A stretch of DNA of 64,000 nt from Nitrosopumilus sp. Lineage in GTDB: Archaea > Thermoproteota > Nitrososphaeria > Nitrososphaerales > Nitrosopumilaceae. Location: positions 832,001-896,000 of the forward strand of contig OY763927.2 of NCBI GenBank assembly GCA_963667665.2. The letters run 5' to 3'. Made by a program: the position numbers and the translations under genes. The notes below the pieces were generated by a model. It was not told where the DNA came from. It ran no database searches and saw nothing but the letters and a program-made list of their open reading frames with translations. Of this stretch, positions 1 through 64,000 are shown piece after piece (within the stretch, counting starts at the first letter, position 1; every line of letters begins with the position of its first letter).

Positions 1-413
1 CTTGCACAAGCCAACATTGCAATTGGTAATTCAGGTACCATTGGCAGATAGATTGTAACTCGGTCTCCTTTTTGAACACCTAATGATTTTAGAACGTTTG
101 AGAATTTTTGGACTTGAATAAATAAATCACCATAAGATATTGTTCTTGATTCACCATTTTCTCCTTCCCATAATATAGCAGGTTTGTCAGCCTTGGTATC
201 CTGATGCACATCAAGGGCGTTAAATGAGGCATTAATTGTGCCTCCAGCAAACCATTTGGCAAAGGGCGGTTGCCAATCAAGAGTCTTTGTCCAAGATGAA
301 AACCAAAAGAGATTCTTGGCTTGCTCATCCCAAAAAGATACAAAATCAGAGTTTGCTTTTTTTCTTATTTCAGAGTCATTATGTCCAAGGCCAATATTGA
401 AGATCTCAGACAT
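1..413 (-). CDS. acs: Acetyl-CoA synthetase (acetate--CoA ligase), N-terminal part; runs off the left edge
   Basis: Manual translation from ATG at 413: [10 protein letters not shown]...[12 protein letters not shown]...[15 protein letters not shown]...AILWEGE...[27 protein letters not shown], the typical ACS N-terminus. Absent from the ORF track because it has no stop in the window. Confidence 0.9.
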
Positions 414-471
414 CAAAAGATGTATGAACGTGGATCTTTCTAAATGTTAAAAAAAAATAAATTAAAAAAAA

Positions 472-1362
472 TTATTGTACTTCCATTCTAGCGAGCCAAT
501 CATTATCGTTATCTTCTTTTGGAGTTTCTGGTGTCACCTGTTGGGGTGGTTTTGGAAATGTTGGTGCCACTTCAGATTCGTGTGGGGGTTCTGGAATAGA
601 TTCTGGTATTGGCAGAGCATCTACTTTAATTGGTTCTGAAGGTGGATCTATTGATTCTGTTGGTGCTTCTGGAAGTATGGACTGAATTACTTGTTGTGAT
701 TCAGGCGTCTCCAGATATGAAACGGCTGATTCTTGGATGTTTGGTTGTGAAGGTGCAGATATTTCTTGCATTTCTAATTCAAGATCTACAATTCTACTCT
801 TTACATTTGCAATTTCTGCTTTTTCGTGAGTAGCACGCTCAATTACCTCATTTGTGCATGATTTCACGGTATCAAATGTCGTACTAGAGATTTCATTGCT
901 CTTGAATTGTACATTTGCATCAAACATTAACATCTTTGCAGACTTCGTTTGTTCTTCTAACTCAGCCAATCTTTCATCAAGTTTAGCTCTGATTTCTCTT
1001 TCTGTTTCATCTAATGTTGCAAGTTTTGATTTGTATTTTTCATGAATGATTTCTGCATCTGCTTTCATATCATCATTTTCTGAAACAATACCAATCAATG
1101 CCTTTAGACGACGTAGAGTTAGTTGTTTTTCACGAATGAGTCTTTGAGAGTCGAGTCTCCATTTTGGAATGAAAATAACAACATCGTTTTGGACTACTAA
1201 TTGTTCATATTGGATTTGCTGTAATCCTTGTGAACCGCAGTCAATACCAATTGATTGGATACTACCATCAATGTCAGTTAATGTTCCTACGACTTTACCC
1301 ATGAATGTTCCGTACATGTCTTTGACGTTCTTACCGATAATTTCGATATCGTCGTTAGCCAT
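472..1362 (-). CDS. cdvA: Cell division protein CdvA-like
   Basis: N-terminal PRC-barrel-like IGKNVKDMYGTFMGKVVG, long coiled coil and Pro/Glu-rich tail, as in thaumarchaeal CdvA. Confidence 0.8.
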   Translation of the reverse strand: MANDDIEIIGKNVKDMYGTFMGKVVGTLTDIDGSIQSIGIDCGSQGLQQIQYEQLVVQNDVVIFIPKWRLDSQRLIREKQLTLRRLKALIGIVSENDDMKADAEIIHEKYKSKLATLDETEREIRAKLDERLAELEEQTKSAKMLMFDANVQFKSNEISSTTFDTVKSCTNEVIERATHEKAEIANVKSRIVDLELEMQEISAPSQPNIQESAVSYLETPESQQVIQSILPEAPTESIDPPSEPIKVDALPIPESIPEPPHESEVAPTFPKPPQQVTPETPKEDNDNDWLARMEVQ

Positions 1363-1495
1363 GTGAGATAGTTATGAGATTTGTATAACCGATAAAGAGT
1401 AAGTAATGTTGTTAGTTTTAGTAAGATTATTTTCACTAACTCAAAATTGGCTGATTTTCAGTAATTTTAAAATCTAGTGGCATAATAACAGTCTC

Positions 1496-1789
1496 ATGAT
1501 TCAACGAGAAGAACTAGAACAAATTCTAAATTTTGTCGCAAGTAGATGGGTAGAACTTACAAAAGATCCCGATAGTAAAAATCTTGAAAGTTTGCCAAAT
1601 GACTTTTGGATGAATTCAGTTGGCGGAAAAACTGCAAAAAATGGATACTGGATTACAGCATTAATGTATACAGAAAATGAAGCTGATGCAGCAGGTTTCA
1701 AAGAAGTGTTGTTAAGATGGCAAGCCAAAGGAAATGATAAAAATAGAGACAAAGGTCCCGATCTAATTCAAATTGGAAAAAAGAAATAG
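1496..1789 (+). CDS. Hypothetical protein
   Basis: 97-aa ORF with ATG filling the gap before thyX. Confidence 0.6.
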   Translation: MIQREELEQILNFVASRWVELTKDPDSKNLESLPNDFWMNSVGGKTAKNGYWITALMYTENEADAAGFKEVLLRWQAKGNDKNRDKGPDLIQIGKKK

Positions 1790-1821
1790 ACTATTAATAA
1801 TTGAAAAACTGCACACAATTA

Positions 1822-3441
1822 TTGTCAGAGTTTTCAATTAAAGAAAAAAAGATTCTATCGGGACACTTTTCAAATACAGATGGCGATGTATTTGCAATAA
1901 TTACTCCTAAGCAAGTTGATCGTGGAGCATTGATGTCAAGATATAGTAGGACAAATAAAAGTATGCGAAGAATTTTTCTTGATGAGTTTTTAAAAAATAA
2001 AAACAGAGGAGAGGAATTTTACAACAGAGTTCTTTTAGAATACGGCGATGATTCTGTTGCAGAATTAGGTGAAGCACAAATTGCAATTGAAGGTCTATCA
2101 AATATTGCAGTAAAAAAGATTGAAGACAGAAGAATCGGATTATCTTATTTAGAAAAATCTTCAAGATATGTTGCATGGAACAAAAAAGAAAAAGGAAAGT
2201 ATAGATTTTACAGAGATTCTGAAATTATGAAATCAAGATTTGCAGATATGTATGAAGATACTTGTAATTTTTCATTTGATGTGTATTCAAAAAATATAGA
2301 ACCAATGATAAACTATGTCAGAGAAAAGTATCCTATAGAAAAATATAGTTTCAAAGATTCAACTGATGGAAAAGAAAAATTATTTTTTAAATTAAAAAAT
2401 GACATAGATGTAAAATCAGCCAACATGATTTACAAAGGTTCGACAAAAGCCAAAGCACTTGACATTCTTAGAGGATTGTTACCTGCATCAACTTTGACAA
2501 ACGTTGGAATCACAGGTAATGGCCGCGCATTTGAATATCTTTTAACAATTTTAGCCTCATCAGAACTAAAAGAAGAGCAAAATTTAGCCTCAAAAATCAA
2601 AAAAGAGTTGGATACAACCATCAAGTCATTTGTTAGACGAGCTGATGACAAATACGGTAAAGCATTTCAAAAGTATCTTAATGATATTAAAAATAAATCA
2701 AAATCAATTACTAAAAAAGAAATTAAACCAAAACCAACTATGGGGGTAATGACAAATCTTGTTGATTATGAATTAGAAAAAACTGCAATAGATAAAATTA
2801 TCACAAGTATATTTTATGAACAATCACCAAGTACATCGTATCAAAATATTTTACAACAAGTAAAAAAGATTTCAAAAGAAAATAAAACTAAAATAATTAA
2901 TGAATTTATAAAACTTCGAACAAATAGACGCCATAGACCATCAAGGGCATTTGAGAATATCTACTACACATTTGATTTATGTAATAACTTTGGAATGTTC
3001 AGAGATTTTCATAGACATAGAGCATTAACTCTAGAAAGACAACTTCTTACAACTGATCATGGGTATAATATTCCAAACGAAATTAAGATTCTTGGAATTG
3101 AAAAAGACTTTAAAGATTCCATGAATAAAACCAAAGAAACATTTGATAAGATTAGAAAAAAATATCCAGAACAAGGACAATATGTTGTAAACTTTGCATA
3201 TAATTATCCATATTTTATGAAATTCAATCTTAGAGAAGCTTGTCATCTAATTGAATTAAGAACAGTTCCACAAGGACATGTAGATTATAGAGAAGTTGCA
3301 CAACAAATGTTCAAACAGATAAACAAAGTACATCCTAATTTGAGTAAAATTATGAAATTTGTTGATTTAAAGAAATATGATTTAGAAAGATTCGAAGCAG
3401 AAAAGAGAACTGAAGAGAAAAGAAAGAAATTAAAGAACTAG
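1822..3441 (+). CDS. thyX: FAD-dependent thymidylate synthase, two-domain form
   Basis: [19 protein letters not shown] and RDFHRHR motifs in two tandem ThyX-like halves; likely start is the in-frame TTG at 1822 (track start 1801). Confidence 0.85.
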
Positions 3442-3477
3442 AAAAATATTCTAATACCAAAAGACAGTGAATATACT

Positions 3478-3879
3478 ATGACAGAGAAAATTACAAAAAC
3501 ACATGAAGAATGGAAAAAGACACTAACACCTGATCAATATGAGATTTGTATCAATCATGGAACAGAACCACCTTTTTCTGGAAAATACAATGACAGTAAA
3601 TTTGAAGGTGATTACAAGTGTGTATGTTGTGGAGAAGAACTTTTTTCATCAGATACAAAGTTTGATTCAGGTTCAGGTTGGCCAAGTTTTTGGAAACCAA
3701 TCTCCGAAGATAAAATAGAATACATCTCAAATACAGAACATGGAATGGTTCGTACAGAAGTTAACTGTAAAAAATGTGGAGCCCATCTAGGTCATGTATT
3801 TGATGACGGTCCAAAACCTACAAACTCGAGATATTGTATCAATTCTATCTCATTGCATCATGAAAAAGACAATGATTAG
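3478..3879 (+). CDS. msrB: Peptide-methionine (R)-S-oxide reductase
   Basis: GTEPPFSG, CVCC, GSGWPSF, HLGHVFDDGP and RYCINS motifs. Confidence 0.97.
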   Translation: MTEKITKTHEEWKKTLTPDQYEICINHGTEPPFSGKYNDSKFEGDYKCVCCGEELFSSDTKFDSGSGWPSFWKPISEDKIEYISNTEHGMVRTEVNCKKCGAHLGHVFDDGPKPTNSRYCINSISLHHEKDND

Positions 3880-3924
3880 TAATTTGGTTGACGTTATTGT
3901 GAAAAAATTATTTTAGAAATTTGA

Positions 3925-4260
3925 CTATAAAGCGTCTTCGTCTGTTTGTTTATCTTTAATTTTTATAATTTTATCAACATTAAAGGTAAACACAACACCG
4001 TCTCCTTTCTGACCGGTACTTGCAGCATTTTGTATAGTGTTAATAATTTTTTCTTCATCCTTATCTGCACAAAGAATTTCTATTTTTGTTTTAGGAATAA
4101 AATCACTTGTCTTGTTTTTTAATCCTTCATGAGCCCTATGAATTCCTGTAATTTGAACTTGATATGCTGAAAAAGTTGGAATGCCTATTTCAGCTAATTC
4201 ATCTTGAATTTCATGTAAGACGGAATTTCTAACTATAGCCTCAATTTTTCTCATAAACAA
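3925..4260 (-). CDS. P-II family regulatory protein with shortened T-loop
   Basis: MRKIEAIVR...PKTKIEI...TGQKGDGVVF P-II signature. Confidence 0.85.
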   Translation of the reverse strand: MFMRKIEAIVRNSVLHEIQDELAEIGIPTFSAYQVQITGIHRAHEGLKNKTSDFIPKTKIEILCADKDEEKIINTIQNAASTGQKGDGVVFTFNVDKIIKIKDKQTDEDAL

Positions 4261-4391
4261 TGTAATTTTGAGGTATCATAAAACTTTTTCTTACCTTCAT
4301 AAATATCATAAAATTAAAATGCCTATTTTAATTCAAAGTCCAAGTTTACAATAGTTTAAGTAAGACACGATTTCACCCAATTTAGATAGAT

Positions 4392-4823
4392 ATGCCATTT
4401 GATAGAGAAAGAGAAATGTTTGACGCAAAATGTGCTGACTGTGGAAATGATTGTCAGATACCATTCAAACCAAAAGACGACAGACCTGTTTATTGCAGAG
4501 AATGTTTCCAAAATCATAAACCAGCACCAAGAAGTGGTGGTGGCTATGGTGGAAAATCAGGTGGTGGCTATGGTGGAAGATCAGGTGGTGGCTATGGTGG
4601 AAGATCAGGTGGTGGCTATGGTGGAAGATCAGGTGGTGGCTATGGTGGAAGATCAGGTGGTGGCTATGGTGGAAGATCAGGTGGCGATGGTAGAAGAGAT
4701 GACAGACCACGAGAAATGTTTGACGCAAAATGTGCTGACTGTGGAAATGATTGTCAGATACCATTCAAACCAAAAGACGACAGACCTGTTTATTGCAGAG
4801 AATGTTTCCAAAATCACAGATAA
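4392..4823 (+). CDS. CxxC-x17-CxxC zinc-ribbon protein: two domains joined by a Gly-rich linker
   Basis: Two copies of MFDAKCADCG...PFKP...PVYCRECF separated by (GGGYGGRS)6. Confidence 0.9.
   Translation: MPFDREREMFDAKCADCGNDCQIPFKPKDDRPVYCRECFQNHKPAPRSGGGYGGKSGGGYGGRSGGGYGGRSGGGYGGRSGGGYGGRSGGGYGGRSGGDGRRDDRPREMFDAKCADCGNDCQIPFKPKDDRPVYCRECFQNHR
4536..4679 (+). repeat. 24-bp tandem repeat x6 (GGTGGTGGCTATGGTGGAAGATCA)
   Basis: Read directly; encodes GGGYGG(K/R)S. Confidence 0.95.
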
Positions 4824-4928
4824 AATTACTAAATTGTTTTGAGTAAGTATTATACACAATTAATTATATTAAAATCAAAAGTATAATAAAATGAACTGTA
4901 ATTATACATCAAAAAGGAATGAAGTGCT

Positions 4929-5939
4929 TTGAGAATAATACTATGTGGATTTGGGGTTGTTGGTCAAAGTCTAGTTAAATTATTTGATTCAAGATCAGAG
5001 GATCTCTATGCAAAATATGGACTAAAGCCAAGAATAGTAGGAGTTTTCGATAGTAAAGGAAGTGCAGTAGACCAATTAGGATTAGAATTCAGAAAACTTG
5101 TTGAAGTAAAGAAAAAGTTTGGAACAGTAAAAAATTATGCAAATATAAAAAATACAATGTCCGGTACTGAGATTATAAAAAATATCGAGGCAGACGTGTT
5201 AATTGAAACTACTGCAAGTAACTACAAAGATGCAGAACCTGGAATGACACACATTACAACTGCTATGAAAAAAGGTATGCATGTGATTTCTGTAAATAAA
5301 GGACCTCTCGCATTAGCATTTCCATCACTTATGGAACTTGCCACATACAATCAAGTTTTGTTGAAATTTAGTGGAACTGTTGGAGGAGGAACCCCAATTC
5401 TAGACTATGCTAAAAACAGTCTAAGTGGTGAAAGAATAATATCATTTTCAGGAATCCTAAATGGAACCACAAATTACATTTTATCAAATATGACTACAGG
5501 ATTGTCTTTTGATGAATCACTCAAGGATGCTAAAGGTAAGGGGTATGTAGAAGCTGATGAATCTTTAGATTTAGATGGATTAGATGCTGCTGCCAAACTG
5601 GTAATTCTTGCAAATTGGGTAATGGGAATGAAAGTTACAATGCCAGATATTAACTGTACAGGAATACGAAAGGTTACAACAGAGGATATTAAAAAAGCAG
5701 CCAAAAATAATTGTGCTGTAAAACTAATTGCATCATGTAACAAAGAACTTGTTGTAGGTCCAAAAGAAGTATCAAATGAAGATCCGCTTTGTGTTAATGG
5801 AACACTAAATGCAATTGCTTTTACTTCAGAGCATTCAGGTACACAGACAATTATTGGGAAAGGAGCTGGTGGAACGGAAACTGCTAGTTCCATTCTAAGA
5901 GATTTGTTAGACATTAGACAAGAGATTGCAAAAACTTGA
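4929..5939 (+). CDS. hom: Homoserine dehydrogenase
   Basis: GFGVVG NAD-binding motif, NKGP, GTVGGGTP, GILNGTTNYIL and GAGG.ETAS motifs. Confidence 0.95.
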   Translation: MRIILCGFGVVGQSLVKLFDSRSEDLYAKYGLKPRIVGVFDSKGSAVDQLGLEFRKLVEVKKKFGTVKNYANIKNTMSGTEIIKNIEADVLIETTASNYKDAEPGMTHITTAMKKGMHVISVNKGPLALAFPSLMELATYNQVLLKFSGTVGGGTPILDYAKNSLSGERIISFSGILNGTTNYILSNMTTGLSFDESLKDAKGKGYVEADESLDLDGLDAAAKLVILANWVMGMKVTMPDINCTGIRKVTTEDIKKAAKNNCAVKLIASCNKELVVGPKEVSNEDPLCVNGTLNAIAFTSEHSGTQTIIGKGAGGTETASSILRDLLDIRQEIAKT

Positions 5940-6412
5940 AATCCAATCTAATTTCAAAGAGTGAGACATCAGCAGTTCTAAAAACAGTATCAGAGAGTTG
6001 GGGAATCGAATGTCCTAAATTAAAAAATCTCAAAGTTCATCAAATTTCAGATGAGGCACAAATCATCATAGGGAAAGGAATAAAGATTTTAAAAATTCAT
6101 AATGATTATTTACCATTTTTATCCGAAATTGATACTCTGGAAAAATTTCCAAATGTTATGGTGGATATGGGAGCTATCAAATTCATGTGTAAAGGAGCAA
6201 ATGTTATGAGACCAGGAATTAAACAATTTACAGAATTTGAAAAAGACAAGATTGTTTGTATAGTAGAGGAATCTCAACACAAATTTTTAGCAGTTGGAAA
6301 GGCAATGGTTTCTAGTTCAGAGTTGGAAAATATGGAAAAAGGTGAAGTAGTAAAAAATTTGCATTATATTTCAGATAAATTTTGGGAAACTGGAAAAACA
6401 ATTTATGATTAA
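5936..6412 (+). CDS. PUA-domain RNA-binding protein
   Basis: VDMGAIKFMCKGANVMRPGI...LAVGKA...LHYISD. Confidence 0.9.
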   Translation: MKSNLISKSETSAVLKTVSESWGIECPKLKNLKVHQISDEAQIIIGKGIKILKIHNDYLPFLSEIDTLEKFPNVMVDMGAIKFMCKGANVMRPGIKQFTEFEKDKIVCIVEESQHKFLAVGKAMVSSSELENMEKGEVVKNLHYISDKFWETGKTIYD

Positions 6413-6441
6413 AATTATATTTTTGAAATTAAAATCTGAAT

Positions 6442-7038
6442 TTATTTGATATCTTCTGTGAATTCTTCAGTGCCATCTTTAGTGATAACAAGAACATCTA
6501 AACCATCACCACTTGCTGAGTCTCTCAGAGCTGCTGAACGAACTGCACGTTTGGCCAAGTCAATTGCTTCATCTTTTGTCATGTTTGCTTTGAATTGAGG
6601 GTCCAATACACCTAATGCCATTTCAGCACCAGTTCCAACTGCTGCATATTCATCAGGAAGAACAGAACCTAATGGGTCAAGAGTATACATGATTGGTTTG
6701 TCAACTACACCGCCAACAATTACTTGGGTCAATAATGGGAAGTATCTTCGTTCATACATCATATTTGACATCATTTTAGCAACAGTATTTGGAGGTACAT
6801 CTCTTTTAATTTCCATTTTTCTGATTTTTGCAAGAGCTGAAATTTGTAAGGTTAAGATTTGCATATCTGCCACAAGGCCGGCACAAGTTGCACCTACTTT
6901 GGGAGTTATAGAAAATGTTTTCTTGGTTGATTTGCTTACAAGGAAGTTTCCAAATGCGATCCTTTTCTCGCTGGCAAAAACAACACCACCATCAAAAGTA
7001 ATTCCAACAGCAGTTGCTCCTGGCATATACATTGACAT
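6442..7038 (-). CDS. psmB: Proteasome subunit beta
   Basis: GATAVGI, AGLVADMQ, DPLGS, GTGAEMALGVL and RDSASG motifs. Confidence 0.95.
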   Translation of the reverse strand: MSMYMPGATAVGITFDGGVVFASEKRIAFGNFLVSKSTKKTFSITPKVGATCAGLVADMQILTLQISALAKIRKMEIKRDVPPNTVAKMMSNMMYERRYFPLLTQVIVGGVVDKPIMYTLDPLGSVLPDEYAAVGTGAEMALGVLDPQFKANMTKDEAIDLAKRAVRSAALRDSASGDGLDVLVITKDGTEEFTEDIK

Positions 7039-7132
7039 AATTCAAATAATTTTGCAGTATAATAAAGGGCTTTCTACATGTCAAGCATAATTATGAGTAA
7101 AATAATTATACTAGAAATTTCAATTAGTTATA

Positions 7133-7549
7133 TTGACTACAAGTGAGATTAAAGAGAAAATCCTCAACGACATTGTCTTTATGGGTTTAAGATCAGCCAT
7201 AGGCGTAATCTTTATCGTTCATGGAATCAGTAAATTCAATCCAGGATTTGCAGACTTTTTGCCAATGATTGGACTTCCAGTAGAAATGCAAATTCCAATT
7301 GCATTAGCAGAATTAATTCCAGGAATTTTGTTAGTTACAGGAGTTCTCAGTAGATTATCTGCATCATTACTTTGTATCATTATGTTAGGTGCTATTTTCC
7401 ATGTCAAAGGAGCTCAAAGCTTAACAGGTGAAATGGGAGTAGAGCTTGATTTGATTCTTCTTGCATCATCTATAGTAATTATGATTGCAGGACCAGGAAG
7501 AATTTCACTTGCACACATTATTAAAAAAATACCTAGATATCTTCACTAG
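7133..7549 (+). CDS. DoxX family membrane protein
   Basis: GLR..IGVIFIVHGISKF, AELIPG and GPGRISL motifs; four hydrophobic segments. Confidence 0.85.
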   Translation: MTTSEIKEKILNDIVFMGLRSAIGVIFIVHGISKFNPGFADFLPMIGLPVEMQIPIALAELIPGILLVTGVLSRLSASLLCIIMLGAIFHVKGAQSLTGEMGVELDLILLASSIVIMIAGPGRISLAHIIKKIPRYLH

Positions 7550-8907
7550 TTTTTTCCAAAGTTTTCCATAATCAAACAGATACACTTTGTTGTTTTCTTT
7601 AACAAATCAACTCTGGCAAATTCATTTGGAGAATGAATTCTAGAAAACATGTATGTACTTCCTATCGATATACAGGGAGCCTTTAGAATATCAACAAATG
7701 GATACATTGGACCAGTTCCAGCATTTGAAACATTTAGTATAGATTTTCCAAATGATTTGTCTGCTGCTTCTTTTACCTGAGCAACAAATGGTTCGGAAGA
7801 ACTGGTTCTGGCAGCTGCCTCACCATGAAATATTTTGATTTTAACATCACTGAATCCTTTAGATTTGAGATGTCTTTTTAATCTCATTACTTGTTTTTTT
7901 GGATCCATTTTAGGTACCAATCTAAAATCAATTTTGACTAGTGCATCACCTGGAAGAACTGTTTTTGCCCCATTACCAGTATACCCAGAAACAAATCCTG
8001 CAATGTTACACGTAGCGCCACCAACTAAAGCCTTTTTTGCATCCATTCCTTTTTTGCCCCCTACAAAAGATTTGATACCAAATTCCTTTTTGAAAACATT
8101 TTCATCAAATGGTTCTTTTCGAATTAGTTCCAAGTCTTTTTTCGAGAATGGTGTAACTTCTTTGTACCAATCTTTTATGAGAATTTTTCCATTTGAATCT
8201 CGAAGTGTCTTGATGGCATCAATTAATCTCCATGCAGGATTTTTTATCAATACTGCCAAACTTGAATGAGCATCAATAATTGATTCCTTTATGGATAATT
8301 CAACAAACAGTAATCCTTTCATTCCAAGACCAATTATGGGTCTGTTTTTTGCATCAACGTATCCAAATTCCCAAATTACTCCATCGCATGAAAATTTCTT
8401 TTTGTATTTTTTTAAATATTCTTCAATGTGAGCGCTGCCGGTTTCTTCTTCACCTTCAATTACAAATTTTATGTTACAAGGAACATCACCTGTAGTTTTC
8501 AGATATGCCTCAACTGCTTTGATTCTTGTAATTAATTCACCTTTATCATCAGTTGCACCACGCCCAAAGATCTTGTTTCCTTTTCTTGTGCCACTAAATG
8601 GAGGGTAGTCCCACAAATCAAAGGGTTCAGCTGGTTGTACATCATAATGATTGTAAAACATCAGAGTCTTTGTTGGGTTTTGTTTTGACTTTATTTCACC
8701 ATAAACAATAGGGGCTACTCCCTTTTTCAATCGTAAGATTTCAGATTTTAAGCCAGATTTTTTTAATAATTTTTTTACAAGTTTTGCGCATTCCTCAATT
8801 CCTTCATTTTTTGCTGAAACACTTGGTTGTCGTATGAGCATTTGTAGGTCTGAAATGAGGTTATCTAGGTTGGAATCTACGTGTTTTAGTGCATTCATGT
8901 AAATCAC
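7546..8907 (-). CDS. M20 family metallopeptidase/deacylase
   Basis: YNHYDVQP, GRGATDDKG, EGEEETGS and HSPNE motifs. Confidence 0.93.
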   Translation of the reverse strand: MIYMNALKHVDSNLDNLISDLQMLIRQPSVSAKNEGIEECAKLVKKLLKKSGLKSEILRLKKGVAPIVYGEIKSKQNPTKTLMFYNHYDVQPAEPFDLWDYPPFSGTRKGNKIFGRGATDDKGELITRIKAVEAYLKTTGDVPCNIKFVIEGEEETGSAHIEEYLKKYKKKFSCDGVIWEFGYVDAKNRPIIGLGMKGLLFVELSIKESIIDAHSSLAVLIKNPAWRLIDAIKTLRDSNGKILIKDWYKEVTPFSKKDLELIRKEPFDENVFKKEFGIKSFVGGKKGMDAKKALVGGATCNIAGFVSGYTGNGAKTVLPGDALVKIDFRLVPKMDPKKQVMRLKRHLKSKGFSDVKIKIFHGEAAARTSSSEPFVAQVKEAADKSFGKSILNVSNAGTGPMYPFVDILKAPCISIGSTYMFSRIHSPNEFARVDLLKKTTKCICLIMENFGKN

Positions 8908-9767
8908 ACAATCTTATCAAATGGTTTCATCACAGATGGAATCGCATCTAAAAGGTCCATTGATGTCATATGTAATCCTAATTTCTTTTGAACTGCTTTT
9001 CCTGCCAATCCATTGATGAAGGTAGCTGCTGCTGCAGATTCTAAAGTATTACGATTTTTGGATAGCATTCCTGCAACTAACCCTGAAAGAACATCTCCTG
9101 TACCACCAACAGTCATTGCAGGAATTTTTTTCTCATAAAGATATGTGGTTGTACCATTTGAAATAACATCTACTGCACCTTTTAGTAAAACTGTAATTCC
9201 ATGTTTCTTTGCATTTTTTTCTACCAGCTTTATTCGCTCATTTTTTGAGTTAGAAGGTATGTCTCCAAATAACCGCTTAAATTCTCCAGCATGTGGAGTC
9301 ACTACAACATTTTTGTTTGCTAAATGAGGGACAACTTCAGGAATTAATGCACTTGCATCTAATGATAATCTAACATCTCTATCTAAAAGGGATTTAACTA
9401 AAAGTAATAATGCATTTTTATCTTGTATTGCAAGACCCATGCCAATTGTTGCAGAATCTAGATTTCTAGGTAAAGCACCTACAAGTTTGTTTACAGCGCC
9501 ACGAGTTAATTTTTGATCAACTAAAGGAATGACAATAAGATTTGGAGAACTTGCACGTGTTGCTGATACGTTGATTTTTGGAACAGAAGTATAAACTAAA
9601 TCAGTTCCACATCGAAGTGCAGCAAGTGAGGATAAAATAGGAGCACCATGATAGACATAGCTCCCACCAACTACCAATACAATTCCATTATCACCTTTTC
9701 TAGACTTTGATTTTCTTGCAGGAATGAATTTCTTAACAATAGATGTTGAAAGATTTTTTCTCACCAT
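8904..9767 (-). CDS. nnrD: ADP-dependent NAD(P)H-hydrate dehydratase
   Basis: KGDNG.VLVVGGS..Y.GAP, LDASAL, TPHAGEF and GGTGDVLSG motifs. Confidence 0.92.
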   Translation of the reverse strand: MVRKNLSTSIVKKFIPARKSKSRKGDNGIVLVVGGSYVYHGAPILSSLAALRCGTDLVYTSVPKINVSATRASSPNLIVIPLVDQKLTRGAVNKLVGALPRNLDSATIGMGLAIQDKNALLLLVKSLLDRDVRLSLDASALIPEVVPHLANKNVVVTPHAGEFKRLFGDIPSNSKNERIKLVEKNAKKHGITVLLKGAVDVISNGTTTYLYEKKIPAMTVGGTGDVLSGLVAGMLSKNRNTLESAAAATFINGLAGKAVQKKLGLHMTSMDLLDAIPSVMKPFDKIV

Positions 9768-9830
9768 TACAATATACTCTAAAAAATAGAGGAATAAATC
9801 TTGTTTTGGAGTTTGAATAAATAATTGAGG

Positions 9831-10685
9831 CTATTTTTTACTAGTTTTTTTAGTAACTTTTTTTGTGGTTTTTTTGCTGGTTTTTGATTTAGTATTTTTT
9901 CTGGTTCTGCCAAAAAATGCCTTCCTAGCAAAACAGAGATAGGTAGTATGACCAATTCCTTGAAAAGAGTGTCTGGTTTTTCCTTCTCTAGCTTCTATTG
10001 TACGCAAAATATGTTCAGTGGATTCTATATCAGTAAATTCATTTTCAACTAGAGCCATAGTTAATTTTTCTAATTGATTCATTGTAGGGCAAATGGCAAA
10101 AATTGAACCGCTGCCTTTTAGCATCTTGCGCACTTGAGGAATTACTACCCAAGGATCACCCAAATCAATTAACGCCACATCCATATCTTCTAATGGCATC
10201 TTTTTTGCAGTTTTTAGATCCAAATTATGTTGTGTGACATATTTTGAAACTCCTGCTTTTTTGATATTTTTTTCAGCTATCTTCATAAAATTTTCATTAA
10301 CATCAAAAGTATACACATGACCACGAGGTTTTACAATATTAGCTACAAAAGAGGTTAATGAACCACTACCAGTTCCAATTTCTAAAATCTTTTGGCCACT
10401 TCCAATTCCAGCTCTTGCAACAATATATCCAAGATCTTTTGGATAAACAATTTGTGTACCATGTTGAAGTTTCATTACATAATCATACATTGTTGGTTTT
10501 AGAACATAGACATACTTGTCCTTGTTAGTCATTACTCTGGAACCATATTCTTTTCCAATTGCATCAGAATGTTTGATTACTCCAATATGAGTATGAAGGG
10601 ATTCTTTTTTTGAAATTTTCATTAGCCATTTTTTTGAATGATTAAAATAGAATAATACAGGAGAATTTTGCTTTATTTTATCCAT
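9831..10685 (-). CDS. trmI: tRNA (adenine-N1)-methyltransferase (TrmI/GCD14 type)
   Basis: TQIVYPKD, EIGTGSGSLT, DLGDPW and GHTTYL motifs. Confidence 0.92.
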   Translation of the reverse strand: MDKIKQNSPVLFYFNHSKKWLMKISKKESLHTHIGVIKHSDAIGKEYGSRVMTNKDKYVYVLKPTMYDYVMKLQHGTQIVYPKDLGYIVARAGIGSGQKILEIGTGSGSLTSFVANIVKPRGHVYTFDVNENFMKIAEKNIKKAGVSKYVTQHNLDLKTAKKMPLEDMDVALIDLGDPWVVIPQVRKMLKGSGSIFAICPTMNQLEKLTMALVENEFTDIESTEHILRTIEAREGKTRHSFQGIGHTTYLCFARKAFFGRTRKNTKSKTSKKTTKKVTKKTSKK

Positions 10686-10781
10686 GGATTTTCCCTAAAA
10701 ATTTTAGATAAGAATCTACTGTTTTTTCGAAAATTTAGATTCATTCGAGCCTGAAAAATGAAAAGTATTGAACTAAAATCT

Positions 10782-10846
10782 TCCATGAAAAGTTTATCCA
10801 TGAAAAGTTTATCCATGAAAAGTTTATCCATGAAAAGTTTATCCAT
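10782..10846. repeat. 15-bp tandem repeat TCCATGAAAAGTTTA x4.3 in the divergent intergenic region
   Basis: Units at 10782, 10797, 10812 and 10827 plus a partial unit at 10842. Confidence 0.95.
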
Positions 10847-10965
10847 CACAAGAAAATCCAGCTTGTATGGCAATTGGAATTGTTGAAGAAGAAATTATAG
10901 ATTCTAATCACAGAAAAATTCCAGCACAAATAGTATTTTAATACCAATAAGAACATCAATGTAGA

Positions 10966-11316
10966 TTGGCAGAATTCAAAGTTGAGGGCTCTGGCGGATA
11001 TATCATAGCAGAACTAACTGATGAGCAGGCAAAAAAGGCAGATTTAGGAGTAGGAAAATTATTTTTGGCCCCAATTGGAAAACTTGAAACTGAAAAAATG
11101 TTCAAACATTATTGTAAAAATTGTGAAACAGAATTTGATAATCCACCAAAGGTAAAATTAGAAGAAAGTACCAATGAGGAAGTAGCAGACAATTTGATAC
11201 TAGTAGAAAGAGGACAATACACTTGTGAAAAATGTAGTTCAATTATTGGAGAATACAGAGTATTCAAAAAGAATGATGAATCAAGTGAAGTTGGAAATGC
11301 AAACCCATCTGGATAA
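10966..11316 (+). CDS. Hypothetical zinc-binding protein
   Basis: CKNC and CEKC pairs; TTG start. Confidence 0.75.
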   Translation: MAEFKVEGSGGYIIAELTDEQAKKADLGVGKLFLAPIGKLETEKMFKHYCKNCETEFDNPPKVKLEESTNEEVADNLILVERGQYTCEKCSSIIGEYRVFKKNDESSEVGNANPSG

Positions 11317-11812
11317 AATAACAGATGAATTATCGGATGATTTCCTAAAAGAGATTAAAGAAAATTCATCTAAAATTGATTTTGGAATTATAGAAGAAAG
11401 ACTGAAAGCAAAATACATGCAAGATAGTCATTCAGTAATGATTCTAGATGGAAGAAAAGGAATTCGCATAATTGTAGATCATGATGAAAATGAAGAGCAG
11501 TCAGAGATTAACTGTAAAACTGAAATCAAAATATTTGAAAAATGTGGTATGAAAGTTACAGAACACATTATTGGAAAAAAAGTGTATAGTTATGTTATAC
11601 AACCAGAAAAAGAATTCTATGAAGAGTTGGAAAAAATACCTGACAGTAAATGGGCAGAAATGAATGTTACTAGGACGATTTCACAAGACATACTTGGAGA
11701 AATTGAAAAAACTGCTACAAACATTGGATTTACACTTGATGAGATATTACAATTGATGGCTGAAAATACATACATTACAGATCTAAGGTCTAAAATGAAC
11801 CAAGGATCATAG
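11297..11812 (+). CDS. Hypothetical protein
   Basis: Long open frame; ATG at 11297 minimises overlap with the upstream gene. Confidence 0.65.
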   Translation: MQTHLDKITDELSDDFLKEIKENSSKIDFGIIEERLKAKYMQDSHSVMILDGRKGIRIIVDHDENEEQSEINCKTEIKIFEKCGMKVTEHIIGKKVYSYVIQPEKEFYEELEKIPDSKWAEMNVTRTISQDILGEIEKTATNIGFTLDEILQLMAENTYITDLRSKMNQGS

Positions 11813-11850
11813 GAAAAAGAATCAAATACTGCTAAAAACTGATTTCATTT

Positions 11851-11988
11851 ATGGCAAATCAAAAATGTATCTCTTGCGGTATAGGATTTTTCTCACCAAC
11901 AGGTGCAGAGAAATGTTCTAAATGTGCAGGACAAGAATCTCAAGGACATGAAGATCATGATTCCTGTGGTTGTGGACACAGCCACTAG
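11851..11988 (+). CDS. Small Cys/His-rich metal-binding protein (45 aa)
   Basis: MANQKCISCGIGFFSPTGAEKCSKCAGQESQGHEDHDSCGCGHSH followed by a T-tract; below the ORF-track cutoff. Confidence 0.7.
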   Translation: MANQKCISCGIGFFSPTGAEKCSKCAGQESQGHEDHDSCGCGHSH

Positions 11989-12179
11989 TCTTTTTTTCTA
12001 ATTTAGTAGATATTTTTTCAACCTAGATTACGAGGATTGTTTGTTCAAATGAACAAACTTTATTGTTTTACAGGAACAAAATCCCAACATTTATGACCCA
12101 TTCACTTTCAAATAATTATAATTGGTTTGCACGCCAACAAACCAGAGAGTATTAGCATTCGTGTTGTGCTCTCTGGGAT

Positions 12180-14063
12180 TTACATTCTATTAGGTGCAAC
12201 TATTCCAAGAAGATCTAGTGCTTTTACAAGTGTGATTTTAAATGAATCCACAATACAAAGACGAGAATTCTCCAATGATTCATCACCTAATTCTAAAACC
12301 TTGACATGTTCATAAAATGAATTAAACGCAACTGCTAAATCATGACAGTATCTTGCAATAACTTTTGGAGATAGATTGTTTACGGCATCACGAACTTGTA
12401 TATCAAACAAGCCAATTGTTTTAATCAAATTAATCTCAGATGGTTCTTTTAGCAGAGAAAAATCAACATCAATTGATGGTGCACGTTTAGATTTTTCTAA
12501 TATTCTTGCAGATCTTGCATGAGTATATTGAATGTAAGGAGCTGTATCTCCATCCAAACTCAGAGATTTTGTTAAATCAAAAGCAATTATTTTATCTAGA
12601 TCTTGTTTTATCATCTCATAACGTAGAGTTCCAACTGCAACATTATGGGCAATTTCCTCAACATCAGATGAGTCCATTTCAGGATGTCTCCTCTTTGTTT
12701 CATCTTTTGTTTTTTCTTTTAGCATATCATATACAGAATCAGCACTTACGTACAATCCCTTTCTTCCAGACATCTGAGCTTGTTTTCCATCAGTATCCAA
12801 ACCAAGAATTTTTGCAGTCTCAGAACTTAGAGTAACTGATTCATAGCCAAGATGAACATACGCATCTGGAACTGACTTGAATTTAGCCATCAAGGATGTG
12901 ATAATTTTTTGTAATCTTGCTTGTCTTGAATCAATTACAGTGATTACTTTTTGGCCAGTAAAGTTTTGAGATGAGTCATTAGAGTCCAAAGTGGTTTGCC
13001 ACAAAACTCGTGAATTTGGTTGCTCTTTTTCGTATTTCTGATAATGGAAAGGATCATCAATTAATCCTAATTTCCAGGCAGCGTATGGAATATCTTTTGC
13101 AATATACGTTGCAGTTCCATTACTTCGAACTATTACCTTGTCTTCTTCTTTATTCTCACCACGAATTACCCAGCACCCCTTATTCTTACCATCATCCTCA
13201 AATTCTATTAGATTCATTTCTTTGATTTTATCAAAGATTGTACTCCATAATCCTGAACGAATTATCTGAGATTCAAAATTTAGACAATCATAAGAAACTG
13301 ATAGATTCCAACATGTTTCGAGTTGATTTGCCAAAACTCTTCGCGTAATTTTATCGGCAAATTTAGCAGTTTCAGAATTTCCATCCTCAAGTTCTTGGAG
13401 AATGTTTTTTCTAATTTCTTCAAGACTAGAATCAGATTCATATTTTTCTGTAGTTTTGACATATACATCATCTCCACAATAATGATCAAATTTCTTTCCA
13501 TCAGGTGGTTCTTCATCAAAGCCAAGATGTTTGAATCCAAGTATTATATCAGCAACTTGAAGGCCAGAATCATCAATATAGTTTAGAACATTAACTTTAT
13601 AATTTGCTTTTTTTAAAATCCTAGAAATAGAATCACCAATTATGATATTTCTAATGTGTCCAATGTGAAGAGATTTGTTAGGATTTACACTTGTATGCTC
13701 TACTACAATTGTAGAATTCTTTCCAATATCAACATCACCAAATTCATGAAGATGAGATTCAGATAGAATCAATTGAGATAATTTTTCCCAATTAGCAAAG
13801 AAATTCAAATATCCTGATGGATGTGCTTCAGTTTTCAAAACAAGTGTGCTAGAACAATATTGATATTTTTCAGATAACATCTCTGCAATTTCTTTAGGAC
13901 TTTTTTTGAGTTGTTTTGCAAGCAAGAATGAAACATTAGAGGATACATCACCAAAACCAGGTTTTGCAGGCTCTACAGTATAGTTTACAGCAGATATTGA
14001 GAGTTCATCGAGTATTTTGTTTAGATTATTTTCAATTTCATCAATAATTGATTTGAATGTCAT
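12180..14063 (-). CDS. argS: Arginine--tRNA ligase
   Basis: EHTSVNPNKSLHIGH (HIGH), MSGRKG (KMSKS-equivalent), YIQYTHAR and C-terminal RM. Confidence 0.97.
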   Translation of the reverse strand: MTFKSIIDEIENNLNKILDELSISAVNYTVEPAKPGFGDVSSNVSFLLAKQLKKSPKEIAEMLSEKYQYCSSTLVLKTEAHPSGYLNFFANWEKLSQLILSESHLHEFGDVDIGKNSTIVVEHTSVNPNKSLHIGHIRNIIIGDSISRILKKANYKVNVLNYIDDSGLQVADIILGFKHLGFDEEPPDGKKFDHYCGDDVYVKTTEKYESDSSLEEIRKNILQELEDGNSETAKFADKITRRVLANQLETCWNLSVSYDCLNFESQIIRSGLWSTIFDKIKEMNLIEFEDDGKNKGCWVIRGENKEEDKVIVRSNGTATYIAKDIPYAAWKLGLIDDPFHYQKYEKEQPNSRVLWQTTLDSNDSSQNFTGQKVITVIDSRQARLQKIITSLMAKFKSVPDAYVHLGYESVTLSSETAKILGLDTDGKQAQMSGRKGLYVSADSVYDMLKEKTKDETKRRHPEMDSSDVEEIAHNVAVGTLRYEMIKQDLDKIIAFDLTKSLSLDGDTAPYIQYTHARSARILEKSKRAPSIDVDFSLLKEPSEINLIKTIGLFDIQVRDAVNNLSPKVIARYCHDLAVAFNSFYEHVKVLELGDESLENSRLCIVDSFKITLVKALDLLGIVAPNRM

Positions 14064-14064
14064 C

Positions 14065-14760
14065 TTACATCTCAGATAATTTAGGTGCTAATTTATCTAG
14101 TGCCTCAAGAACACCATCACCGGCCTTTGCTGAAACTACCATTGAAGCCTCAGATTTTACTTGATCAGATGCATTTCCCAAGGCAATACTTGTTTTTGCA
14201 ACCTTAAACAATGGAATATCTGTCGCACTATCACCAATAGCTATTACATCATCACGTAAAATAGATAATTTCTTCATAATTTCACTGAATCCTGTACCCT
14301 TGTTAATTCCAGAAGAATTGATATGATAAGCATATTGACTATCAGATAGTTCGACATTAAGATTATTTTCAGATACTACAGTTCTTGCAAGATCCAGATC
14401 AAATGTTCTCTCTAAAACAACTTCAGTCATTCTAGGAAAAACAGGCTTTTCTTTAACATTATCAATATTACTTTTGATTATTTGAAATGCATTTTTGCAT
14501 TCTTCAATATTTCCTAATAAAATATGCTCATTAGAATCTAGGGTGATACATCCACCATTTTCACCAACAGCGATTTTTGTAGTTCCACCAAAAACAGATA
14601 GTAAGAATCCTTCAACAGATGATCGACCAGTTACAAAAATCACGTTATGCCCCATTTTAGTTAGATGTCTTAATGCTTCAAGCGCATCCAAATGTATTCG
14701 ACCCCTACCATTTTCAGTAATAGTGCCATCAATATCCACTGCAAACGTTCTCTTTTTCAT
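14065..14760 (-). CDS. HAD-superfamily phosphoglycolate phosphatase (Cof/SPP-like)
   Basis: DIDGT, TGR, ENGG, KG and GDS.TD motifs; real start MKKRTF at 14760. Confidence 0.88.
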   Translation of the reverse strand: MKKRTFAVDIDGTITENGRGRIHLDALEALRHLTKMGHNVIFVTGRSSVEGFLLSVFGGTTKIAVGENGGCITLDSNEHILLGNIEECKNAFQIIKSNIDNVKEKPVFPRMTEVVLERTFDLDLARTVVSENNLNVELSDSQYAYHINSSGINKGTGFSEIMKKLSILRDDVIAIGDSATDIPLFKVAKTSIALGNASDQVKSEASMVVSAKAGDGVLEALDKLAPKLSEM

Positions 14761-14850
14761 ACAAATTGTTTTACAAACCGAATAATATTTGCTGCGTAAG
14801 TAAAGTAGTACGGTTTTATTTGAAAAGAATGTTGCAGGAGATGAACAGTA

Positions 14851-15960
14851 TTGGGAATTCCTGAAAAGATCAAATCCATTCAAGACGAAATGGCAAAAAC
14901 TCAGATTAACAAAGCAACAGAGCACCACATTGGTTTACTCAAAGCAAAGATTGCGAAATTAAAGAGAGAGCAAGAAGAGAACGTCATTAAAAAATCAGGC
15001 ATGAAACAAGATGGGTTTGATGTCAGAAGGACAGGGGATGCAACAATTGTATTTATTGGATTACCAAGTGTTGGAAAATCCACATTACTAAATAAAATGA
15101 CTGGGGCAAAATCCACTGTTGGTGCTTTTACATTTACTACACTTACCGTAGTTCCAGGAATGATGACATACAGAGGAGCAAAAATCCAAGTCTTAGACCT
15201 TCCAGGAATTATCAAAGGGGCATCCACAGGTAAAGGACTAGGAAGGAGAATTTTATCTGTTGCAAGAACAGCAGATTTGGTAGTGCTTCTATTAGATGTG
15301 TTTCAACCATATCATGAAGATGTGTTAGCAAATGAATTAGGAAATATTGGGATAAGACTTAATCAATTACCGCCAAACATTACAATTGAAAAAGCACCAA
15401 TGGGAGGAATTGCAGTTGCACAACAAGTGAGACTAACAAAGATTACAGAAAAACATCTCAAAGATATTTTACATCTTTATGGTATAGTTAGTGCACGTGT
15501 TGTAATTAGAGAAAACATTACATCAGAGCAATTAGCAGATCATGTTGCTGGAAATATTAGTTATTCAAAAGCAATAACTGTTTTAAACAAAATTGACTTA
15601 GTGGATAAAGCATTTCTAAAAGAGTTAAAGACTAAAATAAAATCAGATGTGATTGAGGTATCTGCAAATTCAAATATCAATATTGAATTACTCAAAGAAA
15701 AGATCTATGAGAAATTAAAATTCATTAGAATTTACATGAGACCCAAAGGTGGAGAAACTGATTTCATAGAACCATTAATTGCAAGAGAAGGAGATACGGT
15801 TGAAGATATTTGTAATAAACTACATCGAAGATTAAGAAGAGAATTCAGATATAGTTTGGTTTGGGGTAAAAGTGTAAAGTTTGGGGGACAAAGAGTTGGT
15901 TTGAGTCACATTTTACTAGATGAGGATGTATTAACAATTATCAAGAAACGTGGAACATGA
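14851..15960 (+). CDS. DRG/OBG-family GTP-binding protein with TGS domain
   Basis: GLPSVGKST, FTTL, DLPGII, NKID and VWGKSVKF motifs. Confidence 0.93.
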   Translation: MGIPEKIKSIQDEMAKTQINKATEHHIGLLKAKIAKLKREQEENVIKKSGMKQDGFDVRRTGDATIVFIGLPSVGKSTLLNKMTGAKSTVGAFTFTTLTVVPGMMTYRGAKIQVLDLPGIIKGASTGKGLGRRILSVARTADLVVLLLDVFQPYHEDVLANELGNIGIRLNQLPPNITIEKAPMGGIAVAQQVRLTKITEKHLKDILHLYGIVSARVVIRENITSEQLADHVAGNISYSKAITVLNKIDLVDKAFLKELKTKIKSDVIEVSANSNINIELLKEKIYEKLKFIRIYMRPKGGETDFIEPLIAREGDTVEDICNKLHRRLRREFRYSLVWGKSVKFGGQRVGLSHILLDEDVLTIIKKRGT

Positions 15961-15969
15961 TACAAAAAC

Positions 15970-16146
15970 ATGAATCAAGAAACTGAGAACAGATGGTGTA
16001 CATTTTGTATGACAAAAACAAAACAAGAATTAATTTTTCTTCCCAAAATGGCCACATACAAACGTAGAAGAAAATACAAATGTACAATTTGTGGCAAAAT
16101 TAGTTGGTTGCAAGGAAGAAGACCATCTGCAGAAAGTGTTTATTAA
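15970..16146 (+). CDS. Small zinc-ribbon protein (58 aa)
   Basis: MNQETENRWCTFC...KYKCTICG...AESVY; two CxxC pairs, immediately after the GTPase. Confidence 0.65.
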   Translation: MNQETENRWCTFCMTKTKQELIFLPKMATYKRRRKYKCTICGKISWLQGRRPSAESVY

Positions 16147-16253
16147 AAAATTACGATCAATAAATCCAAAAAAATCACTTGATTATATGTTATCAATTTG
16201 TGTAATTTTTTTTAGTTTAACCACTGAAAAACAATGAAAATGTCGACTCAGCA

Positions 16254-16514
16254 ATGGCAGTAAAAAGAAAAGCAGCTAAACGTAAAGCAGCTCCAAAAAG
16301 AAAAGCAGCTAAACGTAAAGCAGCTCCAAAAAGAAAAGCAGCTAAACGTAAAGCAGCTCCAAAAAGAAAAGCAGCTCCAAAAAGAAAAGCAGCTCCAAAA
16401 AGAAAAGCAGCTCCAAAAAGAACAGCTCCAAAAAGAAAAGCAGCTCCAAAAAGAAAAGCAGCTCCAAAAAGAAAAGCAGCTCCAAAAAGAAAAGCAGCTA
16501 AACGTAAACGATAA
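16254..16514 (+). CDS. Histone H1-like Lys/Arg/Ala/Pro-rich basic protein
   Basis: Almost entirely KRKAA(P) repeats encoded by 15/18-bp tandem units. Confidence 0.8.
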   Translation: MAVKRKAAKRKAAPKRKAAKRKAAPKRKAAKRKAAPKRKAAPKRKAAPKRKAAPKRTAPKRKAAPKRKAAPKRKAAPKRKAAKRKR

Positions 16515-16587
16515 TCTCGTTAAAAAAACTAACAATCGTCATTTAGACGACGAATTGTTTTTCCTTTTTCTAAATTCTTAACTAGTG

Positions 16588-16872
16588 TTAACTAAACATT
16601 TGTCCTGGAGGATGTGTGTTTGTTCCTTTAACAGATTTTTTTTCTACTGAGAATTTTTTGTCGGGAGGTACAATTGATAATTTGATAGCAGTACTAATTG
16701 CATAATGAGGAGTGTCATCGGGATTTTTGTAGTTTACAGCTTTTCCTACTCGATCCAAATCAACTTTAACTTTAACTACAGTACCATCTTCTAACGTGAA
16801 AGATACAAAATCATTTTCTAATCGTTTGTAATCTAATATCTCAAATTCAATTTTATTTGGTTTTTCACTCAT
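16588..16872 (-). CDS. Hypothetical protein
   Basis: 94-aa ORF with LEDGTVVKVK motif, co-oriented with the collagen gene. Confidence 0.7.
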   Translation of the reverse strand: MSEKPNKIEFEILDYKRLENDFVSFTLEDGTVVKVKVDLDRVGKAVNYKNPDDTPHYAISTAIKLSIVPPDKKFSVEKKSVKGTNTHPPGQMFS

Positions 16873-16894
16873 TATAATTACCTGTTTAATCCGA

Positions 16895-18406
16895 TTAGTA
16901 AAGATAACTCATTAGTTTAATTTGTTCTTCAGTTGTGATGATGTTTTTGGTAGTTAAAATTTCTAATAGTTCTTTGAAAATTGTTTTTTGTTCAGATGAT
17001 ATTCCTCCTGAAGGACCTTTTTCTCCGGGTGGACCTGGTGGACCTCGTGGACCTGGTTGACCGATTGGACCTTGTTCACCTATAGTACCTTGTTCACCTG
17101 CAGGACCGATTGGGCCATTTGGACCTCGTTCACCCTGAGGACCTTGAATTCCTTGAGGGCCTTGTGGGCCTTTTTCTCCGGGTGGACCTGTTACACCTCG
17201 TTCACCCTGAGAGCCTTGTGGGCCTTGTGGGCCTTTTTCTCCGGGTGTACCAAGGAGACCAGTAGAACCTTTTTCTCCATGTGGACCAAGTGGACCTTTA
17301 TCACCTTTTTCTCCTTGTGGACCTGAAACTCCCGTAAGACCTTTAGATCCTCCAGGACCTTGTGGACCTTGTGGACCTTTATCACCTGTAGAACCTTCAG
17401 GACCTTTGTTACCTTTTTCTCCGGTTGGACCTGTAAGACCAGAAGAACCTTTTTCTCCAATAGGACCAGTTAAACCAGTTGAGCCTTTTTCCCCAATAGA
17501 ACCAAGAAGTCCTTGAACTCCTTTTTCACCTTGAACACCAGTTATTCCAGTTGAGCCTTTTCCTCCAGGTATACCAGTTGGACCTGTTAATCCTTTGTCG
17601 CCAGTAGAACCTTGTGAACCTTTGTCACCAGTTTCTCCTGGAGAACCTCTTAATCCAAATGCTCCTTTGTCACCGGGTTGGCCGGTTGGTCCTTTTTCTC
17701 CTGATGGGCCAAGTGGACCTTTAATTCCAGTTGGACCTTTTTCTCCAATAGAACCAGTTGGACCTTTGCCTCCTTTGTCACCGAGTGGACCTGCAATTCC
17801 TTTGTCACCTTTATCTCCTTTATCGCCAGTAACTCCTTTGTCTCCAGTAATTCCTTTATCACCTGGCTGACCTTTGTCACCAAGTGTACCTTTGTCACCT
17901 GGCTGACCGAAGATTCCGTCAGGACCTTTGTCTCCTGCAGTACCTTGTGAACCTGGTGAACCTTTGTCACCAGGAGAACCTTGTGGACCAGTAGCACCAA
18001 CAAAAGCATTTGATTTTGTATAGCGTTTTGTTTTTGGACTTTCAGGAATTGTTCTAGTTTCAGTTTTTGATTGTCTAGTTGGTTTTCCCAAAGGAACATC
18101 AAATACAGTGTATAATGAAGAAAATAGATCAGTTACAACAATCCAAATTTTATCAAGATTGTTTATTGATGATGGAAGTGGATTTTCAGCAGACCCTATT
18201 GTTTGAGAAAACACACCATCTTTTACTCTAAGGTGAAAATTACCTCGCCACAAAGATGAAAATTGCTTATTTTTGATTGAATCTTCGGATGGTTTACTAT
18301 CAGTTATCGCAATTTGTGTTTCGTACACACCTGATTGTTTAAAGGGTGCCTGTCCTTGAATTTCGATTCTGGACTGAGATGACACATTCGTTTGTGCATA
18401 TTTCAA
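16895..18406 (-). CDS. Collagen-like triple-helix protein
   Basis: Uninterrupted run of roughly 110 Gly-X-Y triplets between globular N- and C-terminal parts. Confidence 0.92.
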
Positions 18407-18494
18407 GTATTTCTGTATTTAGATCGCATAGTCTTTTTGAAAATCCAGCACAAACAATCTCAAGCCCATAAGGATGGTATTTATCTAGACAAAA

Positions 18495-19646
18495 TTGCAC
18501 TTTGAGCTAGTGAAGAAATTATTCGGAAAGAAATCAACTGAAAAAAATGAACCAAAAGTAGATGAATCAAAAGTGAAAAAAGTCAAGGTAAAAGAGACCA
18601 GTCTAGTTGATGCAGACTATAATCGCAAAAGGTTGTTCAAAAAAGGAATTAACCGTATGGCAGATGAAAAACTTGAAGATGCTTGTGAGTTATTTCAACA
18701 AGCATTAAGAATTGATCCTAACAGTGTAGAGACTTTGATGAAATTAGGTTATGCAAGATTTCATTTAGGTGATCACAATGAAGCAATTAGAATATATGAT
18801 AAAATTTTAGATATTGATGTTACAAATCCAGAAGTTTGGAATCTTAAAGGACTTGTACATTATGAACAAAAAAAATATGCCAAAGCATTAGATGAAGTTG
18901 AAAAAGCAATAGAATCTGAGCCAACATATGGAATGGCTTGGTACAACAAAGCTTGTTTCTTATCATTACTAAATCAAGTACCAGATTCTTTAGAAGCATT
19001 GAAGCGTTCAATTGAGATTGATGTTAAAAATGCAAGAAGATCAATTAGAGACTTTGACTTTAAAAATGTAAGAATTGAAGAAGGATTCAAAAGAATTCAA
19101 GAAGTAGTAGTGTTAGAATCAGTTAGACAAGGATATCATACACTTGGTGCAATTGTCTGGACAACATATCTTGATAGAGTAGACGCAGAAACAGGATTAA
19201 AAAAATTATTAGAAAAAGGACTTTTAGTACAAAATGAAAAGCGTGATGGTCTAAGTAAAATTCCAATCTATGATCTTGCACCTAACGTTGCAGAAAGAAT
19301 GGGAAACGAAAGAAAGGGATTATTTGGGATTACAAGAAAAACATTACCAAGACCAATTAAGAATTTAAAAGAACTTAGTAGTGCAATTCAATCGGCAAAA
19401 GAGGCAATAGAAGAAAAAGACATACAGAAAACTATGGACGCTTTTGATGAATTCACAGATATTGAAAAATCAGGTGAGCAGATGATTGAAATGTTCTTAG
19501 ATGAACACAGAGAGATAAGATTATGGAAGATTAGATTAAAAGATAGAGGAGAAGATTATCTAGTGGATAACAAAGATAAAATGTTAACATTGTTTGATAA
19601 CATAGAAGTAACAATTACTAAAAAACTCAGAAATGAGATTGCATAA
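18495..19646 (+). CDS. Tetratricopeptide repeat protein
   Basis: TPR-like helices (ALRIDPN...LGYA, VWNLKG, AWYNKAC). Confidence 0.85.
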   Translation: MHFELVKKLFGKKSTEKNEPKVDESKVKKVKVKETSLVDADYNRKRLFKKGINRMADEKLEDACELFQQALRIDPNSVETLMKLGYARFHLGDHNEAIRIYDKILDIDVTNPEVWNLKGLVHYEQKKYAKALDEVEKAIESEPTYGMAWYNKACFLSLLNQVPDSLEALKRSIEIDVKNARRSIRDFDFKNVRIEEGFKRIQEVVVLESVRQGYHTLGAIVWTTYLDRVDAETGLKKLLEKGLLVQNEKRDGLSKIPIYDLAPNVAERMGNERKGLFGITRKTLPRPIKNLKELSSAIQSAKEAIEEKDIQKTMDAFDEFTDIEKSGEQMIEMFLDEHREIRLWKIRLKDRGEDYLVDNKDKMLTLFDNIEVTITKKLRNEIA

Positions 19647-20453
19647 TTATTCTGCAGACAAATCCCAATAAGTAGCATCTTCTTGTTTTGCAGTAGGTTT
19701 TTGAAGATTTTTCCATTCCTTAAAAGAGCGAACATATAATTTTGCATTAGGTAGTCCTACAGATTTTAATGCATAATATGCTAATCCAGAAAGAGTACCC
19801 ACACTACCACAATAAGTAATAATTTCGGAATTTCCAGTTATGCCTCGATTTTCAAGTAAACGCTTCATGTCTTCTTTTGGGCGTAAAATTTTGTCGTTAC
19901 TGGCAAGCGTTCGATAAGGTATACTAATTGCTCCCGGAATGTGTTGTTCAAGAAAATTCAAACGCTCCCTATTATCAATCAAGATTACATCATCTCGCTC
20001 TTTTGCACTTTCCAGGTAATCAGCAGTTGCCAAAATATTTGGTTGTAGATTCATAGAGTGCTCTTTGCTTTGTATTTCAGGAACATCAGAATCATTTTCC
20101 AATCCTAGTGATTTCCAATTACTGTAAGTAGTTTCAAGTAAAGTTACATCAGAATGTCCAATGTATTCCAAAGTCCAAGCTACTCTTGATGCCAAAGCAC
20201 CAAAAGTGTCATCATAAACTACAACAGGTGTTTCATTATCAATCCCAATATTGTTTATGAGTTTCAAAATACTTTCTGGACTATCGTCAGACAATAGATT
20301 TGCTAGGGGTAAATTTACAGCAGTTGGAATATGATCTTGTTTGTAATCATCTTCTCGTCTAACATCAATTACTCGAACACTTTTGTCTCTTATTTCTGAT
20401 CGTAAAGAGTCAACATCCGTTGTTATTTTACCAGATTCTGTCAAGCAGCACAT
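19647..20453 (-). CDS. Two-domain rhodanese / thiosulfate sulfurtransferase
   Basis: IDVR..DY...HIPTA, HIPGA and active-site YCGSVG. Confidence 0.9.
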   Translation of the reverse strand: MCCLTESGKITTDVDSLRSEIRDKSVRVIDVRREDDYKQDHIPTAVNLPLANLLSDDSPESILKLINNIGIDNETPVVVYDDTFGALASRVAWTLEYIGHSDVTLLETTYSNWKSLGLENDSDVPEIQSKEHSMNLQPNILATADYLESAKERDDVILIDNRERLNFLEQHIPGAISIPYRTLASNDKILRPKEDMKRLLENRGITGNSEIITYCGSVGTLSGLAYYALKSVGLPNAKLYVRSFKEWKNLQKPTAKQEDATYWDLSAE

Positions 20454-22249
20454 TCACCCTTTCCAGTTTTTGTATGGTAACTAGTATCATCACCATAATC
20501 AAGGTAAAAGTCTGGATCTTCTTCTTTTGTTGGAGGAATTACCAGGGGTTCTAAAACTTTTTTGATATCATTAATTGATTTTATCTCAGAGTCTTCATTA
20601 TTATTTACAACTCTGTGAATCCAAGATTGAAGAGTGTCATCAGATTTCTTATTTTGTTTGAATAGTTCAATAATTTTTAGAATTACAGAGATTACTCTTT
20701 TTGCAGGAACTCTAAGACATGTTTGACCTAACATTGTGTCACCATCAGAGCGTCCACCTAAAGACATCTGATAATTAGCATACATGTCTTTTCCAACACG
20801 TCCTCCGCCTCCAAAGAAGCCAATAGTTGCAATTCCATGTTGGCCACAAGAGTTTGGACATCCACTTATCTTAATTGAAGAATTAGTCAAATCATCATCT
20901 TCGTCAAATTTTAACTCTAGGAGCTTTCTTTGAATTTCTTTTGATAATCTATGTGAATTTGTTAATGCAAGATTACAAGAAGTTGTTCCTGAACAGCCAA
21001 TCGGAGCAGTCATTGTTAACGCTCCAGTTTTTGCCAGTCCTACATCTAGAAGATGAGTGTACAAACGAGTCAGATCATCTTCATGAACATAACGTAATGC
21101 CACATTTTGTACAAAGCCGAATCGACCTTTACCCTCAGCAGAAAAGTCACGAATGATATCTGCTAATGCATCAAGTTGACTCGCAGTGATATCTCCTGCC
21201 TCAAGTGCGATAAAGACAGAATGATAACCAGATTGTTTTTGTTTAACGGTACTTGTTTTGAGCCATCTTGCATAACCTTCAGGTGCGGCTTGACCACTTT
21301 CATCAGAAATTCTAATTGGTCGTTTGATTTCATTTGTGGTATGATCAACTTCTAATTGAGTAATTACAGACTGAGTAGCTCTTACAATTGCTCTTTCTTT
21401 TAGAACTAGATTTTGGAATTTTTCCCATCCCATATCATTTACAAGATAACGCATTCTATTTCTTGCCATATTTTTTCTATCACCAAGTCTATCAAAAATT
21501 CTCACTACAGCCATTGAAGTGTAAACCAAATCTTCTTCAGGAGTAAACTCTTCTAATTGATGTCCAACAAATGATTTATTTCCCAATCCCCCTCCAAGAA
21601 AGATTTTAAAACCTCTTTGAGTTATTCCGTCAACTTCTCGAATCTGAGGGATTAATCCAACGTCAACCATTCTTACCATTCCATGTTTTTCACAACAAGT
21701 AAAATTGAATTTGAATTTACGTGGAAGATTTTGAGCCATTGGGTTTCTCAAAAAGAATCTCGCTGTTGCAAGCGCATATGGAGTTGAATCAAATTCTTCA
21801 GCTGGACAAACACCAGACAAAGGACTACACATAACATTTCTTACTGTATTTCCACATGCTTCTCTTGATGTAAGACCAACTTCAGTTAGTCCTCTAAAAA
21901 TCTCTGAAACATCTTCAAGAACCACCCAGTGAAGTTGAATGTTCTCTCTTGTTGAAAAGTGTGCACTACCTATTGAAAACTGCTCACTTAGTTGAGATAT
22001 TTTTTCAAGTTGATGTGGATAAATTTCACCTGCAGGAATTTTGATTCTAACCATGGCATAATCTCCAGTCATTCTAGTACCATATGCCCCATGTTGAAGT
22101 CTAAATCTTCTAAAACTATCCTTATCATATTTTCCTTGACGGAATAATTTTACGGTCTTTGCAAAATTGTCTGCCTCTTCCATTCTAGCCCAATTGATGT
22201 TAGGTCTTACAGAGTCAGGTCTAGATTGTTTCAGATCAGATGTAGTCAT
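20441..22249 (-). CDS. Ferredoxin-dependent nitrite/sulfite reductase (siroheme), probably assimilatory sulfite reductase
   Basis: STRENIQLH, RNV, LPRKFK, CSGTTSCNLA and ISGCPNSCG motifs; sulfur-gene neighbourhood. Confidence 0.92.
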   Translation of the reverse strand: MTTSDLKQSRPDSVRPNINWARMEEADNFAKTVKLFRQGKYDKDSFRRFRLQHGAYGTRMTGDYAMVRIKIPAGEIYPHQLEKISQLSEQFSIGSAHFSTRENIQLHWVVLEDVSEIFRGLTEVGLTSREACGNTVRNVMCSPLSGVCPAEEFDSTPYALATARFFLRNPMAQNLPRKFKFNFTCCEKHGMVRMVDVGLIPQIREVDGITQRGFKIFLGGGLGNKSFVGHQLEEFTPEEDLVYTSMAVVRIFDRLGDRKNMARNRMRYLVNDMGWEKFQNLVLKERAIVRATQSVITQLEVDHTTNEIKRPIRISDESGQAAPEGYARWLKTSTVKQKQSGYHSVFIALEAGDITASQLDALADIIRDFSAEGKGRFGFVQNVALRYVHEDDLTRLYTHLLDVGLAKTGALTMTAPIGCSGTTSCNLALTNSHRLSKEIQRKLLELKFDEDDDLTNSSIKISGCPNSCGQHGIATIGFFGGGGRVGKDMYANYQMSLGGRSDGDTMLGQTCLRVPAKRVISVILKIIELFKQNKKSDDTLQSWIHRVVNNNEDSEIKSINDIKKVLEPLVIPPTKEEDPDFYLDYGDDTSYHTKTGKGECAA

Positions 22250-22445
22250 TACAAAGAAATTCCTTTGGATTTGGTTATAAATTTATGATATATGGAAGTT
22301 TTAGGAGAAAAATTTTCAGCAAAGTACATAATTTTCCTGTTTTTCACTTCAGGGTTTATCGCAATTAGATAGAACCCATTAGTACTACCTAATTTTTTAA
22401 AAAAATTGTGAGAAAGTATTAATTGGTTCACAGAATGAAACTCAT

Positions 22446-23264
22446 ATGCAAGAAGCAACAGTTGCACAAGAATCTAATAAAATATTTACCGATGTACGTG
22501 AAGTTGAAATTACACGTGCAATTGCAAATGAATTTCATGATGTATTAATTGATAGAGCAGAATCAGACGTAATCATTATTGGTGCTGGACCTGCAGGATT
22601 AACAGCAAGTAGAGAGCTTTCAAACATGGGTTACAAAGTTCTAGTTATTGAACAAAATAACTACCTTGGAGGAGGTTATTGGTTAGGAGGATACATGATG
22701 AATCCTGTCACAGTAAGAGAACCTGCACAAAAAATTTGGGATGAATTGGGAGTGCCATACAAAAAAGTTGCAGAGGGATTGTATCTAACGCCAGGGCCAC
22801 ATGCAGTATCAAAGTTAATTGCAGCTGCATGTGATGCAGGAGTAAAATTTCTTCAACTTACAAAGTTTGATGATTTAGTATTAAAAAATGGAAGAGTTAC
22901 AGGAATTGTAGTCAATTGGATGCCAGTTTCAGCACTACCACGAAACATTACATGTGTTGACCCAATTGCTTTAGAATCTAAAATAATCATTGATGCCTCA
23001 GGTCATGATTCTGTAGCTGTAAAAAGACTAGTTGATAGAGGACTAGCAAAATGGAAAGGAATGGAACCAATGTTTGTTAATGAGGGAGAAGAACACGTTG
23101 TTCATAAGACAGGTGAAGTGTATCCAGGATTAATTGCTGCAGGCATGTCAGTTACTGAAACACATGGACTAGCAAGAATGGGGCCAACATTTGGTTCAAT
23201 GTTATTCTCAGGTAAAAGAGCAGCAGAAATTACAGCAGAAAAAATCAAAGAGTTAGAAAGATAA
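22446..23264 (+). CDS. thi4: Thiazole synthase Thi4 (sulfide-dependent type)
   Basis: GAGPAGL, GGG.W.GG, DASGHD and RMGPTFGSM..SG motifs. Confidence 0.93.
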   Translation: MQEATVAQESNKIFTDVREVEITRAIANEFHDVLIDRAESDVIIIGAGPAGLTASRELSNMGYKVLVIEQNNYLGGGYWLGGYMMNPVTVREPAQKIWDELGVPYKKVAEGLYLTPGPHAVSKLIAAACDAGVKFLQLTKFDDLVLKNGRVTGIVVNWMPVSALPRNITCVDPIALESKIIIDASGHDSVAVKRLVDRGLAKWKGMEPMFVNEGEEHVVHKTGEVYPGLIAAGMSVTETHGLARMGPTFGSMLFSGKRAAEITAEKIKELER

Positions 23265-23288
23265 GCCATTAAAACGAATGGATCTTTA

Positions 23289-24065
23289 TTGAAAACTTGT
23301 AAAATAATTCTATATGATGAGCCTACTGTTCCTGAAATTCAATTAGAAAGATTAAAAAAATTTCTCAAAGAAATATTTTCAATTGAAATTGAGGTAAGAG
23401 AAAGCATATTTCAACATACAAATGATAACATAGCCAAAAAAATGGCATGTTGTAGAATTTTTAATTTAAAAAAACCTTTTGAAAAACATGTTCCATCTGC
23501 AGAAGACATACGAATTGAAAAAGAAAACAAAGACATGTCAGAAAAAAAAGAAATGACATTATATGATGGATTTGAATTTCATAATGTAATTAGTGAATTA
23601 ATCCCAAGCAATGAAAATAATAGTGATACACTACATATTGTTTTTACAAATAAACTTACATGTACATTTGATGAGAATGACTTTAGATATCATGCAAGAG
23701 CCATAATTGGTTCCAACCCTACAATAATTTCAACAACAGGAATGATAGAAGCACCAGCAAAACCAAAACAATACTATCTAGATTTAATGACAAATTTTTC
23801 TGAGAACAAAGTCGGAGAAATCAAGAAAAAATACAAAGGGGAATTTTTAGAATATCATGATTCACGAATATCAGAAATTACAGAGGGGTACCTATTGCAA
23901 GCCATAATTTATTATGAAACAGGAGAAGCATTTTGTGCACATAAAGATTGCAGATTATTTAATGCTCACTGGCAGAAAGATCTTTTTTTCTCACAATTAG
24001 AAAACAAAAAATTTTGTAAAAAACATCAAGAAATTTTAGATGAATTAAAAAATCCAAGTCATTAG
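23289..24065 (+). CDS. Archaeal putative metallopeptidase-like hypothetical protein
   Basis: RYHAR, EAPAKP and CRLFNAHWQ motifs. Confidence 0.65.
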   Translation: MKTCKIILYDEPTVPEIQLERLKKFLKEIFSIEIEVRESIFQHTNDNIAKKMACCRIFNLKKPFEKHVPSAEDIRIEKENKDMSEKKEMTLYDGFEFHNVISELIPSNENNSDTLHIVFTNKLTCTFDENDFRYHARAIIGSNPTIISTTGMIEAPAKPKQYYLDLMTNFSENKVGEIKKKYKGEFLEYHDSRISEITEGYLLQAIIYYETGEAFCAHKDCRLFNAHWQKDLFFSQLENKKFCKKHQEILDELKNPSH

Positions 24066-24137
24066 ATACAGATCTTATTTCTGAAATCTAAAGAGGATAT
24101 TGACTTAAATTATTGAAGCATGCGAATATGAATTATC

Positions 24138-25142
24138 ATGATGTCAGCAGATGATGGCGCAACAGTACTTGAAACAAAAGATGAAGGCCCAAAGATTCCA
24201 AATAATACAAAAACAAAATTTGATGTAGTAATAATTGGTGCAGGCCCTTCAGGATATACAGCAGGAATTTATTGCTCTAGAGCAGGTTATGATACTTTGA
24301 TTTTATCAGGAATACTACCTGGAGGACAACTAGCCAACACCACAGAAGTTGAAAACTATCCTGGATTTGAAAATGCGATAATGGGTCCAGATTTGATGAT
24401 TGACATGAGAAAACAATGTCAAAAAATGGGAACGACAATTATTGATGATGAAGCAGTTAACGTAGATTTTAGACGTAAACCTTACAAAGTTCTCACAGCA
24501 ACTGAAGAATACGAAGGACGTGCAATAATTATTGCAACAGGTGCAAATCCCAGAAAACTAGAATTAGAAGGAGAAAAGACATTTGCTGGAAAAGGTGTTT
24601 CATATTGTGCTACATGTGATGGCCCATTCTTTAGAAATCTAGAACTAATTGTTGCAGGAGGAGGAGACTCTGCAATAGAAGAAGCAACATTTCTAACAAA
24701 ATTTGCTTCAATGATTCATTTGGTTCATAGACGAAGTGAGTTACGTGCAAGTAAAGTAATGCAAGAAAGGGCATTTAACAATGAAAAAATAAAATTTCAT
24801 TGGGATTCGGCAGTAATTGACATCAAAGGAGACCAAAAAATGCAACAAGCAGTTCTAAAAAATCTAAAAACAAATGAAGAAACAACACTTGATGTTGGAG
24901 GTCTTTTTGTGGCAATTGGACACGTACCTAACACAGATCTATTCAAAGACCAGATTGAGTTAGATGATAATGGATATGTTGTGTTAAAGAATAAAACACA
25001 CACTAGCGTGGAAGGGGTTTTTGCTGCAGGAGATGTACATGATAGAAATTATAGACAGGCAGTTACTGCTGCAGGATATGGTTGTATGGCAGCAATTGAT
25101 GTTGACAAGTATCTTACAGAAAGTGCTGACAAACAAGAATGA
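24138..25142 (+). CDS. trxB: Thioredoxin reductase
   Basis: GAGPSG, VENYPG, CATCDG, GGGDSA and FAAGDV motifs. Confidence 0.97.
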   Translation: MMSADDGATVLETKDEGPKIPNNTKTKFDVVIIGAGPSGYTAGIYCSRAGYDTLILSGILPGGQLANTTEVENYPGFENAIMGPDLMIDMRKQCQKMGTTIIDDEAVNVDFRRKPYKVLTATEEYEGRAIIIATGANPRKLELEGEKTFAGKGVSYCATCDGPFFRNLELIVAGGGDSAIEEATFLTKFASMIHLVHRRSELRASKVMQERAFNNEKIKFHWDSAVIDIKGDQKMQQAVLKNLKTNEETTLDVGGLFVAIGHVPNTDLFKDQIELDDNGYVVLKNKTHTSVEGVFAAGDVHDRNYRQAVTAAGYGCMAAIDVDKYLTESADKQE

Positions 25143-25354
25143 AAAATGCCCAATGTAAAAAATGTTTGAATAAATTTTATGAAAAAGACATCTATACTAT
25201 TCAGCAATTTCAATACAGAAAAAAACCCACATACAAATGGACATTAGAATTTTTAAAAAAATTAGAAATTGATGAATGGGATTCATTTTGTGAGAAGTGC
25301 ATAATGTTTTATTCAAAAAAATCAAATGAGACTTGGGAAAAATCAAAGGTTTAA
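25139..25354 (+). CDS. Small hypothetical zinc-binding protein
   Basis: CKKC and CEKC pairs; ATGA overlap with trxB. Confidence 0.65.
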   Translation: MKNAQCKKCLNKFYEKDIYTIQQFQYRKKPTYKWTLEFLKKLEIDEWDSFCEKCIMFYSKKSNETWEKSKV

Positions 25355-25386
25355 ACTCTTCATTAAAAGTAAAGGTACTGAGTTTT

Positions 25387-25860
25387 ATGAGTGATAAGAA
25401 TGAAAATCTAAAAAAATCAGCTAAAACACATAGTGATAAACTAGCAAAATTAGGAATGGAATTATCTGAAGTCCAGTTCAGTTACAAGATAGAAGAAAAA
25501 CCCAGCAAAGAATATTGGCAAAAAAGAATTGATGATTTTAAAAAATATAATGAAATGGGAATGAAATATTATAATCAAGTATATTCTTTGATGAATTTAA
25601 TTAACAAGGAAGAAGCGCAAATATTTCTATTAAGTACCAGTAAATTTCATCAACTTGGATTAACATTAATTGAAATCATGGAAAAAATCAGAGAAAACCC
25701 ATCAATTGTAGATACTAAAGACAAACAGCAAAGTCGATGGAGCAGAAAACTCAGAGATCAAGTAACTGAACATGGAAACAAATGTCTCAGACTTGAAATG
25801 GATATTAACACATCATTTAGAGAATTTTATGAAAAACATCTAAAGAAAATTCTAGAATAA
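25387..25860 (+). CDS. Hypothetical helical protein
   Basis: Open frame; ATG at 25387 avoids overlap. Confidence 0.6.
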   Translation: MSDKNENLKKSAKTHSDKLAKLGMELSEVQFSYKIEEKPSKEYWQKRIDDFKKYNEMGMKYYNQVYSLMNLINKEEAQIFLLSTSKFHQLGLTLIEIMEKIRENPSIVDTKDKQQSRWSRKLRDQVTEHGNKCLRLEMDINTSFREFYEKHLKKILE

Positions 25861-25865
25861 CACAA

Positions 25866-26858
25866 TCAGTATGCCAATTCAGACATATGTTGGGCTTCTT
25901 TGAGGGCATTATCAAATTTTTGCTCAGTCATAACATTTTGTGTAGCATAAACACTCCTAAATTTTCGTCCATCATCAGCAAAAATTCCAACCACACATGC
26001 ATCTCCCTCAATAAAGTATTTTTTCATGCAGGCATAAACTGCTGCAGATGAAGGACTGATCAAAAGTTTTTCTTTTTCAAATACTTCTTTTACTACTGAA
26101 AATGCTTCTTTATTATCTACAGAGACCCAGTCATCAACAATATTTTCTCGTTTCAAAAATAAATCTGGTTTTGCAGATTCTTCAAAGTTTCTCCATCCTT
26201 GAATTAAATGATTTTGTTGTGGTTGACATCCAATTATTTTCACATCAGGGTTTTTTTCTTTTAGAAAAGCACCAATTCCAGTAATGGTACCGCCAGTTCC
26301 TACACCAGCAAAGAAATGAGTTACTTTTCCTTCAGTTTGTTTCCAAATTTCAGGACCTGTTCCAACATAATGTCCTTTGAAATTTGCTTCATTGGCATAT
26401 TGATTTGGAGAATAATATGTATCAGGTCTTGATGATGCGATAGATGTTGCAAGTGCAATACTTTGGTCAGTCCCAGCACCAACTTTTGGACACAAATCAT
26501 CACTTGTCTCAAATACTTTAGCGCCAAGGTTTCGGATTATTTCCTTTGTTTCATTACTAACTTTTTCTGGAATAACTATCTCAACTTTGTATCCCAACAC
26601 ATTGGCGATTCCAGTTAATGCGATTCCAGTATTTCCAGAAGTAGGTTCAATAATGATACTCTTTCCTTTTTTTAAAATTCCTCGTTCTTCACCATCTTTT
26701 ATCATCCAATATGCAGCTCTGTCTTTAACAGAACCAAATGGATTGTTACCTTCTAATTTTGCAAAATATTTAGTGTTATTATTAGAAAGAGAATCTAATT
26801 TCACAAGAGATGTGTTACCTACTCGACTTAACACATCTGTATCAGTAACAGTAGTCAT
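25866..26858 (-). CDS. PLP-dependent cysteine synthase family protein
   Basis: KLEGNNPFGSVKDR, EPTSGNTG and GVGTGGT motifs. Confidence 0.92.
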   Translation of the reverse strand: MTTVTDTDVLSRVGNTSLVKLDSLSNNNTKYFAKLEGNNPFGSVKDRAAYWMIKDGEERGILKKGKSIIIEPTSGNTGIALTGIANVLGYKVEIVIPEKVSNETKEIIRNLGAKVFETSDDLCPKVGAGTDQSIALATSIASSRPDTYYSPNQYANEANFKGHYVGTGPEIWKQTEGKVTHFFAGVGTGGTITGIGAFLKEKNPDVKIIGCQPQQNHLIQGWRNFEESAKPDLFLKRENIVDDWVSVDNKEAFSVVKEVFEKEKLLISPSSAAVYACMKKYFIEGDACVVGIFADDGRKFRSVYATQNVMTEQKFDNALKEAQHMSELAY

Positions 26859-26866
26859 AATTGTGG

Positions 26867-27103
26867 TTATTTCACCTTTTTAATTTGAAATGTTATTACA
26901 TTTCCATCTTTAGACATGTTGACTAATTCATGGCCAGTTCTTGTAACCCATCTTGAAATATCATCTTCAGCTGCTGGATCATCTGCAGAAACAATTAGAG
27001 TTTCACCAACTTGCATTCTTTCAATTTCAATTTTTGTTCTAAACACTGGTTCAGGACAAAACAATCCTGTTGCATCTAATTTTTTTTCAGTTGATTCAGA
27101 CAT
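26867..27103 (-). CDS. tusA: TusA family sulfur carrier
   Basis: LDATGLFCPEP...DDP...DI..W. Confidence 0.9.
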   Translation of the reverse strand: MSESTEKKLDATGLFCPEPVFRTKIEIERMQVGETLIVSADDPAAEDDISRWVTRTGHELVNMSKDGNVITFQIKKVK

Positions 27104-27203
27104 GATATCTAATTCACAAAGAGCGTTTTGTCATATTAAAATCTACTTCAATTTAACAAAGAGAGTAGCTACAGCTAACATGATCTTGAAATTGTTACAG
27201 GTT

Positions 27204-27320
27204 TCATTTCTTAGGTATCACCTTTTCATCTTTTGGTTTATGACATCCACAATTATAATAACAAATTGTACTCCCACTTCTACAACCACAAAATTCACAT
27301 TTTTTTTCTTTAGTTGCCAT
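27204..27320 (-). CDS. Putative Cys-rich metallothionein-like peptide (38 aa)
   Basis: MATKEKKCEFCGCRSGSTICYYNCGCHKPKDEKVIPKK; 6 Cys + His. Confidence 0.45.
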   Translation of the reverse strand: MATKEKKCEFCGCRSGSTICYYNCGCHKPKDEKVIPKK

Positions 27321-27476
27321 TATTCTTAAATCCTCAATAGGTACAAGTTTTTCTTCTTCATGTCCAACAATCAACTACGTCATGAAGTTAGTTAAAGATG
27401 ATCTTGAAATTTGAAATTGTTACAAAGCCGCAAAAGGGTCTGTGTTTTAGTTCAATTTAGCTTATCCTACTATTAT

Positions 27477-28391
27477 TTACAATGACATTTTGAACATAGT
27501 AGCAAGGTTTCTCTCTTTCATGAAACTTGGGTCCTTATTTTGGAAATTGATTTTTTGTGAAATTCGTTTCAGGAAGTAAAGCATAATTTTGTAACACATA
27601 AGCCACATAGGACTATTTGGATATGAATCATAAATTTTGAGTAATAGAGTAGAGAACCATTTTGAATGTGGATAATATTCAGAAATATAGTCTGCTATGT
27701 ATTCTCTCGAGGTGTTAATTTGGTATTTAAGATGGTCAAGCATTTCGTTTTCTAATGCATAACCAGTTTGAGAAATTTCAATTTTACCATGCTTCATTGC
27801 ATGTAAAATATCATCAAGATTATTTTCAGAATCAATAACATTAACACATCTGCCAAGAGTAGATAAGACATGTGAATCGCTACCTGCCACTTGAATCATC
27901 TTATTATCCAATGCAAATTGAGCTGCACGTGCATTAGATAGTAAATCAACATTGTTACTGTTAAAAACTTCAACCATGTCACATTTTTTGGCATTATCAC
28001 GTAACGCATCGATTAGACTAAATGGATGAGGAGCAGACGATACTCCACCTTGCTTTGATACTTCATCAATTATCTCTTCAAGAGAGATTCCGGCTGCAAT
28101 TGTATCATGAATTCCATATGCGAGAACATGTGCGCCAGTATCAGTTGTGATCTCCTCAGCTGGAAAGATGTCAATGTTTTTGAATTTGGCATGATCATTT
28201 TTGTATTCTAACAGCTGATCATATCCATCTAGAGTGTTATGGTTTGTAACAAAAATTGCATCTAATCCCAATTCATATGATTGTTCTAGTTGATCTCGGA
28301 TTGAAATATCACAATCATATGGTGGTTCCTTGTACCCAAGATGAAAATTTGAAAAGGAGTTGTGACAATGTAATTCAGTCTTTATTGACAT
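27477..28391 (-). CDS. PHP-domain metal-dependent phosphoesterase
   Basis: ELHCH, TNHN, EEI, H..AYG, APHP and GSDSH motifs. Confidence 0.88.
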   Translation of the reverse strand: MSIKTELHCHNSFSNFHLGYKEPPYDCDISIRDQLEQSYELGLDAIFVTNHNTLDGYDQLLEYKNDHAKFKNIDIFPAEEITTDTGAHVLAYGIHDTIAAGISLEEIIDEVSKQGGVSSAPHPFSLIDALRDNAKKCDMVEVFNSNNVDLLSNARAAQFALDNKMIQVAGSDSHVLSTLGRCVNVIDSENNLDDILHAMKHGKIEISQTGYALENEMLDHLKYQINTSREYIADYISEYYPHSKWFSTLLLKIYDSYPNSPMWLMCYKIMLYFLKRISQKINFQNKDPSFMKERNLATMFKMSL

Positions 28392-28447
28392 TTTTCACAA
28401 TAAATGCCCCTGTTTAGATTATAATCCTATTGAAAAAAATTTGAAGT

Positions 28448-29173
28448 TTATTTAAAAAGATCTTCATTTTCTGGGCGAATTAATTTATCAATCACATGAT
28501 CTTCCATCTTAAATGAATAATCACGGATTATTGCCACAGGGCATTTCAAGGCTTTTCCCATTACTAATTCAGCAGCAGCAGAAAGTTCATCAGCAACTGC
28601 GATTTCAGTGATACGTAAAATTTTTTCAAAAGAATCTAATGTTCCAGCATAATTTAAGATAGGATTCAACCCTGAAATTCCAATAGCACAGTTAGTTTGA
28701 CCCATTCTAAAAGGACGACCAAAGGTGTCAGAGATAATTACTGCCACATTTTTGTTTGTTTGTTCCTGGATTTTATTACGTATTGTTTGTGCAGAAATAT
28801 CAGAATTAATTGGAAGTAAAGTTGCATGCCCTTCTTTTACATTACTTTCATCTACACCAGCATTTGCGCAAATAGTTCCATTATTAGTCTCAACAATAAT
28901 AATTCCATTTTTCATTCTAACGATTTTTTTTGATTCTGATAAAATTAATTCAATGACTCTAGGATCTTTTTGATATTGAGAACCAATACCTTCTGATAAT
29001 AATGAAGGTATTACAGTTGACAAATCAACAATTCGTCCTTCTTGTTTTGAGACAATTTTTTGTGCTACAACAAGAATATCGTCATCACATATCTCAAAAG
29101 AATTTAAAATTAATTTAGAAATATCATCTAATGGTTCAATCTCTTTTTCAATGTATATTGGAATAATTTGCAA
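28448..29173 (-). CDS. cofE: Coenzyme F420-0:L-glutamate ligase
   Basis: KIVSKQEG, ANAGVDESN, DTFGRPFR.G and ADEL motifs. Confidence 0.95.
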   Translation of the reverse strand: MQIIPIYIEKEIEPLDDISKLILNSFEICDDDILVVAQKIVSKQEGRIVDLSTVIPSLLSEGIGSQYQKDPRVIELILSESKKIVRMKNGIIIVETNNGTICANAGVDESNVKEGHATLLPINSDISAQTIRNKIQEQTNKNVAVIISDTFGRPFRMGQTNCAIGISGLNPILNYAGTLDSFEKILRITEIAVADELSAAAELVMGKALKCPVAIIRDYSFKMEDHVIDKLIRPENEDLFK

Positions 29174-29206
29174 TTAAGATTACTAAAGAAAGGGACTAAA
29201 AAATTG

Positions 29207-29872
29207 TTATGCAGTAGTAGTTTCTAATTCCAACTTGAAGTGCTTGTTAATAATGTCCAAAATCTTGGATAGATCTTTTTCTTCCAAAATAGTGCTAGCT
29301 AAATCCTTGACTATATCTTGTGCCCGATAAGCAATGTTTAACCCACAAATATCAAATAATTTCACATCATTTGCACCATCTACAACACAAACAATGTCTT
29401 CTTTCTTCTCACCCCATTCTGCAATTTTTATTTTTGCAGATTTTGCTTTATTAGAATCAACATTAATTTTTACACCATCAAGTTTTCCATCTTTGAATAT
29501 TAATTCATTAGAAAAAACATAATCAAGGTCTAATTCTTTTTGTAATCTTTCCATCATCAGAGTAAAGCCACCAGATATTGCCATGAGTTTCCATCCAGCA
29601 GCTTTTAAGACTCTACAAGCTTCCTTTGCGCCAGTCATGATTGGTAATGAATCAGCTACTTCTTGACAAGTTTTTTCATCAAGTCCTTTCAAAGCAGCAA
29701 CTCTAGTCTTAAGTCCTTCTTCCCAATTGATTTTTCCTTGAATTCCTTGTTTAGTAATTTCCCAAATCTCATCTTCTTTGTTGAGTTTTTCTGAAAGAAT
29801 TGGAAGGTATTCTTCATCATACAAAACACCTTCAACATCAAAAATTACTAGCAATTGGTTTCTAATTTGCAA
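29207..29872 (-). CDS. serB: Phosphoserine phosphatase (HAD)
   Basis: FDVEGVL, SGGF and DGAND motifs. Confidence 0.88.
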   Translation of the reverse strand: MQIRNQLLVIFDVEGVLYDEEYLPILSEKLNKEDEIWEITKQGIQGKINWEEGLKTRVAALKGLDEKTCQEVADSLPIMTGAKEACRVLKAAGWKLMAISGGFTLMMERLQKELDLDYVFSNELIFKDGKLDGVKINVDSNKAKSAKIKIAEWGEKKEDIVCVVDGANDVKLFDICGLNIAYRAQDIVKDLASTILEEKDLSKILDIINKHFKLELETTTA

Positions 29873-30007
29873 AAAAATTACTAATTATATTAATCTAAGT
29901 TTATTGACCAACCTAAGTAGGCATTTTAGATCGGCATATTTCAGTTTTTGTTAATTTTTAGCATGATGGATATTCTACCAAACACCTAGATCATCTAAGA
30001 GTAGTTA

Positions 30008-31069
30008 TCAAGTTGGAACTAAGTAAAGTCTTTTTAATTTTTTTCCTTTTGAATTTAAAATTGTTCTAATTAATTCAACTAAATTCTTTCCTGCAAATTC
30101 AGAAAGAGAACTAAAAATTAAACAATAATTTTTTCTATCTAATTTTGTACGTTGGCTGATATTACCAAACATTTTTTCACCAATTATAACATCACAATAA
30201 GGAAGAGCCGTTGCAAAATGACAAATATCATAATAATCGTTTTTTTTCACCGTTCTTTCTTTAGAAGATTTATCACGAGTGTAGCTTAATTCAACAAACG
30301 CATCTAATGAAGGCATTTTAGACAACATATCATTCATTTCTTTTTTATCACTTAGGAATAATTTAGGATTAATTTTGTGTTCTAAGAGAAATTCGCTTAA
30401 TGTAGGAACAACTAATTTCACGAACCATTTTAGTTTTGTATATTTATCATAAGTGGTGTCAGATACTTCATCATAATGATTTATTCGATCCCTTTCAATG
30501 GTAGTAGATAATTTTTCGATATCGTGATCAATAGTTTTGGCAAATGAAATTGGAAATTCATCTTTAAACATGACTTTCATATGTTCCGTATTTTTGTCGG
30601 ATTCTTCAAATATTTTAGTAGCATTTTCAATTTCTTCTGGTGATGAAGTACTTTCATCTTTAGGCACTATGGTGTGAGAAATGTTTGGAAAAAGATGATC
30701 AAATCGATTTGTAAGTAATTTGTCGTAGAGATTATAATATGAATTATTTTTTATTTTTCGAAAACAGACATTCAGGATCTCATATTTAAAATAGAAATCA
30801 ATTTGTCTGAAATACCATCCATTAGATGTGTCAATCATAAAATCTATTATTTCATTCCGTCGTTGTATGTTTTTATATTTTAACAATTCAAAATAATTAT
30901 ATGCAGAAAATGGAATTTTTATACGATTACCATCTCTTAATTTAATTAAATTTTTATATAATTTTTTTACAGAATCATTATTTTTTTGTCCTTTAATTAT
31001 ATCGAATAATTCAATCCAATGATTCGTATCAAGATAAATACGCGGCATAATCATTTCATTAGGATCCAA
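30008..31069 (-). CDS. PIN-like domain hypothetical protein
   Basis: IYLDTN, S...FEL and NDYYD..H...ALPYCD.II.EK acidic motif set; very AT-rich; first accessory gene. Confidence 0.6.
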   Translation of the reverse strand: MDPNEMIMPRIYLDTNHWIELFDIIKGQKNNDSVKKLYKNLIKLRDGNRIKIPFSAYNYFELLKYKNIQRRNEIIDFMIDTSNGWYFRQIDFYFKYEILNVCFRKIKNNSYYNLYDKLLTNRFDHLFPNISHTIVPKDESTSSPEEIENATKIFEESDKNTEHMKVMFKDEFPISFAKTIDHDIEKLSTTIERDRINHYDEVSDTTYDKYTKLKWFVKLVVPTLSEFLLEHKINPKLFLSDKKEMNDMLSKMPSLDAFVELSYTRDKSSKERTVKKNDYYDICHFATALPYCDVIIGEKMFGNISQRTKLDRKNYCLIFSSLSEFAGKNLVELIRTILNSKGKKLKRLYLVPT

Positions 31070-31220
31070 TCTAGTTCACTTAGATTTTAGATATTCAATC
31101 AAGCCAATAATTCTATTGATAGATTCTTACCTGTAAACAATAAATTTGTGAGATACAAATCAAATCAGTGTCTACAGATATACAAAAATATTCTGATATT
31201 AGAAAAACATAGTTAGGATA

Positions 31221-31388
31221 TTATCTCCCACAATTTTCAAAATCAGGAAATACGAAAACTTCATGATTTGGTAAATCAATAATGTAAAATGCAATACAAA
31301 ATATCCAATTTGCTGCATTACCCATAATCACAAACAAGCCTCCAAAAATTAAACCAGAAACCATTAGAATTAGATAAATTGTTTTCAT
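31221..31388 (-). CDS. Small membrane protein (MKT-start family), 55 aa
   Basis: MKTIYLILMVSGLIFGG...ENCGR; starts just after the stop of the upstream gene. Confidence 0.55.
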   Translation of the reverse strand: MKTIYLILMVSGLIFGGLFVIMGNAANWIFCIAFYIIDLPNHEVFVFPDFENCGR

Positions 31389-31389
31389 T

Positions 31390-31755
31390 TTAACATCTTA
31401 GCCTGTCATTGTAATCCATTCCAAAAAACCTCAATATTTCAGATTCCCAACAGGAAAATATTCCAGTGATAAAAAGTACAAAAATTATAATGCCAACTAC
31501 AAAAATACAGTATGTAATTTTCCATTTTTTATCTTTCTTTTTGAAAGTTATTGGCAGAAAAGCAATACTTACAAAATAGATTAACCATAAACCGATCATT
31601 GCATAATTTTGAGTTACAACTGATAAGATTCTCTGTGGCTCTGTAAACCCCATTAGTAATGGCACTAATGTGAAAAATGCCACTCCTAGAGATAGAATGC
31701 CTACGATTATTGCATTAGTTAAAAATAAAATATTTACTTTGTATCTAGTTTTCAT
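31390..31755 (-). CDS. Membrane protein (MKTR-start family)
   Basis: Three hydrophobic segments; ATGA overlap with the upstream gene. Confidence 0.7.
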   Translation of the reverse strand: MKTRYKVNILFLTNAIIVGILSLGVAFFTLVPLLMGFTEPQRILSVVTQNYAMIGLWLIYFVSIAFLPITFKKKDKKWKITYCIFVVGIIIFVLFITGIFSCWESEILRFFGMDYNDRLRC

Positions 31756-31982
31756 TTATTCCCAACATTTTTTAGCGTCATTCGGTGATAGAGTTTTTTT
31801 GCAATACCAATACCCAACATTGACCATCCACCATACAAAATAATCATTGGAATAACATCATTGTAAGGTATCAAACGAACATCAATTAATCGAAAAACAA
31901 CAGAGAAAATGAATAACAAAACAGAGCCTAAAATAATTAGACATGTAGATAATGATGGTTTTTTCAAAAGTCTAGTTTTCAT
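31752..31982 (-). CDS. Small membrane protein (MKTR-start family)
   Basis: Two hydrophobic segments. Confidence 0.65.
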   Translation of the reverse strand: MKTRLLKKPSLSTCLIILGSVLLFIFSVVFRLIDVRLIPYNDVIPMIILYGGWSMLGIGIAKKLYHRMTLKNVGNK

Positions 31983-32220
31983 ATTCCCCTCTTACAAACG
32001 CCAGAAACATCTTGTTTGCTTCTTGCATTGATTGCTCATCGGGTTGTTCAGGATAAGAATAAGCATTAAGATGAGTTAGTATTTCAGCAAAAACTACACC
32101 AAGACAAAACGCTCTGGATAATTCAGGGATTTGATCAAATTGTAAAGTTTTAAGAATTGAAATATTTCCCTTGAGCATGTGGTTTACACTCTTGTAATCA
32201 TTTAGTATTTGATTGATCAT
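31972..32220 (-). CDS. Hypothetical protein or fragment
   Basis: 82 aa; ends ...EN* inside the ATGAAAACTAG junction. Confidence 0.45.
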   Translation of the reverse strand: MINQILNDYKSVNHMLKGNISILKTLQFDQIPELSRAFCLGVVFAEILTHLNAYSYPEQPDEQSMQEANKMFLAFVRGEYEN

Positions 32221-32296
32221 ATATTACATAATATGACAAAGATAGTGTAATTGCAACAGATATTCCAATAGTGATTATTTTGTATCTAGTTTTCAC
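32198..32296 (-). CDS. Short or truncated MKTR-start peptide (32 aa)
   Basis: GTG AAA ACT AGA...: MKTRYKIITIGISVAITLSLSYYVIYDQSNTK; GTGA overlap with the upstream gene. Confidence 0.4.
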   Translation of the reverse strand: MKTRYKIITIGISVAITLSLSYYVIYDQSNTK

Positions 32297-32766
32297 TTTC
32301 TTTTTCTCCAAATCAAAAATCCAATTATTCCAATTGCAACAGATAGAACCACAATCCACCTGTACGGATAGTACCAATAAGGATTATCAATGTCAAATTG
32401 TGTTGAAAAAGAATATGGTCCAATCTGTAATGTATTGTCATCATTATCCAAATACAACACTACTCTTTCTCCAATCTCAAAGACAGTTGAATCTTCAACC
32501 CAAACTCCCTCATCATGCACACCAGATCCAACAACATGAAGGACTTCATCAGATTGAGTATTTTTCAGATATCGTATTACTTGTACATCATAAAGAGAGT
32601 GAGTACCCACATCGGTATACTCTATAATAGATCCAAATACAATGATGTCGTAAATATCATACAGTTCTTCTGGAGTATGAGACACGACCAAGGCAAAAGA
32701 TGTAGGAATTAAAGAAAACAAAATTCCAAATGAGATAGCAGATACTATCAAAAGTCTAGTTTTCAT
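32293..32766 (-). CDS. Secreted, C-terminally anchored protein (MKTR-start family)
   Basis: Signal peptide, beta-rich domain, C-terminal TM followed by WRKRK. Confidence 0.75.
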   Translation of the reverse strand: MKTRLLIVSAISFGILFSLIPTSFALVVSHTPEELYDIYDIIVFGSIIEYTDVGTHSLYDVQVIRYLKNTQSDEVLHVVGSGVHDEGVWVEDSTVFEIGERVVLYLDNDDNTLQIGPYSFSTQFDIDNPYWYYPYRWIVVLSVAIGIIGFLIWRKRK

Positions 32767-32770
32767 AATA

Positions 32771-33007
32771 TTATTTAATTGGATTCCAAATACATTTTCC
32801 TAAATCAAATTGATGTGTACTATTTTTTATTAAAAGAGTAGGAATTGCCTGATTAGGACCTACAGGTACACAATTTACTACTAAATCAGCATTTTTTACA
32901 CCTTCATCTGATTTTTTTGTTTCATAATAATCAATGATAGGAACTGTAGATAGAATAATTATTGTAATAGCTAAACTAATGATAATTATTTTTTTATTCA
33001 TTTTCAT
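32771..33007 (-). CDS. Small secreted/membrane-anchored protein
   Basis: N-terminal TM; NSTH...C.W motif shared with 33717..34280. Confidence 0.6.
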   Translation of the reverse strand: MKMNKKIIIISLAITIIILSTVPIIDYYETKKSDEGVKNADLVVNCVPVGPNQAIPTLLIKNSTHQFDLGKCIWNPIK

Positions 33008-33084
33008 CTAATAATCTCCATGTGTATGTTTGAGAATTAATTGTTATTAATTAAATTACACTATCAAAATAAAAAAGAGGGAGA

Positions 33085-33720
33085 TTAACCCAATGTATTC
33101 TCTAAAATTGATTTCATTTGAGAAACTGGCAAATCAGCCATAATAGTATAGTATTTTTTATTTTTCTCGTCTACTACACGAATTTCCCCTGGACTCCAAT
33201 TTTCATGAGTTTCTAACAATTCATTTGTATCTTCATCAATAACTAATGTATTTCTCATTCCTGGTTCAATGAAAAGAGCTGGTAAACCATTTACTTTTCC
33301 CATAGATACTCTATCAGGAAAACTTGTTGAATCTACTAGAAGCTGTAAACGCTTCTCACCACCAGCTATTTCCACATCAAAACCTGAAGTTTGATCAGCT
33401 TCGAAATATCGAATTAGCCCATTTGCAAAAGTTTGTGTAAGTCCGTTGTCTCTACACATTGGTTCTTTTGCAAAGTACAAATCTACAAATCCTGTGTCAG
33501 TATAATTATCCTCTAATGTATGTGATTCAGGAATTCCTACTGGCATATGAAATAACATTTTTCCTGCTTCAGGATTAACATTTTTGTGAACTGTACAATT
33601 TGGGGTTGGCAGAGCATCGACTCTTATAATGTTAGAATCCAAAGATACCATTACTGTAGTTATTCCAAAAATAGCTAGGGCCATACCCACAACTAATGTG
33701 AAATTAACAATTTTTTTCAT
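33085..33720 (-). CDS. Secreted hypothetical protein (paralog family with 34324, 46770 and 48130 genes)
   Basis: Signal anchor; MP.GIPESH.L and VNGLPA segments resemble the paralogs. Confidence 0.7.
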   Translation of the reverse strand: MKKIVNFTLVVGMALAIFGITTVMVSLDSNIIRVDALPTPNCTVHKNVNPEAGKMLFHMPVGIPESHTLEDNYTDTGFVDLYFAKEPMCRDNGLTQTFANGLIRYFEADQTSGFDVEIAGGEKRLQLLVDSTSFPDRVSMGKVNGLPALFIEPGMRNTLVIDEDTNELLETHENWSPGEIRVVDEKNKKYYTIMADLPVSQMKSILENTLG

Positions 33721-34280
33721 TTTATATTCCATTCACACGTATGGTTATCAATTGCATGAGTAGTGTTAGAATAATTTAATGCAGGTTCTGGACATTTTTC
33801 TTTGCCATTAGGATTATTACTGATTCTTTCTTGGCAAGCACAATTACCCAATACACCTTTTAGATGTTTTTCTGTATCATGTCCAATATATTCTACAAAT
33901 GGATAGGTGTATTTTGATTTATCAACACAGTGAGTTCCATTATTGATATAATTCTCAGCACAAAAAATTTCTTTTCCTTCGGTCATTACTGCATCTTCAA
34001 TAGTTTGCCATTTACAGTCAATACTACTTATCTTGTGGGTATTATTATTCCAGTATTGATGTCCTTCGAGATAACAATCACCACCTGATTCGAAGCAAGC
34101 ACAACTATCTAAAACTTTTTGAAGTTCTGCTGGATCACTATTTGGTTCAATATTTGGTTCAATATCAACAACATCTCTAATTACTGTAGTTGACTCTGGT
34201 AATAGAGAATAACCAATTAGCATTAAAATTATTGAAAGAGTTAAAGGAATCCCAATAATTGGAATTAATTTATTCATCAT
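33717..34280 (-). CDS. Cys-rich membrane-anchored extracellular protein
   Basis: N-terminal TM; internally repeated L..CAC...N.TH.I....C.W module. Confidence 0.7.
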   Translation of the reverse strand: MMNKLIPIIGIPLTLSIILMLIGYSLLPESTTVIRDVVDIEPNIEPNSDPAELQKVLDSCACFESGGDCYLEGHQYWNNNTHKISSIDCKWQTIEDAVMTEGKEIFCAENYINNGTHCVDKSKYTYPFVEYIGHDTEKHLKGVLGNCACQERISNNPNGKEKCPEPALNYSNTTHAIDNHTCEWNIK

Positions 34281-34323
34281 CTCTTACCTAATTACTCGTT
34301 TATTAATTTAAAAAGAAAAAAAA

Positions 34324-34968
34324 TTATTGTAGTGAGTTTCCTAATTTCACTAAATCATCAAGTGGAACATTTCCATAGAATGAGTATCTATATCCATCTT
34401 CACTAATGATTTTTAGTTTGGATTTTGTATCATATGTTGTAGTAATTATTTCACCATCACCAAAGTCAGCTGTTTGTGTTCCACAATCTGAACAAGATTC
34501 TACACCATATGCAGGCATACCATTAATTGTAAAGTATTGTGCATTTCTAGCAGGATTAAGTTCATTAATTTCTGCTATGGTTTCTTTGATTCTTTGTTCA
34601 GCTGTTAACATTTCTGCTCTTTCATCTTCTGAAATGTGAACATTTTCATTTACTTGATGTAAGAAAATGTTTCCTTCAGATGGATTAACAGATTCACCTA
34701 ACCATGTAGTCGATTCAACTGAATTATTTGATATTAATACACCAATTTCATTTGGGTTTCCAATGGCCACACATTTCAGTGAATAACCGTTTGAAAAGTC
34801 AGTTGGATATAATCCAAAGCTAGTGATTTTTTTGCTATCTTCGGCAGTCATACAAGTTCTATCAAGATTATTGACAGATATGGAATCAACAGCTTGTATT
34901 GAAACTATACTTGCAATTACTGCAACCATGATAATACTACCAAATAGCATTGTGTTTTTTCTATTCAT
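34324..34968 (-). CDS. Secreted hypothetical protein (same paralog family)
   Basis: Signal anchor; YPTDFSNGYSL, INGMPA and P.DDL.K segments. Confidence 0.7.
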   Translation of the reverse strand: MNRKNTMLFGSIIMVAVIASIVSIQAVDSISVNNLDRTCMTAEDSKKITSFGLYPTDFSNGYSLKCVAIGNPNEIGVLISNNSVESTTWLGESVNPSEGNIFLHQVNENVHISEDERAEMLTAEQRIKETIAEINELNPARNAQYFTINGMPAYGVESCSDCGTQTADFGDGEIITTTYDTKSKLKIISEDGYRYSFYGNVPLDDLVKLGNSLQ

Positions 34969-34974
34969 GATAGT

Positions 34975-35180
34975 CTATCCTGGTAAGTAATCAGACTCAA
35001 ATATACTTGAGGTACAATCATCACTTGCTGCTGATGTACCAAAATCAAGAGTATTTTCACTGTTACTTACTAATTCTATGTCTTTGCCTGAGGCACTATT
35101 GTCATTTTCACAATAATTATTAAAATCTGCAGCTGATAGATTTATCCAGTTTGTTCCATCATGTATTTTGTTTGTTCAAA
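34975..35180 (-). pseudogene. C-terminal remnant of a secreted protein
   Basis: ...NKIHDGTNWINLSAADF...DYLPG*; no start or N-terminus. Confidence 0.45.
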
Positions 35181-35259
35181 TGAACGCACAAATCCCTTTT
35201 TTTATTTTTTAATTAATTATCAATAAATTTTGGAATATTTGATTTTCAATCATCTAAGG

Positions 35260-35898
35260 CTATCTGTATAGATCAGACCAAGTTTGAGTATCCCTCAAAT
35301 CTAAACTACTTGTTGTCTCAGCGCGGTATCCGTTGGTTTTCTTCAAGTCAATCAATGGGTTGTTTGGAGTATAACCACTGCATTCAAACTCAAATTCATC
35401 AATGATTGCAAAGCCCTTACTTGTTGTCCATCCTTCTTCTTTGTCAAAGAGTGTAACAACTTTGTAATCACCTATACTACAATCAGCATACTTGAAGTGT
35501 CTTAATGTTTGACCGTCTTTGTGAAGGTAAACATCAACATCAAATTGTCCATAATTGTGTTGAGTGTTATGTATCCCTCTTTCGAATGACACATCTGCAG
35601 CTTCGTATAGATGTGGTCTGTCAAAATCCATTACTCCTTCCAATTTGAAAGCAGGTGATTCTGAATCACGATCAAAGCCTGACATTTGCGTATACACCTG
35701 AAAACCATCTGATTCTTCTATAGCCTCACGGAATTCAAAGACAGTATGAATTGCAATGTCATTTGCTTTTGTGTATTGTTTCTCTTCAGTTTCTTCAGCA
35801 AAACTTTGTGGTTGCGCCATTCCAACTAAAGCAACTAAGGAGATTGCCAATACTGATACCAGAGTTAATTTTTTCTGTATGGTAATCATCAGTTTCAT
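35260..35898 (-). CDS. Secreted hypothetical protein
   Basis: Signal peptide ending SFA; beta-rich domain. Confidence 0.75.
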   Translation of the reverse strand: MKLMITIQKKLTLVSVLAISLVALVGMAQPQSFAEETEEKQYTKANDIAIHTVFEFREAIEESDGFQVYTQMSGFDRDSESPAFKLEGVMDFDRPHLYEAADVSFERGIHNTQHNYGQFDVDVYLHKDGQTLRHFKYADCSIGDYKVVTLFDKEEGWTTSKGFAIIDEFEFECSGYTPNNPLIDLKKTNGYRAETTSSLDLRDTQTWSDLYR

Positions 35899-36243
35899 CT
35901 AATCTAAGATGGGAAATATAATACACTTGTTGGATATAGTAACTATAGAATATCTAGTTGTAATTATTCTATATTCTAGAAACTTATTTTATAATAAGAT
36001 AATTTAACTTTGATTGATCATCATCTGGTAATCATAGTAAGATTATGGTTCACATACCAATAGTCATTTTGTGAATATTGGTTAGGTCAAATCTCAACAG
36101 ATTTGAACATAGTGTAAATATATGCTGTAAAATAATTTCAAACACTTCCTACCAAAAATTACTCCTATGTTAAAGTAAAATATGTACAAATCTCTTTAAC
36201 AGGTATAAAATAATATTTAAGAAATCATGTAATTATCAGATGT

Positions 36244-36915
36244 ATGGGAGATAAAAAAAGAGGCTCTGTAAGTAAACAAAAACTAAAAGCAGTTCTTGAA
36301 AATGAGCATCTTTGGTCCAGAGTAAGAGTATATGCAGTTCATGAAATGAAACCAATTGTAGCAGAAATTAAAAAAAGATATCCTAATGATGTAATTAGAA
36401 AATCACTTGTAAATTACTCAATTATTAGAACTGTTTCAGTTTTTGAAATATATCTTCTTAATCTATCACACAGATTAGCAAGACACGATCCAGATAAAAC
36501 AAAAAACTTATTTTCAGATATTAAAACAAGTGAAACACTTGAGAATCAATTGGTGTCAGTATTTAGTTTCACCAAACTTGAAGATATCAATAATGTTTTT
36601 TCTAATTTCATAGATGAAGATTTTTTAACAAAAATACAGAAAGAGAGTGTAGAATATGCTCCAGATTATTGGTACGAGAGTGAACATATGCCATATACCA
36701 AACCCTTACACAAAAATTGGGATGAATTCATTAAGATTTTCGAAATACGTCATGATATCATTCATCATAACAAGTTAGTAAATTTTCAATACTCTTACTT
36801 AAGAAATCTATTGGGCAACACAATGCAATTTTTGATGTGTGCTTCAGGTATTGTTCCACACATATCACCATATGCATCAGAACAGGAAGAACTCGAAGAG
36901 ATTGAAGATATTTAA
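36244..36915 (+). CDS. HEPN-domain protein (putative RNase)
   Basis: SVFE.YL helix and RHDIIH (Rx4H) motif. Confidence 0.7.
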   Translation: MGDKKRGSVSKQKLKAVLENEHLWSRVRVYAVHEMKPIVAEIKKRYPNDVIRKSLVNYSIIRTVSVFEIYLLNLSHRLARHDPDKTKNLFSDIKTSETLENQLVSVFSFTKLEDINNVFSNFIDEDFLTKIQKESVEYAPDYWYESEHMPYTKPLHKNWDEFIKIFEIRHDIIHHNKLVNFQYSYLRNLLGNTMQFLMCASGIVPHISPYASEQEELEEIEDI

Positions 36916-37375
36916 TTTTTTGCCAGGTTTAACAACAAATTTAATTTATTTTACGGTTCAAATTCTATTAAGAAATTATATTTTTCACCATAATTTTGAA
37001 AAAAGGTCAAACGGAAACTCCTTGTCTATACCCCTTACACATTGTGCTCCCGTTACAATTTGAACCCTAGACGTGACAAAACCAAAAATTAACTAATTTT
37101 TAACAATTAATCCTTGAGAGAGATTTGAACCAATCAAATAATTCTAGATTGGAGCATGATAATACGAAAAACATGATAATCTTACGATATTTCAGGAACA
37201 TATTGGTTAGATTTTTTCTTTTACATGAAATCAGATAATGTAGATTTTACTCAGGAAATTCCTGAGATAGTATTCATGAATGCCAGATTCTGTTGGTACC
37301 CATAATGACTCGCATTTACTTTATTCAAAATATAACCAACACCAACAAAAACGAGTCTCAAAAAAGCGTGACATT

Positions 37376-39397
37376 CTATCTACCAAGAAGAGTTTTTGTT
37401 AATTTGTATAGATTTCCAAAGCTTGGCTGGCTGATTTTAGACACATCTCGTATATCATTTCGAGTTACATTTTCACCACACACTATACATGCAAGATACA
37501 GTACAGTCGCAGCTAGCCCACTAGGTTTTCTACCCACACCACCACCCATTTTTGTAATTGTATCAATACATTTCATGGCATGTTTAGTGGCATTATCGGA
37601 AATTCCTAATTGTTTGGAATAGATAGTAACATAGTTTTTCATTCGTGAATTAGAATCAACCGGATTCTTAGAATAGATATTTAGATTTATTTTTCTTTCA
37701 GCTTCGATAAAGACCTGGTTCTCTCTACGGATTTTTTTCAAATAGCGAGTTTTCTCCAAATAATCAATTCTATTTCTAATCATTTTTTCTGTAATATCAC
37801 CACCTTCTAACAATTCAATCAAACTTTCAAGTGGAATAGAATTATCTCGGAGTATGCCTTTTACCTCACTATCCAATGCTCTAGTTCTCAGTCTCTTGTA
37901 AAAGGAGGAATTAATACCAGTTTGTTCATGGAGATCATCCAAACTTTCTAAAATAGATGATGAGAAATTTGTTTTCGTGTCGTGTTCTTGTCTAAGTAAT
38001 TCTTTCCAAACTATTTTCCAATCAAAATTACCAGCTTGAACTATTAAGCCTAAATCCTGAATATCTCCTTCTCTCAAAGTAACTGCTTTTAATAAAAATA
38101 AATCTTCATTGCAAATACTGTGTAAAATGAGTTTACCAAATTCTTCAACAGTAGATCTTTTGATCATGTTTTCAGATAATAACAATTTTCTTGCAATTCT
38201 TGTTTTGAATAAATCTATACGACTTCGAGCTGGATGCTCAAGTATATCAAAAGGATCAATACGATTATCATCTTCTGTAAAATGTAATTTGTTAAGTGAA
38301 CGATATCCAATTTGCTCCAAACATGCAACTAATGCGTTTCCTTCATCCCCATCAATCACTATAATATCACAATCTTTAGTTCTAGGTTTAATGCCTTTTT
38401 TCCTCATGTTTTCACCTCCAAAAAGATATGCTTTGACAGGTTTTTCCAATTGTTCACCTATCTCTTCGAATAATTTTGGATATGCAGTTGGAAGAGTGTA
38501 CAAATCAGGAGAAATATTGTATAACCTTGCTTTTTCCTCAAATTCATTTTTTGGTAAAAATAATTCAGTGTTGGTTACAGGGTTATTTCTAATATACCCC
38601 TCCACATCTATCCAAATATTTGAAATTGAATAAAGTCTAGCTGTTCGTCTAATTTCCAATGGATCCATTTTATCTCTATTTTTTAAATAAAATAGCATAC
38701 ATATTGTAATCTCATTTTTGTTTTTATTTTGTATTGCAGATATTATAGAATGTATCAACACATCCTCAAGTGTTATTGCCCCATCTTGTTTTATGTAGTA
38801 ATCATTAATTGTATGGTAATCTATACCATAATCTGAGAATAAAGAAAGACCAGTTAATTCACCGTTAATATTTTCATTTTTGAGTGTTTTTTTCAATACT
38901 CTCATACTATCTTGATAAATTATCTCAGAGTTTGGCTCAGTTAATTTTGCATTTTCTTCTGTTTTTAGATATTTAGCAAAAAGAAATACATCTTCATTTT
39001 CTCTTTTCAAATTTATCTTATTATTTGTTTTTGTTATAACTCCAATAGAATTAAAATCAGATATTGTACGTTGGATTGTTCTCAAAGAAAGACCAGTTAT
39101 CTTTTCTATTTCTTCAAAAGTTCTGGGCTCGGTTATACTAATTAGTATTTTTTCATTTGAATCATGTAATAATTTTTCAATGTCATAGTGCGTCGACATT
39201 TTATTGAAAAGAGCATATTTTGGATTTAGATTTATTTTTAAAACTCCATCTTCTTTATGGACATAATTCTGGTCAACTAGTTCCTTTACAAGTAAATTAA
39301 ATTGAGAATCACTAATTCCCAAATCCTGTTTTAGGACAGTAATTGTGTTTGTTCCTTTACTAATTTTTTTTAATAGTTGTATCAATGTTTTGTTCAT
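37376..39397 (-). CDS. Fusion protein: winged-HTH domains + DUF6036/AbiEii-like nucleotidyltransferase + C-terminal TFB-type cyclin repeat
   Basis: N-terminal HTHs (LKQDLGISDSQF; IEKITGLSLRTIQR); YLFGG..M......TKDCDI and KAVT.REGD..D NTase motifs; GRKPSGLAATVLYLAC...VT.NDI..VSKISQPS matches the TFB second cyclin repeat. Confidence 0.75.
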   Translation of the reverse strand: MNKTLIQLLKKISKGTNTITVLKQDLGISDSQFNLLVKELVDQNYVHKEDGVLKINLNPKYALFNKMSTHYDIEKLLHDSNEKILISITEPRTFEEIEKITGLSLRTIQRTISDFNSIGVITKTNNKINLKRENEDVFLFAKYLKTEENAKLTEPNSEIIYQDSMRVLKKTLKNENINGELTGLSLFSDYGIDYHTINDYYIKQDGAITLEDVLIHSIISAIQNKNKNEITICMLFYLKNRDKMDPLEIRRTARLYSISNIWIDVEGYIRNNPVTNTELFLPKNEFEEKARLYNISPDLYTLPTAYPKLFEEIGEQLEKPVKAYLFGGENMRKKGIKPRTKDCDIIVIDGDEGNALVACLEQIGYRSLNKLHFTEDDNRIDPFDILEHPARSRIDLFKTRIARKLLLSENMIKRSTVEEFGKLILHSICNEDLFLLKAVTLREGDIQDLGLIVQAGNFDWKIVWKELLRQEHDTKTNFSSSILESLDDLHEQTGINSSFYKRLRTRALDSEVKGILRDNSIPLESLIELLEGGDITEKMIRNRIDYLEKTRYLKKIRRENQVFIEAERKINLNIYSKNPVDSNSRMKNYVTIYSKQLGISDNATKHAMKCIDTITKMGGGVGRKPSGLAATVLYLACIVCGENVTRNDIRDVSKISQPSFGNLYKLTKTLLGR

Positions 39398-39614
39398 TTT
39401 AGTGACATTTAATAGGTTAAATTACTATAAAAACATATTTTATGACACTAAATTAAGAATTATCATTTTTGTAGCCAAGGCATGTTCATGTGAACATACC
39501 TTGAGGAAAATTCAGAAAAACAGGATAATATGAAACACATGATAATAAGAAAAATATTTACATTTTTGAACAGATTAAGGTAAGTTTACCTGAACTTCCC
39601 TTAAAACAATGGGC

Positions 39615-40088
39615 TCACGGCTCAAAAGATAGATGAGTTTGTTTGGCATTAGAGGGTTTTTTCTTTGAATTACCCTCGACAACATTGTCCTGAATGAATT
39701 TGTTGAATGCTGCAAGCATTGGAGTCTTGTTTAAAATGTTAGAATGTTGTGCAATAAGATTACCTATCACCAATGCGTTTTGCATCATTGGATAAGCATT
39801 TGATTTGTTTTGATTCTTTTCGTAAACGTTTTGTAAAGACTCTTGCAAATTTGTCATTCGTTCAATTTCTTTTGAAAGGTAATTCAAATTTCTTTTGAAA
39901 TTTAATACAAAACCTTCTCTAGCTAAATGATGCAACCAAGCTGTGTTGTCTTCTTGTAACACTTGCATGTAGTTTTTCCATGTTGCATCAGATTTTATTT
40001 TGCAATCTTTTTTTATTTCTTCTACCGATCTGCCTTGATGAAATCCGGCTAGGATTTTCTCTTTCTTTTTTGCATTTATGTTCGGCAT
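39615..40088 (-). CDS. HTH-containing hypothetical protein of an integrated element
   Basis: N-terminal HTH-like segment (GRSVEEIKKDCKI...TWKNY) then helical region. Confidence 0.6.
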   Translation of the reverse strand: MPNINAKKKEKILAGFHQGRSVEEIKKDCKIKSDATWKNYMQVLQEDNTAWLHHLAREGFVLNFKRNLNYLSKEIERMTNLQESLQNVYEKNQNKSNAYPMMQNALVIGNLIAQHSNILNKTPMLAAFNKFIQDNVVEGNSKKKPSNAKQTHLSFEP

Positions 40089-40140
40089 TTGATCGGCCCC
40101 CCCACACCATTAGCCAAGATATATTCTAAACAATGCAGCA

Positions 40141-40773
40141 TCATTGGCCAGTTCTCCTGAAAATAATTTGCTTGCCGTTAACTTCTCTTCGTTCATAATC
40201 TTTTGCTACAGCACAAGACATTGATTCCAAATGACGTTGAACAGCAGAATGAGAGCCTCGGCCAATTTCATTTTGAACTAGATAAGTAACACATTCTACA
40301 GCTTCTTTCATCGGAAGATCTATTCGGATGGGAGGTTTTCCATTATGTGGAATCAGTTGTTGTGAAAGGAATTGAGTACAATGTTTGATTATTACTACAC
40401 TTACGTCGGCTTCATCACTTGTCTGCTTGCCTATGTTGAATCTTATTCCTCGCTCGCTCTCTCGCGCAGGGTCGAATTCATCAGCCCATCTTTCATTTGT
40501 TTTTAATTTATCAAGAGCAAGATTCTTCCAATCAAAGTTAGTTTTCTTTTCTTCATTACAAATAGCATGAGCCCAAACCATATTTTCAAGTCGGTTATCT
40601 GACTCTTTGTTGTTAAGATGATCCCATTCTAGGCATAGAGTATTAGATTCTGGATGAAATGGTTGTTTGCAATAGAAGCAAGTACATTCTTCATATTTGA
40701 GTCCAGGATAATCTCTACGCATTATCATCTGACCCCATTTCATTTTTTGATTATGGTTAATGTGTAAAGTCAT
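40141..40773 (-). CDS. HNH endonuclease-domain protein
   Basis: CFYC...EWDHLNN...NRLENM...HAICNEEK; probable start MTLHINH at 40773. Confidence 0.75.
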   Translation of the reverse strand: MTLHINHNQKMKWGQMIMRRDYPGLKYEECTCFYCKQPFHPESNTLCLEWDHLNNKESDNRLENMVWAHAICNEEKKTNFDWKNLALDKLKTNERWADEFDPARESERGIRFNIGKQTSDEADVSVVIIKHCTQFLSQQLIPHNGKPPIRIDLPMKEAVECVTYLVQNEIGRGSHSAVQRHLESMSCAVAKDYERREVNGKQIIFRRTGQ

Positions 40774-40819
40774 AATGATGTAACTCCAGAAATGCTTTGG
40801 CGAGAGAGAGAGCGAGAAA

Positions 40820-41005
40820 TCAATTTGTACAAGTACCTTTACTAGAAATAATTGCAATTTTTTTGATAATGTGTTTAGTAAAACAATCTATCTTGGAACA
40901 CTTTTGACAAACACTGTAAGACTTGGCATCTCCTGCAACAGAATAAGTGATGATATATGATGGTGTATGTTCATCCATACAAGAATAAATAATTTGTTTA
41001 GTCAT
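40820..41005 (-). CDS. Small zinc-finger protein
   Basis: C...H...Y...Y...CQKC pattern. Confidence 0.55.
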   Translation of the reverse strand: MTKQIIYSCMDEHTPSYIITYSVAGDAKSYSVCQKCSKIDCFTKHIIKKIAIISSKGTCTN

Positions 41006-41168
41006 TTGTGATTTTTACTCCCATATTGTACAATCACATATTCAATTCTCAACATATGTTTTCTAAATAAAAATAATGATTAAAAAACTAATTGTAAATG
41101 AAACACCAATTAGATTATCATTAGATAGTTATGTTATAGATATTTTTAAAAATAACAGTTAGAACAAA

Positions 41169-42317
41169 CTAGTTTTTTCTTTTAAGTTCCATTCTTTTTT
41201 TATCTAGTAAAAGCTCATCCAATATTTTTTTTGTTTCTAGCTGGTCTTGAGACTGTTGTTTCTTGTATTCCTCAAACTGTTTTTCAAGACTTGCAGATTT
41301 TTTTAAGCTATCATGTAATTGATTATCATGAGATATTTCAGTAAATACCGTGATTTCAGGCTCTACCATTTCATAGTAAATTTCCAACGCGTGCCTTGAT
41401 CTTCCCTTGTATTCTTTAGAGCCAGAGTATTTTTTGCCAGTGAATATTTTTTTGAAAGCTAACGGAACACCTGCTCTGTCACACGCATCATCAAACTCTT
41501 TTCTCATTCTTTTTGGTCTGAATAGTTGTTGTACACCAGGTTTCAACGTTATAGACATGTGTGAAACTCCAGTTCTAACATTAACTGAGAATTGTGCTCT
41601 GCTTAATGCATTGCCTCTTGGCAACAATTCATAATCAGATGGCGTAAAGTTTCTACCGTATTTTGTTCTGAAGGTAGCTTTTCTTTTAGCTAGCTCAGTT
41701 ACAAAAACAGGTTCATCATCAGATGCAAATTCTCGTTCTTGTTTGTAATAGCGTCTTAGTAGTCGAGTAGCTTCTTTGCTGAAAAAAGTATCAATAATCT
41801 CACCAGACTTGCTTCTAAAATCACTAATGAAAAATCGGTCATGTTGAGCCTCTTGGTATCTAACATCACCAACAGTAATTCTCAACAAATCCCCACTATC
41901 TATTCCAGAGCTTAGTGCACAAAGAAATATCACCTGATCTCTAAAATTAAAATGAGATAAAATTTCCTTGAAAAGATCCCTATCAATAATTACTTTTCTT
42001 ATTATTTGGTTGTCATCTAATTTGATTTCGATGATTTTTGTCATTGGATAATTTTTGTCAGTTGAAGCTACTTGTCGAGCTCGTATGGCAGGAGATTTGA
42101 TCTTGCCCATAGTTACGGCGTTATGGCTATAGAATCCTCTAACGGTTCCATAGATTCCAATTACAGCAGAATTATAATCTATAGTGGGTTTGTTTTTGCA
42201 ATACACAAATCCCTGGTGCAATCGTGTCTTGACTTTCCTAGGATCAATTACAGCTTCCTCGATTAACTCATCTGGATTTTTTGGGTCGTCAGATTGACTT
42301 ACAGCTTTTAAGAACAT
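41169..42317 (-). CDS. Tyrosine recombinase/integrase-like protein with atypical catalytic motifs
   Basis: RD..IF..ALSSG.D.GDLL.IT.GDV, R.KS and P..MRK.F....AG....F.G.......Y layout; the frame stays open about 48 codons upstream without an ATG. Confidence 0.75.
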   Translation of the reverse strand: MFLKAVSQSDDPKNPDELIEEAVIDPRKVKTRLHQGFVYCKNKPTIDYNSAVIGIYGTVRGFYSHNAVTMGKIKSPAIRARQVASTDKNYPMTKIIEIKLDDNQIIRKVIIDRDLFKEILSHFNFRDQVIFLCALSSGIDSGDLLRITVGDVRYQEAQHDRFFISDFRSKSGEIIDTFFSKEATRLLRRYYKQEREFASDDEPVFVTELAKRKATFRTKYGRNFTPSDYELLPRGNALSRAQFSVNVRTGVSHMSITLKPGVQQLFRPKRMRKEFDDACDRAGVPLAFKKIFTGKKYSGSKEYKGRSRHALEIYYEMVEPEITVFTEISHDNQLHDSLKKSASLEKQFEEYKKQQSQDQLETKKILDELLLDKKRMELKRKN

Positions 42318-42592
42318 TGGAAACCAGTATTCAGTGCCATAAAGCGTACCTCTAGATAATTCACCATCATTAGCATTCTCTTCTAAGCTAGTTACCCAAT
42401 TTTTGTAGGATTTGTATTCTTTGTAATTTTTTTCCTTAGATATTGTAAGATTTGCTGTTTTTTACACGTGCATAATACGGTTTTATATCTATTAAAGTTC
42501 GATGATGAGCGAACTTAATTATATTAAAGTTTAAACTTTTTTTAGATCTAAGAAACGTTAGTAATAAATCACCCAGTTTTATTGTACATGAT

Positions 42593-42880
42593 ATGGGTGA
42601 ATTAGAACACAAATTCGAAGTAGAAATTAAAGAAAGAGAAGGAATACACAAACTCCCAGAAAAGGTCAAAGACGAGATGAAATCAGGAGGAATGATGGAT
42701 GAGAAAGGAAAATTAAAACTAAAAGGTGTTAGCCCAAAAATGCTCAAAAGAATGAAACAGGAATTTGTAGAGTGCCCAGTTTTGAAAGAAGATACCCACT
42801 TCATTCAATGTTTTGTGTGTCCAAACTTCCAAAGCAGAGTCATGGGCAAAGTACTTTGTAAAGGGGATCCTCTAAAATAA
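42593..42880 (+). CDS. Hypothetical protein with C-terminal Cys motif
   Basis: ECPV...QCFVCPNF..RV.G.V.CKG. Confidence 0.75.
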   Translation: MGELEHKFEVEIKEREGIHKLPEKVKDEMKSGGMMDEKGKLKLKGVSPKMLKRMKQEFVECPVLKEDTHFIQCFVCPNFQSRVMGKVLCKGDPLK

Positions 42881-43211
42881 TCTAAAATATGGTTCTGTGA
42901 AGTTATCGGGTGCTGGGATTTCAGGCATTTAATTCCTAAATACAAAAAAAAGCGTCATGGATCTGGTGATGTTGGCATGGTTAATGTGATATTGGTCTGT
43001 TCTATTGAATCAAGGAATTGTTCGTACCACTTCGGGTCTTGTATGTAGTTGAATGGATTTTTTCACCTCCATGACGCCTTTTTCTAAAGAAAAATGGGAT
43101 TATGTGTCGTCGTTGAACTGAATGATGTATGCGTATCGCTAATGTCATCACCTCCCCGCAACTCATGCGTGGAATCGATCCGACTGTTCTGTGAAGTTAT
43201 CGATGGACCAA

Positions 43212-44342
43212 TCAGACTGAATTTCCCTTATGAAGTGAGGCGTTCTGAATGATGGTTTTCCATTTGTTTTTGCCGTCAACTTCTATGAGAGAGGCTTGAG
43301 CAAGCGTTCTGCCCTGCAATGCTGAATGTTTCTTGGTATAGTTGTAATACGCTTTCATGCCGTCAATCAACGGAGTATCGAACTTCTTTAAACCTCTAAA
43401 GACTTTCTCACGGTCTCTGATTTCGCCATTCAGGCGTTCCATCTTGTTATTGTTATCACGGTCTCTTTTGCCTGCAATGTGAATGTACCTGATATGGTTT
43501 GTTTTCTTGCCAAATACCTTTTTGGATGATTTCATGCAAGCTGGCAGTCCGTCAGTTACAAAGTGTGCTGGGTTCTTACCGATCTTCTCTTTGGTCAGCT
43601 CCAACAGCTTGTCTGCATTGTGCTGAAACTTTGTGTGTGCCATGTCACTAGCCAACCAATATCTTGTATCATCATCCATGCTTGCGAAAAGATAGACCTG
43701 TTTGCCTTTGATCTTTATCCATATCTCATCTGCACGCACCATTGTCCTGCCATTCGTTCTTGGGATGATCTCGTTGAGGTAATCAGATGTCATTTTGGAG
43801 TATTTTGCCACCCAGTTGTAGATTGTTCTGTAAGAGACTGTAATGTCTTCTTGCTCAAAACAATCCGCAATATCTCTTACTGACATTCCAGCATAGTACA
43901 TCTGAAGAGATCTTGTGATAATGACATCATCTGATCTCATTTTCTCAAATCCAAAATTAGCTGTAAACCTCTTTTTGCAGTCAAGGCAGGCATACCTTTG
44001 CACGTTGCCTTTTGCCGTCTGTCTTGTTCCGTTCTTCTTTAGTCTGCCTGAATCGCAGTATTTGCATAGTTTCAACTGTGATCTTTCCATGATTCGAAAT
44101 GTGTTGTTCTTTCTGCACTTGTTATTCTTCACTATCTCTAGTACAATTTTGATGTGCTTGCAGTCTGCCTTTCGAAACCTGTGATCAGGACATTCGCAAA
44201 CTAAACCGTTTGCCGTCTCTCTTACTGCATACCTCTTTTCAGGGTTTGTCTGTGATCTGACTGAAAATGTATTTGCATCAATCTGTGAGCAGTGACCCTG
44301 TGTTTCCATAATCTGTTTTGCTTTTTGAGTTCTTGTGTTCAT
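43212..44342 (-). CDS. IS6-family DDE transposase with N-terminal SWIM and zinc-ribbon domains
   Basis: CECPD...CKH (SWIM), CKYC...CLDC, HTH (SYRTIYNWV), ADE.W.K...MDD, VTDG and NNKMERLNG. Confidence 0.88.
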   Translation of the reverse strand: MNTRTQKAKQIMETQGHCSQIDANTFSVRSQTNPEKRYAVRETANGLVCECPDHRFRKADCKHIKIVLEIVKNNKCRKNNTFRIMERSQLKLCKYCDSGRLKKNGTRQTAKGNVQRYACLDCKKRFTANFGFEKMRSDDVIITRSLQMYYAGMSVRDIADCFEQEDITVSYRTIYNWVAKYSKMTSDYLNEIIPRTNGRTMVRADEIWIKIKGKQVYLFASMDDDTRYWLASDMAHTKFQHNADKLLELTKEKIGKNPAHFVTDGLPACMKSSKKVFGKKTNHIRYIHIAGKRDRDNNNKMERLNGEIRDREKVFRGLKKFDTPLIDGMKAYYNYTKKHSALQGRTLAQASLIEVDGKNKWKTIIQNASLHKGNSV

Positions 44343-44431
44343 ACCATACTGTACTTTTTAACTACATATATACTATACGTTTTGACTATATGTAGGAAAC
44401 AGTTATATGATAACCAAATTCATGTTTGCAT

Positions 44432-44575
44432 ATGAGCATGAAAGTAGATGGTGCATATTGGCGACACGAGTGCAATAGATGCAATGAGATTTGGTACAGT
44501 AGGAACGAATCACCAAAGAACTGCAACAACAAAAAGTGTAATTCCCCATACTGGAACAAGGAAAGGGTACGTTAG
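44432..44575 (+). CDS. Small zinc-ribbon protein (47 aa), divergent from the transposase
   Basis: MSMKVDGAYWRHECNRCNEIW...PKNCNNKKCNSPYWNKERVR. Confidence 0.65.
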   Translation: MSMKVDGAYWRHECNRCNEIWYSRNESPKNCNNKKCNSPYWNKERVR

Positions 44576-44578
44576 TTC

Positions 44579-46085
44579 ATGTCCCCTGACAAAATAATCG
44601 GGGGAGGAGCTTGCAAAAAATACCCTCTACTTTGGCGATAACCTAGACATTTTACAAAAACACATCATAGATGAATCTGTTGATCTTATCTATCTTGATT
44701 CTCCATTCAACTCAAAAGCTGCTTACAATATACTATTCAAAACACCTGACAATATTGAATCTCCTGCACAGATAACAGCTTTTGAGGATTCATGGCATTG
44801 GACTAGTGAATCAGAGCTGGCTTATGGGCAGTTATTGAATACAAGTACAACTGTCTCATCAGTGATCAGAGGTATGAGAGAAGCTATAGGTGAAAATGAT
44901 ATGATGGCGTATCTTGTCATGATGACAATCAGATTAATTGAACTGTACAGGGTTCTAAAAAATACCGGAAGTCTATATTTACACTGTGACCCTACTGCAA
45001 GTCATTATCTGAAGATAATTCTGGATGCAATCTTTCAGCCACAGAATTTTAGAAGAGAGATAATTTGGGATATTGCGGTTTTGTCAGGTTATAAAACACA
45101 GGCCAAGAACTGGATCAGGGGGCACGACACACTATTTTATTATGTAAAATCAAGTGATTTCACTTTTAATAAGCAAACTCAGCCACACAGACAAGAATAT
45201 CTTGCTCGTTTTAACAAAACTGACGAGAATGGTAAAAAATATTTTGACGGTAGAGAAAAGCGCAGATACCTCGATGATGTGGTAAAAAAAGGCAAGGCAA
45301 TAGGCGATGTCTGGTCTGATATTATGTCATTTCAACAGACGCCGACTTCAAAAGAAAGGATGGGTTATCCAACACAAAAACCACTAAGCTTACTTGAAAG
45401 AGTAATTAACTCCAGTTCAAATCAGGGTGATGTGGTATTAGATCCGTTTTGCGGATGCGGTACGGCAGTTCATGCATCTCAAAAGCTAAACCGCAGATAG
45501 ATAGGGATAGACATAACACATCTGGCTATAGGTCTTATTGAAAAGAGAATGAAGGATGCATTTGGAGTCAGCGTAGAAGTGAGGGGGACCCCCAACTCTT
45601 TTGAATCTGCAAAAGATTTGGCAAGACGCAACAAATTCCAGTTTGAGGCATGGGCAGTTACGCTAATTCCAAACGTGCTGCCAAATAGAAGACAGACAGG
45701 AGATAAAGGAATCGACGGGAGGGGATACATACAGTTGGGAACCAACAAAGATGGAAAGCGAATTGATGTCAAAATCATAGTATCTGTAAAAGGCGGAGAT
45801 AGCCTAAATCCAGGAATGGTCAGAGATTTGATTGGAACCATGGACAGTGAAAAGGCAGAACTGGGAGTCTTTGTCTGTCTGAGAGAACCTACAAGAAAGA
45901 TGAAAGAGGCAGCAGCAACAGCAGGAATATTTGAAACCCCTTTTGGGGAACAGTATCCGAAATTACAGATTTACACCATATCGGATTATTTCAAGAGAAT
46001 CAAGCCAAACCTGCCGTCACTGGCAGATTTTATCAGAGCTCCACGGTCAGAAACGGAGCCAAAAGGAAAACAGATCACGTTGTAG
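44579..46085 (+). pseudogene. N4/N6 DNA methyltransferase fused to a restriction-endonuclease-like C-terminal domain; disrupted
   Basis: NTLYFGDNL, motif IV reads DSPF (normally DPPF), YPTQKP, DPFCGCGT; frameshift near the G-run at ~44600; TAG at 45498 in NRR*IGID; C-terminal GDKGIDG...SVKGG. Confidence 0.85.
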
Positions 46086-46135
46086 GATGTTTGATGACAT
46101 TATGGCCATGCCTCAAAACTCAGCTCTAGATAACT

Positions 46136-46777
46136 TCACATAACCCCATTTTGTAATTTTTCAGAATCTACAAATTTGGCAACGCCTATTGAAGAGTATT
46201 GATCAGCACGTAATGTACCTTCTAAACCCGATTGTATAGCAAAACCCGCATCATTAAACAAATTGAAATTAGCTATCGGGAATGAAGAATACTCATGTAA
46301 GTATAATAACCAATTATCCTGTTGAGTTCCTCGCTTTATTTCAAAATTTAACGTATCACCAACATCAAAATCATGTAAAATAGTATATTCACTATATTGA
46401 TTAGTCATTATAGTGTCGTCATAGTAATTATAAGCATAGTATACTTTCTCATCTGCAATACAAGCATCACCAATACCATCCCTATCTACATCATTAAATT
46501 CACCTTGTGTAACTCCAAACTCAATCCATTCGTTATCAGATAAAATAATCCATTGCGTAGCTACTGCAACATTAGTAAGACAATCATCAGATTTGATAAA
46601 CATATCAGGTACATGAAGTTGATATTTTATACCTTGAAAAGATGGAGGAGTTATTGATTCACTTGTTTGAGCATAACAATGAGGTGAAATACATAAAGAC
46701 GCATCTGCATATTGCATCCCTACAAACCCAATACTAACTACAAAGATTAATGAAAAAACAAAAAAGAGGTTATTCAG
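46136..46777 (-). pseudogene. Secreted protein (neprosin-like motif), C-terminally cut by the IS right IR
   Basis: Signal peptide from a probable CTG at 46777; C..PHCY and EWIEFGVTQG; stop codon lies inside the IR. Confidence 0.6.
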
Positions 46778-47618
46778 GATAGATTACGCCTCGAATTGAA
46801 TTAATTATTTTTAGTCCATCAACATGATCTAAAGAATTAGAAGTAATCTGGATAGTATAATCAGAAAATACAGCATCCATAGCAAAACCCAAAATATTAT
46901 TATCAGGAGTTTTAATGCTAAACAAACCGTTTGTCTGATTAACTATGACCCAACCATCTGCTTTCAAATGTAACAAATCTTCATAACTATCAACTTGTTC
47001 AATATTCCAAGTCGGATGGACATTATAGATAATTCCTCCAGCTTCTATAACATCATTTTCAACTGTAGTGTTATCATACACAAATAACACAGGTACAAAA
47101 TGCATGGTCAACCCATGTTTAGTATCATTGCCAAATGTGTCCCATCCATGTAAAGAATATCCAAGCTTGTATCCTTTAGGAATATATTCTGGTATCCAGT
47201 CAGTTACAATAAATTCATCAGAAGTTGATTGTCTAGTTGATTGCTTTGCTACTTGTTTTGCAGTTTGTAGATCATCTAGTGTATTTGTCATTATTTCATG
47301 AGGATTTACAAAGTTTTGTTGTAAGACAGGTGTTTCAAATGGTCTTCGTAGTGGCTTGATTGTTTCTTCATGTTGAATTTGTAATGGGTTTACTATAGTA
47401 AATCCGAGTTTCTTTTCTAATTTCTCAACTGAATTCTCATTTACACAAGCTGGAGTTCCTCTACTAGTCTCCATTAGAATTTTTGAATCTCTGCACTGTA
47501 TCTGCTCTAGTGGTATTCCTTCGTTGAATTGTTTGTATGGCGTATCTATTTCTGCAAACGCAGGTATTGTGAATAATCCGATTGCCAGGAATAACCCTAA
47601 CATTGTTTTACCAATCAT
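46770..47618 (-). CDS. Secreted hypothetical protein (paralog of 48130..49068)
   Basis: Signal peptide; P..Q...G.....IQC...G.PACV motif; DWIPEYIPKGYKL. Confidence 0.75.
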   Translation of the reverse strand: MIGKTMLGLFLAIGLFTIPAFAEIDTPYKQFNEGIPLEQIQCRDSKILMETSRGTPACVNENSVEKLEKKLGFTIVNPLQIQHEETIKPLRRPFETPVLQQNFVNPHEIMTNTLDDLQTAKQVAKQSTRQSTSDEFIVTDWIPEYIPKGYKLGYSLHGWDTFGNDTKHGLTMHFVPVLFVYDNTTVENDVIEAGGIIYNVHPTWNIEQVDSYEDLLHLKADGWVIVNQTNGLFSIKTPDNNILGFAMDAVFSDYTIQITSNSLDHVDGLKIINSIRGVIYPE

Positions 47619-47779
47619 TAGAGTTTACAAAAAATGTATAATTATTAAGTATGGATCAGAATATTGATTTTTTGCGATCAGAATTAGTTGTTTAATTTTA
47701 TTAAAATATGTGTAAAAATGAAGTTTTACTACATATTCATAATTAAAGAATATGTGTTGTATAGAGTATTGCATACGTT

Positions 47780-48133
47780 CTAAGGAATATTAATCCCTCC
47801 TACTACATTATTTACTGCATAATATGTGCTAAGTAGAGTTACACAACCAACATTTTCGACAAAACCTTTTGTTACACCACTTTCTACCCATTCTCCAGAA
47901 GTAGGATCGGTCAACCATCCAGTAGAAACTGCAATATTTTCACAAGCTGCTTGGTCTATAAACAAATCAGGTGAATCTAAATTATATTCAACTCCATCTA
48001 TAGGAATAAATCGATTTGACTGAACCAAAGAATAACAGTGAGGATTATCACATCACAATATAGCAAATGCTTCTTGATTTACGGCTACAAAACTTAGAGC
48101 AAAAATTACAGAAAATAAAATTAAGTATTTCAT
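47780..48133 (-). pseudogene. Paralog of 46136..46777 with a nonsense codon and 3' truncation
   Basis: MKYLILFS...AFAIL*CDNPHCY...PDLFID..AC..AV.T.W...EWVESGVTKG. Confidence 0.65.
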
Positions 48134-49068
48134 TTCATTATACTCTCAAAAATTGGGAGTAATTCATCAAGTGTGTGATAATTTGAAGTTACATGCATTG
48201 AAGTAAATTTATCAGGATTGAAGGAAAAACCTGCACTGTAATGATTCAATAGATTTCCTCCTTCATAGGCCATTACAGTTTTCCCATCACGAGTCATTTC
48301 TGTAAATCCACCGTAATTACCAGGTTGTGATTCTCTATGTTCTTTCAAAAGTTCTATGTTATCTTCTGTTTCATCTGCGCCAGATGACCAATATTCAACA
48401 CCAATCGTAAATCCTTTAGAAACTTGGAGATCATAATTAGTTGTATTTGCATGTAAAACAAATGAAGTTGGTACAAAAGTAATACCTAAAACATAATTAC
48501 TTGTTTTTTCATAGTAGGTAGTTGAAGTGTATAATAATTTCTGGCCGTCTGGGATATATGTAGGCATCCAGTCTTCAGGATAATATCCTACTCCTTCATT
48601 AAGAGAATATTTTTCATGAGAAATAGCTGCAAAACGTGCAACGCCATCACTACTTACTGCAAAGTCATCAGCAGTTGTTTTTCCCATAATTTTATCATAC
48701 ATTGGCACTGGTGCTGGTGCTTTTTGTAACATAGATCTCTGTATCTCTCTTCCGTCATCTACAAAAGGTACAGGTGATGCCATGTTTAGTTGAACTAGAG
48801 GTGCTGAACTTTGAGTATCTTCTTTTTCATCTAAAATTTCAACTACTGTTTTAATTTCTTCCCAACCTAATGCATCAGCAGTTCTCTCATACACACATGC
48901 AAGATTTCCATGGGTGCGAAGCACAAGCACATGATTTGGATTATCACATTGTAGCTGGTTAATTTCTAATCCCTGCTCTAGTTGGACTCGTAAAGGCTCT
49001 GAGAATCCCAAGGGAATAGTACCTAGAACCATTACCAAAGCAAGTGAAACTCCTAGTAGTTTTTTCAT
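48130..49068 (-). CDS. Secreted hypothetical protein (paralog of 46770..47618)
   Basis: Signal peptide; PLRVQLEQG...LQC...GNLACV; DWMPTYIPDGQKL. Confidence 0.75.
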   Translation of the reverse strand: MKKLLGVSLALVMVLGTIPLGFSEPLRVQLEQGLEINQLQCDNPNHVLVLRTHGNLACVYERTADALGWEEIKTVVEILDEKEDTQSSAPLVQLNMASPVPFVDDGREIQRSMLQKAPAPVPMYDKIMGKTTADDFAVSSDGVARFAAISHEKYSLNEGVGYYPEDWMPTYIPDGQKLLYTSTTYYEKTSNYVLGITFVPTSFVLHANTTNYDLQVSKGFTIGVEYWSSGADETEDNIELLKEHRESQPGNYGGFTEMTRDGKTVMAYEGGNLLNHYSAGFSFNPDKFTSMHVTSNYHTLDELLPIFESIMK

Positions 49069-49222
49069 AGTCACATCTATTATCAAATTTGATAATACGT
49101 ATAGCCATTACTGATGATTACGATATTCGTATTTGTATAATATTGAGAGATTATTTTTGTTGAGATTCAAATCTATAGAGGCATGAACTATTATTGGAAA
49201 AAAAGATGGTATTAAACTAGAA

Positions 49223-50170
49223 TTGATAACAACATCTCTACCATTCTCAAATTCAAAAACAATTCATAGTGAAAGAATTTTTTCAACAGATAATGCAATA
49301 AAGAAAAACTTGTCATTACAATCAGAACAATTTGCATTTACACTAGATAAGTTATCAGCTGAAGACATTGTTTTTTCAAAAACTCAAATAAATGAATCTC
49401 TAAAAGGAAACTATATTTTTTCAATTGACGTGTATTCAGTAAATTCAGATGTACTTATTCCTGAATCAAAACTAATCATTGGAGGTAAAGCTTTTGGAAT
49501 AATGGGAACTGATGAATTAAGACGTGATTTAGCGATAGGATTGTTGTGGGGTACGCCACTTGCATTGTTTATTGGCATTGTTGTTGCAATTGCATCAGTC
49601 GTTATGGGATTACTCTACGGAGTATATGCAGGATTCAAGGGCAAAAAAACAGATGAGACAATGATGAGATTTAATGATGTAATCTATGCATTGCCAGTAC
49701 TTCCATTTCTCATCATACTTTCAGTGACAATTAGTAATAGCATATTTGTGATGGTTGGATTTTTGATGATGTTTGGGTGGGTAGGAATTGCAAAAGTATC
49801 AAGAAGTATGTCACTTCAAATCAAGACTCGAGGCTATGTTGAAGCTGCAAACATGATGGGGCAAAAAGACTCCAAAATAATTCTCAAGCACATCGTACCA
49901 CAATTACTGCCTTATGCATTTGCAAGTATTGCAATATCAGTTCCTGCTGCAATCACTACAGAAGCTGGTCTTAGTTTTTTGGGATTAGGTGATCCATCGT
50001 TTCCAACATGGGGGCAAATACTACATGATGCAAATACATTTGGTGCAGCAGCAAGAGGATTATGGTGGTGGATAATGCCCCCAGGAGTAATGATTGCCAT
50101 TACTGGTCTTGCATTTGTCTTTATTGGTAATGCACTTGATGTAATAGTGAATCCAAAGTTAAAACGATAA
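49223..50170 (+). CDS. Peptide ABC transporter permease (DppC/OppC type), probably 5'-truncated
   Basis: GTDELRRD, YVEAA..MG...II.KHI.P and EAGLSFLGLG...TWG motifs; starts mid-domain without an N-terminal TM. Confidence 0.8.
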   Translation: MITTSLPFSNSKTIHSERIFSTDNAIKKNLSLQSEQFAFTLDKLSAEDIVFSKTQINESLKGNYIFSIDVYSVNSDVLIPESKLIIGGKAFGIMGTDELRRDLAIGLLWGTPLALFIGIVVAIASVVMGLLYGVYAGFKGKKTDETMMRFNDVIYALPVLPFLIILSVTISNSIFVMVGFLMMFGWVGIAKVSRSMSLQIKTRGYVEAANMMGQKDSKIILKHIVPQLLPYAFASIAISVPAAITTEAGLSFLGLGDPSFPTWGQILHDANTFGAAARGLWWWIMPPGVMIAITGLAFVFIGNALDVIVNPKLKR

Positions 50171-50175
50171 TAAAA

Positions 50176-50493
50176 TTAGAGGTCAAATTTTCGAATTAAT
50201 TCAATAGCACCATCATTCAATTTTATTGAATAGCAGAATGAATTTTCATCATTGAATGCTGCCAACTTGTTAGCAAATACTTTTTTGCTGTGACCGCCAT
50301 ATGATGCTGTGTCTGATTCATCAAAGCAAATAGTCATTTGTTTCATTTTAAGATTATTTTTTAGAAGAAAAGCAATGAACTTTTTGTAATTTTCAGTAAC
50401 AAACCAGTCTATATTTTTTTCTTGACTTGCTCCAATCCATATCTCAATAGAGTTTTGGTATAGAACCTTTTTTCTTAATTCTTCTAATGCCAT
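50176..50493 (-). CDS. Hypothetical protein
   Basis: Start MALEELRKK at 50493. Confidence 0.65.
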   Translation of the reverse strand: MALEELRKKVLYQNSIEIWIGASQEKNIDWFVTENYKKFIAFLLKNNLKMKQMTICFDESDTASYGGHSKKVFANKLAAFNDENSFCYSIKLNDGAIELIRKFDL

Positions 50494-50506
50494 CTTTCTT
50501 TCACAA

Positions 50507-50830
50507 TTAAAAATCAGCACGTTGCATCTTTGATCCACATCGTGGACAAGTACCGCCTTTGTGTTTGTTGTTACAAACTAGACAAACATATTTTACTTTA
50601 CCAGAACCGTCTTGTGAACCCATTCCAAAGAACCCACCACCTCTTGTTTCAGAATCACCGCCATAACCACGCATACGATTCATGTATCGTCTTCTTAGAA
50701 ATAATGGAAATGCAATAAAAATTCCTAGTGCAGCTGCTAAACCATATGGAAATGGAAGAACCATTTGTAATCCAATACTAATAACTAGTGAAGCAGCTAA
50801 GAAAACCAAATAAGACTTGTAATTAAACAA
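50507..50830 (-). CDS. Membrane protein with C-terminal zinc ribbon
   Basis: Two TMs, Gly-rich linker, CLVC...CPRCGS. Confidence 0.75.
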   Translation of the reverse strand: MFNYKSYLVFLAASLVISIGLQMVLPFPYGLAAALGIFIAFPLFLRRRYMNRMRGYGGDSETRGGGFFGMGSQDGSGKVKYVCLVCNNKHKGGTCPRCGSKMQRADF

Positions 50831-51084
50831 TTCATTAAAAGTATCTTAAAAAAGGTTATAAAGCTTTGTCAGTATTTTTTGGATTTTTCATGAAGCATTT
50901 TACAAATTTTGTATAATTGAAAGAGGGATAGAATTTCCACTACTATCCCATGCAAAAATTGAATCATCATCATATGGAATTCTTTTTTGTACATTTTTGT
51001 TACTTTATCTGATGTGAATTTACCGCCAGTTGAGAATCCTCCTAGTTTGGAACAGTGTAATGTCACTAGTAGTGTTGTTGTTTC

Positions 51085-51263
51085 GGGGTCTGTAAATGCC
51101 TCTACGACACTATGACCTAAAAGTTGTTTGGCGTATGGTTCTGTAGCTTCTAATCTTTGTTGTCTACGCCAGGTTTGTCAAACATGGGCTAAGAAAATTT
51201 TGGCCACCTTTCTCATCGCTCTGTTGTGAAGATGACCGTCATTAAAGTACGTCTTTCCTCTAA
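51085..51263 (-). pseudogene. C-terminal remnant of a Nop-domain IS110/Tas-like protein
   Basis: GKTYFNDGHLHNRAMRKVAKIFLAHV*QTWRRQQRLEATEPYAKQLLGH; internal stop at 51178-51180; 5' end replaced by a CRISPR repeat. Confidence 0.65.
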
Positions 51264-51367
51264 GTTTCAATCTTTATTGTAATAGAAATCTATTCAGAGC
51301 AGGAAAAAGAACCCTTCAAGGCTATCGTACAACTGTTTCAATCTTTATTGTAATAGAAATCTCAGAG
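51264..51367 (-). CRISPR. CRISPR mini-array: 2 repeats (second with a 3-bp deletion) and one 35-bp spacer
   Basis: GTTTCAATCTTTATTGTAATAGAAATCTATTCAGAG at 51264-51299 and a degenerate copy at 51335-51367; minus strand ends in ATTGAAAC. Confidence 0.85.
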
Positions 51368-51413
51368 TTTGATCGCTAGATTTTTAATCAACGTGATTCT
51401 AGAAATATTAATA

Positions 51414-52273
51414 ATGGAAAAACATCAAAAATACAAATTGCTAGTATTTTCACAGTATGTGCTATACTGATTGGAGGTATTGGGGATATACAAGCCGAAG
51501 AACAAAAACCAGATATTAAAAAGGTAATAAAAGAAATTTCAAAAGAGTTACGAGAATACGTCAAAGATGAATCTCCACTAAAAGAGGATGAATCTACAAA
51601 AATACAAGAGATAAAATCTGAATATTCAGATAAACTTGATACTGTATTTGAGTTAGTTTTATCAAATTCAAATATTGATTATTCTGTTGGAACAGATCTA
51701 GAAAAAGACACTTTGAAAAAACTCTTGATTCAAGAAGAACTCAAATGGCAAAAAATAGATTTCTATGATAGTAAATTAGAATCTAAACTAAACACACAGT
51801 CATTTGATTGGTTATTACCTTCTGCATATGCATCACACAATAGTTGTGCATCACAACAAGAGGTACAATACTTCAAACAGGTAACTGTAGATATTACTGG
51901 CCAGAGTGGTTTTGAGGGTGGAAATCAACTATTCAATGTAGCTAGAACTTTGTTATCTGATTGTTCTGTAAAATATACTTTATCTTTTCTAGATGAAGAT
52001 CATCCTATACCTTGGATTGACTCTTGGTATGATGATGTCAGAATGGATGTATATGGAAGAATTACAGATATAGAGACATTTTATGTTGATGATGATCAAA
52101 TTGAATTTATAGGTGTGTGGAGTGACGAACAAACATTTTATAAATTAATACCTCTTCATTATACTTCTGAGATGTCTTTCCAAAACACTGTCTATGTAAG
52201 TAACACCTGGAGTCATATGATGAGTACAGAAGATACAAATCCTTCAATGTGGAAGACTACGCATGTCTTTTAA
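51414..52273 (+). CDS. Secreted protein A (paralog of 53647..54524); 1-bp frameshift right after the start codon
   Basis: Frame open from 51416 with a signal peptide (KIQIASIFTVCAILIGG..IQA); ATG at 51414 is out of frame; DEDHP..D..YD..R..YGRI.D.ETF...NTW.H. Confidence 0.7.
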
Positions 52274-52339
52274 CATTTCTTTTTTTTTAGAATAATTAAT
52301 GCAATAGTAATTCTTGTATTTGCAGTATTTTTAGGATTT

Positions 52340-52552
52340 TTGGGATTAATCGGTGGTGAGTTGTTTTTCTTTTCTCAGAAATTGTTTGGTTATTGGTTAG
52401 TTGGTTATCTATGTGTCATGATTTGTACAGCCACAATACTATCTCTTACACAATTGTACAATATCAAGCAAAGTGACAAGTTTAGCATTATTTGGCATGT
52501 ATTATTTTTTGGAATTTGGATTATAGGAAATAAAATATATGTGCCAGCATAA
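52340..52552 (+). CDS. Small membrane protein, partner of protein A; true start probably further upstream
   Basis: Hydrophobic; C-terminus W.V.F..WII.N.I..PA shared with 52799..53095. Confidence 0.55.
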   Translation: MGLIGGELFFFSQKLFGYWLVGYLCVMICTATILSLTQLYNIKQSDKFSIIWHVLFFGIWIIGNKIYVPA

Positions 52553-52649
52553 CCCTAATTAACTTACAGACGATTGAATGATCCTAATAAAAATATAAAA
52601 GTCTGAAATAATAATAGACGGTAACTAATTATCTGATCGTAACTGATAA

Positions 52650-52811
52650 ACTATTTTTCTCAATAAGATTAATTTTAGCGTAAATAAGGATGGTTCAATA
52701 TTTGGTTCTACCCCAGAAATAACTACCTCATCTAATACTGTGACATATAAAGAAGTATTTGATGCTGTTGGTGAGAATACAAGTATGAGTAAATTCACAT
52801 GGGTTTACTGA
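52650..52811 (+). pseudogene. Possible C-terminal remnant of a third secreted-protein paralog
   Basis: Ends ...ENTSMSKFTWVY*, compared with DTNPSMWKTTHVF* (A) and DNNSGLTKYIRYF* (B). Confidence 0.4.
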
Positions 52812-53095
52812 CCTTCTTTTTCTATTTTCGTAAAATATCTGCAGTAATTCAAATTTTACTATCATCACCACTGCTATTTTTCATAATAATCAATGCTGAG
52901 ACTTGGGCATTTTGTGAAAAATTCAATGGTAATGATGCTAGATTAATTGTGATGCCGCTAACAATTGCCGGAATAATTATCGGTATACTATCTTTGAAAT
53001 ATATGAAAAAAGTTGATATTTTGGTCATATCCTGGTATGTTGTGTTTATCATTTGGATCATCAGTAACAGAATATGTATGCCAGCATACCTCTAA
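52799..53095 (+). CDS. Small membrane protein, paralog of 52340..52552
   Basis: Three hydrophobic segments; shared C-terminal motif. Confidence 0.6.
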   Translation: MGLLTFFFYFRKISAVIQILLSSPLLFFIIINAETWAFCEKFNGNDARLIVMPLTIAGIIIGILSLKYMKKVDILVISWYVVFIIWIISNRICMPAYL

Positions 53096-53154
53096 TACGA
53101 CTTGCAAGAGGTAATAGTAGGTGTGCTGACGGTAACCTAAAGGTCACCTATAAT

Positions 53155-53546
53155 GTTTCAATCTTTATTGTAATAGAAATCTATTCAGAGATCATCCTCT
53201 TCCTTGATCTGTTTTGATACAAACTGTTTCAATCTTTATTGTAATAGAAATCTATTCAGAGGGAGAAGTATGGAAGAATCGAGTGAAGCCATTAGGGTTT
53301 CAATCTTTATTGTAATAGAAATCTATTCAGAGTAGACCAATTTTACCAAAGCAATTGGTAACCATAAAGTTTCAATCTTTATTGTAATAGAAATCTATTC
53401 AGAGACACTTGACTTATTTCCCATTTTATTGTCTGGGAAGTTTCAATCTTTATTGTAATAGAAATCTATTCAGAGAGGAGCAATAGGAAGTCAAGCGTTA
53501 AGAACATTAGGTTTCAATCTTTATTGTAATAGAAATCTATTCAGAG
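53155..53546 (-). CRISPR. CRISPR array: 6 identical 36-bp repeats and 5 unique spacers (35,35,36,35,35 bp); no cas genes in window
   Basis: Repeats start at 53155, 53226, 53297, 53369, 53440 and 53511; same repeat as the 51264 mini-array. Confidence 0.97.
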
Positions 53547-53646
53547 ACTCAGGTCGTCCTCCTGTATAGATAGTAAGAATATTGTCTTATTCTATATAAT
53601 GATAATTTGGGATCATTTCAAATATTACTAATTTTTGGATATGTTA

Positions 53647-54524
53647 ATGACTAAAAACAATATCAAAATCTTATTGTTTGCATCTTTGATAGCGTAATGA
53701 TTCTACCATTTTCAATGATAGATAATGCAGATGCCAAAACTGATGAAAAATCTGTAAAGGATTTACTTAAAGATGTAAGTAATGAAGCAAAAGAATATGT
53801 CAAACAAGATGAAAAGGATAAATCTAAAGATGAAAAAAAGGATGAATTAAAAATAAAGTATGACAACAAATTAGATAAAGTACGAGAGAAACTTGAAGAG
53901 CAAACTGGTTATATGTTAAATGAAGAACAAACATCCAAATTTAACAACTATGTAATCAATGAAATTATAAAACGTACTGAAATTGAACAGGCATACTTAT
54001 CTAATGACATTCAAGTAACTGAAACTTTAGAAATTGATGGCTTTTGGAATATTATTCCATATGTACAAGCAACAACAAATCAATATCCAATATCAGAATT
54101 TGTTCAACCATTAGTTGATGTAACTGGTGGTTCTGGTTTGAGTGGATTTGTTTACTATAATGTAAATGGTGATAACCAACTAATTGGTGTTGATAAGATA
54201 ATTTCATCCAGTCAAAGTATGACTAGATATGTCTTAGAATGGCAAGATGAAGATGATCCAAATCCAACGCTTGATGCAATATATGACCAATACAGATTAC
54301 AACATTTTGGACGAATTGCTGATGTTGAAACATTTGTAGTTCTTGATGGTCAAATCCAATTTGATGGGATTTGGGATCAAGGAAATGGATATGGCATATC
54401 AGCTCATGGTGATAAAACAAGAACTTGGTCTAATGGTGTAACTATCTATGCCAATACTTGGAATCATGCACTTGACATATATGATAACAATTCAGGATTG
54501 ACGAAATACATTAGGTATTTCTAA
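53647..54524 (+). CDS. Secreted protein B (paralog of A); 1-bp frameshift within the signal peptide
   Basis: MTKNNIKILLFASLIA then a frame change to MILPFS..ADA; DEDDP..D..YD.YR...FGRIADVETF...NTWNH. Confidence 0.75.
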
Positions 54525-54541
54525 TCCTTTCTTTTTTTATT

Positions 54542-54853
54542 TTGAATCTAAAGAAAATTTTATTATTTGTACTATTACCACTTCAAGGAATTTTGTTATC
54601 TTTAATAGTACGTGAAATAATTATTATTCCAATTTCAGGTGAGCCTCATTTTCTATTTCAGGTGTGGTTTTTCTTTAATTTTCTTGCAAATACCATTTTT
54701 GGTATATTATACATGCCATTTTTTTTTGAAAGAGATTGGTACCAGTATGATTGGTTTACAATTCCAACATTATCTATATTATCAAATTTGATATTTTGGC
54801 TTCCTATTGCATATGTTTTTCGTAACATATTCTCTAAATCTCATAATTCTTAA
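54542..54853 (+). CDS. Small membrane protein following protein B
   Basis: Three hydrophobic segments; starts right after a T-tract. Confidence 0.6.
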   Translation: MNLKKILLFVLLPLQGILLSLIVREIIIIPISGEPHFLFQVWFFFNFLANTIFGILYMPFFFERDWYQYDWFTIPTLSILSNLIFWLPIAYVFRNIFSKSHNS

Positions 54854-54884
54854 TGGTGTATATATTTACATCATTAAGAATTAA

Positions 54885-55190
54885 TCAAATATTAATTCCT
54901 ACAAATTTATCATAATAAAATGCAATACTAATAATTATTAATAATATTGCTATATGTAATGAATGGTTAATTGTAGAGTATTTTATTTTTGAGACTAACA
55001 TCATTGAGAAAAATCCTCCAATTATAACCAATACTAAATTCAATGATGTTAATGTATTATCTAACTCTAAATTTGTATAATCTTCATCAATTGTAAAATC
55101 CTCAAAACTAATTGTAGGTATTAACAATACCATTAAAACTACAGTTAATGAACCTAAATAACCAATTAATAATGGTTTTTGATTTTCCAT
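54885..55190 (-). CDS. Small membrane protein
   Basis: Three hydrophobic segments, ATG start. Confidence 0.6.
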   Translation of the reverse strand: MENQKPLLIGYLGSLTVVLMVLLIPTISFEDFTIDEDYTNLELDNTLTSLNLVLVIIGGFFSMMLVSKIKYSTINHSLHIAILLIIISIAFYYDKFVGINI

Positions 55191-55228
55191 GATTCTATTA
55201 TAAAAAAGAAAAAGAGGGACAATCTGTA

Positions 55229-55560
55229 TTATCTTTTATAAATTATAAAAAAAGAAATACATCCTGCAATAGCCCCGAGTATTATTGCAGTAATTGGTCC
55301 TATTATTGTAAATAATGGAAGTATTATGATTAAACCCAACAGTACAGCAAATAACCAATTGTTGTTTTTTGTTTTAAATACAAACTTACAACATAACCAA
55401 ACCAACAATGAAAAACTAACACTTGAAAAAATTACAATATATGAATTTAACAATATTCCATCAAACACAAAATTACCATCAATATATCTAGTTAAAAATA
55501 AAAAAGGAATTAGAGATAAACTGATTATTAATATTACAGATATTTTTTTATTGGAAAAAA
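55229..55560 (-). CDS. Small membrane protein (start uncertain)
   Basis: Hydrophobic C-terminal part of the track ORF 55229..55699; begins at the T-tract after the upstream stop. Confidence 0.5.
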
Positions 55561-55571
55561 AAAGATGGAAG

Positions 55572-55985
55572 TCATTGTATGTGCAACGTGCTGTATATTG
55601 TATTTCCAGCTCTTGATGCATCAGAAACACATACTGACCAATAATGGGTTTTTCCAGTGTATGGGAAATTCCATGTATTTTCATCATAACAGCTCTCAAC
55701 CCATGATCCGTGATCGTTTACACTTATCCAACTTTCAGTTGTAACTCCATTGTCATATCCTGAACCGATGAATTTTACTTTGTGATATGGAACAAGGTTA
55801 CCCCACCAACCAACATTATGTATAGTTGATTGTGTTGACCAAGTGCTACCATGGTTCATATGTTGTGATATTGTTGCAGAATTACAAACCAAAAAACCAT
55901 TATGACACCAATATTTGTAATAAAAGTATCCTTGAAAATCAGATGTTTGTGATTTTGTAGTAGATGGTTCTATGTATCTGGCTTC
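55572..55985 (-). pseudogene. C-terminal fragment of a secreted beta-rich protein
   Basis: Trp/Cys/Thr-rich frame without a signal peptide, abutting the PIN fragment. Confidence 0.45.
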
Positions 55986-56271
55986 AGACTCCATATTGTT
56001 GTGATTTTCTATCCCAATAGCTTGGGTTCTCTGTGTATTTTTCACCAATCACAAGGCCTACATCAAGAAGATCATCCACCAAATTATCAAATATATCATT
56101 AATTGTTATATATTTCACACTTTCAAATTTACACTCATTAATCATCTTGATGTCTTTAGTGACTATAATCAAATTATTATCTTTGGCAAACTTTACAATC
56201 TCTGGGTCGTCTGCTGTTCTATCTGGGCATTTATCATCCACTACTTTACAATATTCCACACGGTTTTTCAA
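55984..56271 (-). pseudogene. Mut7-C/DUF5615-type PIN-domain fragment
   Basis: DDPEIVKFAKDNNLIIVTKD motif; the N-terminal hhhD strand is missing. Confidence 0.55.
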
Positions 56272-56527
56272 AAAGTTGGAAAAAAGGGCGTTTAGTGACG
56301 AGTTTTGACCTGTTTTTGAACAGTCGTCACTAGACTCGTCACTAGAAACTTAAATATGATATACGTATTTTTCCGATAATGTTATATGTATTGTCAGTAA
56401 AACCGTGTTTTAGTTTTCCAAAAGAAGAGATCTTATGCTCGTCTTAATGATAATAGTTCTTTGGAACAATTCCAATCAGGAATTGAGCCGAAAAAGTATG
56501 AGGAAAGGTAAAATGCGAAAAAAGGCC

Positions 56528-56760
56528 AAAGACCGGATCTATCATAAAAAGTGGGTTGAGATTGGCAAATATGTTGGTAAAATAGCCTATTTTGGTACTT
56601 TTTGGGCTAATATCATGACATGGTGACATAAAGACCGGTCTAAAGACCGGATCCATTCGAAAATCTCAACAAAGACCGGTTTAATGACTGGATCCATTCG
56701 AAAATCTCAACAAAGACCGGATCCAAAGACCGGGTCTACCAAAAAATGTCAACAAGACAC
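56528..56760. repeat. Iteron-like cluster of AAAGACCGG (6 exact copies) including a 31-bp direct repeat
   Basis: Copies at 56528, 56630, 56642, 56671, 56712 and 56725; GGATCCATTCGAAAATCTCAACAAAGACCGG at 56649 and 56690. Confidence 0.85.
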
Positions 56761-56999
56761 CCTACAAACAGTGCATAAACAATATGTTTCAGGTTCAAAC
56801 GCGATTACGAGATAATCATACTTTTCTCTATTATGTATCCAGATAGCATATACGTATTGAAGACATGTAGAAATTCTCCATCCCAATAACTGTCACACTT
56901 TTCGCCTCAGCAGGATACATCGCGTTAACTGATCTTAGTTGGGATCTTTCCAGGATATCCATACTCATGATTCATTGATTGGATCCCAACCTAAAATGG

Positions 57000-57254
57000 T
57001 CATCTGGTGTCTTGAAAGCATCTTGTGCAGTTTTTCTGCGCCGTGACATCGGTGTTGCAATGCATGCACTGCACCAGCACGGCTCGCATCTGGTTGGGTC
57101 TGAATATCTTCACTGTGTCAGTGTCTATCCGTACTGGTTCTTCCTTATTCCAACAGGAATGACACAGCAGGTGCTCCATGTACATGTAATTGTATAGTAC
57201 GGCATAATCACTTTCATGACTACATCTCTTGAGTTTGGGGATGCAGTCAGTCAA
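57000..57254 (-). CDS. Small multi-Cys zinc-finger protein
   Basis: C.H...Y...Y...CHSC, CMHC and CTRC. Confidence 0.5.
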   Translation of the reverse strand: MTDCIPKLKRCSHESDYAVLYNYMYMEHLLCHSCWNKEEPVRIDTDTVKIFRPNQMRAVLVQCMHCNTDVTAQKNCTRCFQDTR

Positions 57255-57391
57255 AACTTGGGTACAATTCCATCAACTGGCTAAATGTTTCTGAGGATGT
57301 GTGTGTAATTGAGCAATTTTGAATATTGTCGCTAATTTTCACTTTGAGCTCGATCAGTTACCGTGCAGGCATTTCCGTGACAGACAGACAG

Positions 57392-60300
57392 TCAGTCATG
57401 CTCAAGCACGTACTGTAGTGCCAGCATGAACTCGTCGACTGTGACGGTACCCTTTGCGACCAGCACCCCAAGCTCTGTCATCATCCAGTCCGGTATGTCG
57501 GCGCCCTGATGGTCATCAAGACCCAAAAGCTCAAGCAGTTGCTCATCAGTTATGGATTCTGACTCAAAGCCTGACCACATGCGTATGATCTGCAGAATCT
57601 GTGTGTCATCGTAATCATCGGGCCCCAGTATGTCATAGGGTACAGGTTCCGGATCTGCGGCATCATCTGCAAAGTCCGGTGTTACAGGTTCGGGGTCTGC
57701 TGGGAGTACGGAGTCAGGTTCGAGAGGTTCGGGGTCTGCTGCCTGCATGGCAGATTCCGGCGATGCTGCTACCACCTCAAGGGCGTCAATTATCTTGACG
57801 AATAAGGCCTCTCTGTCCGTATTCCACATGTATGCGACCATGTTGGTGGGGCCCATCGGCTCCTCTCCAAACTCTATGGTTATGCGAACGGTCCTCTTTT
57901 CAGGTATCGAGTCGTCCTCCTGTGTTACAGTAACTGTGGCACTGCCGATGTATCCGTGCGGGTCAGTGACACTGGTTGTACCGTCGTCTTTGTACGTGAT
58001 GTATGTGTCGCTGTCCGCATAATTTGTGTTCCTGCCTTGCAAGTTAAGATACAATATAAAGTGTGCAAACTCCTTCTCTGTGTATACGGTAAACGTGATA
58101 TGTACTGGATTGTCCCCTGCCGTGACAGTCTGAGGTATTAATGTGTTTTCATAAGCATCAAGTAGGTAGCCGTAGCCGTTTATCACAAGCGGAAGGTCAA
58201 AGGTATCATCAGGTGTGATAGGTTCCAGCGGGTCAGATGCATCGTGGGATGCGACCTGTTCTGCGATGTGTGGCGGAATATCAACTAGCCTTGACTGTGC
58301 CAGCGCGTTTATGTGCACTATTGATGCCTTGGATGATGGTGATGATGATGATCCTTTCTGAGAGGCGTCCCTTATGGGTTGGGGCTGCACATCCGTTGTC
58401 CGGTCACCGTCAGTGTCTGTTACAGCGCCGTCCTCAACAACAAGATGCGGGCTTTGCAGGGCATCGTACTGATCTTGTTGTTCAGAGTCAAGTGTTGCAG
58501 TTATGGTACGACCCGAGTAATCTGCACCTGTTACGCTTGAGAGCGTAATGCCGCCAGTATCAGGGTTTGCGCTGCTGCGCACGTGCAGCCCGGAATAGTC
58601 GACGGTGGCAATATCTTGGTTGAATGTAATCGTCAGCTGTCCATTGCCGGGGTTGTACGCGGCAGACGATACCGTTATGGGCACATCGCGCACGGTAACA
58701 GTAATGGTATAGGTCTTAGTCGTAGAGTCCTGGGCAGTAACTATTACCGTGACGGTGGTGGGCTCGCCCACAGTCAGGCCGGTGACGATGTGACCGGTGC
58801 CGCTGGTCACAGTGTTGCCGTTGACTGTTATTGCAGCCGAGCTGTCGCTGGCAGTGGGGGTGACTGTCACCTGGGTGACAGAGTTATCCACGCTGGCAGT
58901 GTACGTGATGTCAGAGCTGGAAAACTGCGGGCTCAGCGTGCCAGAACTGATCGTCAGGCCGCCAAGGTCGGCGTTGTCAGAGAGGGCAGCACGTGTAAGG
59001 GTAATGATATAGGTCTTAGTCGTAGAGTCCTGGGCAGTAACTATTACCGTGACGGTGGTGGGCTCGCCCACAGTCAGGCCGGTGAGGATGTGACCGGTGC
59101 CGCTGGTCACGTGTTGTCGTTGACTGTTATTGCAGCCGAGCTGTCGCTGGCAGTGGGGGTGACTGTCACCTGGGTGACAGAGTTATCCACGCTGGCAGTG
59201 TACGTGATGTCAGAGCTGGAAAACTGCGGGCTCAGCGTGCCAGAACTGATCGTCAGGCCGGCAAGGTCGGCGTTGTCAGAGAGGGCAGCACGTGTAAGGG
59301 TAATGATGTAGGTCTTAGTCGTAGAGTCCTGGGCAGTAACTATTACCGTGACGGTGTTGGCTCGCCCACAGTCAGGCCGGTGACGATGTGACCGGTGCCG
59401 CTGGTCACGTGTTGTCGTTGACTGTTATTGCAGCCGAGCTGTCGCTGGCAGTGGGGGTGACTGTCACCTGGGTGACAGAGTTATCCACGCTGGCAGTATA
59501 CGTGATGTCAGAGCTGGAAAACTGCGGGCTCAGCGTGCCAGAACTGATCGTCAGGCTGCCAAGGTCTGCGTTGTCGGAGAGGGCAGCACGTGTAAGGGTA
59601 ATGGTGTAGGTCTTAGTCGTAGAGTCCTGGGCGGTAACTATTACCGTGACGGTGTTAGGCTCGCCCACAGTCAGGCCGGTGACGATGTAGTCATTGCCGC
59701 TGGTCACGTCGTTGCCGTTGACTGTTATTGCAGCCGAGCTGTCGCTGGCAGTGGGGGTGACTGTCACCTGGGTGACAGAGTTATCCACGCTGGCAGTGTA
59801 CGTGATGTCAGAGCTGGAAAACTGCGGGCTCAGCGTGCCAGAACTGATCGTCAGGCCGGCAAGGTCGGCGTTGTCGGAGAGGGCAGCACGTGTAAGGGTA
59901 ATGGTGTAGGTCTTAGTCGTAGAGTCCTGGGCGGTAACTATTACTGTGACGGTGTTAGGCTCGCCCACATTCAGGCCGGTGACGATGTAGTCATTGCCGC
60001 TGGTCACGATGTTGCCGTTGACTGTTATTGCAGCCGAGCTGTCGCTGGCAGTGGGGGTGACTGTCACCTGGGTGACAGAGTTATCCACGCTGGCAGTATA
60101 CGTGATGTCAGAGCTGGAAAACTGCGGGCTCAGCGTGCCAGAACTGATCGTCAGGCTGCCAAGGTCTGCGTTGTCGGAGAGGGCAGCACGTGTAAGGGTA
60201 ATGGTGTAGGTCTTAGTCGTAGAGTCCTGGGCGGTAACTATTACTGTGACGGTGTTAGGCTCGCCCACATTCAGGCCGGTGACGATGTAGTCATTGCCGC

Positions 60301-63300
60301 TGGTCACGTGTTGCCGTTGACTGTTATTGCAGCCGAGCTGTCGCTGGCAGTGGGGGTGACTGTCACCTGGGTGACAGAGTTATCCACGCTGGCAGTATAC
60401 GTGATGTCAGAGCTGGAAAACTGCGGGCTCAGCGTGCCAGAACTGATCGTCAGGCCGGCAAGGTCGGCGTTGTCAGAGAGGGCAGCACGTGTAAGGGTAA
60501 TGATATAGGTCTTAGTCGTAGAGTCCTGGGCAGTAACTATTACCGTGACGGTGGTGGGCTCGCCCACAGTCAGGCCGGTGAGGATGTGACCGGTGCCGCT
60601 GGGCACGATGTTGTCGTTGACTGCTATTGTGGCTGAGCTGTCGCTGGCAGTGGGGGTGACTGTCACCTGGGTGACAGAGTTATCCACGCTGGCAGTGTAC
60701 GTGATGTCAGAGCTGGAAAACTGCGGGCTCAGCGTGCCAGAACTGATCGTCAGGCCGGCAAGGTCGGCGTTGTCAGAGAGGGCAGCACGTGTAAGGGTAA
60801 TGATATAGGTCTTAGTCGTAGAGTCCTGGGCAGTAACTATTACCGTGACGGTGGTGGGCTCGCCCACAGTCAGGCCGGTGACGATGTGACCGGTGCCGCT
60901 GGTCACGATGTTGTCGTTGACTGTTATTGCAGCCGAGCTGTCGCTGGCAGTGGGGGTGACTGTCACCTGGGTGACAGAGTTATCCACGCTGGCAGTGTAC
61001 GTGATGTCAGAGCTGGAAAACTGCGGGCTCAGCGTGCCAGAACTGATCGTCAGGCCGCCAAGGTCTGCGTTGTCGGAGAGGGCAGCACGTGTAAGGGTAA
61101 TGGTATAGGTCTTAGTCGTAGAGTCCTGGGCAGTAACTATTACCGTGACGGTGTTAGGCTCGCCCACAGTCAGGCCGGTGACGATGTAGTCATTGCCGCT
61201 GGTCACGTCGTTGCCGTTGACTGTTATTGCAGCCGAGCTGTCGCTGGCAGTGGGGGTGACTGTCACCTGGGTGACAGAGTTATCCACGCTGGCAGTGTAC
61301 GTGATGTCAGAGCTGGAAAACTGCGGGCTCAGCGTGCCAGAACTGATCGTCAGGCCGCCAAGGTCTGCGTTGTCGGAGAGGGCAGCACGTGTAAGGGTAA
61401 TGGTATAGGTCTTAGTCGTAGAGTCCTGGGCGGTAACTATTACTGTGACGGTGTTAGGCTCGCCCACATTCAGGCCGGTGACGATGTAGTCATTGCCGCT
61501 GGTCACGTCGTTGCCGTTGACTGTTATTGCAGCCGAGCTGTCGCTGGCAGTGGGGGTGACTGTCACCTGGGTGACAGAGTTATCCACGCTGGCAGTATAC
61601 GTGATGTCAGAGCTGGAAAACTGCGGGCTCAGCGTGCCAGAACTGATCGTCAGGCTGCCAAGGTCTGCGTTGTCGGAGAGGGCAGCACGTGTAAGGGTAA
61701 TGGTGTAGGTCTTAGTCGTAGAGTCCTGGGCGGTAACTATTACTGTGACGGTGTTAGGCTCGCCCACAGTCAGGCCGGTGACGATGTAGTCATTGCCGCT
61801 GGTCACGTCGTTGCCGTTGACTGTTATTGCAGCCGAGCTGTCGCTGGCAGTGGGGGTGACTGTCACCTGGGTGACAGAGTTATCCACGCTGGCAGTGTAC
61901 GTGATGTCAGAGCTGGAAAACTGCGGGCTCAGCGTGCCAGAACTGATCGTCAGGCTGCCAAGGTCTGCGTTGTCGGAGAGGGCAGCACGTGTAAGGGTAA
62001 TGGTGTAGGTCTTAGTCGTAGAGTCCTGGGCGGTAACTATTACCGTGACGGTGTTAGGCTCGCCCACAGTCAGGCCGGTGACGATGTAGTCATTGCCGCT
62101 GGGCACGATGTTGCCGTTGACTGTTATTGCAGCCGAGCTGTCGCTGGCAGTGGGGGTGACTGTCACCTGGGTGACAGAGTTATCCACGCTGGCAGTGTAC
62201 GTGATGTCAGAGCTGGAAAACTGCGGGCTCAGCGTGCCAGAACTGATCGTCAGGCTGCCAAGGTCTGCGTTGTCGGAGAGGGCAGCACGTGTAAGGGTAA
62301 TGGTGTAGGTCTTAGTCGTAGAGTCCTGGGCGGTAACTATTACCGTGACGGTGTTAGGCTCGCCCACATTCAGGCCGGTGACGATGTGAGTCGGTGCCGC
62401 TGGGCACGATGTTGCCGTTGACTGTTATTGCAGCCGAGCTGTCGCTGGCAGTGGGGGTGACTGTCACCTGGGTGACAGAGTTATCCACGCTGGCAGTGTA
62501 CGTGATGTCAGAGCTGGAAAACTGCGGGCTCAGCGTGCCAGAACTGATCGTCAGGCTGCCAAGGTCTGCGTTGTCGGAGAGGGCAGCACGTGTAAGGGTA
62601 ATGATGTAGGTCTTAGTCGTAGAGTCCTGGGCGGTAACTATTACTGTGACGGTGTTAGGCTCGCCCACATTCAGGCCGGTGACGATGTGACCGGTGCCGC
62701 TGGTCACGATGTTGTCGTTGACTGTTATTGCAGCCGAGCTGTCGCTGGCAGTGGGGGTGACTGTCACCTGGGTGACAGAGTTATCCACGCTGGCAGTGTA
62801 CACGATGTCAGAGCTGGAAAACTGCGGGCTCAGCGTGCCAGAACTGATCGTCAGGCCGCCAAGGTCTGCGTTGTCAGAGAGAGGTGCGGCACGTGTAAGG
62901 GTAATGGTGTAGGTCTTAGTCGTAGAGTCCTGGGCGGTAACTATTACTGTGACGGTGTTGGTGCCCACATTCAGGCCGGTGACGATGTGACCGGTGCCGC
63001 TGGGCACGATGTTGTCGTTGACTGTTATTGCAGCCGAGCTGTCGCTGGCAGTGGGGGTGACTGTCACCTGGGTGACAGAGTTATCCACGCTGGCAGTGTA
63101 CGTGATGTCAGAGCTGGAAAACTGCGGGCTCAGCGTGCCAGAACTGATCGTCAGGCCGGCAAGGTCGGCGTTGTCGGAGAGGGCAGCACGTGTAAGGGTA
63201 ATGGTGTAGGTCTTAGTCGTAGAGTCCTGGGCGGTAACTATTACTGTGACGGTGTTGGTGCCCACATTCAGGCCGGTGACGATGTGACCGGTGCCGCTGG

Positions 63301-64000
63301 GCACGATGTTGTCGTTGACTGTTATTGCAGCCGAGCTGTCGCTGGCAGTGGGGGTGACTGTCACCTGGGTGACAGAGCTGTCCACGCTGGCAGTGTACGT
63401 GATGTCAGAGCTGGAAAACTGCGGGCTCAGCGTGCCAGAACTGATCGTCAGGCCGGCAAGGTCGGCGTTGTCGGAGAGGGTGGCGGCAGACACACTGACT
63501 TCCAGCATGCGCCAATTGTTTCCGTCCTCAAAGACGTTTGAACCCGAGGCAGTCACATTAACCATATAGGAGGACTTTGTCCCAACTGAAGTCATGTTTA
63601 TCTTGTTGCCGTTCACGATCTCAAAGAAGGCATAATCGTTGTCCCTGCTGATACCGTACGTCGGGTTGTGGTCATTGAGGTAGTCGTTCTGCGCGGAGAT
63701 CTCTGCCACCACCCCCGGCACGTCCGCCCTTGCAATCGAGGTGGCGTTTGCCACGACATACCAGTTCCCGAGGTTCTGGTTGAAGGAGAAGGTACTGATA
63801 AACATGTTGCCCATTTCACTTACCGAGGAGACGTCCCAGTCGTTGAGGGGTTGGTTGAAGACGGTGGCGAAAAAGAACATGCCAGACATGTCGGTGACAG
63901 ACGAGACATCCCAGGAGGAGAGGTCGCCGTTGAAGGATGAGGTGCTGGCGAACATGTATTCCATGTGGGTCACGCTCGAGACGTCCCAGGAGGAGAGGTT
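57392..64000 (-). CDS. Giant surface protein: DUF285/BspA-like repeats + 16 cadherin-like beta-sandwich repeats + C-terminal thaumarchaeal-type domain; split by indels and runs off the right edge
   Basis: FNGDLSSWDVSSVTDM..MF repeats; LSDNADL..LTISSGTLSPQFSS...TKTYTITLTRA units; C-terminal IPDWM...G.VTVDEF..ALQY; markedly higher GC than the flanking DNA. Confidence 0.85.
58690..63480 (-). repeat. ~300-bp tandem repeat x16 encoding cadherin-like domains
   Basis: 16 copies of the GTTGTC(A/G)GAGA anchor spaced about 300 bp apart. Confidence 0.95.

Follow-up and report, generated by a model that had tools for sequence, protein, structure and literature searches.

The window, a 64,000-nt stretch of a 1.89-Mb genome in 2 contigs (99.97% complete; G000), comes from a sponge-associated Nitrosopumilus. 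It holds two CRISPR array pieces interleaved with genes for secreted proteins and small membrane proteins, in an island whose features are as follows.

41169..46085, unstranded: mobile-element and defence genes carried by the same island (integrase-like gene 41169-42317; DDE transposase 43212-44342; restriction-modification genes 44835-46085)
49205..51062, unstranded: mosaic left flank of array 1, made of duplicated segments, with read-set breakpoints at 51059
51264..51367, crRNA sense minus (strand from the G386 locus, below): CRISPR array piece 1; full repeat, 35-nt spacer, 3-nt-deleted repeat (51335-51367)
51414..52273, plus: paralog A; the ATG at 51414 is one base off the frame of the ORF (51416-52273) at an A5 run; likely pseudogene
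52340..52552, plus: memA, small membrane ORF, 70 aa; its C-terminus resembles the memA2 C-terminus (family D7)
52799..53095, plus: memA2, small membrane ORF, 98 aa; stops 59 bp short of array 2
53155..53546, minus: CRISPR array piece 2; the 36-nt repeat in 6 identical copies, separated by 5 spacers (35-36 nt, each unique)
53647..54524, plus: paralog B; 1-nt deletion near 53693 in the signal-peptide region, the remaining ORF (53697-54524) being without a signal peptide
54542..54853, plus: memB, small membrane partner, 103 aa

The array repeat, GTTTCAATCTTTATTGTAATAGAAATCTATTCAGAG on the plus strand, is present at its full 36 nt at 51264, 53155, 53226, 53297, 53369, 53440 and 53511. A sequence-only reading of this DNA had described two pieces with one 36-nt repeat in 2 and 6 copies, and this was borne out; the copy at 51335 is short of 3 nt (ATT). 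The seven full repeats are mutually 100% identical, implying either that decay is recent or that the repeats are still constrained. A 28-nt core of the repeat gave 8 matches in the window and 0 in 100 shuffles, and the six window spacers are all unique (35–36 nt). Where two array loci had been counted, the genome has three: array 3 lies 867 kb from the window arrays and 2.2 kb from a third paralog, and consists of 5 repeats with one base different. Genome-wide there are 13 repeats in 3 clusters with a spacing of 71–77 nt, and the arrays hold 1, 5 and 4 spacers, all 10 of them different and 35–41 nt long. Near-identical direct repeats, regular spacing and spacers that are unique and even in length mark the arrays as authentic CRISPR; they are of class 1 and have no cas genes. 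No spacer has a second copy in the genome, the only own-genome matches being the arrays themselves. Neither strand of the repeat gives a structured RNA (z-scores -0.07 to -0.5), and an Rfam search with the repeat returned no CRISPR-DR family.

Related loci in the genus gave the type and the strand of the arrays. Genome G386 carries a 76-repeat array next to Cas3, Cas5b, Cas7/Csh2, Cas1 and Cas4 of a type I-B operon, and the first 26 nt of its 37-nt repeat are identical to those of the repeat described here, in keeping with the class 1 nature proposed from the sequence alone. Judged by this likeness to the type I-B loci of G386, G274 and G411 (26/36 nt identical, the crRNA-strand ATTGAAAC end being among them), the repeat is related to type I-B arrays, and spacer lengths are similar as well (about 35–40 nt). 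In contrast to those loci, the present genome is without cas genes and without a conserved leader, and the final 10 nt of its repeat are specific to it. Since the G386 locus fixes the crRNA strand as minus, the degenerate repeat is the leader-proximal one of the small piece, as had been presumed. A search of 150 other genomes of the genus found the repeat core in 6, and Cas1 in all 6. In G274 a lone repeat stands beside a truncated Cas1, an IS630 element and a complete type I-B operon, while G411 has three degenerate repeats 6–10 kb from Cas1, Cas6 and Cas8b. The chromosomal sites of our arrays are not syntenic with G274, G291 or G195; array 3 lies ~5 kb from a point homologous to the G386 island. 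CRISPR-Cas has been reported in sponge Thaumarchaeota (PMC6697440).

No cas gene had been seen in the window, and profile searches for Cas1, Cas2 and Cas6 gave 0 matches in the whole 1.89-Mb genome, window included; nor was a Cas6 or Cascade gene found anywhere in it by profile search or tblastn. When 20 cas-locus proteins from relatives were used as tblastn queries, a single match was obtained, in three pieces and frame-broken, at C1:1103499-1104393 (44–48% identity, E 4e-29 to the gene that occupies the large-subunit position in the operon of G386). That G386 gene has no family match and no similarity to the G274 Cas8b, and the name 'cas8' for the relic refers to operon position alone. As in orphan arrays, the cognate cas cluster is thus absent from the whole, 99.97% complete genome, and the adaptation, Cas6, effector and Cas3 genes expected of a type I-B system are missing bar this one broken relic.

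The arrays might nevertheless still be used in trans, by Cas machinery that is outside the assembly, whether plasmid-borne, viral or encoded in a strain-variable island of the same population. Perfect conservation of the repeats and the many additional repeat-bearing contigs with new spacers in the same sponge read sets (see below) would fit such use, and distant arrays acting in trans are documented in the orphan-array survey (PMC7145637). We regard it as quite unlikely, however, because almost nothing is missing from the chromosome, the ORFs of the second contig are of an ordinary housekeeping type, Cas6 and Cascade escape both kinds of search, no recognisable leader is common to the flanks of the three arrays or shared with G386, and the last repeat of array 1 is only 46 bp from the next gene. 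The suggestion that the mini-arrays are regulatory and processed in trans is unsupported: the search for Cas6 was negative, and the adjoining genes are pseudogenes.

Each array piece had been said to be followed, at 50–100 bp, by a paralog of one secreted-protein family and then by a small membrane gene. The measured distances are 46 bp (array 1 end at 51367 to the paralog A ATG at 51414) and 100 bp (array 2 end at 53546 to the paralog B ATG at 53647). Alignment of A and B (31–32% identity) also upheld their common motif, with D-E-D-x-P, YD, R, RI.D.E, F, W, H and NTW.H invariant. Neither paralog is intact: the ATG of A is out of frame with its ORF by one base, making A a likely pseudogene, and B has a 1-nt gap relative to an intact homolog. 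A frameshift at an A5 run was also considered for B and rejected, the shift being the gap near 53693. All four paralogs in the genome are N-terminally defective, without a working signal peptide or start, while intact homologs in other genomes have both an ATG and a signal peptide. The cassette comprises a signal peptide, a helical N-domain and a beta-rich C-domain with DEDxP and NTWxH, followed by a membrane ORF of 60–230 aa; a hydrophobic ORF begins 5–68 nt downstream of the secreted-protein gene at 10/10 loci of relatives, and the two-gene cassette is present in 35 of 150 other Nitrosopumilus genomes. Pfam and PADLOC gave no match for the secreted protein, and a protein atlas placed it in 'hypothetical' clusters only. 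Its structure model (pLDDT 76) had a best Foldseek E-value of 0.13 against the PDB and a best VIA-align Z of 5.9, the latter for the helical part only. A surface, host-interaction or competition role for the cassette would be a guess.

At both array loci the surroundings are non-conserved islands, which contain IS elements, a restriction-modification module, an integrase-like gene and truncated duplicates. When positions 44000-62000 of the window were compared with 40 relatives, DNA homologs were found for one duplicated 1.8-kb segment only, and array 3 and cassette C sit inside a non-conserved stretch ending at C1:19765. To the left of array 1, the segment 49205-50978 duplicates G000:C1:782261-784034 at 99.9% and includes a 5'-truncated copy of an ABC permease, and 50964-51062 is a 97% copy of C1:788763-788861. 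A minus-strand pseudogene fragment at 50872-51261, part of this mosaic of duplicated segments, and the N-terminus of paralog C were considered as pieces of integrase and had no Pfam support. The restriction-modification genes are an N6/N4 methylase and a restriction-endonuclease-like gene; these and the DDE transposase lie in a segment 100% identical to other genomic copies.

Medvedeva et al. are said to have described, in 2019, mini-CRISPR arrays borne by viruses and plasmids and dependent on host Cas proteins with matching repeats. Our arrays resemble these in being very short (1, 5 and 4 spacers), with no adjoining cas genes and in DNA rich in mobile elements (the integrase-like gene, transposases and restriction-modification genes), and could accordingly belong to an integrated element that uses them in conflicts with other elements and carries the cassettes as cargo. 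This is very unlikely in our view. No virus or plasmid hallmark gene adjoins the arrays, the host has no Cas system to co-opt, and the integrase-like gene, at a distance of 9 kb, has a score of 25.2 bits, under the Pfam cut-off of 27.1. Furthermore, the repeat core had 0 matches in IMG/VR, and arrays 2 and 3 had no match among 50,697 phage records. The core was likewise without a match in JGI metagenome contigs.

Sponge read sets bear on whether the interleaving is real. It could have arisen in assembly, from a chimeric path that crossed between strain variants: along the stretch, k-mer depth in X1 and X5 is several-fold uneven, and alternative joins are present. Yet the junction between the degenerate repeat and A is bridged, with 34 letters or more to either side, in 3/3 DNA runs from 3 studies, and a contig from X8 joins, in one record, array 1, the 5' part of A, memA2 and the first repeat of array 2. 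At the remaining junctions contigs extend 26–29 nt into the repeat, the maximum for a 31-mer graph. We therefore hold an artefact to be extremely improbable. The A5 run of paralog A and the deletion site of paralog B have gap-free contig coverage in 3 DNA runs; a joint 53715->54516 in X1 had 22 letters on one side only and was discounted.

The read sets also revealed variation between strains. In one variant 52016-52757 is replaced by 204 nt, and in other strains different flanks abut the repeats within 3–5 nt of the ends of array 2; both alternative flanks tested are absent from the present genome. Contigs carrying the repeat made up 125 of 163 placed contigs in X1, 89 of 109 in X5 and 12 of 26 in X8. 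X1 and X5 contain about 10x more repeat-bearing contigs than the present genome can yield, and spacer-like ends that are not in it, so that a Cas-bearing carrier of the repeat may coexist. Contigs from the RNA library X11 cover 51426-51588, 51956-52262 and 53658-54470, and none falls on the arrays, which implies neither transcription nor silence.

Three of the four paralogs lie within 2.2 kb of an array piece. If the 3 independent cassette loci were placed uniformly, at least 2 would come within 2.3 kb of an array locus with P = 1.1e-4; something beyond pure chance is needed, at the least shared residence in islands. One explanation, raised in the sequence-only reading, is that CRISPR repeats are hot spots of recombination or insertion that shuffle these modules. 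In a fuller form they would also capture the cassettes and act as their boundaries, somewhat like an integron. Consistent with it, in addition to the placement, the block A-memA-memA2 is flanked on both sides by direct repeats, other-strain contigs diverge 3–5 nt outside the terminal repeats of array 2 into other flanks, array 3 lies near a third paralog, and in G406 a lone repeat and a cassette are 11.4 kb apart. Elsewhere, though, the association was not seen: a CRISPR array was found within 1.5 kb of the cassette at 0/29 loci in 29 other genomes, which outside the present genome is the outcome that the sequence-only reading had named as refuting; the repeat came within 3 kb of the family in 0/5 other genomes having both; and in three relatives no cassette was found within 10 kb of the repeat remnants. 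The A block alone has repeats on both sides, B and C do not, and no recombinase was found within 9 kb of the arrays, nor any Cas1. In the window and at array 3 the cassettes are oriented differently with respect to the repeats, and the low identity of A and B shows that they are not recent copies spread by repeats. Finally, 31-mer-graph contigs break at every repeat, which makes the apparent boundaries there partly methodological. Hot-spot activity is thus unlikely, and a mechanistic link between arrays and cassettes beyond the present genome is not supported. A related reading is that repeats outliving their cas genes are portable homology sites, at which cassettes and other island cargo are swapped between sponge-symbiont strains. 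This would explain both the strain-specific flanks at the array ends and the three of four cassettes beside arrays, but we give it little credence.

Altogether, we favour, with a probability of roughly 0.64, the reading that a lineage which lost its cas operon has kept orphan type I-B arrays as remnants, now in decay within its flexible islands, and that the cassettes are independent cargo. The lineage's type I-B system would have lost its cas operon first, and fragmentation probably came afterwards: in the absence of Cas1-Cas2 the arrays would stop growing, and lacking Cas6 and Cascade they would be unusable. They would now be fragmented and re-flanked as the islands around them turn over in the ordinary way, with insertion, duplication, deletion and inter-strain recombination. 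The secreted and membrane cassettes would be separate island cargo, also decaying, which occupies the leader side, the usual place of cas genes, and does not cooperate functionally with the repeats; cassettes would stand beside arrays because both have been left in the same few hyper-variable islands. One array may also have been split by a gene block, as had been suggested. Arrays 1 and 2 do have a common repeat variant and a common orientation, while an unsplit version was not found.

Orphan arrays kept after cas loss have a counterpart in E. coli, where Almendros et al. reportedly described anti-cas arrays in 2016. The present arrays likewise outlast cas loss. They differ in that none of the 10 spacers matches the cas loci of relatives (59 loci, 323 kb), where only chance matches of at most 13 nt were seen, leaving the anti-cas idea unsupported; no protospacers emerged from this comparison or from that of arrays 2 and 3 with phage records.

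Orphan arrays are common and short; in the survey of Bernheim et al. 2020, NAR, they account for 12% of CRISPRs and average 8 repeats (PMC7145637). Compared with the orphans of that survey, our arrays are alike in having no cas cluster in the genome, in being short (2, 6 and 5 repeats) and in having repeats whose type can be assigned from their resemblance to those of a Cas-linked array. They are unlike in that a 1.8-kb gene block interrupts one locus, in that all three pieces are beside members of one gene family, and in the host, which is archaeal, the survey being bacterial. Taken alone, this is an ordinary orphan-array case. It would mark a recent loss of type I-B immunity in a host-associated ammonia-oxidising archaeon, and records the disintegration of a CRISPR locus through fragmentation and re-flanking, with all cas genes gone bar one relic. 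The same sponge holobionts carry many more spacers with this repeat, making strain-level gain and loss of immunity testable. The locus also exposes an unnamed, genus-wide two-gene cassette of a secreted and a small membrane protein that is multi-copy, strain-variable and often broken.

The full 36-nt repeat GTTTCAATCTTTATTGTAATAGAAATCTATTCAGAG starts on the + strand of the window at 51264, 53155, 53226, 53297, 53369, 53440 and 53511, and a further copy at 51335 is without three bases (ATT). Its 28-nt core gives 8 matches in the window versus 0 in 100 dinucleotide-preserving shuffles, and the six window spacers (35–36 nt) are all different from one another. When we searched the whole genome (G000), in which the window spans 832001–896000 of the main contig, C1, we found one more array on C1, and beyond these three no further repeat copy or convincing fragment:

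51264–51367, array 1; from its end at 51367 a gap of 46 bp to an ATG at 51414
53155–53546, array 2; from its end at 53546 a gap of 100 bp to an ATG at 53647
C1:16242–16570, array 3; 5 repeats and 4 spacers of 35–41 nt

A single A-to-C change is present in 5/5 repeats of array 3, which, having its own variant, is therefore a separate array. Arrays 1 and 2 have their repeat variant and orientation in common and may once have been a single array; no unsplit haplotype of the two was seen. The flanks of the three arrays share nothing with one another or with the leader of the CRISPR locus in G386, another Nitrosopumilus genome. Rfam has no CRISPR-DR family matching the repeat, and the repeat RNA is unstructured. 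A 30-bp tandem repeat array (C1:1478689–1478958) was noticed through repeated 12-nt matches to the CRISPR repeat; we rejected it as a CRISPR of the window repeat family, these matches being due to chance.

Profile searches of the whole genome (1.89 Mb, 2 contigs, 99.97% complete) for Cas1, Cas2 and Cas6 gave zero matches, the same profiles being positive in 7, 6 and 4, respectively, of 14 control genomes. With 20 cas-locus proteins of two congeners as tblastn queries, the sole match was C1:1103499–1104393, which resembles a 571-aa G386 protein in three frames (44–48% identity over ~300 residues, E 4e-29). That protein occupies the large-subunit position of a type I-B operon; since it has no family match and no detectable likeness to Cas8b1 of the congener G274, it is named large subunit from position only. 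We read the matching stretch as a relic of a lost cas operon. The sequence-only reading had proposed a genome-wide check for cas1 and cas6; neither gene turned up, leaving this broken stretch as the genome's sole trace of cas. Use of the arrays in trans would need a source of Cas proteins, and neither the profiles nor the tblastn queries found one in G000.

Of 150 other Nitrosopumilus genomes, 6 contain a 26-nt core of the repeat (76 copies in G386, 3 in G411, 2 in G195, and 1 each in G291, G274 and G406). Cas1 is present in 6/6 of these and in 59/150 overall, many of the latter being of casposase size. The surroundings of the repeat are as follows:

G386: 76-repeat array of a 37-nt repeat, its first 26 nt identical to the window repeat, directly after Cas3, Cas5b, Cas7/Csh2, the 571-aa protein, Cas1 and Cas4
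G274: lone repeat with a truncated Cas1 and an IS630 transposase, then Cas3, Cas5b, Cas7, Cas8b1 and Cas6
G411: three degenerate repeats; Cas1, Cas6 and Cas8b homologs 6–10 kb away
G195: mini-array of two repeats, with Cas1 and, at 4.7 kb, a 58-repeat array whose 30-nt repeat is different

These neighbours tie the repeat family to type I-B loci, and outside G386 it mostly survives as fossils; the repeat loci of G274, G291 and G195 map elsewhere in G000. In G386 the 37-nt-repeat and 30-nt-repeat arrays lie back to back (L044:13999–19594 and onward, in the extracted CRISPR locus), between two type I-B cas modules of a 32-kb island. Since the leader in G386 is found between cas4 and the array, the repeat as transcribed ends in ATTGAAAC. 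By this comparison, crRNAs of the window are predicted to read from the minus strand, and each piece has its leader side on the right, towards the secreted-protein paralogs A and B; array 1's degenerate repeat thereby keeps the leader-proximal place that it had been given from the sequence. The simplest reading compatible with all the findings is that a lineage with a type I-B system would have lost its cas genes, and the arrays would have been left behind in flexible islands under reshuffling and full of decaying cargo, including cassettes of a secreted-protein gene and a membrane ORF. Orphan arrays as short as the present ones are well documented, orphans accounting for 12% of CRISPRs and averaging 8 repeats (PMC7145637).

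The sequence-only description of repeat copies with a paralog and small membrane ORFs downstream of each piece proved accurate: repeats, shared motif and hydrophobic ORFs are all seen. A and B are 31–32% identical and have the quoted motif in common, and two more of the genome's four paralogs, C and D, lie outside the window:

52340–52552, 52799–53095 and 54542–54853, small hydrophobic ORFs after A/B
C1:18795–19718, minus strand, C; at 2.2 kb from array 3 and followed by two small membrane ORFs
C1:594176–594775, D

Intact homologs in other genomes have 290–313 aa, an ATG start and a typical signal peptide, and relative to these 4/4 G000 paralogs are defective. The ATG of A is out of frame with the ORF by one base, at an A5 run; B has a 1-nt gap near 53693 within the signal-peptide region (reference: a 75% identical G411 gene); C has an N-terminus unrelated to the homologs and no signal peptide; D is truncated, with 9 stops over the match, and adjoins a methylase fragment and a transposase. 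Since contigs of three DNA runs from three studies cover the frameshift sites of A and B without gaps, these are not assembly errors. The family is found in 35/150 other Nitrosopumilus genomes, often as several copies and fragments and often broken. At 10/10 examined loci of relatives a small hydrophobic ORF begins 5–68 nt downstream, so the two-gene module (window 51414–54853; extracted loci L047–L058) is real and conserved. A profile search gave 361 representatives at E <= 0.001. The C-terminal domain of the secreted protein, which carries DEDxP/NTWxH, is also found in giant proteins with FG-GAP, CARDB and TSP3 repeats, which points to an extracellular role. In an AlphaFold model (pLDDT 76) the N-domain is helical and the C-domain rich in beta structure; searches with the model gave no usable match in Foldseek (best E 0.13) or VIA-align (best Z 5.9, helical part only). 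Our guess, with which the gene arrangement is compatible, is that the cassette encodes a secreted factor together with a membrane protein that is its partner or confers immunity.

The window stretch is present in 15 public runs from 5 studies, sponge metagenomes among them; CRISPR-Cas has been described in sponge-associated Nitrosopumilus (PMC6697440). The following population data come from Logan contigs and show presence only. The junction from the degenerate repeat to A is bridged, with 34 or more letters on both sides, in the DNA read sets X1, X5 and X8; contigs at the other junctions extend into the terminal repeat by 26–29 letters, as far as a 31-mer graph can go, and were not counted as bridging. 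One X8 contig joins 51333–52015 to 52758–53180 with 204 other letters replacing 742 (52016–52757), so that strain has other sequence in place of the 3' part of A and the membrane ORF memA. Contigs of X5 and of the RNA library X11 join at 51956 with different upstream sequence. Both variant breakpoints (52016–52757 and 51956) fall at the conserved DEDHP-coding region. Contigs also diverge at 51059, 53151 and 53551. Eight loose-end motifs were tested: one corresponds to a paralogous copy (C1:788859), and the other seven do not occur in G000 and therefore come from other strains or organisms. Contigs fitting two or more places, taken as repeat-bearing, number 125/163 in X1, 89/109 in X5 and 12/26 in X8, where G000 alone should give about a dozen, and two spacer-like loose ends tested are absent from G000. 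From this excess and these ends, the holobionts probably carry many additional spacers on the window repeat, a count that error variants at high depth may inflate.

Within G000, two of the three independent cassette loci (A and B counted as one) lie at most 2.3 kb from an array locus, an adjacency beyond uniform chance (uniform placement P = 1.1e-4). The link vanishes outside G000: a 1.5-kb search around 29 cassette-family loci in 29 other genomes turned up neither a CRISPR-like array nor the repeat core (0/29), no family member lies within 10 kb of the repeat remnants in G274, G291 and G195, and in the five other genomes with both repeat and family the smallest distance between them is 11.4 kb (G406). 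At one of the 29 loci we saw a lone 9-mer, taken as chance. Orientation relative to the repeat differs as well, A and B diverging from the leader side and C converging on it. The earlier suggestion that the repeats act as recombination hot spots for cassettes thus failed the cross-genome test, but it keeps some probability because arrays and cassettes cluster within the genome and the flanks at array ends are strain-specific. A limited literature search found no report of CRISPR arrays interleaved with this cassette.

In the stretch 44000–62000 of the window, DNA homologs in 40 relatives were found for about 49204–50978 only, a 1774-bp, 99.9% duplicate of C1:782261–784034 whose copy in the window includes a 5'-truncated ABC permease gene and two small ORFs. 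Next come a 97% copy of C1:788763–788861 and ~200 unique bases up to array 1. The two duplicate segments overlap by 15 bp in the window (50964–50978) and are 4.7 kb apart at the other locus. The window island also carries:

An integrase-like gene that scores under the Pfam cut-off
A DDE transposase
44002–46145, segment with an N6/N4 DNA methylase and a restriction-endonuclease-like gene
Cadherin-like surface proteins

The segment 44002–46145 is 100% identical to copies at C1:1867664–1870688 and C1:1814828–1817852, which have an extra ~878-bp insert matching a multi-copy IS. Array 3 and C lie in a stretch not conserved in relatives, ending at C1:19765, and the 32-kb CRISPR-Cas island of G386 maps to ~C1:21400, ~5 kb from array 3, across three core genes. 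On the leader side of array 3, C1:16913–17332 (L024:8914–9333 in the extracted locus) holds two small ORFs; no other part of that island has DNA homologs, and those of the two ORFs (76%) are in G291 and G386, outside the CRISPR locus. Window segments 56265–58977 and 57392–60307, which encode cadherin-like beta-sandwich repeat proteins apparently split into several ORFs, are repeated at 96–98% identity at C1:539247, C1:3872, C1:288201 and 892785, and at 56526–56753 a repeat finder gave three tandem ~41-nt copies (AAAGACCGG...TCTCAAC).
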